NCBI GenBank assembly: GCA_046563655.1
Contig: JAJCTO010000009.1
Location: 372,001-436,000 of the forward strand
DNA: 64,000 bases
Direction of reading: 5' to 3'
From: Yuukianura sp. NJ FZ-2021
Lineage: Eukaryota
Shown here: positions 1 to 64,000 of the stretch, one piece after another
Layout: each line of letters starts with the position of its first letter
How positions within the stretch are numbered: the first letter of the stretch is position 1
Made by a program: the position numbers and the translations under genes
Notes under the pieces: generated by a model
Databases searched by the model: none
The model's input: only the letters and a program-made list of their open reading frames with translations
What the model was told of the DNA's origin: nothing

Positions 1-3000
1 TTGGCGCTATACAGACCTACTATTCGACCGTGCAGATTTCCACGAAAAATGTGACAAGTCTATCCGTCCACCAACGTTCATAAGCGTAATTACACAAATT
101 TGGCCCCATGGAGAGCACATAGAATACCGCCAAGAATTGCAAAGATTCAACGTTTTCGCAGTGGTTTTTCCGGAGCAAGTGTTGGGAAAATTTTGTGAAC
201 CTCAAAGCGATTCGGTTTAGCTAACGCTGAAAAGCTAGAAAAACTGCGAAACATTTGGCGCCATACAGACCTACTATTCGACCGTCAGATTTCCATGAAA
301 AATGTGACAAGTCTATCCGTCCACCAACGTTCATAAGCGTAATTACACAAATTTGGCCCCATGGAGAGCACATAAAATACCGCCAAGAATTGCCAAGATT
401 CAACGTTTTCGCAGTGGTTTTTCCGGAGCAAGTGTTGGGAAAATTTTGTGAAACTGAAAGCGATTCGGTTTAGCTAACGCTGAAAAGCTAGAAAAACTGC
501 GAAACATTTGGCGCTATACGGACCTACTATTCGACCGTGCAGATTTCCATGAAAGATGTGACAAGTCTATCCGTCCACCAACGTTCATAAGCGTAATTAC
601 ACAAATTTGGCCCCATGGAGAGCACATAGAATACCGCCAAGAATTGCAAAGATTCAACGTTTTCGCAGTGGTTTTTCCGGAGCAAGTGTTGGGAAAATTT
701 TGTGAACCTGAAAGCGATTCGGTTTAGCTAACGCTGAAAAGCTAGAAAAACTGCGAAACATTTGGCGCCATACAGACCTACTATTCGACCGTCAGATTTC
801 CATGAAAAATGTGACAAGTCTATCCGTCCACCAACGTTCATAAGCGTAATTACACAAATTTGGCCCCATGGAGAGCACATAGAATACCGCCAAGAATTGC
901 AAAGATTCAACGTTTTCGCAGTGGTTTTTCCGGAGCAAGGGTGTGGGAAAATATTGTGAACCTCAAAGCGATTCCGCTGAGCTAACGCTGAGAAGCTAGA
1001 AAAACTGCGAAACATTTGGCGCTATACAGACCTACTATTCGACCGTGCAGATTTCCATGAAAAATGTGACAAGTCTATCCGTCCTCCAACGTTCATAAGC
1101 GTAATTACACAAATTTGGCCCCATGGAGAGCACATAGAATACCGCCAAGAATTGCAAAGATTCAACGTTTTCGCAGTGGTTTTTCCGGAGCAAGTGTTGG
1201 GAAAATTTTGTGAACCTGAAAGCGATTCGGTTTAGCTAACGCTGAAAAGCTAGAAAAACTGCGAAACATTTGGCGCTATACAGACCTACTATTCGACCGT
1301 GCAGATTTCCACGAAAAATGTGACAAGTCTATCCGTCCACCAACGTTCATAAGCGTAATTACACAAATTTGGCCCCATGGAGAGCACATAGAATACCGCC
1401 AAGAATTGCAAAGATTCAACGTTTTCGCAGTGGTTTTTCCGGAGCAAGTGTTGGGAAAATTTTGTGAACCTCAAAGCGATTCGGTTTAGCTAACGCTGAA
1501 AAGCTAGAAAAACTGCGAAACATTTGGCGCCATACAGACCTACTATTCGACCGTCAGATTTCCATGAAAAATGTGACAAGTCTATCCGTCCACCAACGTT
1601 CATAAGCGTAATTACACAAATTTAGCCCCATGGAGAGCACATAAAATACCGCCAAGAATTGCCAAGATTCAACGTTTTCGCAGTGGTTTTTCCGGAGCAA
1701 GTGTTGGGAAAATTTTGTGAAACTGAAAGCGATTCGGTTTAGCTAACGCTGAAAAGCTAGAAAAACTGCGAAACATTTGGCGCTATACGGACCTACTATT
1801 CGACCGTGCAGATTTCCATGAAAGATGTGACAAGTCTATCCGTCCACCAACGTTCATAAGCGTAATTACACAAATTTGGCCCCATGGAGAGCACATAGAA
1901 TACCGCCAAGAATTGCAAAGATTCAACGTTTTCGCAGTGGTTTTTCCGGAGCAAGTGTTGGGAAAATTTTGTGAACCTCAAAGCGATTCGGTTTAGCTAA
2001 CGCTGAAAAGCTAGAAAAACTGCGAAACATTTGGCGCCATACAGACCTACTATTCGACCGTCAGATTTCCATGAAAAATGTGACAAGTCTATCCGTCCAC
2101 CAACGTTCATAAGCGTAATTACACAAATTTGGCCCCATGGAGAGCACATAAAATACCGCCAAGAATTGCAAAGATTCAACGTTTTCGCAGTGGTTTTTCC
2201 GGAGCAAGGGTGTGGGAAAATATTGTGAACCTCAAAGCGATTCCGCTGAGCTAACGCTGAGAAGCTAGAAAAACTGCGAAACATTTGGCACTATACAGAC
2301 CTACTATTCGACCGTCAGATTTCCATGAAAAATGTGACAAGTCTATCCGTCCACCAACGTTCATAAGCGTAATTACACAAATTTGGCCCCATGGAGAGCA
2401 CATAGAATACCGCCAAGAATTGCAAAGATTCAACGTTTTCGCAATGGTTTTTCCGGAGCAAGTGTTGGGAAAATTTTGTGAACCTGAAAGCGATTCGGTT
2501 TAGCTAACGCTGAAAAGCTAGAAAAACTGCGAAACATTTGGCGCTATACAGACCTACTATTCGACCGTGCAGATTTCCATGAAAAATGTGACAAGTGTAT
2601 CCGTCTAGCAACGTTCATAAGCGTAATTACACAAATTTGACACAATGGAGAGCACATAGAAAACCGCCAAGAATTGCAAAGATTCAACGCTTTCGCAGTG
2701 GTTTTTCCGGAGCAAGTGTTGGGAAAATTTTGTGAACCTGAAAGCGATTCGGTTTAGCTAACGCTGAGAAGCTAGAAAAACTGCGAAACATTTGGCGCTA
2801 TACAGACCTACTATTCGACCGTGCAGATTTCCATGAAAAATGTGACAAGTCTATCCGTCCACCAACGTTCATAAGCGTAATTACACAAATTTGGCCCCAT
2901 GGAGAGCACATAGAATACCGCCAAGAATTGCAAAGATTCAACGTTTTCGCAGTGGTTTTTCCGGAGCAAGGGTGTGGGAAAATATTGTGAACCTCAAAGC

Positions 3001-6000
3001 GATTCCGCTGAGCTAACGCTGAGAAGCTAGAAAAACTGCGAAACATTTGGCGATATACAGACCTACTATTCGACCGTGCAGATTTCCATGAAAGATGTGA
3101 CAAGTCTATCCGTCCACCAACGTTCATAAGCGTAATTACACAAATTTGGCCCCATGGAGAGCACATAGAATACCGCCAAGAATTGCAAAGATTCAACGTT
3201 TTCGCAGTGGTTTTTCCGGAGCAAGTGTTGGGAAAATTTTGTGAACCTCAAAGCGATTCGGTTTAGCTAACGCTGAAAAGCTAGAAAAACTGCGAAACAT
3301 TTGGCGCCATACAGACCTACTATTCGACCGTCAGATTTCCATGAAAAATGTGACAAGTCTATCCGTCCACCAACGTTCATAAGCGTAATTACACAAATTT
3401 GGCCCCATGGAGAGCACATAGAATACCGCCAAGAATTGCAAAGATTCAACGTTTTCGCAGTGGTTTTTCCGGAGCAAGTGTTGGGAAAATTTTGTGAACC
3501 TGAAAGCGATTCGGTTTAGCTAACGCTGAAAAGCTAGAAAAACTGCGAAACATTTGGCGCTATACAGACCTACTATTCGACCGTGCAGATTTCCACGAAA
3601 AATGTGACAAGTCTATCCGTCCACCAACGTTCATAAGCGTAATTACACAAATTTGGCCCCATGGAGAGCACATAGAATACCGCCAAGAATTGCAAAGATT
3701 CAACGTTTTCGCAGTGGTTTTTCCGGAGCAAGTGTTGGGAAAATTTTGTGAACCTCAAAGCGATTCGGTTTAGCTAACGCTGAAAAGCTAGAAAAACTGC
3801 GAAACATTTGGCGCCATACAGACCTACTATTCGACCGTCAGATTTCCATGAAAAATGTGACAAGTCTATCCGTCCACCAACGTTCATAAGCGTAATTACA
3901 CAAATTTAGCCCCATGGAGAGCACATAAAATACCGCCAAGAATTGCCAAGATTCAACGTTTTCGCAGTGGTTTTTCCGGAGCAAGTGTTGGGAAAATTTT
4001 GTGAAACTGAAAGCGATTCGGTTTAGCTAACGCTGAAAAGCTAGAAAAACTGCGAAACATTTGGCGCTATACGGACCTACTATTCGACCGTGCAGATTTC
4101 CATGAAAGATGTGACAAGTCTATCCGTCCACCAACGTTCATAAGCGTAATTACACAAATTTGGCCCCATGGAGAGCACATAGAATACCGCCAAGAATTGC
4201 AAAGATTCAACGTTTTCGCAGTGGTTTTTCCGGAGCAAGTGTTGGGAAAATTCTGTGAACCTCAAAGCGATTCGGTTTAGCTAACGCTGAAAAGCTAGAA
4301 AAACTGCGAAACATTTGGCGCCATACAGACCTACTATTCGACCGTCAGATTTCCATGAAAAATGTGACAAGTCTATCCGTCCACCAACGTTCATAAGCGT
4401 AATTACACAAATTTGGCCCCATGGAGAGCACATAAAATACCGCCAAGAATTGCAAAGATTCAACGTTTTCGCAGTGGTTTTTCCGGAGCAAGGGTGTGGG
4501 AAAATATTGTGAACCTCAAAGCGATTCCGCTGAGCTAACGCTGAGAAGCTAGAAAAACTGCGAAACATTTGGCACTATACAGACCTACTATTCGACCGTC
4601 AGATTTCCATGAAAAATGTGACAAGTCTATCCGTCCACCAACGTTCATAAGCGTAATTACACAAATTTGGCCCCATGGAGAGCACATAGAATACCGCCAA
4701 GAATTGCAAAGATTCAACGTTTTCGCAATGGTTTTTCCGGAGCAAGTGTTGGGAAAATTTTGTGAACCTGAAAGCGATTCGGTTTAGCTAACGCTGAAAA
4801 GCTAGAAAAACTGCGAAACATTTGGCGCTATACGGACCTACTATTCGACCGTGCAGATTTCCATGAAAGATGTGACAAGTCTATCCGTCCACCAACGTTC
4901 ATAAGCGTAATTACACAAATTTGGCCCCATGGAGAGCACATAGAATACCGCCAAGAATTGCAAAGATTCAACGTTTTCGCAGTGGTTTTTCCGGAGCAAG
5001 TGTTGGGAAAATTCTGTGAACCTCAAAGCGATTCGGTTTAGCTAACGCTGAAAAGCTAGAAAAACTGCGAAACATTTGGCGCCATACAGACCTACTATTC
5101 GACCGTCAGATTTCCATGAAAAATGTGACAAGTCTATCCGTCCACCAACGTTCATAAGCGTAATTACACAAATTTGGCCCCATGGAGAGCACATAAAATA
5201 CCGCCAAGAATTGCAAAGATTCAACGTTTTCGCAGTGGTTTTTCCGGAGCAAGTGTTGGGAAAATTCTGTGAACCTCAAAGCGATTCGGTTTAGCTAACG
5301 CTGAAAAGCTAGAAAAACTGCGAAACATTTGGCGCCATACAGACCTACTATTCGACCGTCAGATTTCCATGAAAAATGTGACAAGTCTATCCGTCCACCA
5401 ACGTTCATAAGCGTAATTACACAAATTTGGCCCCATGGAGAGGACATAGAATACCGCCAAGAATTGCAAAGATTCAACGTTTTCGCAATGGTTTTTCCGG
5501 AGCAAGTGTTGGGAAAATTTTGTGAACCTGAAAGCGATTCGGTTTAGCTAACGCTGAGAAGCTAGAAAAACTGCGAAACATTTGGCGATATACAGACCTA
5601 CTATTCGACCGTGCAGATTTCCATGAAAGATGTGGCAAGTCTATCCGTCCACCAACGTTCATAAGCGTAATTACACAAATTTGGCCCCATGGAGAGCACA
5701 TAGAATACCGCCAAGAATTGCAAAGATTCAACGTTTTCGCAGTGGTTTTTCCGGAGCAAGTGTTGGGAAAATTTTGTGAACCTCAAAGCGATTCGGTTTA
5801 GCTAACGCTGAAAAGCTAGAAAAACTGCGAAACATTTGGCGCCATACAGACCTACTATTCGACCGTCAGATTTCCATGAAAAATGTGACAAGTCTATCCG
5901 TCCACCAACGTTCATAAGCGTAATTACACAAATTTAGCCCCATGGAGAGCACATAAAATACCGCCAAGAATTGCAAAGATTCAACGTTTTCGCAGTGGTT

Positions 6001-9000
6001 TTTCCGGAGCAAGGGTGTGGGAAAATATTGTGAACCTCAAAGCGATTCCGCTGAGCTAACGCTGAGAAGCTAGAAAAACTGCGAAACATTTGGCGCTATA
6101 CAGACCTACTATTCGACCGTCAGATTTCCATGAAAAATGTGACAAGTCTATCCGTCCACCAACGTTCATAAGCGTAATTACACAAATTTGGCCCCATGGA
6201 GAGCACATAGAATACCGCCAAGAATTGCAAAGATTCAACGTTTTCGCAGTGGTTTTTCCGGAGCAAGTGTTGGGAAAATTTTGTGAACCTCAAAGCGATT
6301 CGGTTTAGCTAACGCTGAAAAGCTAGAAAAACTGCGAAACATTTGGCGCCATACAGACCTAAATACTATTCGACCGTCAGATTTCCATGAAAAATGTGAC
6401 AAGTCTATCCGTCCACCAACGTTCATAAGCGTAATTACACAAATTTGGCCCCATGGAGAGCACATAAAATACCGCCAAGAATTGCAAAGATTCAACGTTT
6501 TCGCAGTGGTTTTTCCGGAGCAAGTGTTGGGAAAATTTTGTGAACCTGAAAGCGATTCGGTTTAGCTAACGCTGAAAAGCTAGAAAAACTGCGAAACATT
6601 TGGCGCTATACAGACCTACTATTCGACCGTGCAGATTTCCATGAAAAATGTGACAAGTGTATCCGTCTACCAACGTTCATAAGCGTAATTACACAAATTT
6701 GACACAATGGAGAGCACATAGAAAACCGCCAAGAATTGCAAAGATTCAACGCTTTCGCAGTGGTTTTTCCGGAGCAAGTGTTGGGAAAATTTTGTGAACC
6801 TGAAAGCGATTCGGTTTAGCTAACGCTGAGAAGCTAGAAAAACTGCGAAACATTTGGCGCTATACAGACCTACTATTCGACCGTGCAGATTTCCATGAAA
6901 AATGTGACAAGTCTATCCGTCCACCAACGTTCATAAGCGTAATTACACAAATTTGACACAATGGAGAGCACATAGAAAACCGCCAAGAATTGCAAAGATT
7001 CAACGCTTTCGCAGTGGTTTTTCCGGAGCAAGTGTTGGGAAAATTTTGTGAACCTGAAAGCGATTCGGTTTAGCTAACGCTGAGAAGCTAGAAAAACTGC
7101 GAAACATTTGGCGATATACAGACCTACTATTCGACCGTCAGATTTCCATGAAAAATGTGACAAGTCTATTCGTCCACCAACGTTCATAAGCGTAATTACA
7201 CAAATTTGGCCCCATGGAGAGCACATAGAATACCGCCAAGAATTGCAAAGATTCAACGTTTTCGCAGTGGTTTTTCCGGAGCAAGTGTTGGGAAAATTTT
7301 GTGAACCTCAAAGCGATTCGGTTTAGCTAACGCTGAAAAGCTAGAAAAACTGCGAAACATTTGGCGCCATACAGACCTACTATTCGACCGTCAGATTTCC
7401 ATGAAAAATGTGACAAGTCTATCCGTCCACCAACGTTCATAAGCGTAATTACACAAATTTGGCCCCATGGAGAGCACATAAAATACCGCCAAGAATTGCA
7501 AAGATTCAACGTTTTTGCAGTGGTTTTTCCGGAGCAAGTGTTGGGAAAATTTTGTGAACCTGAAAGCGATTCGGTTTAGCTAACGCTGAGAAGCTAGAAA
7601 AACTGCGAAACATTTGGCGCTATACAGACCTACTATTCGACCGTGCAGATTTCCATGAAAAATGTGACAAGTCTATCCGTCCACCAACGTTCATAAGCGT
7701 AATTACACAAATTTGACACAATGGAGAGCACATAGAAAACCGCCAAGAATTGCAAAGATTCAACGCTTTCGCAGTGGTTTTTCCGGAGCAAGTGTTGGGA
7801 AAATTTTGTGAACCTGAAAGCGATTCGGTTTAGCTAACGCTGAGAAGCTAGAAAAACTGCGAAACATTTGGCGATATACAGACCTACTATTCGACCGTCA
7901 GATTTCCATGAAAAATGTGACAAGTCTATTCGTCCACCAACGTTCATAAGCGTAATTACACAAATTTGGCCCCATGGAGAGCACATAGAATACCGCCAAG
8001 AATTGCAAAGATTCAACGTTTTCGCAGTGGTTTTTCCGGAGCAAGTGTTGGGAAAATTTTGTGAACCTCAAAGCGATTCGGTTTAGCTAACGCTGAAAAG
8101 CTAGAAAAACTGCGAAACATTTGGCGCCATACAGACCTACTATTCGACCGTCAGATTTCCATGAAAAATGTGACAAGTCTATCCGTCCACCAACGTTCAT
8201 AAGCGTAATTACACAAATTTGGCCCCATGGAGAGCACATAAAATACCGCCAAGAATTGCAAAGATTCAACGTTTTTGCAGTGGTTTTTCCGGAGCAAGTG
8301 TTGGGAAAATTTTGTGAACCTGAAAGCGATTCGGTTTAGCTAACGCTGAAAAGCTAGAAAAACTGCGAAACATTTGGCGCTATACAGACCTACTATTCGA
8401 CCGTCAGATTTCCATGAAAAATGTGACAAGTCTATCCGTCCACCAACGTTCATAAGCGTAATTACACAAATTTGACACAATGGAGAGCACATAGAAAACC
8501 GCCAAGAATTGCAAAGATTCAACGCTTTCGCAGTGGTTTTTCCGGAGCAAGTGTTGGGAAAATTTTGTGAACCTGAAAGCGATTCGGTTTAGCTAACGCT
8601 GAGAAGCTAGAAAAACTGCGAAACATTTGGCGATATACAGACCTACTATTCGACCGTCAGATTTCCATGAAAAATGTGACAAGTCTATTCGTCCACCAAC
8701 GTTCATAAGCGTAATTACACAAATTTGGCCCCATGGAGAGCACATAGAATACCGCCAAGAATTGCAAAGATTCAACGTTTTCGCAGTGGTTTTTCCGGAG
8801 CAAGTGTTGGGAAAATTTTGTGAACCTCAAAGCGATTCGGTTTAGCTAACGCTGAAAAGCTAGAAAAACTGCGAAACATTTGGCGCCATACAGACCTACT
8901 ATTCGACCGTCAGATTTCCATGAAAAATGTGACAAGTCTATCCGTCCACCAACGTTCATAAGCGTAATTACACAAATTTGGCCCCATGGAGAGCACATAA

Positions 9001-12000
9001 AATACCGCCAAGAATTGCAAAGATTCAACGTTTTTGCAGTGGTTTTTCCGGAGCAAGTGTTGGGAAAATTTTGTGAACCTGAAAGCGATTCGGTTTAGCT
9101 AACGCTGAAAAGCTAGAAAAACTGCGAAACATTTGGCGCTATACAGACCTACTATTCGACCGTCAGATTTCCATGAAAAATGTGACAAGTCTATCCGTCC
9201 ACCAACGTTCATAAGCGTAATTACACAAATTTGGCCCCATGGAGAGCACATAGAATACCGCCAAGAATTGCAAAGATTCAACGTTTTCGCAGTGGTTTTT
9301 CCGGAGCAAGTGTTGGGAAAATTTTGTGAACCTCAAAGCGATTCGGTTTAGCTAACGCTGAAAAGCTAGAAAAACTGCGAAACATTTGGCGCCATACAGA
9401 CCTAAATACTATTCGACCGTCAGATTTCCATGAAAAATGTGACAAGTGTATCCGTCTACCAACGTTCATAAGCGTAATTACACAAATTTGACACAATGGA
9501 GAGCACATAGAAAACCGCCAAGAATTGCAAAGATTCAACGCTTTCGCAGTGGTTTTTCCGGAGCAAGTGTTGGGAAAATTTTGTGAACCTGAAAGCGATT
9601 CGGTTTAGCTAACGCTGAGAAGCTAGAAAAACTGCGAAACATTTGGCGCTATACAGACCTACTATTCGACCGTGCAGATTTCCATGAAAAATGTGACAAG
9701 TCTATCCGTCCACCAACGTTCATAAGCGTAATTACACAAATTTGACACAATGGAGAGCACATAGAAAACCGCCAAGAATTGCAAAGATTCAACGCTTTCG
9801 CAGTGGTTTTTCCGGAGCAAGTGTTGGGAAAATTTTGTGAACCTGAAAGCGATTCGGTTTAGCTAACGCTGAGAAGCTAGAAAAACTGCGAAACATTTGG
9901 CGATATACAGACCTACTATTCGACCGTCAGATTTCCATGAAAAATGTGACAAGTCTATTCGTCCACCAACGTTCATAAGCGTAATTACACAAATTTGGCC
10001 CCATGGAGAGCACATAGAATACCGCCAAGAATTGCAAAGATTCAACGTTTTCGCAGTGGTTTTTCCGGAGCAAGTGTTGGGAAAATTTTGTGAACCTCAA
10101 AGCGATTCGGTTTAGCTAACGCTGAAAAGCTAGAAAAACTGCGAAACATTTGGCGCCATACAGACCTACTATTCGACCGTCAGATTTCCATGAAAAATGT
10201 GACAAGTCTATCCGTCCACCAACGTTCATAAGCGTAATTACACAAATTTGGCCCCATGGAGAGCACATAAAATACCGCCAAGAATTGCAAAGATTCAACG
10301 TTTTTGCAGTGGTTTTTCCGGAGCAAGTGTTGGGAAAATTTTGTGAACCTGAAAGCGATTCGGTTTAGCTAACGCTGAAAAGCTAGAAAAACTGCGAAAC
10401 ATTTGGCGCTATACAGACCTACTATTCGACCGTGCAGATTTCCATGAAAAATGTGACAAGTGTATCCGTCTACCAACGTTCATAAGCGTAATTACACAAA
10501 TTTGACACAATGGAGAGCACATAGAAAACCGCCAAGAATTGCAAAGATTCAACGCTTTCGCAGTGGTTTTTCCGGAGCAAGTGTTGGGAAAATTTTGTGA
10601 ACCTGAAAGCGATTCGGTTTAGCTAACGCTGAGAAGCTAGAAAAACTGCGAAACATTTGGCGCTATACAGACCTACTATTCGACCGTGCAGATTTCCATG
10701 AAAAATGTGACAAGTCTATCCGTCCACCAACGTTCATAAGCGTAATTACACAAATTTGACACAATGGAGAGCACATAGAAAACCGCCAAGAATTGCAAAG
10801 ATTCAACGCTTTCGCAGTGGTTTTTCCGGAGCAAGTGTTGGGAAAATTTTGTGAACCTGAAAGCGATTCGGTTTAGCTAACGCTGAGAAGCTAGAAAAAC
10901 TGCGAAACATTTGGCGATATACAGACCTACTATTCGACCGTCAGATTTCCATGAAAAATGTGACAAGTCTATTCGTCCACCAACGTTCATAAGCGTAATT
11001 ACACAAATTTGGCCCCATGGAGAGCACATAGAATACCGCCAAGAATTGCAAAGATTCAACGTTTTCGCAGTGGTTTTTCCGGAGCAAGTGTTGGGAAAAT
11101 TTTGTGAACCTCAAAGCGATTCGGTTTAGCTAACGCTGAAAAGCTAGAAAAACTGCGAAACATTTGGCGCCATACAGACCTACTATTCGACCGTCAGATT
11201 TCCATGAAAAATGTGACAAGTCTATCCGTCCACCAACGTTCATAAGCGTAATTACACAAATTTGGCCCCATGGAGAGCACATAAAATACCGCCAAGAATT
11301 GCAAAGATTCAACGTTTTTGCAGTGGTTTTTCCGGAGCAAGTGTTGGGAAAATTTTGTGAACCTGAAAGCGATTCGGTTTAGCTAACGCTGAAAAGCTAG
11401 AAAAACTGCGAAACATTTGGCGCTATACAGACCTACTATTCGACCGTGCAGATTTCCACGAAAAATGTGACAAGTCTATCCGTCCACCAACGTTGATAAG
11501 CGTAATTACACAAATTTGGCCCCATGGAGAGCACATAGAATACCGCCAAGAATTGCAAAGATTCAACGTTTTCGCAGTGGTTTTTCCGGAGCAAGTGTTG
11601 GGAAAATTTTGTGAACCTCAAACCGATTCGGTTTAGCTAACGCTGAAAAGCTAGAAAAACTGCGAAACATTTGGCGCCATACAGACCTACTATTAGACCG
11701 TCAGATTTCCATGAAAAATGTGACAAGTCTATCCGTCCACCAACGTTCATAAGCGTAATTACACAAATTTGGCCCCATGGAGAGCACATAAAATACCGCC
11801 AAGAATTGCAAAGATTCAACGTTTTCGCAGTGGCTTTTCCGGAGCAAGTGTTGGGAAAATTTTGTGAAACTGAAAGCGATTCGGTTTAGTTAACGCTGAA
11901 AAGCTAGAAAAACTGCGAAACATTTGGCGCTATACGGACCTACTATTCGACCGTGCAGATTTCCATGAAAGATGTGACAAGTCTATCCGTCCACCAACGT

Positions 12001-14191
12001 TCATAAGCGTAATTACACAAATTTGGCCCCATGGAGAGCACATAGAATACCGCCAAGAATTGCAAAGATTCAACGTTTTCGCAGTGGTTTTTCCGGAGCA
12101 AGGGTGTGGGAAAATATTGTGAACCTCAAAGCGATTCCGCTGAGCTAACGCTGAGAAGCTAGAAAAACTGCGAAACATTTGGCGATATACAGACCTACTA
12201 TTCGACCGTCAGATTTCCATGAAAAATGTGACAAGTCTATTCGTCCACCAACGTTCATAAGCGTAATTACACAAATTTGGCCCCATGGAGAGCACATAGA
12301 ATACCGCCAAGAATTGCAAAGATTCAACGTTTTCGCAGTGGTTTTTCCGGAGCAAGTGTTGGGAAAATTTTGTGAACCTGAAAGCGATTCGGTTTAGCTA
12401 ACGCTGAAAAGCTAGAAAAACTGCGAAACATTTGGCGCCATACAGACCTACTATTAGACCGTCAGATTTCCATGAAAAATGTGACAAGTCTATCCGTCCA
12501 CCAACGTTCATAAGCGTAATTACACAAATTTGGCCCCATGGAGAGCACATAAAATACCGCCAAGAATTGCAAAGATTCAACGTTTTCGCAGTGGCTTTTC
12601 CGGAGCAAGTGTTGGGAAAATTTTGTGAAACTGAAAGCGATTCGGTTTAGTTAACGCTGAAAAGCTAGAAAAACTGCGAAACATTTGGCGCTATACGGAC
12701 CTACTATTCGACCGTGCAGATTTCCATGAAAGATGTGACAAGTCTATCCGTCCACCAACGTTCATAAGCGTAATTACACAAATTTGGCCCCATGGAGAGC
12801 ACATAGAATACCGCCAAGAATTGCAAAGATTCAACGTTTTCGCAGTGGTTTTTCCGGAGCAAGGGTGTGGGAAAATATTGTGAACCTCAAAGCGATTCCG
12901 CTGAGCTAACGCTGAGAAGCTAGAAAAACTGCGAAACATTTGGCGATATACAGACCTACTATTCGACCGTCAGATTTCCATGAAAAATGTGACAAGTCTA
13001 TTCGTCCACCAACGTTCATAAGCGTAATTACACAAATTTGGCCCCATGGAGAGCACATAGAATACCGCCAAGAATTGCAAAGATTCAACGTTTTCGCAGT
13101 GGTTTTTCCGGAGCAAGTGTTGGGAAAATTTTGTGAACCTGAAAGCGATTCGGTTTAGCTAACGCTGAAAAGCTAGAAAAACTGCGAAACATTTGGCGCC
13201 ATACAGACCTACTATTCGACCGTCAGATTTGCATGAAAAATGTGACAAGTCTATCCGTCCACCAACGTTCATAAGCGTAATTACACAAATTTGGCCCCAT
13301 GGAGAGCACATAAAATACCGCCAAGAATTGCAAAGATTCAACGTTTTCGCAGTGGTTTTTCCGGAGCAAGTGTTGGGAAAATTTTGTGAACCTGAAAGCG
13401 ATTCGGTTTAGCTAACGCTGAAAAGCTAGAAAAACTGCGAAACATTTGGCGCTATACAGACCTACTATTCGACCGTGCAGATTTCCACGAAAAATGTGAC
13501 AAGTCTATCCGTCCACCAACGTTCATAAGCGTAATTACACAAATTTGGCCCCATGGAGAGCACATAGAATACCGCCAAGAATTGCAAAGATTCAACGTTT
13601 TCGCAGTGGTTTTTCCGGAGCAAGTGTTGGGAAAATTTTGTGAACCTCAAAGCGATTCGGTTTAGCTAACGCTGAAAAGCTAGAAAAACTGCGAAACATT
13701 TGGCGCTATACGGACCTACTATTCGACCGTGCAGATTTCCATGAAAGATGTGACAAGTCTATCCGTCCACCAACGTTCATAAGCGTAATTACACAAATTT
13801 GGCCCCATGGAGAGCACATAGAATACCGCCAAGAATTGCAAAGATTCAACGTTTTCGCAGTGGTTTTTCCGGAGAAAGTGTTGGGAAAATTTTGTGAACC
13901 TGAAAGCGATTCGGTTTAGCTAAAGCTGAAAAACTAGAAAAACTGCGAAACATTTGGCGCTATACAGACCTACTATTCGACCGTGCAGATTTCCATGAAA
14001 AATGTGACAAGTCTATCCGTCCATCAACGTTCATAAGCGTAATTACATAAATTTGACCCAATGCAGAGCACATAGAATACCGCCAAGAATTGCAAAGATT
14101 CGACGTTTTCGCAGTGGTTTTTCCGGAGCAAGGGTGTGGGAAAATATTGTGAACCTCAAAGCGATTCCGCTGAGCTAACGCTGAGAAGCTA
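1..14191. repeat. Satellite A: head-to-tail 253/254-bp tandem array (about 56 monomers, runs off the window start)
   Basis: The monomer (ttggcgctatacagacctactattcgaccgt...gctagaaaaactgcgaaacat) recurs every 253-254 bp with few substitutions. All short ORFs here are translations of the monomer. Confidence 0.99.
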
Positions 14192-15321
14192 CCCCGGAAA
14201 CAATTTTTGGGTATGAACCGTCAGCATTGCGTCAGTTTTGGGAATTACAATGACGATTACACATTTTTGAATCAAAAATGATGCGCTCACGCTGGCATTA
14301 TTATGAGTAGGGTAGGTAACGCGTAAGTAGGGCAGGTGTAGTGTAGGGCAGGTAAATATACCTGGCGTTATATTTCTGCAAAAACTGAGTTAGTTGCATG
14401 CATGTTGTTGTGAGGACAGAAATGAGGCGCACAAATTTACGCCTTCGATTCGCTGCAAAGGAGGCGCAATTATAATTGCATGATTCTGACGCTTGTTTCC
14501 AATCATTCAAATATTGCAAGATTTGTATTGCATGGAAAGTGCGTGAAATTGCAGTGAAGCTTCCTTCAGTCAATATGATGCGTCCGTCCCGACAGCTTCC
14601 AGACGCAATTATTAGAACACTAAACAACCAATGTCATTGCTACACGTTCTTTTGTTGCGGGACAAACTTCGTCTAAAAACTTCGGATAAACTTATAGTTT
14701 CGTATCCCACATGACCAATTAACAATCGTATTGGATGATAATTTTTATACTAATCAAATAAGACATACATGGTTCCGTGTCATTTAGAGCATTTAAACTG
14801 CTCGCTCACACGTAGAGATGCTGAATCCACCTAACTATGCCGGTGACAGCTGATAATTTCGTCACTTTGTCTGTATGTTTACAAAGGTGACCATACTTAC
14901 CGTAACTTAACCAATTAATCACATAATTGATGTCAGGTTATAAGTTTTTTTCTTGATTTTAGTCGTAAGAATTTTAAGTTCCGAATGCATGGAATAAGTA
15001 CTACAACTTTCGACTACTCTTTCAATAAATCATTCGTAGCTTAGTTTGTAGTGTGATAGGTCAAAAATAATAGAGAAGTGAAGGTTGTTGGTTCGAAACT
15101 CCGGAGAAGAGTTTTTTTTCTATCTTTTGCATGCGTCAAATTGGAGTATGTTCCAAACCTCAATTTGACGCCTCCGGAACTGCATCATATTTAAGATTTT
15201 GAAACGGCGTCCTCGACGGATACTTGCATTGCGCCAATATGACGCTAAAACCTTGGACAGCCAGCTACGTTATGCTGACGGTTTTTACTTTTTGTCTCTA
15301 ATGCATGAATTGTTTCCGGGG
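14192..15321. mobile_element. Non-autonomous DNA transposon (about 1.13 kb) with 14-bp TIRs and TA target duplication, inserted in satellite A
   Basis: Ends are ccccggaaacaatt and aattgtttccgggg. The satellite sequence gaagcTAgaaaaac is split as gaagcTA[element]TAgaaaaac (TA at 14190-14191 and 15322-15323). No convincing ORF inside. Confidence 0.9.
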
Positions 15322-15360
15322 TAGAAAAACTGCGAAACATTTGGCGCTATACAGACCTAC
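15322..15360. repeat. Last partial monomer of satellite A
   Basis: tagaaaaactgcgaaacatttggcgctatacagacctac resumes the monomer exactly and stops at the LTR-like sequence at 15361. Confidence 0.9.
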
Positions 15361-17130
15361 TGAGACGCCTGCTCGTCCATATAGTTAGTAGAGTGCTGGG
15401 TTAGGGGCAGGTTGAGATGATGATGTGGCTCGCGGTAGATTTGAGTTGAAGCAAGGAGCGAGAGGATATGAGGTTTAGTATGTAGTTTTAGTTATTCTGG
15501 TTTTGGTCTCTGCGTGAGACGGAGGATTGTTGTATATATTTTATTTGTGACGAATAAATATATTTTATATATTTATTCGCCGATGTTTTGTGAGCAGTGG
15601 TGATTCGGTTTCTGGTCTTTGGGTGGTTAGTTGTGGGATCTGCGGATCAGTGACGAGAGTCTGAGGGCGTGGCTGCGGTCATATTTTGGGATAGTAGCGG
15701 TCCGAGACGCTACACAGTGGCGACCGTTCGTGACACAACTACCAAAGGTCAGTGAGCTCATTAAATGTCAAATGCGTTTGACCCGAAATTTTGGTAAAAA
15801 TAGTGGAGTCATTGCGATGGCTTTCATAGTGTCTAGGAGTTACGATTAGTGGCTGCAATCATGTCAAAGGTCACCGATGGCCGAAAAGAAGATAATTAGT
15901 GAAGTGTACAGTGCATATGGATAAACCAGACAAGTAAGAAGAAGCATGGTAATGTATTAAAAAGTGATGTAAAAAAAAATGATTGTGATTGTGTGGTTGA
16001 AGTGATCCAAAAATGTCAAAGTTGGGACGAAGTGAATTCAAAATTTTAAAAAAGTGAAAAGATGAAGACTGATGAAAGCGTTAATTTAAAAAATCATAGA
16101 AATTGCTCAAATGGCAAAGGAGTCAACCCAGTTGGCTCCAATCCAAGAAAAATTTATGGAAGAAGTGGTTTTTGTAGCAATCATGGTGGAGTTTTTGCCC
16201 TTATGGAAGGAAGTGTTGTGCATCACTCGTTGTAAAAAGCTTGTAAATAGTTAAAATTATTATTAGTGTGAGTGCCCAGGGAGTTGCGTTTTAGCAGCTC
16301 CAATTAAGTGTAAATAGTGTGTTCTGGGGAGATAGTTCAGTGAGAAGTGGATTGTGTTGTGAGAAGTCTTAGTAATGAAAATTTGTATCACCATGAAGGT
16401 GGCATACTGCAGAATGTTAGACTCAAAGGAGGCCACAATAAAGAGAGCATTTGCCCGGCCACGTTGCTGAAGTGCGGTGTTACTCTAGCTCTAAACAGTG
16501 AGCTTTTAAAAAAATGCTACGGAGGGTGTTAATCCCTCAAATTATAAGAGAGAGCGTTTGCCCGGCCACGTGCTGAAGTGCAGCGTTACTCTAGCTCAAA
16601 ATCATGGGCTTCATAGTGCTATACAGTAAAATTTAAAAGTGATTTCAAGTGTGGTGAAGTGAATATTATTGGAAAAAATTAGTTGAATTGGATTGTTTTG
16701 TGTAAAGTTCTGTGTTGTGAGGGTCTCACTGTCCCGTAAAGTGAAGGAAGGAGGAACACAGAATTTGCCGCAGTGCAGGAGAGTGAAATTATTGACATTT
16801 ATATGTGTATACAGGGTCTTTTCCCTAAAAAAGATTAAACAATGAAAAAAGGAAAAAGTTTTTGTAAGTGTGTTCAAGTGAATTAATTGGTTTTCAGTTT
16901 GCGGGAAGTGCTGCGGTTTTCTGTTGTTGTGGTGCTCATTGTCTGCTATTTCGACTGTTGGGGGTCTCACTGTCCCGTATAAAGTGATGGAAGGTGTAGT
17001 CGCAAATTGGTGGAAATGCAGTGGCAGTGGAGACCATTTATGGGCTCCAATCCAGTTTATTTTGAGAAAGTTAGTGAAAGTGCAAGTGTTGACGTGATGG
17101 ATCATAAGGGAGGAATCCGATGCTGCGGTT
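15361..17130 (+). mobile_element. Truncated Gypsy-like element: 5' LTR (about 15361-15714), PBS (15718-15727) and non-coding or degenerate internal sequence
   Basis: TG...CA ends and an internal aataaatatattttatat motif like that of the Gypsy LTR at 47921. It ends gctaca and is followed by TGGCGACCGT, the same PBS as that Gypsy. No partner LTR or gag/pol in the window; the right boundary is approximate. Confidence 0.7.
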
Positions 17131-17139
17131 GACGATTAC

Positions 17140-17768
17140 TATGATGAAGACTCCGCTGAATAATGATATCAAATTGAGCTTTGTGCATGATGCACAAAAT
17201 TGAACGCAGAGGAGGATGGGTCGAATTTCGAATACCCCTTCTTTCAAATCCAAATCGGTTCATCAAAATGCACAGTGTGTTAAATTAAGTACATAACTTA
17301 TTGAGTCGAAAATCGCTTGTTTACAATCAAAATTATAACAATTTCTTGCAAAGGCAAATTTTAACCTTGCCAAGCACTGTTTCCATATTATGAGTTTAAG
17401 CCAGATTTTGTACCCTCTAGTTAAGTCTTAATTTAACAACCTAATTAAACTAACTGTCAGAAAATGACAGGATCAAAACTTCGTTGTTTAAATATATTTT
17501 GAGTGTAATCGAAACCAAAATGCTTCCGGGAAACGACTTCACTTAGGGTGCATAAAGTGGCCGCCCATTTCCACGTTGTTAATATAACACTTTGAGTGCA
17601 ATGTAGACTTAATAAAAACACTTCAGGCATACATAACCCCCGGATAAAATGGAGCTTATGTTTTAGCGCAAAAGATACTAAAAAAGCGAACGGACAGACA
17701 GACAGACAAAGTCGTATCAATAGTCTTCTTCAGCACGTCGTAGACGTGCGTCTCCAGAAGACTAAAAA
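17140..17768 (-). mobile_element. HINE/DINE-1-like (Helentron-associated) non-autonomous element, partial
   Basis: The minus strand starts tttttagtcttctggagacgcacgtctacgacgtgctgaagaagacta, then a (GTCT)n microsatellite, and aligns with the complete copy at 24634-25646. The left end is approximate. More HINE-like internal sequence lies at about 17810-18110. Confidence 0.75.
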
Positions 17769-20106
17769 CGGCTCGTGAGACTACCTTAGTAATACGGTGT
17801 GTCTTTTTGTTTAGTTGCCTTGATCTGCACTGAATTGATCTTGTTAATTTGTTGAGCAAGATACACATGATATATTACGGATGTTGCCATGACAATGTAT
17901 TATTTATTAGCGAACAACGTTAATTTAACTGCATCAAAATGCTGTTCAAATTGGGCTCAGATTTTACTCTGCTCAAAATCATTTTGATGCACAATTGTCC
18001 TTAAGCATGCACAAAATTGAGCGTTGGGGAAGGGGGGGGGGAGAACAGGAGTCGAATGCCGATTCCTAGAAATCAAAATTGGTTCATGTAAATGCACAAT
18101 TCAACGCTTGTATCCCTATTGGTCATAAGTAGTTATGTCTCTGTGGGCGCTAGTAAAAACAATAACAAAAACAAACTTGACCTGTAGGTCAAAAATGTAA
18201 ACATGACCCACTTTTCGAAACTCAACTTCTGTCAGGAAGTTGCAGTTGCACTGACAGAAGTTGAGTCTGTGAACTTTCTGAGTGCATGAGAAGAAGATGA
18301 TCTCATCCTCTCATAAATTTTTTTGTACGAATCTTCCAGACACATTAAATATGACATTAATGCAGCTCGAGTGTTCCAGAAGTTAGATTTGTCAGTGTAG
18401 CTTCACCATCTCATATCTCATATCCCACCATTGAGTTTATGAGTTTTGTGCAGAAAAAATTAAACTAACTTTTGGAACACCCGAACCAGTGTGCGAATAT
18501 GTCATAGGTGAAAGCAGAAATGTTTAAACAAAAGTTTCATCTTTGACAAAGTAGCATATGCAATGTATCAATTTGTTATGACACTTAATTTTTATGACTT
18601 TGTTTCGCATTAATCAATGCGCTTTGATGGAATCAATGCAGATTTTGGCATTCAAATTTAGTTCAGTTCTTAAGCTTACCAATGTAAGTGTTCCAAAAAA
18701 GTTAGAAAAAAATTTGTAAAAATTCGAAAAACAATGACGGTGATTTGTGGAATATGTCTTGTAGACATTTTAGAAGACGGTGAAGTTTTGTGGGCGATTA
18801 AGTGCTCACACGTATTTCACAAGTAAGCCAAAAATTAATTCTGAATTTTTTTGATTCATTTTCAAAAAAAAATTTGTTTGATGTTTTACGCAAAATAATT
18901 CTTTCGGTTGTTTTTGAAATTCGTTATCTTTTGTTGTTTCAGACGATGCCTCCTCATTGCAAATCAATCTTGGATATATCGAAAAATTGATGAAGGACGT
19001 GCGAAGGCAAAAGCTGAGAAAAGGCCTTACGTCAAACCTGAAAAATTCGAGTAAGTTTTCTTCTTAATTACCATATTCTTAGTAATATTTGTAATTTTGT
19101 ATTTGTTTTTAGACCGCAATGCCCATTGTGTTTAACTCCGATGGAGTTTAGCCCGGAAACAAGCGAGACTTCTCCGTCCGTGACTGGGATGAGGATTATT
19201 TTGAGCGAAGATGAGACGCCAAGACCAAGGTAAAATTTCAAAAAATTAACCCCTATTAATTAATTTGGTATATGAAGTTGAATGTTGTCTGTTTTGATTA
19301 GAACTCCACCACCTCCCCCACCGCCCCCACCCACTGCACATGCCTCGACTTCGACAGGTTCACCATCCCCGTCACTTCTGGAATGCAGGTAAGAATTTTA
19401 TTTTGTAAGAAAATATTCGGCTTACAATTTTAAAACTAATCTTGGTTTGTAAAATTTCTTTTTGTTTTTTAGATGTATCAGAATACAACCAAACTATTGC
19501 GAGTTGGTTGAAGAAAAAGTCAGGCAGCAGCGAATGGAAATTTATTCACAAAAAAAACGTGCAGATGATGCCGAGGCAGCTCTGGCAGATGTTTTGAGCC
19601 AAATTCCGCAACGACAAACCAACACTGAGGAAGCTGCACCGAATCAACATGAGCGACGGAGGACAGATTCCGATTTGAACCGAGCTAATCCTGGACCGTC
19701 ACGGATTTTGACCCCGACAACTGCAGGACCGTCACCTAATTCTTCACAGCCGACTGCAGGACCATCACGGAAATGGCTTCCGCCAAGTTCAGGACAGTCA
19801 CGGAATTTGCCAACTGCAGGACCGTCGCGGAACTCGGTCCATCATCGCATAACTACTAGTAAAAACAAACATGACCTTGAGCTCAAAATGTAAACATGAA
19901 AAAAAGTTGATCTCATTCCTTCACCATGTGGAGATGAGTTTACGAGGAAGAGTTCACTTCCACCCACTCTCAGCTTCACTTGGGAGGAAACTTACGACAG
20001 GAGGGTAGGGTGCCTTTTTTTTTTTACCAAATAACTGTTGTTTAGCAAACACTCTTTGGATTCGTGAGAAGATGATGAGCTCATCGTCTCATTCATTTTT
20101 TGCATT
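17677..20106 (+). repeat. Left arm of a 2.4-kb near-identical inverted repeat (partner 33292-35729)
   Basis: Reverse complement of 33292-35729. The ORF track shows identical 143-aa ORFs at 19462..19893(+) and 33505..33936(-). Confidence 0.95.
18734..19893 (+). CDS. 5-exon RING-H2 (C3H2C3) protein, putative E3 ubiquitin ligase, 273 aa; exons 18734-18822, 18943-19050, 19113-19229, 19302-19388, 19473-19893
   Basis: Four GT-AG phase-2 introns join into one open frame: MTVICGICLVDILEDGEVLWAIKCSHVFHKRC...PQCPLC (RING-H2). A Pro-rich tract, a coiled-coil-like segment and repeated (A/P)GPS motifs follow. Confidence 0.8.
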
Positions 20107-20530
20107 ATGCAATGTATCAATTTGTTATGACACTTAATTTTTATGACTTTGTTTCGCATTAATCAATGCGCTTTGATGGAATCAATGCAGATTTTGGCAT
20201 TCAAATTTAGTTCAGTTCTTAAGCTTACCAATGTAAGTGTTCCAAAAAAGTTAGAAAAAAAATTCGTAAAAATTCGAAAAACAATGACAGTGATTTGTGG
20301 AATATGTCTTGTAGACATTTTAGAAGACGGTGAAGTTTTGTGGGGGATGAAGTGCTCACACGTATTTCACAAGTAAGCCAAAAATTAATTCTGAATTTTT
20401 TTGATTCATTTTCAAAAAAAAAATTTGTTTGATGTTTTACGAAAAACAATTCTTTCGGTTGTTTTTGAAATTCGTTATCTTTTGTTGTTTCAGACGATGC
20501 CTCCTCATTGCAAATAAATCTTGGATATAT
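20107..20530 (+). pseudogene. Partial copy of the RING-H2 gene (upstream region, exon 1, start of exon 2), ending at the LINE 3' tail
   Basis: Near-identical to about 18558-18980. The caa>taa change in exon 2 (gcaaataaatct) adds a stop. Confidence 0.8.
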
Positions 20531-20748
20531 CAATCAATCAATCAATTTTTATTTGATTTGGCCTTTTGCCCTATCAATTAGAAATCCTGCAGCTCGTTTA
20601 AGTTAAAAGTAATAAAAACAGGTTAGCATAGTCAAGTATGTAGGAAAAGGAAAATAAGTAAGATGATGTAAGTAATACAAAGTCGACAGTAGAATTAGAT
20701 GGACTTAATTGAAGTGTGCAATGGGAAGGAATTACAGGTGTCCCGAAG

Positions 20749-23700
20749 TCATCGGTCCAGGGTAGGCTCGAACATTGACAGCACTCTTTGATTTAGAATT
20801 TGGAGGTTCTTGATAAATGTGAAGTCTGTGGAATGTGAACTGACCCAAGCAATTGGACATTGGTACGCTGGGATGTGCAAATGGTTCCGGTGTGTGTTAG
20901 TCTGTGGACAAGTCCAGAGAGCGTGGTAGTAAGACAGTTGGTCCCCACAGAAACTGCAGAACTTTTCTTTGAACTGGCCGAGATCAAGCCATTTTCTGTT
21001 GTGGTAGAGCTGGTTCATGTTCAGTCGGATCTGCATGACTGTTCTGGTGAGGTAGGTTGGGAGCCGTTTGGAAAGTAATTCCTTCGCCGGGAAATCTTCC
21101 TCAAGGGCAGAGTAGTGTGGTATGGAACTAGACAGCGATGCACGTCTCTTGTCTGAATCCCGGTAGAAGTTCGCAAGTTTCTTGATTATTATTTTTGTTC
21201 TTGCTCTGATGTCATGTAAGTTTCCCCCGTCATAGGCGTCCTCTTCCCCAATTTGGGTAAGGGCGGCTCTAAGCTATAGGCACCAACTGTATTTTTGATC
21301 AGGGTGGAGTAGTGTAACTTTCCTTAGTTGTAGGTATGCGTTCTTTGTGAGGTCAGAGCAAGATTTTGAGTGGAATTTTGTGAACAGTTGCCAGGCTCTT
21401 TTGACTATTTCAAACTCTAAGGGAAGAGACCCTGTCTCTAGCCGTATGAAGTACCTCGGAGTAGTGAACGGTAAGTGGAAAACTCGTTTGTAGTAGTTTT
21501 GTTGAACCGTTTCTACGGTGTTAGAATGTAGTAAACCCCAGGTTTCACAGTTGTATAAGGTTGTGGATGTTACAAGTGAGTTGAGTAGCATCTTAACCGT
21601 CCACAGGTCAATGTAAGCAGATTTCTTGAGTAAACCCAAGACTGCTCCTTGTGCTGAAATTCCTTTCTCAACTGCACTCCTTGCAGCTTTGTGGAATGTG
21701 CCGTTAGATTGGAAGATCACACCGATGTACTTGTATTCTGCCACTGTTTCTATCCGTGTTCCATTCCAAAGGAACAGGTCATCCTTTCGTAATCTTCCCG
21801 AAAGACGGAATGGTACTACCATTGTTTTTGTAAGGTTGAACTGGAGACCTCTGGCTTTGAAAAAGTTGGAGGCGATTTTGATTTTCTCTTGGAGCAGTTC
21901 CTTGGACTGTGCTGTGATTACAAGGTCGTCAGCGTAAAGCAGAACATGAATAATACGGGAGCCCAGAGTGTAGCCTTTGAGTAGTGAATTGGTAAACCTG
22001 CTTACTAGGTCTTCAATGAACAAATTGAAGAGGGTGGGACTGGCAGATTCACCTTGGAGCACCCCTTTCATTATTTTAATCGGATCGGTGAGTCCTTCGC
22101 TGGTATTAATTTGAGTAGTGGCGTTGTCATACAGGGACTTGAATACTTTTAGAAATTTTGTTGAGACACCCATGTTTCCTAGGACCTCCCAGAGTAGAGA
22201 GTGGTTTGGAGTGTCAAAAGTCTGTGACAAGTCAACGAATGCGACATATAACTCTTTTTGTTTCAACATCTGGCATTGAATCATAGCCATTAATGTGAAT
22301 ATGTGGTCAGTACAGGATCTAGATTTTCTGAAGCCAGCTTGAAAGTCTGAAATTTTGTTGTTGGCATTTATCCAGTTGTTGAGTCTCGTGTTCAGCACTT
22401 TAGTAAACAGCTTTAGTATCGTATTCATCAGCGATATTGGACGGTAATTTTGCGGCTGGTCTTTAGGTCCTTTTTTGTGTAATGGAAGTATTCGAGTATT
22501 ACACCAATGCTGTGGCAGTATCCCGTTCTGTAGAATATTTTGGAAGAGAGTAACCAGGAAAATTAGAATATTTGGGGTGGCTCCTTTCCATAACTCATTC
22601 GGGATTCTGTCAGGACCTGTTGCTTTTCGTGTCTTCAACGACTTTGTTGCCTAACCTTATCTCAATTGCTGTTACGTCACGATCTAGTATTTCATTTTCT
22701 ACGAATGGTGTATTTAGGATATTTAGTTGATGGTTCGGAACGTCACGGGCTTTGAAGAGGTCCTGGAAGTGTTGGAACCACGTATCCTTCGGGATTTTGT
22801 CTTGTGAGGTTGGTTGAGCTGTGAAGTATTTTACGGCCTTCCAGAAGTTTGCCGGGTCTTTGGATGAGTGGAGATGCGAGACATAATTTGACAGGAACAG
22901 AGATTTCTTGTGAACTAGTTGTTGCTTGTATAGTTTCTGGGCTTCTATGTAGCGTTGTGCACATGCCATTTTATTCTCTTCGCTGCATCTCCTCAACTTG
23001 CGGATGGCATTGTTTTTCCTCCATTTCAAGGAGTTCAACTCAGCGTCAAACCACTTCGGCTTTGGTCTTTCTGGTTTTGGCTTTGACTTCTTGTGGTTAC
23101 CTGTTACCTTACCGGTTTCAAAGATTTTTTCCTGTAGGTGAAGACTAGCTTGGTTTGCATCCTCGATTTCATAATTCAGTGAGGCCTCAAGATGTTGATA
23201 AAAGGCGTGTTTTTCCATTTTTTCTGAGGGGATGGTTATTTTTTCTTGGGTCTGGCCTTTCTCGTTCTGCGGTAGGTTGACCGTTTTTTGGAGTGAGAGG
23301 AGCAAAAGGAAATGGTCGGAATGATGCCAGTCTAGTATTTTCAAATCATTAACGTTGCCTCGCCAGTTCTGGGATGTAAGCACAAGATCTACCACACTGC
23401 ACCCTGCGTTTGCTGGGTTTACCATTGTTATTTCCCCTTGTTCATCTCCTGTTATTGCTCCATTACAAATTGTAGTGTTACAGTCGGCAGCAACTGATAG
23501 TAGGTTTCTCCCGTTTCCGTTTATCAACTTGTCCTTGCTTTTCCTTTTATACAATGGAGTGGTGTTTCTTTCTCCGGTTCTTGAATTTAGGTCTCCCATT
23601 AGCAATACCGGTTTGTTCGTGAATTTCACAGTTTCAAGTGTTTCGGTCACTAGTTTTTGGTTGAATTTGCCCGGAGGAATGTAGGTAAACAGCAAGAGAA

Positions 23701-24004
23701 CTTGCGATTGATGGTTGCGAACGGTTAGTAGTATGGAGTGCTCCCTCGTCTCTAGTAAAGTGATTTGTGAGTCTATTGAGTTGTGCCAGCCAAATATGAA
23801 GCCTCCATATGGACGCCCCCTGTCATGTTTTTTGGCTAAAATTTGATGAACTGTATATTGTTGCTGTAGTCTGAGGTTTTTATAATTTTCCCATTGCATT
23901 GATTCTGATAGGCAGAAAAGAGAAGGTTGAAGTGTCAAGAATTCGTTCCAGAAAGTCGGTCCCAGGTTATTTACACTTTTTGCATTCAAATAGAAGATTG
24001 TCAT
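20749..24004 (-). pseudogene. LINE ORF2 (apurinic endonuclease, reverse transcriptase, C-terminal CCHC), disrupted
   Basis: APE motifs (MGDLNSR, VVDLVL, SDH) in 22610..24004 and RT motifs (PQNYRPISL, QAGFR, GVLQG, YADD) in 21274..22638 after a frameshift near 22640. An in-frame stop at 21274 precedes the same-frame CSFC...H...C in 20749..21036. Confidence 0.9.
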
Positions 24005-25807
24005 GTTGTTTAAAAATGTTTTGCTCCAGGATGCTGTACTTGTTTTGTTTGGTAGGCTATTGATAGGGCGGCCGAGTCCTCATTTTGGGGCAGGGAATGA
24101 GCTTCGAGTGGCAGAAGCAAAGGTTCTGGGAATAGTAGGATTTGATGATCCTGGCGCTCGAGTTCGGGATTCAGAGGCCCGTTGTCTTAATTCCGATTTT
24201 TTTGTCTTTCAAGTCTGGTTTCCACCGTGAGGTCTTCGGTAATGGAGTAAATTTCTTTGTTTTGTATGAACGTCTTCCGAAGCTGTAGAGCTCGCATGCG
24301 TTGGGCAAATGTCGAGATTCGCACTTTAATTGGGCTGGGTTCAGTTTTCCAATTCTAAATGCATCTTCTACGTTGACCGGAACATTGTAGTGGTTAAAAA
24401 AGTCGTTGGTGATGTTCATCGTGTTTTCATTAGTAGTTCCCGAAAGTCCGTGGATCAGAATGTTATTTCGTCTTAATTCGTCTGTCAGGCGGGAGTTCAT
24501 TTTTTTCAGTTGATCGATTTCGTTTTGTTGTTGCTCCGTTTTGGTTTGTAGCTCTTCAATTTGTTCCTGGTATTTCTCAAGTTTGAGTTCGATGGAATCG
24601 CATCTCGTGTCGATTTTTGTTTCAATTCTTGTTAGTCTTCTGGAGACGCACGTCTACGACGTGCTGAAGAAGACTATTGATACGACTTTGTCCGTCTGTC
24701 CGTCCGTCTGTCACGTTTTTTAGAATCCTTTCCACTGAAACATTAGCCCCATCGCAGTCGGGGGGTTATCTATAGCTCAAGTTTTTTCATTACCTCTACA
24801 TTGCACTCAAACTCGTACAATAACAACGTAGAAGCAGGCGGCTACTTTACGTACCCGCAGTATCGTGGCTCCGCAAAACTGTTTTAGTTTCGATTGCACT
24901 CAAAATATTTATAAACAACGGAGTTTTGATCTGGTCATTTTCTGGCAGTATGTTTAATTACGTTGTTAAATTAACACCGATCAGAGGGTAGAAAATCCGG
25001 CTCAAATGTTTAGCATGTGAATAGTGCATAACAGGGGTCAAAGTTGCAGTTACTAGAAATTTTTATAATTTTAATTTTCACAAGCGATATACGACCCCTC
25101 GAGCCAGCGTTCATTTTTTGTGCATGATGCACACTCATGACCAACATGAATACATAGACGTTGAGTTGTGCACTTACATGAACCAATTTTGATATAAAAG
25201 AAAGGATATTCGACTCATCCCCCTCAGCGTTCAATTTTGTGCATGATGGACAAAGCTAAATTTCGATATCATTATTTTGACGCCGTTTGGTTCACGCTCT
25301 TTTCGCTAATAAGTGCATTGCCACGGCAACACCGATAATACATTATGTGCATCCTGCTCAACAAATTAAGAACATCAATTTAGTGCAAATATTTTGGGGC
25401 GTAAAACTGGAACATGATTTTAGTGCATTTAAATGATATTGTCAACCCAGTTTTGGTGCAATGCATGAACAAAATAGGACCTCACATCCGCGTTGAAAAT
25501 TTTGAACGACGTTTTGGTACATCCGCTACATGAAAACGGTTTCTCAGTTCTTCTACAGTTTTGAGGCAGGCCGGTTTAAGTCGCATCAGTGGTCAACTCC
25601 CTCCAGAAGACCTATGCTCAACCCTTGAGCATTGCCCTACCTTGTTTCCAAGTTTGCAAACATTTTTGTCATTGCCTCCAATAAATCGTCATTTGAGTGA
25701 TTTGATCGTTTTGAACTTGGCTCGATTCCAGCGTTTGGTTCCGAATCAGCAGCTCGTTTACTACCCTTACTTTGTGGGAGAAAAGGTAGGGTGGTTTGCG
25801 ACATGTT
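24001..25807 (-). pseudogene. LINE ORF1 (coiled coil plus RRM-like RRNNILIHGL), split by a HINE insertion
   Basis: Removing 24634-25646 fuses ...AMTKMFANLETR to IETKIDTRCDSIELKLEKYQEQIEEL...MNSRLTDELRRNNILIHGL in frame. The 3' part appears degraded and its end is approximate. Confidence 0.75.
24634..25646 (+). mobile_element. Complete HINE/DINE-1-like Helentron-associated element (about 1.0 kb)
   Basis: 5' end: subTIR gtcttctggag inside tagtcttct...agaagacta, palindrome gcacgtc-tac-gacgtgc, then a GTCC/GTCT microsatellite. 3' end: subTIR ctccagaagac (25601-25611) and hairpin atgctcaa-ccc-ttgagcat (25614-25632). It is inserted in a T run of LINE ORF1 with no extra bases. Confidence 0.85.
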
Positions 25808-25849
25808 CAGTGATACGGGAGAACGTGAGATTGGCATCAGCTTTTTACT

Positions 25850-26392
25850 TTAGGTTACCCTACTGAGTTACCTCTTAGGTTACCCTACTGAGTTACCTTT
25901 GACTGTAGGTTACCCTACTGGGTTACCTTTGACAGTAGGTTACCCTACTGGGTTACCTTTGACAGTAGGTTACCCTACTGGGTTACCTTTGACCGTAGGT
26001 TACCCTACTGGGTTACCTTAGGTTACTCTACTGAGTTACCCTAGGCCGTAGGTTACCCTACTGGGTTACCTTAGGTTACTCTACTGAGTTACCCTAGGCC
26101 GTAGGTTACCCTACTGGGTTACCTTAGGTTACTCTACTGAGTTACCCTAGGCCGTAGGTTACCCTACTGGGTTACCTTAGGTTACTCTACTGAGTTACCC
26201 TAGGCCGTAGGTTACCCTACTGGGTTACCTTAGGTTACTCTACTGAGTTACCTTAGGCCGTAGGTTACCATACTGGGTTACCTTAGGTTACTCTACTGAG
26301 TTACCTTAGGCCGTAGGTTACCCTACTGGGTTACCTTAGGTTACTCTACTGAGTTACCTTGGGCCGTAGGTTAGGTAATATTTAGGTTACTC
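25850..26392. repeat. GGTTACC/TTAGG-based minisatellite (30-bp units, then 50-bp units)
   Basis: Units such as taggttaccctactgggttaccttaggttactctactgagttaccctaggccg repeat in tandem upstream of LINE ORF1. Confidence 0.95.
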
Positions 26393-27954
26393 TCTTGGTT
26401 ATTATTTCGTAGTTCTTCTGCAGTAAAAGGTAAACGGCGTATTCGGTCGAAGGGAAATTGGCGTAGGGATAACGTAATTGACTGAAATTGAATGACTTGG
26501 AGTTGAGGGAAGAATGCTGGAATTACTTGATGTGTTCTGAATGTTAGTTAAACGTTGCTACTAGACGATAACTGTTCGTTTTTAGGTGTAGACGAGTGGT
26601 GTGGTAGTACTAATTCCTCTGTTTGTGCCTGCGCAATGAAGATTCTTCCTGCGGATCGACGGTAGTGACTTGATGTGCACTGGAGCTGGCAACGTGTCGT
26701 CTCGTGTCACTGGACAATTAGCAGTATTGAAACAAAAGATGGGTGTCGTAATCCTTGGGTAGATTGTAATGCCCTTGGTTTGAAGTGTGTTCTAAGTCTC
26801 GTTCAGTGCTTGATTATGAAGTTATCGATGCCTTTGCCGTTTAGTAGTTGATTGTTATTGATTACTGATAGTATGTTAGCCACTGATGATTCGTTTGTCA
26901 CGAGACACAAGAGTAGTCAGTAGTGCATTAACTTGATTAATGTTTATACTTATACACGAGAGTGAATGGTCAGCTGATCGAAAAGTAATGAAAAATCCCA
27001 CAAATACCTCCCTGGTACTGCCGAAAGTAGTATCACCGTGTTCGGGAAGAGTTCTTCTGTCGAATTCCAGTTGATTCCAGTGACCGAGGTTAGTTAATTG
27101 GTGATTAAAAATGATTAATCAGGGAGCCTGTCTTTTGAAACTCTGGTTCTTCCATTCACAAAGAAACTTCTCTTAGGTTAGGTTAGGTTGTATGAATCTT
27201 CCAGACACATTAAATATGACATTAACGCTTTACTTGCAGCTCGAGTGTTCCAGAAGTTAGATTTGTCAGTGTAGCTTCACCATCTCATATCTCATATCCC
27301 ACGATTGAGTTTATGAGTTTTGTGCAGAAAAAAATTAAACTAACTTTTGGAACACCCGAACCAGTGTGCGAATATGTCATAGGCGAAAGCAGAAATGTTT
27401 AAACAAAAGTTTCATCTTTGACAAAGTAGCATATGCAATGTATCAATTTGTTATGACACTTAATTTTTATGACTTTCTTTCGCATTAATCAATGCGCTTT
27501 GATGGAATCAATGCAGATTTTGGCATTCAAATTTAGTTCAGTTCTTAAGCTTACCAATGTAAGTGTTCCAAAAAAGTTAGAAAAAAAATTTGTAAAAATT
27601 CGAAAAACAATGACGGTGATTTGTGGAATATGTCTTGTAGACATTTTAGAAGACGGTGAAGTTTTGTGGGCGATTAAGTGCTCACACGTATTTCACAAGT
27701 AAGCCAAAAATTAATTCTGAATTTTTTGATTCATTTTCAAAAAAATTTGTTTGATGTTTTACGCAAAATAATTCTTTCGGTTGTTTTTGAAATTCGTTAT
27801 CTTTTGTTGTTTCAGACGATGCCTCCTCATTGCAAATCAATCTTGGATATATCGAAAAATTGATGAAGGACGTGCGAAGGCAAAAGCTGAGAAAAGGCCT
27901 TACGTCAAACCTGAAAAATTCGAGTAAGTTTTCTTCTTAATTACCATATTCTTA

Positions 27955-30201
27955 CGAGGGATGCTTGTTCACGTGATCTCGAAATATTGAAATTTAGAGT
28001 TATAGTCGAGTTCCTGAAGTAAGCACAAACATTTTGGTGCTAATTTTAGTTGCGAACGCAAAAAAAAAAAATTTACCCCGGTATTTGAACCCGCGTCACG
28101 CGCCTCAAAGTACAAAAAACGACCAGACGCTTTCTCACGTGCAACATCAGGTAAACTTCAATCTAGCGAATGTAAATGGTTAGATATTAGCCACCATAAT
28201 TCACTTTCACCAAAAACTTTTTCAAATTTAATTTCAGTAAAACTTTTTAATTACTTTTGATACTCCGCCAAGTGGTACATAAAAAAAAAACAAGAAAAAC
28301 ATAAAGTTTTAAAACAACGGCTGCAACGAATGAACCGATTTTCCTCTGCGCAAATTTCACAAATAGTAGAATTTTCCTTTTCCCAGTGAAAACAGACCTG
28401 TTGAACTGATAAAAATTCCTCCTTGTCATCTTCTTCCAGAAATCCTGCTGAAAAAAAGCAATAACGAATCATGGCATTGAAGACTGGAGCTGATAATTGG
28501 TGGTGAAGTAGGCTTTGCATTTTTATGATTCCATTTCTTGTTGTTATGCGGTCTTGTGGATGGATTCCATTTGGTTCCACAAAAATGTCACAGTGGTTGA
28601 TCATTGCTCGAGCTAGAATTTTCAGTTGACGATGGAAATATGTATCAAGGGGTTGGCAAGTTGAGGTACATTTTTCAGGTATGATGAGAACTTCTGCTTT
28701 CACTGTACTTTCTCCAAAAACTTCATCATAAAGGTCTAAATTTGTTTGACCTTTCCAAGAATCAATGAGGTAGAGAAAGTCTTCTTTCATTTCCGGAGCT
28801 ACCACTTTCTCGTTGAAGTATTTAACCAAACTGGAGTTGAGTTTTCCCGAATGGCTGCAGGTCAAGGTCACGTTTGGTGCTGGAAAAAGTGAATTTTCCA
28901 CTATTGGTCCAATCCTTCCGCTGTTTTCTTGGAGACAAATGAACACATTCCCAACAATATTTCCTTGAGCAGAAATGACATACTGCACAGTATATGTATG
29001 TGTCACTAGATTTTTTGGAGAAAGGACGCAGCCTTTCACCCTCTTTTCTCCTATGAAGTTTAAGGTCCTTGCAGAATAAATTTCGTAGGCAAAACCACAC
29101 TGGTCTGTATTGATGATTTGGGCTGGTGTGTAATTTTTCATTTTCTCCTTCACTTTCACTCGAAACGACTCTGCTTTCTCCATGAGATCCTCTGAATTGG
29201 ATACTTCGTGACGGCTTAGGAGAAGGTTGATTCGACGGCTTTTAACTCGATGTTTTGATTTAAAATTGTCAGCCCAACTTCTACTTGCTCTAAAAAAATT
29301 TGCTTTAATTTCGGTTGCCTTTTGAATTCCCCACTGTTGCAGATTTTTTGTCCGGAGGATTTTGCCTGAGTCACGTGAAGCCACAAAATTTTGAAGCACA
29401 AACTTGTTAATTTGGCGTAGCTTTTCTCGTTTCGTTCCTCCTTCCAGAATTTGCTTTCTCCAAAAGGGTAGACGAGATTTGGATGGAAGTGAAGCACATC
29501 CTTTACGTTTTAGAGTAGGTAGGCTGTAGTTAGGATGTAAGTCAACAAAATCCAGTATTCTTTTCTTTTCGCGTAAAGGGATTTCGTTGGCCTCAATACT
29601 TTCATCTTCAGATTCAAAATTTTCATCGACTGTGTCTAAAAAATTTTAAAAACAAAGTTGTGGAACATTTTTGAAGGGACTATTGAGAGAAACTTTTGAC
29701 TTTCACTTACCTGGAGCTATCAAGTCCTCTTCTTCTCCAAAAACAAAGTCATCAAGGAGCTGGAGGAAAGTTGAGTACAACTTGTCAGCAAAAGCGTCTG
29801 TACTTTCACACATAGTGGATAAATTATACTCTCCAAACTCATATTCAACAATTTTGACGAACTTTTTCGCAATTTCGATTGGATTCACGTCCATTTTTTG
29901 AAAAAAAAACGGAGTTTTTGAAATTAATTTTCTCCCGTGAAAAAAACGTTTTTGTGTCGACGACAAAGGGGAGAATATTCATCCAGTTGTCCATGAGATC
30001 CCCTGTGTGGCGGGGGAGAAAGCTTCTGGTCTTTTTTTGTTATTTGAGGCGGGGAACTCAGGTTCAAATACTGGGGTAGAATTTTTTTTTTTTTTTGCGT
30101 TCGCAACTAAAATTAGCACCAAAATGTTTGTGCTTACTTCAGGAACTCGACTATAACTCTAAAATTCAAAATTTCGAGATCACGTGAAAAAGCATGCCTC
30201 G
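27955..30201 (-). mobile_element. Autonomous Tc4/Tc5-like (pogo-related Tc1/mariner) DNA transposon with about 130-bp TIRs and TTA TSD at a CTTAG target
   Basis: TIRs cgagggatgcttgttcacgtgatctcgaaa... and ...tttcgagatcacgtgaaaaagcatgcctcg. The empty site in the paralogous copy reads attcTTAgtaat (about 19075-19086); here TTA is duplicated at 27952-27954 and 30202-30204. Confidence 0.9.
28251..29894 (-). CDS. DDE transposase (CENP-B-type HTH, DDE_1-like, C-terminal Cys cluster), 2 exons (29894-29711, 29635-28251), 522 aa
   Basis: A GTAAGT...TTTAG intron joins MDVNPIEIAKKF... in frame to the 382-aa ORF. Motifs: FRASRSWADNFK, INTDQCGF, LIDSW, CQPLD, CEIC...CSRC...CFSC. Confidence 0.85.
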
Positions 30202-30545
30202 TTAGTAATATTTGTAATTTTGTATTTGTTTTTAGACTGCAATGCCCATTGTGTTTAACTCCGATGGCTTTGAGGGCTCCTGATGGCTCCGGGGCTTTGA
30301 TGGCTTCGAGCTTATTCCCCCCCCCTGAGGGTCTAGGGGGAGGGAGGAAGGTAGGAGGAGGAGGAGGAGGTAAATTATAAAATGGGATGGGTGGTTTAAG
30401 CTGGTAGTGTCACCAAGCTGGTATTAGTAGTTTTAGGCAGGGATAAGAGGAAGAATAAGACAAAGTTGATATCGGTGGTTTGCTTGCGTAAGTCACTTCA
30501 TTGTAGCCTATTTCTCCATTCGATTCTAATTTTGGTCAACGAAGT

Positions 30546-31142
30546 ATGGCCGAATTAAAGTCATATGAGGGAAGGCTAAAGACTTTTTACGATGGCCAAG
30601 TGATGTGGACAGTGCCATTTTTAAGCGCGGAACGCTGTGCGAGAGCTGGATTTTATTATATTGAAATTGATGATCGGGTGAGTTATACGCGCTGATACTG
30701 TTTCAAACAGATGGATGAGTAATTTCGGTTCCGTACAAAATTGTGTCAGGTTGCCTGCGTGTTTTGCTCTGGAATTGTCGGAGAGTGGGAAATGGATGAC
30801 GATCCTATGGAAGAACATCGTAGGCATTTCCCCTCGTGCCCTTTTATTCGCACTATGCCGTACATCACCGAAACGTCTGAAGATGTCACTGGGATTCACA
30901 ATGTGCATCAACAGTTCGTGGGGAACGAAAAACCTACTGAGGCCTCCGCCGTCAAGTTACCACAACATAATGTACAGCAAACAGTTGTGGATCTAACATG
31001 CAAAATTTGCCTTGAAGAGAAGGTCTATGAAGTATTCCTACCATGTAAACACCTAATCGCTTGTTTAAACTGTTCATCCAGGCTAATGATATGTGCAGTA
31101 TGTCGAGAACCTATTTTTATCAGACTTAAAGTGTACACATAA
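30546..31142 (+). CDS. Inhibitor-of-apoptosis (IAP)-like protein, one BIR plus C-terminal RING, 174 aa; exons 30546-30677 and 30750-31142
   Basis: Spliced product: MAELKSYEGRLKTF...ARAGFYY...DR|VACVFC...WEMDDDPMEEHRRHFPSCPF (BIR), then CKIC...FLPCKHLIACLNC...CAVCR...KVYT (IAP-type RING). GTGAGT donor and CAG acceptor. Confidence 0.9.
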
Positions 31143-31385
31143 GCAAATGCTTTGGAATATATTCATTTAGGGTGTGTACTACAAAATCTACACTTTCAAA
31201 TTATTCTTTAATAAATTATACACAATTTCCTAAGTAAAAAAATTCAAATGTTCACACAACAACTGGTTGTTATTCAAATATCTGAAGAAGCCCAAGCCAT
31301 AAATCCAAGTAACAAATTTATTTATTAGGTTCAATTCTCAACCAAATTCAATGCATGGCAAAACTCAGAAGCCGCTGTCGGAAGC

Positions 31386-31952
31386 TTATAACATATCATC
31401 AAGAATATTCAAAAACCCTGATTTGGTCAAACAAATTACATTTCGTTTTCCTGCCTTTACAATTGCTATCAAGTACTCAAGCTGGTTTGAATTCAATTTT
31501 AATTCCTTATCTTCGTCTTCAGAGGAGTCCGAATGCATTTCTTTGTCGTCTTCCTCTTCAGCTTCGGAATAGGTTTCCGAGTCTTCACTGTCATCATCCT
31601 TGTCCCCACTGACCTTATCCTCCATGTCAGAATCATCGTCGCCATCGTCATCCACACCTTCAACAATGGTTCGCAAGGCATCCAAAGTCAGTCGATGAAC
31701 CCCGACGTCAGCATTGTGTAGAGCATGTAGGATTAGTGAAATGCTTGATTTACTCAATTTTGTTTCGGATTTGCTCTCAACTGAATCAGTCTCCGAGTTG
31801 CTCTCATCATTTTCAGATTCCTCGTATTCGGGTTCTGGTGCGTTTTGATATAGATTTGAAGACATACCAGCGGAATGAACAGTGCGACGATGTCGACTCA
31901 AAGCGTCCGTCCGAGAAAATGGGATGCCACAAATTTCACAGAAGAAGGTCAT
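31386..31952 (-). CDS. Small protein with an N-terminal C2H2 zinc finger and acidic tracts
   Basis: MTFFCEICGIPFSRTDALSRHRRTVH, then two acidic stretches each followed by a similar helical segment. Intronless and convergent with the IAP gene. The ATG is taken at 31952 because the upstream in-frame codons belong to the MITE. Confidence 0.65.
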   Translation of the reverse strand: MTFFCEICGIPFSRTDALSRHRRTVHSAGMSSNLYQNAPEPEYEESENDESNSETDSVESKSETKLSKSSISLILHALHNADVGVHRLTLDALRTIVEGVDDDGDDDSDMEDKVSGDKDDDSEDSETYSEAEEEDDKEMHSDSSEDEDKELKLNSNQLEYLIAIVKAGKRNVICLTKSGFLNILDDML

Positions 31953-31955
31953 TAC

Positions 31956-32636
31956 CAGACCTGCCAAAAATATTTTCTAAAAACCTAAGGAATATTTATT
32001 GAAATATTGACTCAAAACTGCTGAAATATTGACGCAAATATTGACCAACTTTTAGATAATTTATTGAAGAAAAGAGGGAAATTATGTAGTCTAATACTAT
32101 TCTTTGAAGAAAAACAGTTTATACTACACACCGCAGTTCAGTTAGCACAAATAGTTCCATATCCTCAATTTTTATAAGTTCTATCGTCTTACAAAAATGT
32201 TAATTTGTGTATGAGAGTGTAATCCTGGGTACGTTTTTTGTGTTTATATGCTATACTAAATACGTTTTCCAAAAACACTTTAAAAATACATAATGCAATT
32301 TGAATTGCATTAAGTAATTTTGAAGTTGAATTTAAGGAGGAGTAAATACCGTACAAAAGTCCCATTGTGAGTTGTCTCTGAATGCGGCCTGCACACACTA
32401 CCTTGTTTTGCGCCGAAAAATGAAAAAAAAATCATGTCACATCGGTGTTAAATTTTCATTTAAAGTCAGTATGTGCCAGATTCCTACTTTTCATTCAAAG
32501 TTTTAACTAAAATTTCAAAAAAGCCGCAAAAATTGATATAAATATTGACTTAAACTTAAATATTTGGCATTTACCAAAAACTCTCAAATATTGAAGATAT
32601 TTAAAATATTGATAAGAAATATTTCTGGCAGGTCTG
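31956..32636. mobile_element. hAT-type MITE (681 bp) with 8-bp TSD GTCATTAC
   Basis: TIRs cagacctgcca(aaaatattt) and (aaatatttc)tggcaggtctg, with gtcattac on both sides (31948-31955 and 32637-32644). Confidence 0.88.
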
Positions 32637-32771
32637 GTCATTACGTAATTCAACAATGATTTTAGACGATAGATGGGTGGTATCATCTCAAGAACTACTG
32701 CACGTTAGCATTCAATGACTACAAACTTACAACTGGACAAAATTCTTGTAAGAGGTATGTTTATAACTGAT

Positions 32772-33075
32772 TGTGGTGGTGGTGGTGGTGGTGGTGTTTG
32801 TTGGGGTGGTGGTGGTGGTGGTGTTTTTTGGGTTGTGGTGGTGGTGGTGGTAGATGTGTATAATAATAACTAGGGATCTCGAACCATTTGACAATGTGTA
32901 GAAAAGCGGCAATAAAAAATCTTAGAACAATAGCGACAACAAAAAATCTTAGAACAAAAGCGACAACAAGAAATCTTACAACAATATCGACAACAAAAAA
33001 TCTTAGAACAATAGCGACAACAAAAAATCTTACAACAATAGGCTCACACAAAAATCTTAGAACAAAAGCGACAAA
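32772..33075. repeat. (GGT)n microsatellite followed by a 27-bp minisatellite (aaaaatcttagaacaatagcgacaac)
   Basis: Seen directly: GGT runs at 32772-32851 and about six 27-bp units at 32915-33075. Confidence 0.9.
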
Positions 33076-33291
33076 GTTTCGAATAACAAAGGCAATGTTA
33101 GGACGAAAGCGGTGGCATTTGGTAAACCTAACCGTTGTACTTCTCCTCGAAGCTGGGTTATGTTTTTGAGACTTTTTCCAACATAATCGTATGGGCTGTG
33201 TGAGATTCTTGGAAATGTAGTGGAAGAATCCATAGAAGGGGGTGAGTGCATTAACTATGCAAAAAATTTTGTGTCACACCTCTGGAAGATG

Positions 33292-35729
33292 AATGCAAAA
33301 AATGAATGAGACGATGAGCTCATCATCTTCTCACGAATCCAAAGAGTGTTTGCTAAACAACAGTTATTTGGTAAAAAAAAAAAGGCACCCTACCCTCCTG
33401 TCGTAAGTTTCCTCCCAAGTGAAGCTGAGAGTGGGTGGAAGTGAACTCTTCCTCGTAAACTCATCTCCACATGGTGAAGGAATGAGATCAACTTTTTTTC
33501 ATGTTTACATTTTGAGCTCAAGGTCATGTTTGTTTTTACTAGTAGTTATGCGATGATGGACCGAGTTCCGCGACGGTCCTGCAGTTGGCAAATTCCGTGA
33601 CTGTCCTGAACTTGGCGGAAGCCATTTCCGTGATGGTCCTGCAGTCGGCTGTGAAGAATTAGGTGACGGTCCTGCAGTTGTCGGGGTCAAAATCCGTGAC
33701 GGTCCAGGATTAGCTCGGTTCAAATCGGAATCTGTCCTCCGTCGCTCATGTTGATTCGGTGCAGCTTCCTCAGTGTTGGTTTGTCGTTGCGGAATTTGGC
33801 TCAAAACATCTGCCAGAGCTGCCTCGGCATCATCTGCACGTTTTTTTTGTGAATAAATTTCCATTCGCTGCTGCCTGACTTTTTCTTCAACCAACTCGCA
33901 ATAGTTTGGTTGTATTCTGATACATCTAAAAAACAAAAAGAAATTTTACAAACCAAGATTAGTTTTAAAATTGTAAGCCGAATATTTTCTTACAAAATAA
34001 AATTCTTACCTGCATTCCAGAAGTGACGGGGATGGTGAACCTGTCGAAGTCGAGGCATGTGCAGTGGGTGGGGGCGGTGGGGGAGGTGGTGGAGTTCTAA
34101 TCAAAACAGACAACATTCAACTTCATATACCAAATTAATTAATAGGGGTTAATTTTTCGAAATTTTACCTTGGTCTTGGCGTCTCATCTTCGCTCAAAAT
34201 AATCCTCATCCCAGTCACGGACGGAGAAGTCTCGCTTGTTTCCGGGCTAAACTCCATCGGAGTTAAACACAATGGGCATTGCGGTCTAAAAACAAATACA
34301 AAATTACAAATATTACTAAGAATATGGTAATTAAGAAGAAAACTTACTCGAATTTTTCAGGTTTGACGGCCTTTTCTCAGCTTTTGCCTTCGCACGTCCT
34401 TCATCAATTTTTCGATATATCCAAGATTGATTTGCAATGAGGAGGCATCGTCTGAAACAACAAAAGATAACGAATTTCAAAAACAACCGAAAGAATTATT
34501 TTGCGTAAAACATCAAACAAATTTTTTTTTGAAAATGAATCAAAAAAATTCAGAATTAATTTTTGGCTTTTTGTTACTTGTGAAATACGTGTGAGCACTT
34601 AATCGCCCACAAAACTTCACCGTCTTCTAAAATGTCTACAAGACATATTCCACAAATCACCGTCATTGTTTTTCGAATTTTTACAAATTTTTTTTCTAAC
34701 TTTTTTGGAACACTTACATTGGTAAGCTTAAGAACTGAACTAAATTTGAATGCCAAAATCTGCATTGATTCCATCAAAGCGCATTGATTAATGCGAAACA
34801 AAGTCATAAAAATTAAGTGTCATAACAAATTGATACATTGCATATGCTACTTTGTCAAAGATGAAACTTTTGTTTAAACATTTCTGCTTTCACCTATGAC
34901 ATATTCGCACACTGGTTCGGGTGTTCCAAAAGTTAGTTTAATTTTTTTCTGCACAAAACTCATAAACTCAATGGTGGGATATGAGATATGAGATGGTGAA
35001 GCTACACTGACAAATCTAACTTCTGGAACACTCGAGCTGCATTAATGTCATATTTAATGTGTCTGGAAGATTCGTACAAAAAAATTTATGAGAGGATGAG
35101 ATCATCTTCTTCTCATGCACTCAGAAAGTTCACAGACTCAACTTCTGTCAGTGCAACTGCAACTTCCTGACAGAAGTTGAGTTTCGAAAAGTGGGTCATG
35201 TTTACATTTTTGACCTACAGGTCAAGTTTGTTTTTGTTATTGTTTTTACTAGCGCCCACAGAGACATAACTACTTATGACCAATAGGGATACAAGCGTTG
35301 AATTGTGCATTTACATGAACCAATTTTGATTTCTAGGAATCGGCATTCGACTCCTGTTCTCCCCCCCCCCTTCCCCAACGCTCAATTTTGTGCATGCTTA
35401 AGGACAATTGTGCATCAAAATGATTTTGAGCAGAGTAAAATCTGAGCCCAATTTGAACAGCATTTTGATGCAGTTAAATTAACGTTGTTCGCTAATAAAT
35501 AATACATTGTCATGGCAACATCCGTAATATATCATGTGTATCTTGCTCAACAAATTAACAAGATCAATTCAGTGCAGATCAAGGCAACTAAACAAAAAGA
35601 CACACCGTATTACTAAGGTAGTCTCACGAGCCGTTTTTAGTCTTCTGGAGACGCACGTCTACGACGTGCTGAAGAAGACTATTGATACGACTTTGTCTGT
35701 CTGTCTGTCTGTCCGTTCGCTTTTTTAGT
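33292..35729 (-). repeat. Right arm of the 2.4-kb inverted repeat
   Basis: Reverse complement of 17677-20106 with a few small indels. Confidence 0.95.
33505..34666 (-). pseudogene. Inverted copy of the RING-H2 gene with a 4-nt deletion in exon 2
   Basis: The minus strand reads aaggccgtcaaac versus aaggccTTACgtcaaac in the intact copy (about 34365-34372), which shifts the frame. There is also a small insertion just after the intron-1 donor. Confidence 0.8.
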
Positions 35730-35773
35730 CTTCTGGAGACGCACGTCTACGACGTGCTGAAGAAGACTATTGA
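35634..35773 (+). mobile_element. Two tandem HINE 5'-end fragments abutting satellite B
   Basis: tagtcttctggagacgcacgtctacgacgtgctgaagaagactattga occurs at about 35638 and again at about 35726, and the second copy runs directly into the satellite monomer. Confidence 0.8.
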
Positions 35774-38700
35774 CATTTCTCTTTGTATCAAATTTAAGTG
35801 GAAAGTTTCCCGGCCATTTGACAAATTCATTGTCAAACGCGTCACATGGCATCATTACACAGTTTGTATGTTACACCAGCGACTGGATTTCAGTTTGTGG
35901 AAAACCCACTTTTAGTTTTTTGCAGACGCATGTCTGCGATAGGCTGTGGAAGACTATAGATACAAATTTGTCGGTGTCGTGTTTTTAGGGCCTTTTGCAC
36001 TGGAATACTTAAGGCGGAACAGTCGAATATGTTTCACATTGAGCTAGCTTCTAGCTCGGTCTTTGTCTTGCTAATCTAACGTAAGTTTCAGCGTAAGTAG
36101 GTTACGGCAATGATTTTGAAACCTCAGTGCGGCTTAGTATATCAAGTTACAACGTATCTGAGTAGCCTGCTCTAACATTTCTCTTTGTATCAAATTTAAG
36201 TGGAAAGTTTTCCGGCCATTTGACAAATTCATTGTCAAACGCGTCACATGGCATCATAACACAGTTTGTATGTTACACCAGCGACTAGACTTCAATTTGT
36301 GGAAAACCCACTTTTAGTTTTTTGCAGACGCATGTCTGCGATAGGCTGTGGAAGACTATTGATACAAATTTGTCGGTGTCGTGTTTTTAGGGCCTTTTGC
36401 ACTGGAGTACTTAAGGCGGAACAGTCGAATATGTTTCATATTGAGCTAGCTTCTAGCGCGGTCTTTGTCTTGCTAATCTAACGTAAGTTTCAGCGTAAGT
36501 GGGTTAGGGCACTCATTTTAAAACCTCAGTGCGGGTTAGTATATCAAGTTACAACGTATCTGAGTAGCCTGCTCTAACATTTCTCTTTGTATCAAATTTA
36601 AGTGGAAAGTTTCCCGGCCATTTGACAAATTCATTGTCAAACGCGTCACATGGCATCATAACACAGTTTGTATGTTACACCAGCGACTGGACTTCAATTT
36701 GTGGAAAACCCACTTTTAGTCTTTTGCAGACGCATGTCTGCGACAGGCTGTGGAAGACTATTGATACAAACTTGTCGGTGTCGTGTTTTTAGGGCCCTTT
36801 GCACTGGAGTACTTAAGGCGGAACAGTCGAATATGTTTCACGTAGAGCTAGTTTCTAGCGCGGTCTCTGTCTTGCTAATCTAACGTAAGTTTCAGCGTAA
36901 GTAGTTTACGGCACTGATTTTGAAACCTCAGTGCGGGTTAGTATATCAAGTTACAACGTATCTGAGTAGCCTGCTCTAACATTTCTCTTTGTATCAAATT
37001 TAAGTGGAAAGTTCCCCGGCCATTTGACAAAATTATTGTCAAACGCGTCACATGGCATCATAACACAGTTTGTATGTTACACCAGCGACTGGACTTCAGT
37101 TTGTGGAAAACCCACTTTTAGTTTTTTGCAGACGCATGTCTGCGATAGGCTGTGGAAGACTATTGATACAAATTTGTCGGTGTCGTGTTTTTAGGGCCCT
37201 TTGCACTGGAGTACTTAAGGCGGAACAGTCGAATATGTTTCACGTAGAGCTAGTTTCTAGCGCTGTCTCTGTCTTGCTAATCTAACGTAAGTTTCAGCGT
37301 AAGTAGGTTACGGCAATGATTTTGAAACCTCAGTGCGGCTTAGTATATCAAGTTACAACGTATCTGAGTAGCCTGCTCTAACATTTCTCTTTGTATCAAA
37401 TTTAAGTGGAAAGTTTCCCGGCCATTTGACAAATTCATTGTCAAACGCGTCACATGGCATCATAACACAGTTTGTATGTTACACCAGCGACTGGACTTCA
37501 ATTTGTGGAAAACCCACTTTTAGTCTTTTGCAGACGCATGTCTGCGACAGGCTGTGGAAGACTATTGATACAAACTTGTCGGTGTCGTGTTTTTAGGGCC
37601 CTTTGCACTGGAGTACTTAAGGCGGAACAGTCAAATATGTTTCACGTAGAGCTAGTTTCTAGCGCGGTTTCTGTCTTGCTAATCTAACGTAAGTTTCAGC
37701 GTAAGTAGTTTACGGCACTGATTTTGAAACCTCAGTGCGGGTTAGTATATCAAGTTACAACGTATCTGAGTAGCCTGCTCTAACATTTCTCTTTGTATCA
37801 AATTTAAGTGGAAAGTTTCCCGGCCATTTGACAAATTCATTGTCAAACGCGTCACATGGCATCATAACACAGTTTGTATGTTACACCAGCGACTGGACTT
37901 CAATTTGTGGAAAACCCACTTTTAGTCTTTTGCAGACGCATGTCTGCGACAGGCTGTGGAAGACTATTGATACAAACTTGTCGGTGTCGTGTTTTTAGGG
38001 CCCTTTGCACTGGAGTACTTAAGGCGGAACAGTCGAATATGTTTCACGTAGAGCTAGTTTCTAGCGCGGTCTCTGTCTTGCTAATCTAACGTAAGTTTCA
38101 GCGTAAGTAGGTTACGGCAATGATTTTGAAAACTCAGTGCGGCTTAGTATATCAAGTTACAACGTATCTGAGTAGCCTGCTCTAACATTTCTCTTTGTAT
38201 CAAATTTAAGTGGAAAGTTCCCCGGCCATTTGACAAAATTATTGTCAAACGCGTCACATGGCATCATAACACAGTTTGTATGTTACACCAGCGACTGGAC
38301 TTCAGTTTGTGGAAAACCCACTTTTAGTTTTTTGCAGACGCATGTCTGCGATAGGCTGTGGAAGACTATTGATACAAATTTGTCGGTGTCGTGTTTTTAG
38401 GGCCTTTTGCACTGGAGCACTTAAGGCGGAACAGTCGAATATGTTTCACATTGAGCTAGCTTCTAGCGCGGTCTTTGTCTTGCTAATCTAACGTAAGTTT
38501 CAGCGTAAGTAGGTTACGGCACTGATTTTGAAACCTCAGTGCGGGTTAGTATATCAAGTTACAACGTATCTGAGTAGCCTGCTCTAACATTTCTCTTTGT
38601 ATCAAATTTAAGTGGAAAGTTCCCCGGCCATTTGACAAATTTATTGTCAAACGCGTCACATGGCATCATAACACAGTTTGTATGTTACACCAGCGACTGG

Positions 38701-41700
38701 ACTTCAATTTGTGGAAAACCCACTTTTAGTCTTTTGCAGACGCATGTCTGCGACAGGCTGTGGAAGACTATTGACACAAACTTGTCGGTGTCGTGTTTTT
38801 AGGGCCTTTTGCACTGGAGTACTTAAGGCTGAACAGTCGAATATGTTTCATATTGAGCTAGCTTCTAGCGCGGTCTTTGTCTTGCTAATCTAACGTAAGT
38901 TTCAGCGTAAGTGGGTTAGGGCACTCATTTTAAAACCTCAGTGCGGCTTAGTATATCAAGTTACAACGTATCCGAGTAGCCTGCTCTAACATTTCTCTTT
39001 GTATCAAATTTAAGTGGAAAGTTTTCCGGCCATTTGACAAATTTATTGTCAAACGCGTCACATGGCATCATAACACAGTTTGTATGTTACACCAGCGACT
39101 GGACTTCAATTTGTGGAGAACCGACTTAGTTTTTTGCAGACGCATGTCTGCGATATGCTGTGGAAGACTATTGATACAAATTTGTCGGTGTCGTGTTTTT
39201 AGGGCCTTTTGCACTGGAGCACTTAAGGCGGAACAGTCGAATATGTTTCACATTGAGCTAGCTTCTAGCGCGGTCTTTGTCTTGCTAATCTAACGTAAGT
39301 TTCAGCGTAAGTGGGTTAGGGCACTCATTTTAAAACCTCAGTGCGGCTTAGTATATCAAGTTACAACGTATCCGAGTAGCCTGCTCTAACATTTCTCTTT
39401 GTATCAAATTTAAGTGGAAAGTTCCCCGGCCATTTGACAAAATTATTGTCAAACGCGTCACATGGCATCATAACACAGTTTGTATGTTACACCAGCGACT
39501 GGACTTCAGTTTGTGGAAAACCCACTTTTAGTTTTTTGCAGACGCATGTCTGCGATAGGCTGTGGAAGACTATTGATACAAATTTGTCGGTGTCGTGTTT
39601 TTAGGGCCTTTTGCACTGGAGCACTTAAGGCGGAACAGTCGAATATGTTTCACATTGAGCTAGCTTCTAGCGCGGTCTTTGTCTTGCTAATCTAACGTAA
39701 GTTTCAGCGTAAGTAGGTTACGGCACTGATTTTGAAACCTCAGTGCGGGTTAGTATATCAAGTTACAACGTATCTGAGTAGCCTGCTCTAACATTTCTCT
39801 TTGTATCAAATTTAAGTGGAAAGTTCCCCGGCCATTTGACAAATTTATTGTCAAACGCGTCACATGGCATCATAACACAGTTTGTATGTTACACCAGCGA
39901 CTGGACTTCAATTTGTGGAAAACCCACTTTTAGTCTTTTGCAGACGCATGTCTGCGACAGGCTGTGGAAGACTATTGACACAAACTTGTCGGTGTCGTGT
40001 TTTTAGGGCCTTTTGCACTGGAGTACTTAAGGCTGAACAGTCGAATATGTTTCATATTGAGCTAGCTTCTAGCGCGGTCTTTGTCTTGCTAATCTAACGT
40101 AAGTTTCAGCGTAAGTGGGTTAGGGCACTCATTTTAAAACCTCAGTGCGGCTTAGTATATCAAGTTACAACGTATCCGAGTAGCCTGCTCTAACATTTCT
40201 CTTTGTATCAAATTTAAGTGGAAAGTTTTCCGGCCATTTGACAAATTTATTGTCAAACGCGTCACATGGCATCATAACACAGTTTGTATGTTACACCAGC
40301 GACTGGACTTCAATTTGTGGAGAACCGACTTAGTTTTTTGCAGACGCATGTCTGCGATATGCTGTGGAAGACTATTGATACAAATTTGTCGGTGTCGTGT
40401 TTTTAGGGCCTTTTGCACTGGAGCACTTAAGGCGGAACAGTCGAATATGTTTCACATTGAGCTAGCTTCTAGCGCGGTCTTTGTCTTGCTAATCTAACGT
40501 AAGTTTCAGCGTAAGTGGGTTAGGGCACTCATTTTAAAACCTCAGTGCGGCTTAGTATATCAAGTTACAACGTATCCGAGTAGCCTGCTCTAACATTTCT
40601 CTTTGTATCAAATTTAAGTGGAAAGTTTTCCGGCCATTTGACAAATTTATTGTCAAACGCGTCACATGGCATCATAACACAGTTTGTATGTTACACCAGC
40701 GACTGGACTTCAATTTGTGGAGAACCGACTTTAGTTTTTTGCAGACGCATGTCTGCGATATGCTGTGGAAGACTATTGATACAAATTTGTCGGTGTCGTG
40801 TTTTTAGGGCCTTTTGCACTGGAGCACTTAAGGCGGAACAGTCGAATATGTTTCACATTGAGCTAGCTTCTAGCGCGGTCTTTGTCTTGCTAATCTAACG
40901 TAAGTTTCAGCGTAAGTGGGTTAGGGCACTCATTTTAAAACCTCAGTGCGGGTTAGTATATCAAGTTACAACGTATCTGAGTAGCCTGCTCTAACATTTC
41001 TCTTTGTATCAAATTTAAGTGGAAAGTTCCCCGGCCATTTGACAAATTTATTGTCAAACGCGTCACATGGCATCATAACACAGTTTGTATGTTACACCAG
41101 CGACTGGACTTCAATTTGTGGAAAACCCACTTTTAGTCTTTTGCAGACGCATGTCTGCGACAGGCTGTGGAAGACTATTGACACAAACTTGTCGGTGTCG
41201 TGTTTTTAGGGCCTTTTGCACTGGAGTACTTAAGGCTGAACAGTCGAATATGTTTCATATTGAGCTAGCTTCTAGCGCGGTCTTTGTCTTGCTAATCTAA
41301 CGTAAGTTTCAGCGTAAGTGGGTTAGGGCACTCATTTTAAAACCTCAGTGCGGCTTAGTATATCAAGTTACAACGTATCCGAGTAGCCTGCTCTAACATT
41401 TCTCTTTGTATCAAATTTAAGTGGAAAGTTTTCCGGCCATTTGACAAATTTATTGTCAAACGCGTCACATGGCATCATAACACAGTTTGTATGTTACACC
41501 AGCGACTGGACTTCAATTTGTGGAGAACCGACTTAGTTTTTTGCAGACGCATGTCTGCGATATGCTGTGGAAGACTATTGATACAAATTTGTCGGTGTCG
41601 TGTTTTTAGGGCCTTTTGCACTGGAGCACTTAAGGCGGAACAGTCGAATATGTTTCACATTGAGCTAGCTTCTAGCGCGGTCTTTGTCTTGCTAATCTAA

Positions 41701-44700
41701 CGTAAGTTTCAGCGTAAGTGGGTTAGGGCACTCATTTTAAAACCTCAGTGCGGGTTAGTATATCAAGTTACAACGTATCTGAGTAGCCTGCTCTAACATT
41801 TCTCTTTGTATCAAATTTAAGTGGAAAGTTCCCCGGCCATTTGACAAATTTATTGTCAAACGCGTCACATGGCATCATAACACAGTTTGTATGTTACACC
41901 AGCGACTGGACTTCAATTTGTGGAAAACCCACTTTTAGTCTTTTGCAGACGCATGTCTGCGACAGGCTGTGGAAGACTATTGACACAAACTTGTCGGTGT
42001 CGTGTTTTTAGGGCCTTTTGCACTGGAGTACTTAAGGCTGAACAGTCGAATATGTTTCATATTGAGCTAGCTTCTAGCGCGGTCTTTGTCTTGCTAATCT
42101 AACGTAAGTTTCAGCGTAAGTGGGTTAGGGCACTCATTTTAAAACCTCAGTGCGGCTTAGTATATCAAGTTACAACGTATCCGAGTAGCCTGCTCTAACA
42201 TTTCTCTTTGTATCAAATTTAAGTGGAAAGTTTTCCGGCCATTTGACAAATTTATTGTCAAACGCGTCACATGGCATCATAACACAGTTTGTATGTTACA
42301 CCAGCGACTGGACTTCAATTTGTGGAGAACCGACTTGGTTTTTTGCAGACGCATGTCTGCGATATGCTGTGGAAGACTATTGATACAAATTTGTCGGTGT
42401 CGTGTTTTTAGGGCCTTTTGCACTGGAGCACTTAAGGCGGAACAGTCGAATATGTTTCACATTGAGCTAGCTTCTAGCGCGGTCTTTGTCTTGCTAATCT
42501 AACGTAAGTTTCAGCGTAAGTGGGTTAGGGCACTCATTTTGAAACCTCAGTGCGGCTTAGTATATCAAGTTACAACGTATCTGAGTAGCCTGCTCTAACA
42601 TTTCTCTTTGTATCAAATTTAAGTGGAAAGTTTTCCGGCCATTTGACAAATTTATTGTCAAACGCGTCACATGGCATCATAACACAGTTTGTATGTTACA
42701 CCAGCGACTGGACTTCAATTTGTGGAGAACCCACTTTTAGTTTTTTGCAGACGCATGTCTGCGATATGCTGTGGAAGACTATTGATACAAATTTGTCGGT
42801 GTCGTGTTTTTAGGGCCTTTTGCACTGGAGCACTTAAGGCGGAACAGTCGAATATGTTTCACATTGAGCTAGCTTCTAGCGCGGTCTTTGTCTTGCTAAT
42901 CTAACGTAAGTTTCAGCGTAAGTGGGTTAGGGCACTCATTTTAAAACCTCAGTGCGGCTTAGTATATCAAGTTACAACGTATCCGAGTAGCCTGCTCTAA
43001 CATTTCTCTTTGTATCAAATTTAAGTGGAAAGTTCCCCGGCCATTTGACAAATTTATTGTCAAACGCGTCACATGGCATCATAACACAGTTTGTATGTTA
43101 CACCAGCGACTGGACTTCAATTTGTGGAGAACCGACTTAGTTTTTTGCAGACGCATGTCTGCGATATGCTGTGGAAGACTATTGATACAAATTTGTCGGT
43201 GTCGTGTTTTTAGGGCCTTTTGCACTGGAGCACTTAAGGCGGAACAGTCGAATATGTTTCACATTGAGCTAGCTTCTAGCGCGGTCTTTGTCTTGCTAAT
43301 CTAACGTAAGTTTCAGCGTAAGTGGGTTAGGGCACTCATTTTAAAACCTCAGTGCGGCTTAGTATATCAAGTTACAACGTATCTGAGTAGCCTGCTCTAA
43401 CATTTCTCTTTGTATCAAATTTAAGTGGAAAGTTTCCCGGCCATTTGACAAATTTATTGTCAAACGCGTCACATGGCATCATAACACAGTTTGTATGTTA
43501 CACCAGCGACTGGACTTCAATTTGTGGAGAACCCACTTTTAGTTTTTTGCAGACGCATGTCTGCGATATGCTGTGGAAGACTATTGATACAAATTTGTCG
43601 GTGTCGTGTTTTTAGGGCCTTTTGCACTGGAGCACTTAAGGCGGAACAGTCGAATATGTTTCACATTGAGCTAGCTTCTAGCGCGGTCTTTGTCTTGCTA
43701 ATCTAACGTAAGTTTCAGCGTAAGTGGGTTAGGGCACTCATTTTGAAACCTCAGTGCGGCTTAGTATATCAAGTTACAACGTATCTGAGTAGCCTGCTCT
43801 AACATTTCTCTTTGTATCAAATTTAAGTGGAAAGTTTCCCGGCCATTTGACAAATTCATTGTCAAACGCGTCACATGGCATCATAACACAGTTTGTATGT
43901 TACACCAGCGACTGGACTTCAATTTGTGGAAAACCCACTTTTAGTCTTTTGCAGACGCATGTCTGCGACAGGCTGTGGAAGACTATTGATACAAACTTGT
44001 CGGTGTCGTGTTTTTAGGGCCCTTTGCACTGGAGTACTTAAGGCGGAACAGTCGAATATGTTTCACGTAGAGCTAGTTTCTAGCGCGGTCTCTGTCTTGC
44101 TAATCTAACGTAAGTTTCAGCGTAAGTAGTTTACGGCACTGATTTTGAAACCTCAGTGCGGGTTAGTATATCAAGTTACAACGTATCTGAGTAGCCTGCT
44201 CTAACATTTCTCTTTGTATCAAATTTAAGTGGAAAGTTTCCCGGCCATTTGACAAATTCATTGTCAAACGCGTCACATGGCATCATAACACAGTTTGTAT
44301 GTTACACCAGCGACTGGACTTCAATTTGTGGAAAACCCACTTTTAGTCTTTTGCAGACGCATGTCTGCGACAGGCTGTGGAAGACTATTGATACAAACTT
44401 GTCGGTGTCGTGTTTTTAGGGCCCTTTGCACTGGAGTACTTAAGGCGGAACAGTCGAATATGTTTCACGTAGAGCTAGTTTCTAGCGCGGTCTCTGTCTT
44501 GCTAATCTAACGTAAGTTTCAGCGTAAGTAGTTTACGGCACTGATTTTGAAACCTCAGTGCGGGTTAGTATATCAAGTTACAACGTATCTGAGTAGCCTG
44601 CTCTAACATTTCTCTTTGTATCAAATTTAAGTGGAAAGTTCCCCGGCCATTTGACAAAATTATTGTCAAACGCGTCACATGGCATCATAACACAGCTTGT

Positions 44701-47700
44701 ATGTTACACCAGCGACTGGACTTCAGTTTGTGGAAAACCCACTTTTAGTTTTTTGCAGACGCATGTCTGCGATAGGCTGTGGAAGACTATTGATACAAAT
44801 TTGTCGGTGTCGTGTTTTTAGGGCCCTTTGCACTGGAGTACTTAAGGCGGAACAGTCGAATATGTTTCACGTAGAGCTAGTTTCTAGCGCGGTCTCTGTC
44901 TTGCTAATCTAACGTAAGTTTCAGCGTAAGTAGGTTACGGCAATGATTTTGAAACCTCAGTGCGGCTTAGTATATCAAGTTACAACGTATCTGAGTAGCC
45001 TGCTCTAACATTTCTCTTTGTATCAAATTTAAGTGGAAAGTTTCCCGGCCATTTGACAAATTCATTGTCAAACGCGTCACATGGCATCATAACACAGTTT
45101 GTATGTTACACCAGCGACTGGACTTCAATTTGTGGAAAACCCACTTTTAGTGTTTTGCAGACGCATGTCTGCGACAGGCTGTGGAAGACTATTGATACAA
45201 ATTTGTCGGTGTCGTGTTTTTAGGGCCCTTTGCGGTGGAGTACTTAAGGCGGAACAGTCGAATATGTTTCTCATAGAGCTAGCTTCTAGCGCGGTCTCTG
45301 TCTTGCTAATCTAACGTAAGTTTCAGCGTAAGTAGGTTACGGCACTGATTTTGAAACCTCAGTGCGGGTTAGTATATCAAGTTACAACGTATCTGAGTAG
45401 CCTGCTCTAACATTTCTCTTTGTATCAAATTTAAGTGGAAAGTTCCCCGGCCATTTGACAAATTTATTGTCAAACGCGTCACATGGCATCATAACACAGT
45501 TTGTATGTTACACCAGCGACTGGACTTCAATTTGTGGAGAACCCACTTTTAGTTTTTTGCAGACGCATGTCTGCGATATGCTGTGGAAGACTATTGATAC
45601 AAATTTGTCGGTGTCGTGTTTTTAGGGCCTTTTGCACTGGAGCACTTAAGGCGGAACAGTCGAATATGTTTCACATTGAGCTAGCTTCTAGCGCGGTCTT
45701 TGTCTTGCTAATCTAACGTAAGTTTCAGCGTAAGTGGGTTAGGGCACTCATTTTGAAACCTCAGTGCGGCTTAGTATATCAAGTTACAACGTATCTGAGT
45801 AGCCTGCTCTAACATTTCTCTTTGTATCAAATTTAAGTGGAAAGTTTCCCGGCCATTTGACAAATTCATTGTCAAACGCGTCACATGGCATCATAACACA
45901 GTTTGTATGTTACACCAGCGACTGGACTTCAATTTGTGGAAAACCCACTTTTAGTCTTTTGCAGACGCATGTCTGCGACAGGCTGTGGAAGACTATTGAT
46001 ACAAACTTGTCGGTGTCGTGTTTTTAGGGCCCTTTGCACTGGAGTACTTAAGGCGGAACAGTCGAATATGTTTCACGTAGAGCTAGTTTCTAGCGCGGTC
46101 TCTGTCTTGCTAATCTAACGTAAGTTTCAGCGTAAGTAGTTTACGGCACTGATTTTGAAACCTCAGTGCGGGTTAGTATATCAAGTTACAACGTATCTGA
46201 GTAGCCTGCTCTAACATTTCTCTTTGTATCAAATTTAAGTGGAAAGTTTCCCGGCCATTTGACAAATTCATTGTCAAACGCGTCTCATGGCATCATAACA
46301 CAGTTTGTATGTTACACCAGCGACTGGACTTCAATTTGTGGAAAACCCACTTTTAGTCTTTTGCAGACGCATGTCTGCGACAGGCTGTGGAAGACTATTG
46401 ATACAAACTTGTCGGTGTCGTGTTTTTAGGGCCCTTTGCACTGGAGTACTTAAGGCGGAACAGTCGAATATGTTTCACGTAGAGCTAGTTTCTAGCGCGG
46501 TCTCTGTCTTGCTAATCTAACGTAAGTTTCAGCGTAAGTAGTTTACGGCACTGATTTTGAAACCTCAGTGCGGGTTAGTATATCAAGTTACAACGTATCT
46601 GAGTAGCCTGCTCTAACATTTCTCTTTGTATCAAATTTAAGTGGAAAGTTCCCCGGCCATTTGACAAAATTATTGTCAAACGCGTCACATGGCATCATAA
46701 AACAGCTTGTATGTTACACCAGCGACTGGACTTCAGTTTGTGGAAAACCCACTTTTAGTTTTTTGCAGACGCATGTCTGCGATAGGCTGTGGAAGACTAT
46801 TGATACAAATTTGTCGGTGTCGTGTTTTTAGGGCCCTTTGCACTGGAGTACTTAAGGCGGAACAGTCGAATATGTTTCACGTAGAGCTAGTTTCTAGCGC
46901 GGTCTCTGTCTTGCTAATCTAACGTAAGTTTCAGCGTAAGTAGGTTACGGCAATGATTTTGAAAACTCAGTGCGGCTTAGTATATCAAGTTACAACGTAT
47001 CTGAGTAGCCTGCTCTAACATTTCTCTTTGTATCAAATTTAAGTGGAAAGTTTCCCGGCCATTTGACAAATTCATTGTCAAACGCGTCACATGGCATCAT
47101 AACACAGTTTGTATGTTACACCAGCGACTGGACTTCAATTTGTGGAAAACCCACTTTTAGTGTTTTGCAGACGCATGTCTGCGACAGGCTGTGGAAGACT
47201 ATTGATACAAATTTGTCGGTGTCGTGTTTTTAGGGCCCTTTGCGGTGGAGTACTTAAGGCGGAACAGTCGAATATGTTTCTCATAGAGCTAGCTTCTAGC
47301 GCGGTCTCTGTCTTGCTAATCTAACGTAAGTTTCAGCGTAAGTAGGTTACGGCACTGATTTTGAAACCTCAGTGCGGGTTAGTATATCAAGTTACAACGT
47401 ATCTGAGTAGCCTGCTCTAACATTTCTCTTTGTATCAAATTTAAGTGGAAAGTTCCCCGGCCATTTGACAAATTTATTGTCAAACGCGTCACATGGCATC
47501 ATAACACAGTTTGTATGTTACACCAGCGACTGGACTTCAATTTGTGGAAAACCCACTTTTAGTCTTTTGCAGACGCATGTCTGCGACAGGCTGTGGAAGA
47601 CTATTGACACAAACTTGTCGGTGTCGTGTTTTTAGGGCCTTTTGCACTGGAGTACTTAAGGCGGAACAGTCGAATATGTTTCATATTGAGCTAGCTTCTA

Positions 47701-47920
47701 GCGCGGTCTTTGTCTTGCTAATCTAACGTAAGTTTCAGCGTAAGTGGGTTAGGGCACTCATTTTAAAACCTCAGTGCGGCTTAGTATATCAAGTTACAAC
47801 GTATCCGAGTAGCCTGCTCTAACATTTCTCTTTGTATCAAATTTAAGTGGAAAGTTTTCCGGCCATTTGACAAATTTATTGTCAAACGCGTCACATGGCA
47901 TCATAACACAGTTTGTATGT
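35774..47920. repeat. Satellite B: 400-402-bp tandem array (about 30 monomers)
   Basis: The monomer catttctctttgtatcaaatttaagtggaaag...gagtagcctgctctaa repeats every 400-402 bp. Confidence 0.99.
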
Positions 47921-48325
47921 TGTAGAGCCCCGGTTTTCCCCCATTAGGTTAGGGTCAGTTGCCCCTTGAGGTTAGGGTGTGGCCCTAGATTAGTGTTAGG
48001 TTAGTGTAGTTAGGCTTTAGTGTAGTTTAGCCTGTAGTGAGATTTGGTTTGGCGTTTTAGCGCGAGTTTCGAGTAGAGTTGGCGTGGTAGAGGAGAGAGA
48101 GGCTGGTTGTGCCAGTCAGTCGGTTTTTGGTGTTTGGTTCAGCATGAGCTGAGACTTTGTATCATTGTGTACAAATAAATATCTTTTATATTTATTTGTC
48201 TCTGTGTCTTTGTGTTGTTCCTTGGTGTCCCTTTTGGTCCTCAGTTTTGTTGCATGAGTCCGGCAGTGCTCGGATCGTAGTCTGGAGGCCATCTTTGGCA
48301 GTTTGGCGTAGCACGAGGTGCTACA
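47921..48325 (+). repeat. Gypsy 5' LTR
   Basis: tgtagagccc...gaggtgctaca, identical by eye to 62339-62743. Confidence 0.98.
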
Positions 48326-48327
48326 CA

Positions 48328-48337
48328 TGGCGACCGT
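48328..48337 (+). promoter_or_regulatory. Primer binding site, tRNA-Arg-like
   Basis: TGGCGACCGT lies 2 nt after the LTR and matches the tRNA-Arg type PBS known from insect mdg1/412-type elements. Confidence 0.75.
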
Positions 48338-48566
48338 TTTGTGAGTGTTACTGCTGAGGTCAAAGGTCACAATGGTGTAACAACACATGGTGAGTGTTTA
48401 AAAACTTTTATTCTGTGTCACGTGGGATCAAGACATCATGTAATTGTTCGTGTGTGGACGTTACCCTTGGTCAAAGGGAATTGGCCATAATTCAGAAGTG
48501 GATCATCTCTAAATCTTGTACATAGAAGGAGGAAGTTGCCGAAACAACTTCCACTGGATCCACTCC

Positions 48567-50099
48567 ATGTCAGACAGAAAACCAGTAAGTAAAGAATTAA
48601 AAAATTTGGAAATTGATCCTACAGTGACATTTAAGCTACCAGAGCTTAGTCCAACATCAGATTCGGAAGGACCATTCCTCCGAAGTCAAGAAAGTAAGAT
48701 TCCGACTCCAAGTACATCCCCAAAAATCATTGTCAGTGCTCCCGGTTCATCAGTAACCATGGCAACATACACCAAGGAGGAAGTTGACAGATTAGTGGCC
48801 GAGGCCGTGGCCCATGCTGTGCGCGGCGTGGAGCAGAGATTAGTTCAGCGGGTGACCGGTGGAGTCGCTGCGGTGACTCCAGCCCCTGCGGAGGCAGATC
48901 CAGTTGGTCAGACCCAAGCATTGATAACAGCATTGAAGAGCATCAAGTTCACATCTTTATCATCTAAATTGCCTGTGCCGAGTTTTGATCCTAAGAAGAT
49001 GTCAGCGGCAGGCTACCTTAATGAAGTAGAGCGTTACTTCACTGCTCAAGGACATGAGCAAAGGCAGTTTCTTTATCTTGTGAAGACGGTCTTGCCTGTT
49101 GAATCTCAACCATGGCTTGACCACATCCTAGTGACAGTGACAGACTGGGATTCATTCAAAGACGCATTTATCAGCAGATATGATAATTGGATGGACGTGG
49201 CAGAACGAACGAGGCTTCTGCACACAAGAAGACAACTGTTCAACGAGTCTGTTGAATTTTATTTGTATGATGTGGTTCGTTGCTCCAGATTAATTTATCC
49301 ACATGAGTCAGTGGCTGATGCAGTGCTACGTGCTAAATTAGGTTTGAATCCGAGGATTCGCACAGCCCTTGGAACTCAACAATTCGACACAGTGGAATCA
49401 CTTTTTGATGCATGTCGAATTGCACATGCAAATTTGACAGCAGAAGACAGAATCACAAAAAACAAATTCGGATTACCTCCAATTGTCAAGGTCGACTCAA
49501 AGTCAGATTCACTTAAGAAAGATGATAATTCCACTAATTCGAATGCTGGAAGTTCTGCTGGAACTTCCAATGGGAATAATTGGTTTCGTGGGAAGGAAGC
49601 TAAGAATAATGGCTTCCGTGGAAACTGGAAAGGCAAGGGAAATGGCTACAAGAATTATTCCAGTGATCAATCCCCGACTAATGGAAGTAATGGAAGTCTG
49701 AACAGTGGACATTCCTCATCTCAACCCAATGACCAGTCACAAGGTCAAAGTTCAAAATCCAATTATGACAAGAATTCAGTGCAGCCTCAAAATGATTCAT
49801 CTGCACGTGGGAAGGGCGGTTACCGTGGTAATCGTGGTTCTTCTAATGACAACGACCGTGGTGGTGGTCAAGGCAGAGGTCAAGGCCAGACCTCTAGGCA
49901 AGACTTAAGTGATGTTCAGTGCTTCAAGTGTAATGGTTTCGGGCATCGTAAGTTTCAGTGTCCATCAGGTGTTGGTTTGGCTTTAGGGTCATTTCCTGAG
50001 GAGGTCCCTCAAGGACCTCCAGTTCCAAAGAAGAAGAAGGAGCCACCTGAAAAACATGAAGCGTCGACTTCTAATGAGAAGTTAAACGCGCAGTGGTGA
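48567..50099 (+). CDS. gag: Gypsy Gag (capsid-like region, CCHC zinc knuckle)
   Basis: Retrotransposon-gag-like segment (WDSFKDAFISRY...Q..NESVEFY), an RGG/Asn-rich region and CFKCNGFGHRKFQC. The first ATG (MSDRK) is taken as the start. Confidence 0.9.
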   Translation: MSDRKPVSKELKNLEIDPTVTFKLPELSPTSDSEGPFLRSQESKIPTPSTSPKIIVSAPGSSVTMATYTKEEVDRLVAEAVAHAVRGVEQRLVQRVTGGVAAVTPAPAEADPVGQTQALITALKSIKFTSLSSKLPVPSFDPKKMSAAGYLNEVERYFTAQGHEQRQFLYLVKTVLPVESQPWLDHILVTVTDWDSFKDAFISRYDNWMDVAERTRLLHTRRQLFNESVEFYLYDVVRCSRLIYPHESVADAVLRAKLGLNPRIRTALGTQQFDTVESLFDACRIAHANLTAEDRITKNKFGLPPIVKVDSKSDSLKKDDNSTNSNAGSSAGTSNGNNWFRGKEAKNNGFRGNWKGKGNGYKNYSSDQSPTNGSNGSLNSGHSSSQPNDQSQGQSSKSNYDKNSVQPQNDSSARGKGGYRGNRGSSNDNDRGGGQGRGQGQTSRQDLSDVQCFKCNGFGHRKFQCPSGVGLALGSFPEEVPQGPPVPKKKKEPPEKHEASTSNEKLNAQW

Positions 50100-53000
50100 A
50101 TGAGAAGTCGTCCATCATTCACCCTACCTTAGTTCAAGTTTCGGACGATTTAATTCCTTTTGTGACTGTGGCGAATGAAGATTCGAAATTTTTGGCTATT
50201 TTCGACACGGGATGTTCGCAGTCACTCATTGATGTACAGTTATGTGAAAAGTTGCAGTCAGTTGTAGTTCCATTAAAAAATAAATCTACAACAATGATGA
50301 ATAGTCAGAAGCTGCGTCTCATTGGCTTCTGTTTTGTGTATATAAAAATTGGTGGTCGAACTTTCAAGTCAAAGTTTTTTGTGGCCGAGGGTTTGCCAGT
50401 TAAGTGTGTGTTAGGTTCTGATTTTTGTTTTCAGAACGACATTGTAATTAGATTGAGAAGTAAGGAGTTTTGGTTTGGTGACAATGGAAGTCAGAAATTC
50501 AAATTGACTTCCACTACAGAAACAACCGGTACTGCGTTGTTTTCAGTGGCTTTACCAGAAAGTCACAATCAAGATAGTGAAGTGAAAGTGAGAGTTCAGC
50601 GTGTTCTAGAGAAATTTCCAACGGTCGTCCGGAGTGATGGGAAGTTGGGAAGGACGGACCTGACTCATCATGTCATAGAAGATGAAGGGTGTGTAGTTGA
50701 TCGCGGCCATAAGATGTGCAGAATTCAAGTGAGAATGGATTTGAAATGATGTGAACGATGTTGAGATGAATCCAGTAATGTCAAATAAACCAATTACTTT
50801 TAATTAAATACTTAAATGAAAAGAAAAACAATTAATTGAAAGTTGAATTGAAAGATCGAATTGAATTGTTAGAGAATTCTAAGACTGATTTAATTGTGTA
50901 TGTATTCTATGCTATGTACTATTGTTGAAGACGTGGAGCTGACGTGGAGGAATAGGCGGAGCAAGTAATGCGCATAACTAAGCTCCTGCTCTTTCCACTT
51001 CTTAATACTACACTTAAATCTATAGGAGAAGTGTTGAAATTAAAGAGAAAATAATTCTGACGCTAACGCCAGAACACCGGCCCCCATTTGGACACTAGGG
51101 TCCAAATCAAAATAAAATAGAATTGAAAAAGTTACAAGTTCAAATCTGAAGGAGTTGAAAGTGGATTGAGAAGAGGATAAGCAGTTTGGTGATTTGGTGA
51201 CCCAGGAGGTGGACTAGGTCTCCTTTCCAGCCAAGCGGAACTGGATTATTGGCCTTTGCTAGACCCTACACCAAATGCCTCTCCAGGATTGAAAGATATA
51301 GAAATTGATGTTCAGATCTGAAATTGTATCAAAAATAGAATTGAAATTACTCGAAAGTGGCCTTGTTCTGGTGTTGCACCTTAACCTAAAATACCCATTA
51401 ATCTAAAACTCTACAATTACGCTACTTTAAGTGGTAAATTGAAAAGTTAAAATTAAGAATACACTAAAATGAATAAAATTATTGCAGTTACGGATCTGGA
51501 GATAGAAGTGGACAGATTTTGACAATTGGTCGTTTGAATGTATGTAGTTTTGGCTTCTTGGTTTTCTCATCGAATGTAGTGTACTTCACTTCAACAGTGC
51601 GGACAAGATCATCGTTTCCTGGGAAGACTGCAGTGACTCTGGCCATCTTCCATTTGAGTGGTGGATGATTGTCATCTTTCAGCAGCACTAATTCTCCGAT
51701 TTTGACATTTTCAGTAGGTGAATCCCACTTCCTCCGTTCTTGAAGAGTATGAACGTACTCAATACTCCATTTCTTCCAAAAGTGTTCCAAGATGAACTGG
51801 ACATGCTGCCACCGAGACAAACGATTCTCCTTGAGGTGGAGTAGACTTGGTTCCGGTATGGCAGTGAGAGGACGACCGATTAGGAAATGACCAGGAGTGA
51901 GTACTTGAAAATCATCCGGATCATCTGACATGGCATAGAGTGGTCTGGAGTTGAGAACTGATTCGATCATGGCTAGGATGGTGTAGAACTCTTCCAGTGT
52001 CAGACATTGAGTTCCCACGGTACGTTTAAGATGAAACTTGGTAGATTTGACACAAGCTTCCCAGAGTCCACCCATGTGTGGAGCGTTTGGTGGGTTCAGC
52101 TTCCACTCTATCCCTTGGTTGCCTAAAAAATCGCTAATTTCATCATTAGACTTTTCCAATAGACTAACCCATTCAGACATTTCGTTTTTGGCTCCGACGA
52201 AGTTACTTCCACAGTCAGAGTAGATTGCAGTCGGTAATCCTCGTCGTGCTACGAACCGCTTCAAAGTGCCAATGAAAGTCTCAGTGTCGAGGCCTGTTAC
52301 CGGTTCAATGTGAACCGCTTTGGTACTAAAACAAATGAAAACACAAAAGTACACATCAAATTGTTTTTTACCTCTACCCTTGGTTTCTGATGCTTTCATT
52401 GGTCCTCCAAAGTCAAGTCCAGTGTGACTAAATGGTGGTGATGGGGTTACTCGTGGTTTTGGTAGATTTCCCATCAGCTGACTGTAAGTTTTGGCACGGA
52501 GCCTTTTGCACATTATGCATTGATGGAGCTGCTGACGAACAGTGACACGGGCTCGAATGATCCAAAATTGCTGTCGTAGGCTACTCCACAGTAGTTGATA
52601 ACTGGCGTGATGCAGTTTGATGTGGTAATTCCAAATGATCAGTCTGGTCAATGGGTGATTTCCAAACAGAATCAATTGATGTTTCTTCTCCTCTGGTTCT
52701 TGTGAGTTTTTGAGTCTTCCACCGACTCTTAGGATACCGTCCTTGTCCAAAAATGGGCTGAGATAGGATAATTGACTACGATTAGACAATTCTTTTCCGA
52801 CTTTCAGTTTCTTGATCTCTTTGCCGTAACACTCTCGTTGAGCCTCCCGGATGGAGATTATGAATCCATGGTGGATTTCAGTAGCTGAAAGTGGTCCAGT
52901 TGAACGATTTCCAGTTTTTGAATTCCTACAGTTGCTAATAAATCGTAAGACATACGCCATGGCTCGTTTAAGCCGAATGACATTAGAAAACCTTTCAAAC

Positions 53001-56000
53001 ATGGATGAATTGATTAAACCCAAATTGACCATTACTTTTTCACCTTTTAATTCCAAGTCAGGCTCACTTACTTCCCCCGACTCAAAATTAGGTAATTTTA
53101 CAGACTCACATAGAAATGACGGTCCTTTGAACCAGAGATTTGAGTTGATTAGTTCCTCTGCTGGGATTCCTCGTGTCCCAAGATCAGCAGGGTTGATTTT
53201 ACCAGGAATAAATCTCCATGACTCGGCAGGGAGTACGTCCTGGATTTCTGAAATTCGATTGGCGACGAATGTTTTGAACTTACGAGACCGGTTTCGTAGC
53301 CAATGTAGTACAATTTCACTGTCGCTCCAGCAAGTGATGGGACATTGGAGTTTCAGAGCTTCAGTGACTTGAGTCATCAGTCGTGTCAGGAGAAGGGCTC
53401 CACAGAGTTCCAGACGAGGAATTGAGATTTGTTTGATTGGAGCTACCTTCGTCTTGGCAGCGATGATGTTAGTGTAGATTTCGTTTCCACGAATCGAGCG
53501 GGCGTAGACAACTGCACAGTAAGCAGATTCGGATCCATCCGAGAATCCGTGGAGCTCCACGAACTCAGCAGTGCCTAAAAACAGGAACCTGGGGATTCTA
53601 ACATTCTCAATTAGTTTTACCCCTTGTTCAAAGTCGATCCATGGTTGAAGTAAGGCTCGAGGTATCTCTTGGTCCCACGTTAGGATGTGACTCTTTCCAT
53701 CGGTTTCAACTGGTGTCCAAAGTTTCTGGAAGTAGAGTTTAATTGACACAGTGAACGGAGATAACATACCGAGTGGGTCGAAGACACGGCTCATGGACGA
53801 AAGTACAGAGCGTTTAGTAGCTTTTTCTTCGGCTACTGGTGTGTATCCAGAGAAATGAAAGACGTCATCGGTTGAATTCCAACAAACACCTAAAGCTCGG
53901 ACATGATTAGAATCTGATTTTACACTAGGATTTTTACCACGTAGAGTTTCTGGAATGAAGTTGAGTAGTTCAGAGTCGTTTGAGTCCCACTGCCGGATTT
54001 CAATATTGGATGATTCCAATAACTTGGAGAGCTCATTGTAGATTTGAACTCCCTCGGCCGTAGACTTTGCATTTCCAAGGAGATCATCAACGTAGAATCT
54101 TTCCCTAAGGACCTCCGCCCCCTTTGGAAATGCCTGAGAATTGGAATTAGCAATTTCATTCAAACACCTTACCGCAAGGAATGGCGCTGAACTAGTGCCG
54201 TAAGTGACCGTTTTGAGACGGTACTCTTTGACTGGTTCTGACTCTGACGTTCTCCAGAAAATCCTTTGATAGTCTTGATGAGATTTTGAAATTCCAAACT
54301 GACGGTACATCTTTGTAATGTCCGCCTTAAGAGCGATCGGGTCTGACCTAAAATTGATTAAGTGCGCAAAAATGTCTTTTTGCACCGTTGGACCTACCAA
54401 TTGACACTCGTTGAAAGTAATTCCGGTTGTTGTCTTTGCTGAGCCATCGAAGACAACACGAAGTTTGGTAGTACTGGAAGTCTCCTTCAGTACAAAATGA
54501 TGAGGAAGGTAGTTAGTTTTACCAATTTTCTCACCACACTCGGAGTCTGGAATTGGTTCCATGTGACCCAGTTCTTCGTATTGCTCCATGAAGCGATGGT
54601 ACTCGGGTTTCAGATCCGGAAATTGCTTTAGTCGCTTCTCGAGATTATAGAATCTCCGTAATGCCATGGTTCTAGACCCACCTAAAATGTCAATCTTGGG
54701 ATTAAATGGAAAACTTACTTGGAGTCTACCATCTTCTCCTTTAGTGTGAGTTTGAACAAAGTGTTTTTCAGCGTCATCTTCGTCTTTGGTGAGGTGAGGA
54801 CGATTTGGTACATCCTCAATTTCCCAAAACTTTGGAATTGGATCCTCGGTCACAATTTGGATGTGATGAGATGAAACAGACCTAGAAGGAAAGTTAATTG
54901 GACCAGATACAACCCACCCGAATTTTGTTTCCTCAGCAATTGGTTGAGTAAGCGGTCCTTCTGATCTCTTCCCCGTCTTAAGGTAAGCGACAAACTCAGC
55001 ACCCATCAGAATGTCAATGTCTCCTGGCTCCAGAAAATGGGGGTCAGCTAATCGCAGATTTGAGATGTGACTCCATTCCATTTTCTCACATTTGAATGAG
55101 GGAATTGTACCTGTGATTTTGTTAAGCACTAGAGCATTGACATTTACATGAAAATTAGTTACCCGAGAATTGACAATGAAATTTACCTCACCAAGTGCCT
55201 TACCGACACTTGCACCTGACACTCCAGTAATTGAAACGTTGGACTTAGTTTTGATTAAACCAAGTCGTTTGACACAATCATTTGTGATCATACTTGATTC
55301 AGAGCCCTGATCAAGCAGAACACGACATTGAACCAACTCACCATCAGAGTCCATGACGTCAACCACTGCCGTAGAGAGTAAGACTCTAGCAGACGATGAT
55401 TGAAGTGAATTGGTTGTTGACCCTTGAGATGAAGTTGATGGAGCAGTAGATTTGTTGTCATCTGATTTTTCAAAATGAAGCGTGGTGTGATGACGGCCTT
55501 TACATTTTAGGCACCGGAACTTTCCTTTGCAGTCCTTGCCCCAATGACCTGATTTTAAGCAGTTTATGCACAATGACTTACTTCCCACGAATTTTGAACG
55601 TTCCTCCGTTGACAATTTCAGATAATCCCCACATTTGTAGAGACCATGATCTGTGGACTGGCACATTGGGCATTTTCGCAGAGGTTGAGTTGGTCTGGAA
55701 GATTCAGTAGGCAATGATGACACCGATTGATTTGATTCCGATACGGTAGGCTTGGATGCCACATTAGCCTTCTTCTCTGCTGGTTTTCCACCCTCTGAAT
55801 TTGATTTGGTTGTTGTGGTGGTAGACGCAAGCAGACCTCTAACGTAATCTTCCAAAAATTCCATGACTTCTGCCAATTTTGGTACATTGGTCCCTTTGAG
55901 AGACTTTGCCCAGTCCCTTTTGCATTCTGGAGGGAGACGTTCCACTAGATGAAAAACTAAAATCGAATCCCACGAATTAACAGGCTCCTTTAGATTTGAT

Positions 56001-59000
56001 AAGGATCTGCAACACTCATTGAAATTGTCAATTAGTTTCCTGAGATTCTGGGAATTCTCATTGGTGATTGGTTTTGTGCTCAGCAGTTGTTTGAGAATTG
56101 AGAACACAATTTCCCGGTTGTTCTCATATCTGGATTTCACCAAATTCCATGCTTCTTCAAAATTGTTGTTTGTACTGCTGAAGTTGCGAATGATTAGTTC
56201 AGCCTCGCCCTTGAGAGTAGGTTTGAGGTAGCCGAACTTCTCACATCCCGAGAGTTGATTGTTTTCAACGATGTAAGTGGTTATGAGATCACGGTAGGCT
56301 GGCCACTTCTCATACCTTCCATCAAATGTGGGTAGTTCAAGTTTTGGTAGCTTGACCCTTGACCCAGCAGTGGCAGAGGCGGCAGCTTGTGACTCAATTG
56401 AATACAAGACATCATTGATTTGGTCAATCATTTCGTTGCTCACGTTAGCAGCAGTAGCTTGAGCCATGACTTGAGCATCGTTCTGACAGCAGGCGAAGAG
56501 AGACGAACTCAACTCGGAGAGAGACGACTCCAGTTTGGTTAGTTTTCTTCTGTCGGAAGCGATGACTGATTTTGTGGCCTTACTCGGGTCATCTGCATAT
56601 TCAGTGACCTTGTTGAAGAGGAATTGAATGTTGATATCGAGTCCCTTGTGCATCATGCGTAGTCTGGTCATTTCAGGATCTATCGTTGGAATAGCGATTG
56701 ATTTGGAGGATGATGCAGACTCGGTAGTTTTCGACTTAGTAACGACTGGTACGGGGATTCTTGGAGCAGTTTGTGGATTGACTTCAGTTGACACTGGTGG
56801 TGTCACCGGATCCTCCTCTGTTTGAGATCTAAGTTTTGATTTAGACCGAGTCTCCATTCCTTCTGTATTGTTGTCTGACATACTGAAACTACTCACTCAA
56901 ATGGCGAAAGTTAAACACACCTACAACCTTTAATGTTAGGTCAATTGATTAATGCTCGTTGGTTACTGATACCGGTTACCAAAGATCCAACGAACCGTCT
57001 TTCGGCACCATGTAGTTGATCGCGGCCATAAGATGTGCAGAATTCAAGTGAGAATGGATTTGAAATGATGTGAACGATGTTGAGATGAATCCAGTAATGT
57101 CAAATAAACCAATTACTTTTAATTAAATACTTAAATGAAAAGAAAAACAATTAATTGAAAGTTGTATTGAAAGATCGAATTGAATTGGTAGAGAATTCTA
57201 AGACTGATTGAATTGTGTATGTATTCTATGCTATGTTCTATTGTTGAAGACGTGGAGCTGACGTGGAGGAATAGGCGGAGCAAGTAATGCGCATAACTAA
57301 GCTCCTGCTCTTTCCACTTCTTAATACTACACTTAAATCTATAGGAGAAGTGTTGAAATTAAAGAGAAAATAATTCTGACGCTAACGCCAGAACAGGGTG
57401 TCCGCCAGCAAGGAACCCTTACAGAAGGTCCCCAGAAATGCAAAAGATCATCAATGATCAAATCCAAGAAATGTTGAAGGAAGGTCTAATCAGACCTTCA
57501 AGGTCACCGTATGCAGCTCCAGTTGTGGTGGTACCAAAGAAAGACGGCAGTAAAAGGCTCTGTGTGGACTATACGTTGCTCAACCAGCAAACGAAGACGA
57601 ATGCTGCGCCTATGGAGAGTGCTCATTCCATTTTACACACAATTCCTGCTGGTTATTGGTACACAGTGATTGATCTTGCGAAAGGATATTGGCAAGTCAA
57701 GTTGCATCCGGACAGTGTAGAAAAGTCAGCGTTTGTGACTCAAGATGGCCACTACGAGTTTTTAGTGATGCCATTCGGATTAAAAAACAGTCCAAAGACG
57801 TGTCAGCAGTTGATGCGGAAAGTCATCCAAGGATTCTCCAAGTTTGCAAAGTGCTACATGGACGATATCATTTTGTTCAGTAAGACTCTGGATGAACATT
57901 TAGTGCATTTGGAAAAAGTGCTGAGTAGGTTGAAGATGGCAGGACTCACCATCAGTCCTCAGAAGTTGCAGTGTTGTAGGAGAGAGGTTGATGTGTTGGG
58001 CCATCGTTTGACAGAACATGGTCTTCAAAAGTGTCCTAAAAAAGTGAGTGCCATAGTGGATTTTCCTACTCCGAAGAACGTCAAAGAAGTGCAAAGTTTC
58101 CATGGAATGACTCAGTGGTATGCTCCGTTTATTGAACATTTTGCTGCAAAGGCAGAGCCACTGTACCGACTTCTAAGGAAGAATCAACCATGGGTTTGGG
58201 GAGCAGAACAGGAGAAGTCGTTCCAGTCACTAAAAGAGTCAATGTGCAATGATGTGATGTTACATGCAGTTGACTACGACCATCCGATTTTGTTAAAGTG
58301 CGATGCGTCGAATTATGGGTTGGGTGCGGCCTTAACTCAAGTGATTAATGGTGTGGAGAGACCAGTGATGTTTATCAGTAAAACACTCCGAAAATCAGAA
58401 ATTCGGTACCACATTTATGAAAAAGAGTTGTTCGCGATTATTTGGGCCTACCGGAAGCTCAGAGAATACATTGAAGGTCAGAAGTTCACAATTATAACTG
58501 ACAACAAAGCCTTATCATTCCTCAACAAGATGAAGGAGCGGAAAGCAAAATTGGCTTTGTGGGATTCGGAGATCAAGTCATGGGGTGTCGACATCAAGCA
58601 TCGCTCCGGGAAGGATAATGTGGAGGCGGACGCGCTTTCACGTGCTCCAGTTCCTGTCGATGAAGCGGACCTCGATTTTGAAGATGATTCCCCGGCGTAC
58701 ATGTACTCGCCAACGGCCGTGGCGTTACTGTCGTTTGATACTCCTACGATCCAGAGGATGAAAGACGAACAACGAAGAGATCCTGATTTAGTGAAAGTGA
58801 TCAGTGACATTGAAAGTGGTAAAAGTGTAAAAAGTTACGTCCTAAAGAATGGCGTACTAGGCAGAGAAGTCAAGAGTTTTGACTTCTATTCCGATAATGG
58901 TTTCTGCGGAGACATTATCGAGGGGCGGTGTGCGGAAACGAGGCCTCAATCTTCCGACATCACTCTAGAGGACGTTGACAAAAAAGAGTTCAGCAGTTCC

Positions 59001-60248
59001 TCAGCTCCTAAAAGTGAGCTCATTCAGGTGCCAGTGGTACCAAGGGTCATGATACCCGAAATAATGAAGTTACTTCATGATGTGCCAGAAGCAGCGCATC
59101 TTGGCATCAAAGCCACAAAAGTAAAAATCAAGAGAAGATTTTTCTGGAAAAACATGAATAAGGACATCAGTGATTATGTAAAATCGTGTCCAGTTTGTCA
59201 AGCGGTCAAGTCTTGCAACTACAAGCCCTTTGGTTTACTTCAAGCAGTGGTGCCTCCAACTAAAGTGTTTGAGAAAATCTACATCGATTTTCTAGGGCCC
59301 CTGCCAAGATCTTCAAATCAAAATGAGTATTTGTTCGTCGTGGACGACGATTTATCCAAGTGGGTGGAGTTATTCCCGATGCGGAAAGCAAAATCGAAAA
59401 AAGTTGTGCAAGTGTTAGTGGATGAAATTTTTTGTCGTTATGGTACTCCGAAAACAGTTGTGTCGGACAATGGAAGCCAATTTTTCTCCAAAGTGATGAT
59501 TAAAATGGCTAAGGACTGGAAGATCAACCATGTTCCTGTTAGTCCGTACCATGCGCAAGCTAACACAGTCGAAAGGGTCAATCGGAACCTTAAGCCTATG
59601 CTCCAGGCTTATGTCGACAAGAATCATAGATCATGGGACCAGCATCTCCAGAAGTTCGCGTTGGCTCTTAGAACTTCTGTACATTCGACTACTAAAGTGA
59701 CTCCTGCGTTACTAAATTTAGGTCGTGAGATTCCGCTGCCCCTTGATAGGAACTTACAAAGTGATGGTGACAGGGAAGTCCGGAAGTTAGGACTTCTACC
59801 TGCTCAATTGGAAGAAATTATTCAGTTCGTGAGGAAGAACATGGAAGAAGCACATGAGCATAATATCAAGAATTATGACTCTAAACATCAAGAAGGAAAC
59901 TTTCAAGTTGGTGATTTAGTGCTTATTAAAAATCATTCGTTGTCAGACAAGAAGAAAGGAATTGCTAAAAAATTAGACCCTCGTTACATTGGTCCATACC
60001 AAATTAGTGAAGTGTTAACCCCAGTGACCTTCAAACTTGTGACATTGCCTGAAAAAACTAATTTTGGAAAGCGTCATGTGTCGGAGTTGAAGCCTTATAC
60101 TGTTCGCACGTCGCAGTTTGCGGTTCCGAAAATTCCCACTAAGTCAGAGGATTGGTCGGACTCGGAAGAGGAAGCGAACTCTGGAGGAAGAACTTTGAGG
60201 AAAAAAGTTCGGCTCAACTATCGCACGCTCGCTGGATACAGAAATTAA
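50078..60248 (+). CDS. pol: Gypsy Pol (PR-RT-RNase H-IN), split by the BEL insertion at 50692-57400
   Basis: Protease FDTGC, RT YMDD, RNase H CDAS/EKELFAI/TDNK, integrase HHCC plus DFLGP/SDNGSQF/ERVNR and a GPY motif. Removing BEL and one TSD restores ...HHVIEDEGCPPARNPYRRSPEMQK... in frame. Confidence 0.95.
50692..57395 (-). mobile_element. Full-length BEL/Pao LTR retrotransposon nested antisense in Gypsy pol; TSD GGGTG
   Basis: 385-bp LTRs at 50692-51076 and 57011-57395. GGGTG is duplicated at 50687-50691 and 57396-57400. Minus-strand PBS TGGTGCCGAAA (tRNA-Phe-like, 57000-57010) and a G-rich PPT at 51077-51086. Confidence 0.97.
51488..56896 (-). CDS. BEL/Pao Gag-Pol polyprotein (about 1800 aa), uninterrupted
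   Basis: KLPKLELPTFDG gag, three Cys/His knuckles, protease LLDQGS, RT YVDD, Pao-type RNase H FSDGS, and integrase (GLDFGGP, SDCGSNF, GGLWE). Confidence 0.97.
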   Translation of the reverse strand: MSSFSMSDNNTEGMETRSKSKLRSQTEEDPVTPPVSTEVNPQTAPRIPVPVVTKSKTTESASSSKSIAIPTIDPEMTRLRMMHKGLDINIQFLFNKVTEYADDPSKATKSVIASDRRKLTKLESSLSELSSSLFACCQNDAQVMAQATAANVSNEMIDQINDVLYSIESQAAASATAGSRVKLPKLELPTFDGRYEKWPAYRDLITTYIVENNQLSGCEKFGYLKPTLKGEAELIIRNFSSTNNNFEEAWNLVKSRYENNREIVFSILKQLLSTKPITNENSQNLRKLIDNFNECCRSLSNLKEPVNSWDSILVFHLVERLPPECKRDWAKSLKGTNVPKLAEVMEFLEDYVRGLLASTTTTTKSNSEGGKPAEKKANVASKPTVSESNQSVSSLPTESSRPTQPLRKCPMCQSTDHGLYKCGDYLKLSTEERSKFVGSKSLCINCLKSGHWGKDCKGKFRCLKCKGRHHTTLHFEKSDDNKSTAPSTSSQGSTTNSLQSSSARVLLSTAVVDVMDSDGELVQCRVLLDQGSESSMITNDCVKRLGLIKTKSNVSITGVSGASVGKALGEVNFIVNSRVTNFHVNVNALVLNKITGTIPSFKCEKMEWSHISNLRLADPHFLEPGDIDILMGAEFVAYLKTGKRSEGPLTQPIAEETKFGWVVSGPINFPSRSVSSHHIQIVTEDPIPKFWEIEDVPNRPHLTKDEDDAEKHFVQTHTKGEDGRLQVSFPFNPKIDILGGSRTMALRRFYNLEKRLKQFPDLKPEYHRFMEQYEELGHMEPIPDSECGEKIGKTNYLPHHFVLKETSSTTKLRVVFDGSAKTTTGITFNECQLVGPTVQKDIFAHLINFRSDPIALKADITKMYRQFGISKSHQDYQRIFWRTSESEPVKEYRLKTVTYGTSSAPFLAVRCLNEIANSNSQAFPKGAEVLRERFYVDDLLGNAKSTAEGVQIYNELSKLLESSNIEIRQWDSNDSELLNFIPETLRGKNPSVKSDSNHVRALGVCWNSTDDVFHFSGYTPVAEEKATKRSVLSSMSRVFDPLGMLSPFTVSIKLYFQKLWTPVETDGKSHILTWDQEIPRALLQPWIDFEQGVKLIENVRIPRFLFLGTAEFVELHGFSDGSESAYCAVVYARSIRGNEIYTNIIAAKTKVAPIKQISIPRLELCGALLLTRLMTQVTEALKLQCPITCWSDSEIVLHWLRNRSRKFKTFVANRISEIQDVLPAESWRFIPGKINPADLGTRGIPAEELINSNLWFKGPSFLCESVKLPNFESGEVSEPDLELKGEKVMVNLGLINSSMFERFSNVIRLKRAMAYVLRFISNCRNSKTGNRSTGPLSATEIHHGFIISIREAQRECYGKEIKKLKVGKELSNRSQLSYLSPFLDKDGILRVGGRLKNSQEPEEKKHQLILFGNHPLTRLIIWNYHIKLHHASYQLLWSSLRQQFWIIRARVTVRQQLHQCIMCKRLRAKTYSQLMGNLPKPRVTPSPPFSHTGLDFGGPMKASETKGRGKKQFDVYFCVFICFSTKAVHIEPVTGLDTETFIGTLKRFVARRGLPTAIYSDCGSNFVGAKNEMSEWVSLLEKSNDEISDFLGNQGIEWKLNPPNAPHMGGLWEACVKSTKFHLKRTVGTQCLTLEEFYTILAMIESVLNSRPLYAMSDDPDDFQVLTPGHFLIGRPLTAIPEPSLLHLKENRLSRWQHVQFILEHFWKKWSIEYVHTLQERRKWDSPTENVKIGELVLLKDDNHPPLKWKMARVTAVFPGNDDLVRTVEVKYTTFDEKTKKPKLHTFKRPIVKICPLLSPDP

Positions 60249-60251
60249 CAC

Positions 60252-62327
60252 GTGCTCTGTCCAGTTATTCTTTTTCAGTGTTTTGGAAGTCATTTCCTGA
60301 CTTCCATCATGCCATCATCCGTCGTTAGTGATGTGGTGCCAGTTAGTGCAAAGAAAAAGAAAACTCAAGATTACTGGAAGAAGAGACGTGAGTGCGAACT
60401 AAAGTATGGTACTGCCGATAAGAGTCCACAGGAACGTAAAGACATGTTTTTATTTGAATCTGCTCAACGGAATTCATGGGATGAATTTCCGTATAAGTAT
60501 CATCCTCACACGTCGCTAGTGAAAGTGTTTCGGTTGTGGGACGCAGTCATGGAGCCTTCAAAACAACAAGTTCAGGACGAAAGACGTTATGTTCCTATTC
60601 GTATTATTGATACGGAGGCTAAGTTCATGGTTATGCTTGGTTTGTTGAGAGCTGAACGAGTTATAGGTGTGGACATGGAGTTTAGTCATGACAAAGGCTA
60701 TCGTGATCGTTATGTTTGTTCATTGCAGATTTCGACCAAGGAATCGGATTTCATCATTGATCCATTTGAAGTGCCTATTCAGATGCAGATGTTACGTGAG
60801 GTGTTCTCCAATGGCAATTATGTCAAGATTATGCATGGCAGTGTTAATGACCTACTCATGTTCCAGCTTCATTACCATATCTTCTTCGTGGGTGTAATCG
60901 ACACGCAAATTGTGGATTCTGTCTTTGGAGGGACTCAAGGACGTGGATTGGACAAAGTGATTAGTGACTACTTGCCTGGTGTGAAAGTGAGCAAGGATTG
61001 TCAACTTGCTGACTTCAGGATCCGTCCAATTGAAAACATGCATCCAGACATGATACAATACGCCAGGAGTGACACACATTTGTTATTACGTGTGTTTGAA
61101 GTCATGAAGCAACGTTATGACTTCAAAAGTGAAAGTGTTAAGTGGAATGAGGTTGTCAAATTATGTAACGATTTGTGCTTAAAAGTCTATAAGTTTAAGC
61201 AGCATCCAAGTGCCCGTGAGATTCTGGCTAAAGTGGACATGCCCACTTTAAGTGTAAGTGTGATGGAGCAAGTTGTCGGCTGGAGAGACATGGTTGCCAG
61301 GGAGATGGACGTTCAACCAAAAGAAGTCATTGCGGACATTACTTGTGCTCAATTGGTTAAGGAAGTGCCAAAAGATAAGTTAAGTGTGGAGAAAGTGATT
61401 GGCAAAAATGTTTTGTCATCTGGTCATTTGGATATGCTAATTCCCATTTTTGTGTCTACTAAAATAGTGGGTGGAGTCACAGAAGTTGGTGCTACAACTT
61501 CTACGGTGCAAAAAGTGACTCTGGATTTATCCGTTTTTGATTGGGATACACCAATCACTAAAGAAGATGTAAAAAGAATGGAACAGGAAGTTGCTCAATC
61601 AACTTCCAAAAGTGTAAATTTTCCTGCTACAGTGCCAAAAGTGACATTGGATTTGTCTGCTTTCGACTGGGATACGCCAGTCACAAGAGAAGATATTGCC
61701 AGGATGGAGGCGGAAGTCGCACAAACGACTTCCCAAAATGTACATAGTGGTGCTCCAGTGTGTGTTGACATTGATGGTTTATCGGATGTTTCCGATTTGT
61801 CAGATGTTTCTGACCAACCATTGGAGGAGGACGAAGAGGAGTCTCAAGTGGAAGTGGAATGTGCAGTGGAGGAATTCATGGATAGTGATGATGGTGACAT
61901 GCTGATTGTCACAGTTTCTGAAGATGATCTTCGTGAGGTGGTAGGATTACCACAAGAAGAGAATCCGAATGCGGTTTACGAACCACAAGTTCCACCGGAA
62001 GAGCCCGAAGAAGTGATGGATGCTGCCGAGGAGGAGCCGCAGGAGGAAGTAGCTGCAGCCGAAGGAAGAGATCGGCGAGATCGGCGAAACTGTCCCCACT
62101 GTGGAAGCGAGCGGCATACCGATGTGATGTTTTGCCGCTTTCGTCATTTGCCGGAAGCAGAGGCCAGGAAACGTCATCGGAGGCGACGGCTCAACATGAA
62201 TCGCCGTCGGAATCAGCGTATTCGTGCCGAGGAAGAGCGTTTGCAACGAGAAGCAGACCGTGCAGCCAGAGAAGCGGAGGAAGATGGAGCTCGTGTCCCG
62301 AGGATTGCCCCGGAACCCGATCTTTAG
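60252..62327 (+). CDS. Gypsy ORF3: RRP6/EXOSC10-like DEDD-Y 3'-5' exoribonuclease, HRDC-like domain, acidic tail and basic Zn-knuckle-like C-terminus
   Basis: GVDMEF...CSLQIST...DFIIDP...KIMHGSVND...IDTQ...QLADFRIRP...YARSDTHLLL parallels the RRP6 exonuclease motifs (AVDLEH, CLMQIST, HGADSD, QLADWRIRP, YARDDTHYLL). VVGWRDMVAREMDVQPKEVI parallels the HRDC start. The ORF lies between the pol stop and the PPT. First ATG at 60309. Confidence 0.88.
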   Translation: MLCPVILFQCFGSHFLTSIMPSSVVSDVVPVSAKKKKTQDYWKKRRECELKYGTADKSPQERKDMFLFESAQRNSWDEFPYKYHPHTSLVKVFRLWDAVMEPSKQQVQDERRYVPIRIIDTEAKFMVMLGLLRAERVIGVDMEFSHDKGYRDRYVCSLQISTKESDFIIDPFEVPIQMQMLREVFSNGNYVKIMHGSVNDLLMFQLHYHIFFVGVIDTQIVDSVFGGTQGRGLDKVISDYLPGVKVSKDCQLADFRIRPIENMHPDMIQYARSDTHLLLRVFEVMKQRYDFKSESVKWNEVVKLCNDLCLKVYKFKQHPSAREILAKVDMPTLSVSVMEQVVGWRDMVAREMDVQPKEVIADITCAQLVKEVPKDKLSVEKVIGKNVLSSGHLDMLIPIFVSTKIVGGVTEVGATTSTVQKVTLDLSVFDWDTPITKEDVKRMEQEVAQSTSKSVNFPATVPKVTLDLSAFDWDTPVTREDIARMEAEVAQTTSQNVHSGAPVCVDIDGLSDVSDLSDVSDQPLEEDEEESQVEVECAVEEFMDSDDGDMLIVTVSEDDLREVVGLPQEENPNAVYEPQVPPEEPEEVMDAAEEEPQEEVAAAEGRDRRDRRNCPHCGSERHTDVMFCRFRHLPEAEARKRHRRRRLNMNRRRNQRIRAEEERLQREADRAAREAEEDGARVPRIAPEPDL

Positions 62328-62338
62328 AAGGAGGAAGG

Positions 62339-62743
62339 TGTAGAGCCCCGGTTTTCCCCCATTAGGTTAGGGTCAGTTGCCCCTTGAGGTTAGGGTGTGG
62401 CCCTAGATTAGTGTTAGGTTAGTGTAGTTAGGCTTTAGTGTAGTTTAGCCTGTAGTGAGATTTGGTTTGGCGTTTTAGCGCGAGTTTCGAGTAGAGTTGG
62501 CGTGGTAGAGGAGAGAGAGGCTGGTTGTGCCAGTCAGTCGGTTTTTGGTGTTTGGTTCAGCATGAGCTGAGACTTTGTATCATTGTGTACAAATAAATAT
62601 CTTTTATATTTATTTGTCTCTGTGTCTTTGTGTTGTTCCTTGGTGTCCCTTTTGGTCCTCAGTTTTGTTGCATGAGTCCGGCAGTGCTCGGATCGTAGTC
62701 TGGAGGCCATCTTTGGCAGTTTGGCGTAGCACGAGGTGCTACA
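62339..62743 (+). repeat. Gypsy 3' LTR
   Basis: Identical by eye to 47921-48325 and preceded by the PPT. Confidence 0.98.
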
Positions 62744-64000
62744 ATGTTACACCAGCGACTGGACTTCAATTTGTGGAGAACCCACTTAGTTTTTTGCAGA
62801 CGCATGTCTGCGATATGCTGTGGAAGACTATTGATACAAATTTGTCGGTGTCGTGTTTTTAGGGCCTTTTGCACTGGAGCACTTAAGGCGGAACAGTCGA
62901 ATATGTTTCACATTGAGCTAGCTTCTAGCGCGGTCTTTGTCTTGCTAATCTAACGTAAGTTTCAGCGTAAGTAGTTTACGGCACTGATTTTGAAACCTCA
63001 GTGCGGCTTAGTATATCAAGTTACAACGTATCTGAGTAGCCTGCTCTAACATTTCTCTTTGTATCAAATTTAAGTGGAAAGTTTCCCGGCCATTTGACAA
63101 ATTCATTGTCAAACGCGTCACATGGCATCATAACACAGTTTGTATGTTACACCAGCGACTGGACTTCAATTTGTGGAAAACCCACTTTTAGTTTTTTGCA
63201 GACGCATGTCTGCGACAGGCTGTGGAAGACTATTGATACAAATTTGTCGGTGTCGTGTTTTTAGGGCCCTTTGCACTGGAGTACTTAAGGCGGAACAGTC
63301 GAATATGTTTCACATTGAGCTAGCTTCTAGCGCGGTCTCTGTCTTGCTAATCTAACGTAAGTTTCAGCGTAAGTAGTTTACGGCACTGATTTTGAAACCT
63401 CAGTGCGGGTTAGTATATCAAGTTACAACGTATCTGAGTAGCCTGCTCTAACATTTCTCTTTGTATCAAATTTAAGTGGAAAGTTTCCCGGCCATTTGAC
63501 AAATTCATTGTCAAACGCGTCACATGGCATCATAACACAGTTTGTATGTTACACCAGCGACTGGACTTCAATTTGTGGAAAACCCACTTTTAGTCTTTTG
63601 CAGACGCATGTCTGCGACAGGCTGTGGAAGACTATTGATACAAACTTGTCGGTGTCGTGTTTTTAGGGCCCTTTGCACTGGAGTACTTAAGGCGGAACAG
63701 TCGAATATGTTTCACGTAGAGCTAGTTTCTAGCGCGGTCTCTGTCTTGCTAATCTAACGTAAGTTTCAGCGTAAGTAGTTTACGGCACTGATTTTGAAAC
63801 CTCAGTGCGGGTTAGTATATCAAGTTACAACGTATCTGAGTAGCCTGCTCTAACATTTCTCTTTGTATCAAATTTAAGTGGAAAGTTTCCCGGCCATTTG
63901 ACAAATTCATTGTCAAACGCGTCACATGGCATCATAACACAGTTTGTATGTTACACCAGCGACTGGACTTCAATTTGTGGAAAACCCACTTTTAGTCTTT
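62744..64000. repeat. Satellite B continues (runs off the window end)
   Basis: The monomer resumes in register at atgttacaccagcgactgg. Confidence 0.98.

Follow-up and report, generated by a model that had tools for sequence, protein, structure and literature searches.

A candidate env-type splice for the Rrp6-like exonuclease gene of a Ty3/gypsy retrotransposon carrying a nested BEL/Pao element

The window analysed here, i.e., the whole 64,000-nt stretch taken from contig JAJCTO010000009.1 of Yuukianura sp. NJ FZ-2021, contains at 47921-62743 a single young LTR retrotransposon of the Ty3/gypsy group, in an animal genome (Table 1). Assignment to this group (Metaviridae) is based on the LTRs, a 4-bp target duplication (ATGT), a primer-binding site, a polypurine tract and the order gag CCHC, PR-RT-RNaseH-IN. 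The site of the element is a 402-bp satellite, and its two LTRs are identical (0/405 differences). Within the 5' LTR, AGTCAGTC at 48114-48121 is Inr-like, and the AATAAA signal is spanned by a 12-bp hairpin (48171-48199). Transcription presumably starts in this LTR, and five tiny upstream ORFs follow the presumed start, four before the leader ATG at 48387 and one between this ATG and that of gag. Folding of the whole leader was no better than that of shuffled sequences (z -0.16). A search of the whole window for tRNA genes found none that could name the primer, and an Rfam scan of the window gave no match.

The pol gene is split by an antisense BEL/Pao element with an open polyprotein of 1802 aa, LTRs of 385 bp with four differences between the pair (4/385) and the target duplication GGGTG. 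The stop codon of pol is a TAA at 60246-60248, and the third ORF (ORF3) lies in the same reading frame as pol, with this single TAA in between.

Table 1. Features of the Ty3/gypsy element and its nested insertion (positions in the window)
Feature	Position	Strand	Remarks
5' LTR	47921..48325	+	405 bp, TGTAG...CTACA; identical to 3' LTR
Primer-binding-site span	48328..48345	+	TGG begins 2 nt past LTR; from sequence, 18-nt extent is the canonical length
Leader ATG and GTGAGT, main candidate 5' splice site	48387..48395	+	8/9 consensus positions
gag	48567..50099	+	ATG 48567; CCHC knuckle
Protease and 5' part of pol	50078..50691	+	Interrupted by nested insertion
Nested BEL/Pao element	50692..57395	-	Antisense, inside gypsy pol
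3' part of pol	57396..60248	+	RT, RNase H, integrase, SH3-like; end ...NYRTLAGYRN
Candidate 3' splice site	60245..60278	+	Pyrimidine tract and CAG 60265-60278; 15/19 pyrimidines
Stem-loop between acceptor and ORF3 ATG	60278..60312	+	9-bp stem 60284-60292/60298-60306; 4 outer pairs 60278-60281/60309-60312
ORF3	60309..62327	+	672 aa from own ATG; frame open from 60249
Polypurine tract	62327..62338	+	Shares last base of ORF3 stop codon; abuts 3' LTR
3' LTR	62339..62743	+	

ORF3 encodes a DEDD-Y 3'-5' exonuclease domain (PF01612, E 1.1e-27) and an HRDC-like region; it further contains a tandem duplication of 126 nt, an acidic tract and a CCHC-like knuckle, and it ends in a basic tail. The HRDC region of ORF3 itself was below the Pfam cut-off (16.9 vs. 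23.8 bits) and was clear in the relative P0001 (2.7e-09). The catalytic DEDD-Y residues are intact and the motifs align to Rrp6. Eleven relatives with 24-34% identity were aligned; ten of them (10/11) are stand-alone proteins, with a first Met that falls opposite Met-60309 in the alignment. Judged from these comparisons, selection acts on ORF3 as a gene in its own right, and ORF3 is a member of a conserved family of stand-alone exonuclease/HRDC/zinc-knuckle proteins, closest to Rrp6/EXOSC10. Rrp6/EXOSC10 proteins were its best solved-structure matches (E ~1e-27 across the exonuclease and HRDC regions), and their D-x-E, D and Y-x3-D motifs align with those of ORF3. However, ORF3 has a zinc knuckle in place of the exosome-association tail, and it is a gene of a mobile element, not a host orthologue. 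The PMC2NT domain, present in 6/15 of the top library matches scanned, was sought in ORF3 and not found, on which ground capture of a host Rrp6 orthologue was rejected. Word-indexed protein searches for relatives gave nothing useful (one bacterial HRDC protein, and none among the longer proteins), and viral contigs yielded no relatives from 147 and from 93 pattern matches. Three bacterial RNase D-like loci from prokaryote genomes were irrelevant and were set aside. In the protein atlas, Rrp6-like eukaryotic clusters stood at 0.88, under the 0.9 line, and are recorded as a lead only.

An earlier note on this DNA had proposed that ORF3 is expressed, in the style of env, by splicing from the leader to an acceptor behind pol, and the sequence elements it named are all in place. 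The leader ATG (48387-48389) is directly followed by GTGAGT (48390-48395), 65 nt beyond the LTR and 177 nt upstream of the gag ATG. After the pol stop, the pyrimidine tract and CAG of ttattctttttCAG end at 60278, 30 nt past that stop and 30 nt ahead of the ORF3 ATG, and TTAAC at 60245-60249, 30 nt upstream of the AG, is presumably a branch-like site. Joining 48389 to 60279 keeps phase 0, and the frame then runs uninterrupted to the stop of ORF3, with 11 residues before Met-60309. A second GTGAGT is indeed present at 48341-48346. It was rejected as the main donor because it starts 13 nt into the canonical primer-binding-site span, matches the exon side of the consensus at 0/3 positions and joins out of frame (phase 2 with 60279, which yields an upstream ORF of 11 codons ending at 60300).

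The sites were ranked by their match to MAG/GTRAGT (nine positions) for donors and, for acceptors, by YAG with at least 15/19 pyrimidines upstream. In the host part (8,118 nt), i.e., the gypsy element without BEL, seven GTRAGT occur on the + strand, two of them in the 241-nt leader (~0.2 expected there). The only sense-strand donors of at least 8/9 in the host part are 48390 and 58044, and the only acceptors above the threshold are 50132 and 60278. Thus no sense-strand donor of the host part ranks above 48390 and no acceptor above 60278, and both are placed where an env-type splice needs them. An alternative donor, CCA/GTAAGT at 48585-48590, follows gag codon 6 and matches 7/9 positions; joining 48584 to 60279 is likewise in phase 0, in frame and open to the ORF3 stop. 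From the site densities, ~0.06 such donors per leader and ~0.015 such acceptors per 60-nt spacer are expected, figures that are rough and after the fact.

We give about an even chance to what appears the most likely route for ORF3, namely a singly spliced, env-type subgenomic mRNA running from 48390 (or 48585) to 60278. The motifs, the ranks of the sites, the frame, the identity of ORF3, the layout of the only sister element, described below, and the gypsy precedent all speak for it. The poor pyrimidine tract of that sister speaks against it, as do the tiny upstream ORFs, the ATG that ORF3 has of its own, the frame shared by pol and ORF3, and the length of the intron with the signals inside BEL. 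Transcription would begin in the 5' LTR and a leader 5' splice site would be used, for which 48390 is the strongest candidate and 48585, behind gag codon 6, a second choice. Joining to 60278 would remove gag-pol and, in the present copy, the nested BEL as well. Translation could then start at the leader ATG 48387 or at the gag ATG 48567, both in frame, adding 11 or 16 residues to ORF3, respectively, or alternatively at the own ATG of ORF3 at 60309. Since this ATG carries an A at -3, no upstream ATG would be needed. The use of the splice sites, the choice of start codon and the crossing of BEL by the primary transcript are what we infer in this scheme.

The BEL insertion falls wholly between 48390 and 60278, inside the proposed intron as the earlier note had stated, and brings the intron to 11,889 nt in the present copy. 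Read on the gypsy sense strand, the BEL part contains six AATAAA (50784, 51111, 51472, 52937, 53207 and 57103), five acceptor-like sites and one 8/9 donor, AAG/GTAAGC at 54983. These signals also favour the reading, which we regard as rather doubtful, that the leader and spacer motifs are chance matches and the present copy gives no ORF3 product, its transcripts ending or mis-splicing inside the antisense BEL. It is in agreement with the after-the-fact nature of the site statistics and with the location of the copy in satellite DNA, which is usually silenced. However, the coincidence of best donor, best acceptor, placement and matching frame is improbable by chance (~0.06 x 0.015 x 1/3). Moreover, the host LTRs differ at 0/405 positions and those of BEL at 4/385 (P ~0.015 assuming equal rates). 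On one reading of these identical host LTRs around an older-looking BEL, the composite would have been copied through RNA after the BEL insertion, and therefore transcripts could cross BEL, which argues against a copy without product. Production of ORF3 from the present copy, as suggested in the earlier note, is possible but at risk from the AATAAA, acceptor-like and donor sites inside BEL.

Only one sister element (L001) was found, as one locus from 190 pattern matches in a metagenome scan with a two-row alignment. Its pol is 53% identical to that of the present element, and its ORF3 36%. The layout is the same, with a pol end ...NYRTLAGYKN, a TAA, a short spacer with a phase-0 CAG, an ATG, and pol and ORF3 sharing one frame. 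Conservation of the acceptor, which the earlier note had named as a check, was therefore assessed on L001 alone, a 3.6-kb contig in which the leader is absent. The AG and the phase are kept, and the pyrimidine tract is not (10/19 vs. 15/19). The spacer CAG of L001 is weak as an acceptor, having 10/19 pyrimidines and, at a distance of just 12 nt, a branch-like site. Twelve further AG sites of L001 follow a stronger pyrimidine tract. No donor reaching 8/9 was found in the 3.6 kb without leader. The residues between acceptor and Met are not conserved and number 10 codons in the present element and eight in L001.

The same comparison bears on whether ORF3 is made from the genomic RNA, with splice motifs that are incidental. 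Ribosomes would either read through the TAA at 60246, giving a fusion of Pol and exonuclease, or terminate and then re-initiate at 60309. This we consider improbable. A single stop separates the same-frame pol and ORF3 in both elements, the length difference between their spacers, 24 nt, is divisible by three, and the relative P0005 has an integrase C-terminus and the exonuclease colinear in one continuous ORF, without the 42-residue segment of stop, spacer and Met. Because the frame is shared in both elements and is continuous in P0005, other expression routes do exist in the family. However, the stop is TAA, the least leaky stop codon, in both elements, and the contexts downstream differ (C in the present element and T in L001), as does the spacing of the hairpin from the stop (30-36 nt vs. 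3 nt). The last 10 residues of pol are conserved between the two elements despite many synonymous changes, unlike the spacer peptide, and sharing of the frame would occur by chance in one of three cases per element. Stop-codon read-through is the way in which gammaretroviruses express gag-pol, and that system resembles the present one in having two ORFs in one frame, one stop and a structure downstream. It differs in its stop, which is TAG, and in the position of the stop, which is gag-pol there and pol-ORF3 here, and the spacing of the structure is not conserved between our two elements.

Another possibility, which we hold to be unlikely, is a separate, unspliced transcript for ORF3, driven by an internal promoter where pol ends and translated from the ORF3 ATG at 60309. 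In that case the CAG would belong to an initiator-like TCAGT and not to an acceptor. TCAGT occurs in both spacers (TCAGTG at 60275-60280 and TCAGTT in L001). Both LTRs bear AGTCAGTC at the expected start-site position, the context of the ORF3 ATG is good, and the stand-alone relatives begin at the aligned Met. However, TCAGT is short (~0.05 expected per spacer), and the initiator consensus that we assume here is arthropod-specific and may not be that of the host. A start at 60277 would also leave a 32-nt leader folded at the cap (-12 to -15 kcal/mol), poor for cap-dependent initiation, and no TATA or downstream element was seen. A bacterial-type promoter and terminator scan of the spacer found nothing, which is uninformative for a eukaryote.

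The predicted stem-loop between acceptor and ORF3 ATG reaches -15 kcal/mol over 75 nt (z -2.6), with 0/200 shuffles as stable, and the predicted pairing of the acceptor AG with the ORF3 AUG at its base could hinder the use of either. L001 has an analogous hairpin, and given the difference in stop-to-hairpin spacing the hairpin is anchored to the AUG and not to the stop. Short perfect hairpins occur at ~6x the expected number in both elements, coding regions included. Some are at conserved positions with different sequence, and 12 hairpins of the present element share the stem core GAAGT/ACTTC. No signal came from a test for the hairpin-forming strand, and nothing relevant to hairpin enrichment in LTR elements appeared among the literature matches listed. 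It is a quite improbable but conceivable idea that these clade-wide stem-loops serve as functional sites for Gag or for the exonuclease/HRDC/zinc-knuckle protein that the element itself encodes, in binding, 3'-end protection or RNA/cDNA processing, with the AG-AUG hairpin gating the amount of ORF3. The hairpin excess common to L001 could bear on the target of the nuclease. Stem-loops that act with ORF3 or Gag in this way would, if true, amount to a cis/trans system new to retroelements.

Should the splice take place, an LTR retrotransposon would express an accessory gene for an enzyme like a retroviral env, extending the env-type strategy to a nuclease cargo, and a defined junction would be available for measuring ORF3 expression apart from the genomic RNA. 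A copy that possibly still makes ORF3 with an interrupted pol would offer a naturally occurring separation of functions.

An env-type splice for a post-pol ORF is plausible as a known kind of strategy. The premise that gypsy env is expressed from a spliced subgenomic RNA holds in the relevant passages of two sources (PMC2585583, PMC13669377); none of four splice terms sought occurs in a further eLife paper (PMC13524379). The present element is, like the gypsy errantiviruses, a member of Ty3/gypsy in which a third ORF follows pol, with a candidate donor near the transcript start and a candidate acceptor just before ORF3. In Drosophila gypsy, the env start codon is formed by the splice itself, with AT contributed by the 5' site and G by the 3' site (PMC2585583), whereas here a whole ATG precedes the donor. 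Moreover, ORF3 is an exonuclease with its own ATG and not an envelope, and the splice is a candidate from sequence. The errantivirus env acceptor is described as very well conserved in the relevant section of PMC13669377, in contrast to the weak acceptor of our lone sister element. The alternative donor after gag codon 6 is reminiscent of CERV of C. elegans Cer1, in which, as far as the source describes it, gag-frame exons are spliced to a non-env post-pol ORF (PMC10309623). However, CERV as described there is the product of five exons, is not known to contain an enzymatic domain and has an unrelated sequence, and its splice was experimentally verified.

The closest parallel in content is provided by the Juno and Vesta elements of bdelloid rotifers, in which ORF3 is an RNase D/Rrp6-like DEDDy exonuclease in place of env (PMC5408684). 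In the passages concerned, this source regards the ORF3s of LTR elements as typically separate units expressed from spliced messages and, as the first description of Rrp6-like exonucleases in retroelements, raises RNA 3'-end processing and interference with small-RNA silencing as possible roles for them (PMC5408684). By the published description, Juno/Vesta and the present element are alike as LTR elements with a post-pol DEDDy exonuclease ORF3 (PMC5408684). However, the motif of Juno/Vesta is reported as changed to DEED (PMC5408684), whereas DEDD-Y is intact here, and in the ORF3 family of the present element the exonuclease is joined by an HRDC region, a CCHC knuckle at the C-terminus and a basic tail.

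The best donor and the joint-best acceptor of the host Ty3/gypsy element are placed exactly as an env-type splice requires. The sites on which the earlier note had built a spliced message for ORF3, the third, post-pol reading frame, were all present: the leader ATG (48387-48389) with the adjoining GTGAGT at 48390, a second GTGAGT at 48341, and the acceptor tract ttattctttttCAG with its end at 60278. When the pieces were joined by coordinates, the 48389/60279 junction was in phase 0 with ORF3 and open to its stop, as had been proposed, and added 11 residues before the Met codon at 60309. In the host part (the element minus the nested BEL/Pao insertion; 8,118 nt), GTRAGT occurred seven times on the plus strand, two of them within the 241-nt leader; at least 8/9 matches to MAG/GTRAGT were found only at 48390 and 58044, a YAG with at least 15 of 19 pyrimidines upstream only at 50132 and 60278, and the more stringent Y10-N-CAG with one mismatch twice (60265 and 61619). 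Calculated after the fact from the host-part densities, the chance expectation is about 0.06 such donors for the leader and, for the 60-nt spacer between the pol stop and the ORF3 ATG, about 0.015 such acceptors, with the frame match as a further factor of one third. A branch-like TTAAC lies 30 nt 5' of the acceptor AG and overlaps the pol stop.

The other donors would give different products with the same acceptor. Joined by coordinates, the donor at 48341 leads to phase 2, with an upstream ORF of 11 codons that ends at 60300. An additional donor, CCA/GTAAGT at 48585-48590, was absent from the earlier note; it lies six codons past the gag ATG and, joined by coordinates to the acceptor at 60278, is in frame (phase 0) and adds 16 residues, like elements whose gag start serves a downstream ORF. 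We consider the chances about even that the acceptor at 60278 serves ORF3 expression; use of the exact 48389/60279 junction is proposed more tentatively. That the motifs in the window are chance occurrences, and that this copy is without an ORF3 product, is regarded as unlikely.

The window is repeat-rich and as a whole looks heterochromatic. The insertion site of the LTR retrotransposon is the 402-bp satellite array, and a 4-bp duplication, ATGT, is present on both sides of the element. BEL/Pao elements such as the one nested in it are not known outside animals, and the host is accordingly taken to be an animal. Elsewhere in the window, two 47-nt units (18220-18266 and 35136-35182), each with an internal palindrome, match one another exactly as reverse complements. 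A large DNA transposon may have these units as its terminal inverted repeats; the approximately 17 kb between them contain a LINE-like RT/endonuclease on the minus strand (21274-24079), an ORF resembling Tc5 transposase (28251-29645) and a C2H2 zinc-finger ORF. There is also a 53-nt minisatellite at 25851-26373.

Features of the window and counts of inverted repeats (perfect, stem at least 7, loop 3-15), with the mean of shuffled sequences and the number of shuffles reaching the count
Feature	Position	Description
253-bp satellite	1-14191	about 56 copies, 96% match
402-bp satellite	35773-47921 and 62744-64000	
Host element LTRs	47921-48325 and 62339-62743	405 bp, 0 differences
Primer-binding site		TGG start, 2 nt past 5' LTR
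gag	ATG 48567	zinc knuckle present; protease next
RT, RNase H, integrase, SH3-like part of pol	stop TAA 60246-60248	
ORF3	open 60249-62327	polypurine tract directly after
BEL/Pao element within pol	50692-57395	antisense; open 1802-aa polyprotein, 385-bp LTRs, duplication GGGTG
GGAAGT/ACTTCC-core stem-loops	48531-48552, 49548-49568, 50485-50513, 60285-60305, 61586-61607, 61712-61733	
Inverted repeats, host element 5' part	47921-50691	14; shuffle mean 2.3; reached by 0/200
Inverted repeats, host element 3' part	57397-62743	22; shuffle mean 3.6; reached by 0/200
Inverted repeats, sister element L001	L001 1-3573	13; shuffle mean 2.6; reached by 0/200
Inverted repeats, BEL element (control)		6; shuffle mean 5.7; reached by 108/200
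Inverted repeats, LINE-like region (control)		2; shuffle mean 2.5; reached by 142/200

In Pfam, ORF3 matches a 3'-5' exonuclease domain (PF01612, E 1.1e-27), and its HRDC match stays below the threshold. Among solved structures, yeast Rrp6 and human EXOSC10 come nearest (E about 1e-27 to 1e-24), and their D-x-E, D and Y-x3-D motifs line up with those of ORF3. When 1.84 billion representatives were scanned in full, there were 4103 matches at E<=0.001, 15 of them at E<=1e-30, headed by the protein P0001 with 37% identity. One group of top matches comprises stand-alone proteins, 340-620 aa long, that like ORF3 combine exonuclease, HRDC, acidic tract, CCHC knuckle and basic tail; the other, from about rank 13, consists of cellular Rrp6-type proteins. 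The PMC2NT domain was found in 6 of the 15 matches scanned and is missing from ORF3, which was therefore rejected as a host Rrp6 orthologue: the label "RRP6-like" is apt as a description, but of a mobile-element gene. ORF3 also contains a 126-nt tandem duplication (window 61501-61760) that yields two 42-residue repeats, and the hairpins of the two copies differ by a compensatory pair of changes.

The sister comparison is based on one element only, L001, whose 3573-nt metagenome contig is without the leader and covers the acceptor side; identity is 53% for the integrase region and 36% for ORF3. Its pol ends in the same ten residues bar K for R, followed by TAA, and this ending (NYRTLAGY-K/R-N) is kept despite many synonymous changes, whereas the preceding linker is not. 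ORF3 of L001 follows a spacer of 36 nt, with a phase-0 CAG 24 nt before its ATG. Thus the AG and its phase are kept, but pyrimidines occupy only 10 of the 19 positions upstream, a stronger pyrimidine tract precedes 12 other AG sites of L001, and the sole branch-like site at the spacer CAG is 12 nt away. The stretch from CAG to Met shows no conservation of residues and is of unequal length in the two elements; the extension from an upstream ATG, if one is used, would not itself be under selection. The first Met of 10 of the 11 relatives aligned with ORF3 coincides with Met-60309. Expression from an internal start, which would dispense with the leader ATG, is given a low probability.

In both elements pol and ORF3 share a frame with a single TAA between them (window 60246-60311; L001 1654-1695), and read-through or re-initiation after this stop would be another route to ORF3. 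In the relative P0005, a single ORF is colinear with both the integrase C-terminus and the exonuclease, and lacks exactly a 42-residue segment, which in the host element comprises the stop, the spacer, the ATG and the first residues; fused and separate forms of pol and exonuclease therefore both exist. Read-through is disfavoured, since the stop is TAA in both elements, the contexts downstream of it are unlike, and the hairpin that follows keeps its place by the AUG and not by the stop; the route by read-through or re-initiation seems rather improbable beside expression through the acceptor at 60278.

The BEL insertion, as the earlier note stated, lies wholly inside the proposed intron, which if it exists would be 11,889 nt long. 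The sense strand of the antisense BEL part holds six AATAAA, five acceptor-like sites and one 8/9 donor, so that premature ends and trapped exons are real risks. The host LTRs have 0/405 differences versus 4/385 in the nested BEL LTRs (50692-51076/57011-57395), and P is about 0.015 for 0/405 at the BEL LTR rate. On one reading, the composite was copied by way of an RNA intermediate once BEL had inserted, for which BEL-crossing transcripts would be needed. All four BEL LTR differences are clustered within 73 bp (50846-50918), and a single conversion event is therefore an alternative.

More unusual than the splice candidate is the excess of short perfect hairpins, about six times expectation in the host element and L001 and at expectation in the nested BEL element and the LINE-like region; no report of it was found among the literature matches listed. 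A GAAGT/ACTTC stem core is present in 12 of 36 host hairpins, six with the longer core listed in the table and six with the shorter GAAGT core, and the two pairs adjoining the GGAAGT/ACTTCC core covary. Exact GGAAGT-N6-14-ACTTCC occurs five times in the window, all within the host element (0.03 expected). One GGAAGT-core hairpin lies 14 nt 5' of the gag ATG and another before the ORF3 ATG. The latter is part of a 9-bp stem-loop (60284-60306) between the acceptor AG and the ATG, with four outer pairs (60278-60281 with 60309-60312), at -15 kcal/mol (as stable in 0/200 shuffles). The L001 spacer folds, in unrelated sequence, into a 14-pair hairpin with CAG in the 5' arm and AUG in the 3' arm, at -14 kcal/mol (2/200). 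At such density a hairpin would fall in each spacer with a probability of about 0.2, and its link to ORF3 expression is accordingly offered as a hypothesis only. Of the ten L001 hairpins that were mapped, three are no more than two alignment columns from a hairpin of the window, versus about 0.7 expected; two of the three fall in firmly aligned motifs. The stem sequences at coinciding positions differ. Flanking G-U counts and sliding-window energies gave no signal as to the folding strand. Just 5' of gag, the leader also has a 13-nt copy of the polypurine tract (48523-48535 versus 62325-62337) overlapping the 5' arm of the pre-gag hairpin. The LTRs contain a perfect 12-bp hairpin (48171-48199 and 62589-62617) with AATAAA in its 5' arm and a GT-rich run after it; the L001 LTR fragment has one hairpin with AGTAAA in the loop (3524-3546) and a second over the AGTCAGTC motif (3477-3499).

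The sequence-level hallmarks of the spliced-subgenomic-RNA class, a donor in the leader and an acceptor before ORF3, are found here, and the candidate splice is a well-placed putative instance of a known strategy. DEDDy exonuclease ORF3s of LTR elements, the same kind of cargo, are reported from bdelloid rotifers (PMC5408684), and DEDDy exonuclease is listed among known accessory domains in PMC6338049. The layout also resembles that of Cer1, whose CERV is described as a post-pol ORF other than env to which gag-frame exons are joined (PMC10309623). In the Drosophila gypsy env message the start codon is assembled across the splice junction (PMC2585583), and the layout of the host element would work alike.

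Follow-up and report, generated by a model that had tools for sequence, protein, structure and literature searches.

A Gypsy retrotransposon of Yuukianura sp. NJ FZ-2021 with a predicted RRP6-type exonuclease core between pol and the polypurine tract

Within the window, the 64,000-nucleotide stretch of DNA analyzed here, a Gypsy retrotransposon carries a long open frame, ORF3, between its pol gene and its polypurine tract; the locus raises the question of what kind of protein this frame encodes and whether the element uses it. The element (all features on the forward strand unless stated) is bounded by a 4-bp target-site duplication, ATGT (left copy 47917..47920; right copy 62744-62747), and by TG...CA long terminal repeats (LTRs) of 405 bp at 47921..48325 (5′) and 62339..62743 (3′). 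A primer-binding site beginning TGGCGACCG, as read from the sequence, lies 2 nt past the 5′ LTR (48328..48339), and the polypurine tract AGAAGGAGGAAGG (62326..62338) abuts the start of the 3′ LTR at 62339. The internal region holds a gag frame with a CCHC knuckle (48513..50099; zf-CCHC E 0.00093), the protease part of the pol frame (50078..50691; Asp_protease_2 9.2e-6) and, past a nested insertion, the part of pol containing reverse transcriptase (RT), RNase H, and integrase (H2C2, rve, SH3_Tf2-1; 57396..60248), which ends in TAA at 60246-60248. The LTR termini, target-site duplication, primer-binding site, polypurine tract, CCHC gag, and protease-RT-RNase H-integrase order of pol are all those of a Ty3/Gypsy element. 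A 402-bp satellite runs on across the insertion site.

The nested insertion, which interrupts the protease/RT region of pol, is a BEL/Pao element on the reverse strand (50692..57395); it does not belong to the Gypsy element and has its own LTRs (50692-51076 and 57011-57395, with 4 differences in 385) and a 5-bp target-site duplication, GGGTG. Because pol is split by this element, the Gypsy copy is non-autonomous. A sequence-only reading of the window had described the Gypsy element as young and ORF3 as a 691-codon frame that takes up all of the room between the pol stop and the polypurine tract and belongs to the element. These points stand: the two LTRs show 0 differences in 405 bp and are flanked by the ATGT duplication, and ORF3 (60252-62327; 691 aa from a GTG, or 692 codons stop to stop from 60249) opens 3 nt after the pol stop and lies inside the identical LTRs, with its own stop TAG (62325-62327) overlapping the 13-nt polypurine tract (62326-62338). 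ORF3 and pol share a reading frame, with the single TAA between them. Twenty open codons precede the first ATG, from which the frame encodes 672 aa (60309..62327).

Five residues typical of a DEDD-Y 3′-5′ exonuclease are present in ORF3 (D141, E143, D200, Y270, and D274; domain 60600..61112), at the motif positions first read from the DNA: ExoI D141-x-E143 with the D codon at 60672, ExoII HGSVND with D200, and ExoIII Y270-ARS-D274 (61059-61073). Pfam DNA_pol_A_exo1 covers aa 117-287 (E 1.1e-27). The exonuclease is preceded by a predicted helical segment with the motif RPQ..RN..FP..HP (60339..60599), which aligns to the pre-exonuclease part of EXOSC10, and is followed by an HRDC domain (61260..61397). 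The Pfam match to HRDC (aa 337-382; E 0.0062, 16.9 bits) falls under the 23.8-bit cut-off, but phmmer alignments with yeast RRP6 cross this segment, ending at about aa 381, HRDC scores in relatives of ORF3 reach 6.5e-11, and the fold search agrees, so that the HRDC-like domain noted earlier is confirmed.

Profile and structure searches had been proposed as a check on the identity of the frame. They favour RRP6 over RNase D, WRN, and Nibbler, with RRP6 the best match in both sequence and fold. Against the PDB, phmmer returned 16 sequences at E ≤ 0.01, of which 13 are RRP6/EXOSC10 (1.2e-27 to 9.2e-24). An AlphaFold2 model of aa 30-440 (mean pLDDT 88.3, pTM 0.84) gave RRP6 cores from T. brucei, human, and yeast at Foldseek ranks 1-12 (E 1e-20 to 6e-18), with alignments to the exonuclease and HRDC cores spanning 326-357 columns; RNase D (1e-14), the Nibbler EXO domain (4e-10), and TbRND entries (5e-8 to 4e-7) matched more weakly. 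A bacterial-type RNase D was rejected as the identity of ORF3 on both measures (phmmer 1.8e-5 versus 1e-27 for yeast RRP6; Foldseek 1e-14 versus 1e-20). A retroviral or errantiviral envelope was likewise rejected, in line with the initial view of the frame: the predicted fold is that of a nuclease, and the sequence past the ATG has no transmembrane segment, with Kyte-Doolittle means that peak at 1.39 over 19 residues. The single window above 1.6 lies in the leader upstream of the ATG. By sequence and predicted fold, ORF3 encodes an RRP6-type catalytic core comprising an N-terminal wrap, a DEDD-Y exonuclease, and HRDC, with a catalytic pentad identical to that of RRP6/EXOSC10.

Outside this core ORF3 departs from RRP6/EXOSC10. 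PMC2NT, the N-terminal domain by which RRP6 binds Rrp47/C1D, had been thought missing; it gave no Pfam match at E ≤ 0.01, and ORF3 has only about 55 residues ahead of the homologous region. Past about aa 381, no similarity was found to RRP6 chains containing the exosome-associating region, a region that is itself poorly conserved, and no resemblance was seen beyond HRDC. In the C-terminal part, a 32-aa segment that includes an F-D-W-D motif occurs twice (61512..61733; aa 421-452 and 463-494, 42 aa apart), and a C-x2-C-x4-H-x5-C knuckle-like motif (62091..62135; DUF7575 Pfam E 0.0059) stands ahead of an Arg-rich tail. A profile of the knuckle and tail built from 16 relatives scored the ORF3 C terminus no higher than 2000 shuffles, and for this reason we do not claim homology of the C-terminal module. 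The arrangement resembles that of TbRND, the T. brucei RNase D, in which C-terminal CCHC-type zinc finger(s) come after a DEDDy exonuclease and help to set a preference for U-tails; TbRND differs in having no HRDC, four fingers, and a role as a mitochondrial host enzyme (PMC7797062). Its similarity to ORF3 is far below that of RRP6, and the finger of ORF3 is a candidate one, recognized by its pattern.

ORF3 has relatives in springtails and in environmental DNA or uncultured eukaryotes. Among 1.84 billion representatives scanned with HMMER, protein P0002 was the top match (2.3e-71), and one group of matches aligns from its own N terminus and is without PMC2NT. In a tree of 82 rows, computed with a “quick” search and containing many long branches and no outgroup, 22 short RRP6-like rows including ORF3 split from 60 canonical-side rows with an SH-aLRT of 99. 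The N-terminal motif is common to the 22 short proteins, and a C-x2-C..H..C motif near the C terminus is found in 17 of them versus 1 of the 60 on the other side. In alignment A1, of 22 relatives, the five catalytic residues are complete in 19 sequences at 23-36% identity; P0010 (KQDRF), P0004 (DGDYD), and P0034 (DEEYD) have lost catalytic residues. ORF3 lies outside the canonical clade and, as a further difference from RRP6/EXOSC10, is encoded by a retrotransposon. One springtail member, P0006 from Orchesella dallaii, record CAL8079250.1, is similar over aa 3-137 to the integrase C terminus of the present element (33% identity, 4e-23) and over aa 165-488 to ORF3 aa 35-360 (3e-43), which is the integrase-then-exonuclease order of the Gypsy element, in a gene model whose continuity could stem from a predicted intron.

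Not every member of the short clade demonstrably sits in an LTR element. A metagenome scan with P0008 recovered two loci, those of P0008 and P0024, that share a 3.9-kb block at 82% identity and have different flanks; over their 13.5 and 11.9 kb, no RT or integrase was detected by tblastn with the gag, protease, pol, and BEL proteins of the window or by Pfam over 41 frames of 75 aa or more. Other searches added little. The 19 matches of ORF3 in a metagenome scan were pattern stretches, with 0 relatives among them, scans of viral contigs with P0002, P0004, and P0003 gave no relative, and a protein homologue search with ORF3 aa 60-420 returned nothing. Comparison of A1 with longer proteins (1233-3520 aa) gave no match, which is weak evidence against long fused forms, and at near lengths P0058 was the only protein returned. 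The ESM Atlas yielded only canonical RRP6 clusters for ORF3, at 0.88 and under the 0.9 mark. No named rotifer protein was among the 30 proteins looked up.

Rotifers are relevant because the kind of cargo carried here is already known from them. The suggestion that such cargo was undescribed is not sustained: DEDDy exonuclease ORF3s were published in 2017 for the bdelloid rotifer LTR retrotransposons Juno and Vesta, along with Athena/Terminon elements (Rodriguez et al. 2017, PMC5408684). As described there, Juno and Vesta, like the present element, are Gypsy-like and carry an additional ORF, placed after pol and before the 3′ LTR, for a DEDDy 3′-5′ exonuclease without transmembrane segments; the rotifer ORF3s were likewise read as having an auxiliary function rather than as envelopes, and a Cys/His motif, comparable with the knuckle-like motif of ORF3, was reported in some members (PMC5408684). 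There are also differences. The rotifer motif is given as DEED (PMC5408684), whereas the DEDD-Y set of ORF3 is intact; the rotifer ORFs are called RNase D-like and HRDC is nowhere mentioned in that report, whereas ORF3 matches RRP6 best and has HRDC; and of the four major LTR lineages of rotifers, three encode a dUTPase (PMC5408684), whereas none was found in the pol of this element. These comparisons with the Juno, Vesta, and Athena ORFs are by published description (PMC5408684). Unlike in the rotifer case, the host DNA of ORF3 has large satellite arrays and nested transposable elements.

To see how ORF3 has fared in other copies, contigs of four public DNA runs from two studies, which may include the source sample of the window itself, were aligned to 57396-62760 and gave 111, 424, 486, and 186 pieces. 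Identities range from >99% down to <90%, and all 30 bins are covered in every run. The runs contain many diverged copies of this region, ORF3 included. Among the 40 listed of 591 differences, 11 of 16 in ORF3 are synonymous versus about 21% expected (binomial p 6e-5), as are 17 of 24 in pol. All 12 of the indels listed (of 54) fall in the LTR, and none of six joints among the copy contigs skips ORF3.

Taken as a whole, these observations are best explained if this Gypsy lineage carries ORF3 as a regular accessory gene and did not acquire it by recent accident, and we consider this explanation probable. Its position between pol and the polypurine tract is that of env in Drosophila gypsy and the errantiviruses, from which ORF3 differs in its nuclease fold and in having no signal peptide or transmembrane segment. 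The gypsy env is expressed from a spliced subgenomic RNA. For env, expression by this route is also stated in general terms in the rotifer report (PMC5408684). A similar route is the most likely one for ORF3, judging from candidate signals in the element. A plus-strand scan of the 7.3-kb internal sequence found two strong acceptor-like sites, one of which, the putative tract TATTCTTTTT-CAG at 60266..60278, would start an exon at 60279, 31 nt past the pol stop and in frame with ORF3. In the leader there is a splice-donor-like ATG/GTGAGT (48387..48395), with a second GTGAGT at 48341; the leader ATG, if joined to 60279, would be in the ORF3 frame. ORF3 would most likely be made from such an mRNA, as gypsy env is, using the acceptor at 60278/60279 and a donor near 48390 or 48341.

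Less likely, ORF3 is a C-terminal extension of Pol produced by readthrough of the TAA, in which case the exonuclease would enter the particle with RT and integrase and act on primer, template, or cDNA ends. The frame shared with pol behind one stop, the 20 open codons ahead of the ATG, and the union of integrase C terminus and exonuclease in the single protein model P0006 are consistent with such a product. A shared frame is, however, expected by chance one time in three, in most relatives the protein opens with its own Met at the N-terminal motif, a position that corresponds to about residue 30 of ORF3, and the acceptor-like site lies upstream of the ORF3 ATG. Nor did the 100 nt from the pol stop contain a convincing readthrough structure: the RNA folds just slightly better than shuffles (z −1.84; 11 of 200 as good), with a hairpin that begins 38 nt past the stop. 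We therefore regard readthrough as unlikely.

What might the enzyme do? In RRP6, PMC2NT and C-terminal parts tie the protein to Rrp47/C1D, Mtr4, and the exosome core. Since ORF3 seems to be without these docking parts, it should, by extrapolation from RRP6 biology, act alone as a distributive trimmer of RNA 3′ ends, and it may be guided by its own C terminus, with its acidic Trp-containing repeats, Cys/His knuckle-like motif, and Arg-rich tail. Our leading suggestion, put forward tentatively and by analogy, is that ORF3 trims untemplated 3′ tails or otherwise matures or protects the 3′ ends of element RNA, which could let that RNA escape tail-marked decay. Uridylation restricts LINE-1 (PMC6191937), and a comparable nuclease with a U-tail preference exists in the TbRND enzyme discussed above (PMC7797062). 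The substrate could also be DNA.

The same core might act instead against silencing, by degrading or over-trimming antisense transcripts or piRNA/siRNA precursors directed at the element or by competing with host RRP6 for substrates. An RRP6-like protein that keeps its catalytic residues and seems to be without partner-docking parts would suit this purpose, the Nibbler EXO domain is a further structural match (E 4e-10), and mut-7-like roles are raised in the rotifer paper (PMC5408684); against this, a pure decoy would need no conserved catalytic residues, and RRP6 cores score ten orders of magnitude above Nibbler in Foldseek. We hold counter-silencing to be rather improbable.

The origin of ORF3 had been ascribed to capture of a host mRNA, and a recent event, in which this family took and shortened the EXOSC10 mRNA of its own host, would account for an intronless frame whose closest cellular family is RRP6/EXOSC10. 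The evidence does not support this origin. ORF3 and canonical RRP6s are only about 30% identical, and ORF3 groups with 21 other short proteins apart from the 60 canonical-side rows. Among named canonical RRP6s, those closest to ORF3 come from a fungus (Rozella), a nematode (Trichinella), and an amoebozoan (Pelomyxa), and ORF3 therefore shows no affinity to one host group. Because a homologous Gypsy integrase C terminus precedes the exonuclease in the springtail member, in colinear order, any capture would be old and predate this family; a recent one is very unlikely. Most doubtful of all is that ORF3 is a functionless passenger still open by chance, for although the identical LTRs make this copy too young for decay and the rotifer study saw no clear departure from neutrality in its extra ORFs (PMC5408684), synonymous changes make up 11 of the 16 ORF3 differences among the 40 of 591 listed, none of the 12 listed indels (of 54) is in ORF3, and 19 of 22 relatives, at 23-36% identity, retain the full catalytic pentad.

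Extra genes of retrotransposons are rare windows on the limits to element spread. No DEDDy exonuclease ORF3 outside bdelloid rotifers is on record in the literature searched; new here are a non-rotifer element whose enzyme is clearly of the RRP6-core type, relatives that form a clade in springtails and environmental eukaryotes, and a conserved catalytic pentad together with a synonymous bias among copies. These features argue that the enzyme is used, not merely carried. At about 410 residues with a confident model, the protein is compact enough to test what a retroelement gains from its own RNA 3′-end trimmer. More speculatively, and with low confidence on our part, the 22-member clade may represent an old, retroelement-borne pool of RRP6 cores spread across distant animals (this host, springtails, and many uncultured eukaryotes), independent of the rotifer ORFs, that undoes host RNA surveillance; its nucleases may strip the U or A tails by which element RNA is marked for decay, or destroy small-RNA precursors. 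If so, the clade would constitute a transposon-encoded antagonist of RNA-based defence in animals.

ORF3, the RRP6-like frame behind pol of the Gypsy element, is open on the forward strand from 60249, directly past the pol stop and in the pol frame, to a TAG at 62325 through 62327 whose last two bases lie within a 13-nt purine tract adjoining the 3' LTR. It thus occupies the entire space from pol to the PPT, as the sequence-only reading had held. The first ATG is at 60309 (672 aa); a 9-bp hairpin (60284 through 60306) immediately precedes it. In an alignment of 22 short RRP6-like sequences including ORF3 (herein A1), the relatives start with their own Met ~10 residues further in, so 60309 is, by this comparison, the likely start of a 672-residue protein.

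With residues numbered from the GTG at 60252, Pfam DNA_pol_A_exo1 matches ORF3 over residues 117 through 287 (1.1e-27). A comparison of ORF3 with the full set of PDB sequences gave 16 matches at E ≤ 0.01, of which 13 were RRP6/EXOSC10 (1.2e-27 to 9.2e-24); RNase D matched at 1.8e-5. D141, E143, D200, Y270, and D274 align to the catalytic pentad of yeast Rrp6, which confirms the proposed RRP6-like exonuclease with its catalytic residues. Matches to human EXOSC10 begin at ~residue 60 of ORF3 (~residue 236 of the full-length chain); therefore, the helical segment before the exonuclease domain is also RRP6-like. An AlphaFold2 model of residues 30 through 440, based on the 22 aligned sequences, has a mean pLDDT of 88.3 and a pTM of 0.84 and is disordered only past model residue 378 (~ORF3 residue 407). 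In a Foldseek search of the PDB, ranks 1 through 12 all go to catalytic cores of RRP6, from T. brucei, human, and yeast (326 to 357 columns; E 1e-20 to 6e-18), followed by E. coli RNase D (1e-14), with Nibbler, NrnC, and TbRND much lower. The suggested HRDC-like domain is borne out by the RRP6 alignments, which continue through this segment, and by the Foldseek matches to RRP6 cores; the Pfam HRDC match taken by itself (0.0062) is under the cut-off. ORF3 has no Pfam match to PMC2NT and no transmembrane-like stretch downstream of its ATG, both as previously read.

Past the HRDC segment, the PDB sequence search gave no RRP6 likeness. The C-terminal 280 residues contain two copies of a 32-aa segment (61512 through 61733; residues 421 through 494), each with F-D-W-D, as well as an acidic stretch, a C-x2-C-x4-H-x5-C motif, and an Arg-rich tail. 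One or more Trp residues flanked by acidic residues are found at the same place behind HRDC in most A1 relatives. The repeats and these Trp residues recall the W-acidic motifs recognized by kinesin light chain, which we take to be a candidate likeness.

A HMMER search with ORF3 against 1.84 billion cluster representatives gave 4103 matches at E ≤ 1e-3, of which 15 reached E ≤ 1e-30, the best being P0002 (2.3e-71, 37% identity). This protein and ~20 others, 250 to 700 aa long and without PMC2NT, match ORF3 from their own N terminus; canonical RRP6s with PMC2NT (e.g., P0015 and P0017) match from residue 170 to 320, with at most ~125 bits. The 22-sequence alignment displays a shared motif at the N terminus (RPQ..RN..FP..HP), the exonuclease with HRDC, an acidic linker that varies but usually has a Trp between acidic residues, and a knuckle (C-x2-C..GH..C) accompanied by a basic tail. 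A tree of 82 rows (IQ-TREE quick search) places 22 rows including ORF3 on one side of a branch with an SH-aLRT of 99. The Cys/His pattern behind the domain is present in 17 of these 22 rows versus 1 of the 60 others. Scored against a profile of 16 relatives' C termini, the ORF3 C terminus was not above shuffles; its Cys/His module is described here as a resemblance to the relatives, with no claim of homology. Of the 22 sequences in A1, 19 have the entire catalytic pentad; it is lost in P0010 and altered by one change each in P0004 and P0034.

Two springtails, Orchesella dallaii and Allacma fusca, account for the named clade members; the others derive from metagenome or run assemblies. As the best-scoring named canonical RRP6s are those of Rozella, Trichinella, and Pelomyxa, ORF3 does not lean to one host group. 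This, together with its position in the 22-row clade, speaks against the earlier proposal that a host RNA-surveillance nuclease was captured by this element. P0013 and P0101, first placed in the short group, both fall with canonical RRP6 sequences in the tree. P0013 is the partner of P0153 (Aphelenchoides besseyi, 1080 aa), in which an RRP6-like exonuclease and HRDC are joined to an RNB (RRP44-type) domain; this gene model may represent a fusion or, alternatively, a prediction that merged separate genes.

In the springtail protein P0006 (810 aa), a Tf2-type SH3 segment within the first 137 residues aligns to the integrase C terminus of the window's pol (33% identity, E 4e-23), and the exonuclease that follows aligns to ORF3 residues 35 through 360 (E 3e-43); thus, the same order recurs in a distant host, as seen in one predicted protein whose gene model may include an intron call. 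Two metagenome contigs, L001 (with P0008) and L002 (with P0024), have a 3.9-kb block in common (L001, 9178 through 13034; L002, 6087 through 9926) that carries the clade member, with 82% identity and unrelated flanks. Searches of the two contigs with tblastn and, for 41 frames, with Pfam found neither RT nor integrase. Some clade members may be domesticated or belong to other kinds of elements. The block also has a tandem-repeat end and a 270- to 376-aa frame that matches no Pfam family; in both contigs, the block is closely preceded by a C2H2 zinc-finger frame.

The Gypsy element (47921 through 62743, forward strand) is inserted into a 402-bp satellite array (35773 through 47920, resuming at 62744 through 64000; ~96% identity between copies). 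Its 405-bp TG...CA LTRs (47921 through 48325 and 62339 through 62743) show 0 differences, ATGT stands on either side, and the satellite unit continues across the site, in agreement with the young element, identical LTRs, and clean TSD read earlier. The PBS, read from the sequence, starts TGGCGACCG, 2 nt past the 5' LTR. The forward-strand gag frame (48513 through 50099) has a CCHC knuckle; pol follows from 50078 in the -1 phase with an aspartyl protease first and, after an interruption, RT, RNase H, and an integrase with a Tf2-type SH3 domain, ending with TAA at 60246 through 60248. A domain search found no dUTPase in pol. The interruption is a reverse-strand BEL/Pao element (50692 through 57395) that has LTRs of 385 bp and a target duplication of 5 bp (GGGTG). 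With pol split in this way, this Gypsy copy is not autonomous, a point absent from the sequence-only reading. The nested element is expected to be the younger, yet its LTRs (50692 through 51076 and 57011 through 57395) have 4 differences in 385 and the outer LTRs 0 in 405, for which we estimate a chance of roughly 0.015 at the BEL rate. Possibly the Gypsy element and its insert were copied together, other copies providing the proteins; gene conversion between the Gypsy LTRs is also possible. A second satellite array (253-bp unit, 1 through 14191) has ~56 copies with 96% matches, and with two such large arrays the setting looks heterochromatin-like. The window also holds a reverse-strand LINE with endonuclease and RT frames, split over several frames (20749 through 24653), a 53-bp minisatellite (25851 through 26373), and a reverse-strand frame with a weak Tc5 transposase C-terminal match under the Pfam cut-off (28251 through 29645).

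The public runs listed for this stretch were four DNA runs (two studies, two organism codes), one of them possibly the source of the window itself, and no RNA run. Contigs from the four were compared with 57396 through 62760. Matching pieces numbered 111, 424, 486, and 186 per run, with identities from >99% to <90%, and all 30 bins were covered in each run; ORF3 is therefore also present in diverged copies. None of the 6 joints listed connects pol to the LTR across ORF3; in one contig, 119 nt within ORF3 are replaced by 15 other letters. The indels listed (12 of 54) all lie in the LTR. Among the differences listed (40 of 591), synonymous changes make up 17 of the 24 in pol and 11 of the 16 in ORF3, against ~21% expected at random (ORF3 binomial p = 6e-5); these partial data indicate that ORF3 is under purifying selection to about the same degree as pol. 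Contigs from each of the four runs leave for unrelated sequence just past 58976/58977 in pol, and those of runs X2 and X4 also break away before 58929; the interval 58929 through 58977 could be a boundary common to other element families or a recombination point.

A tract with 9 of 10 pyrimidines that leads straight into CAG or TAG occurs only twice on the plus strand of the 7.3-kb Gypsy internal region. One of the two, an acceptor-like site at 60266 through 60278, lies 31 nt past the pol stop and precedes the ATG by 30 nt. The leader has GTGAGT at 48341 and at 48390, the second directly behind an ATG that, joined to 60279, stays in the ORF3 frame. ORF3s of LTR elements are usually expressed via a spliced subgenomic message, as stated in PMC5408684, and these signals suggest that ORF3 would be expressed likewise. 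Readthrough of the single in-frame TAA behind pol could be an alternative route; the fold of the RNA past this stop is little better than that of shuffled sequence (z -1.84).

RRP6 is attached to Rrp47/C1D, Mtr4, and the exosome core through PMC2NT and its C-terminal region. Given no PMC2NT match and no RRP6 likeness past the HRDC segment, the ORF3 protein is predicted to act as a free, distributive 3'-5' exoribonuclease whose targeting would reside in the novel C-terminal part. CCHC fingers behind the DEDDy domain give T. brucei RNase D a U-tail preference (PMC7797062), and 3' uridylation is a known brake on the retrotransposon LINE-1 (PMC6191937). On these two precedents, the role we rank first for ORF3 would be to shorten or remove the 3' tails of element RNA; ranked second is an attack on antisense or small-RNA precursors, and third, action in the particle as a Pol extension. 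A role solely as a decoy is disfavored by the conservation of the catalytic residues.

In the literature searched, there was one precedent, with its reviews, for a DEDDy exonuclease in LTR elements. Rodriguez et al. 2017 (PMC5408684) describe such ORF3s in the rotifer LTR retrotransposons Juno and Vesta, and in Athena/Terminon; these ORFs are closer to one another than to cellular RNase D, mut-7, WRN, or Rrp6, have DEDD changed to DEED, lack TM domains, and are of unknown function. With these on record, the kind is already known and ORF3 belongs to it. The sequence-only reading thus keeps its observation and the RRP6-like identity, and the idea that such cargo was undescribed for Gypsy-type elements is superseded. 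Compared with the rotifer set by its published description, ORF3 differs in its clear RRP6 core with HRDC, its intact pentad in place of DEED, a pol without dUTPase, another host, and the presence of ORF3 relatives in springtails. The clade to which ORF3 belongs may be wider than the rotifer case.
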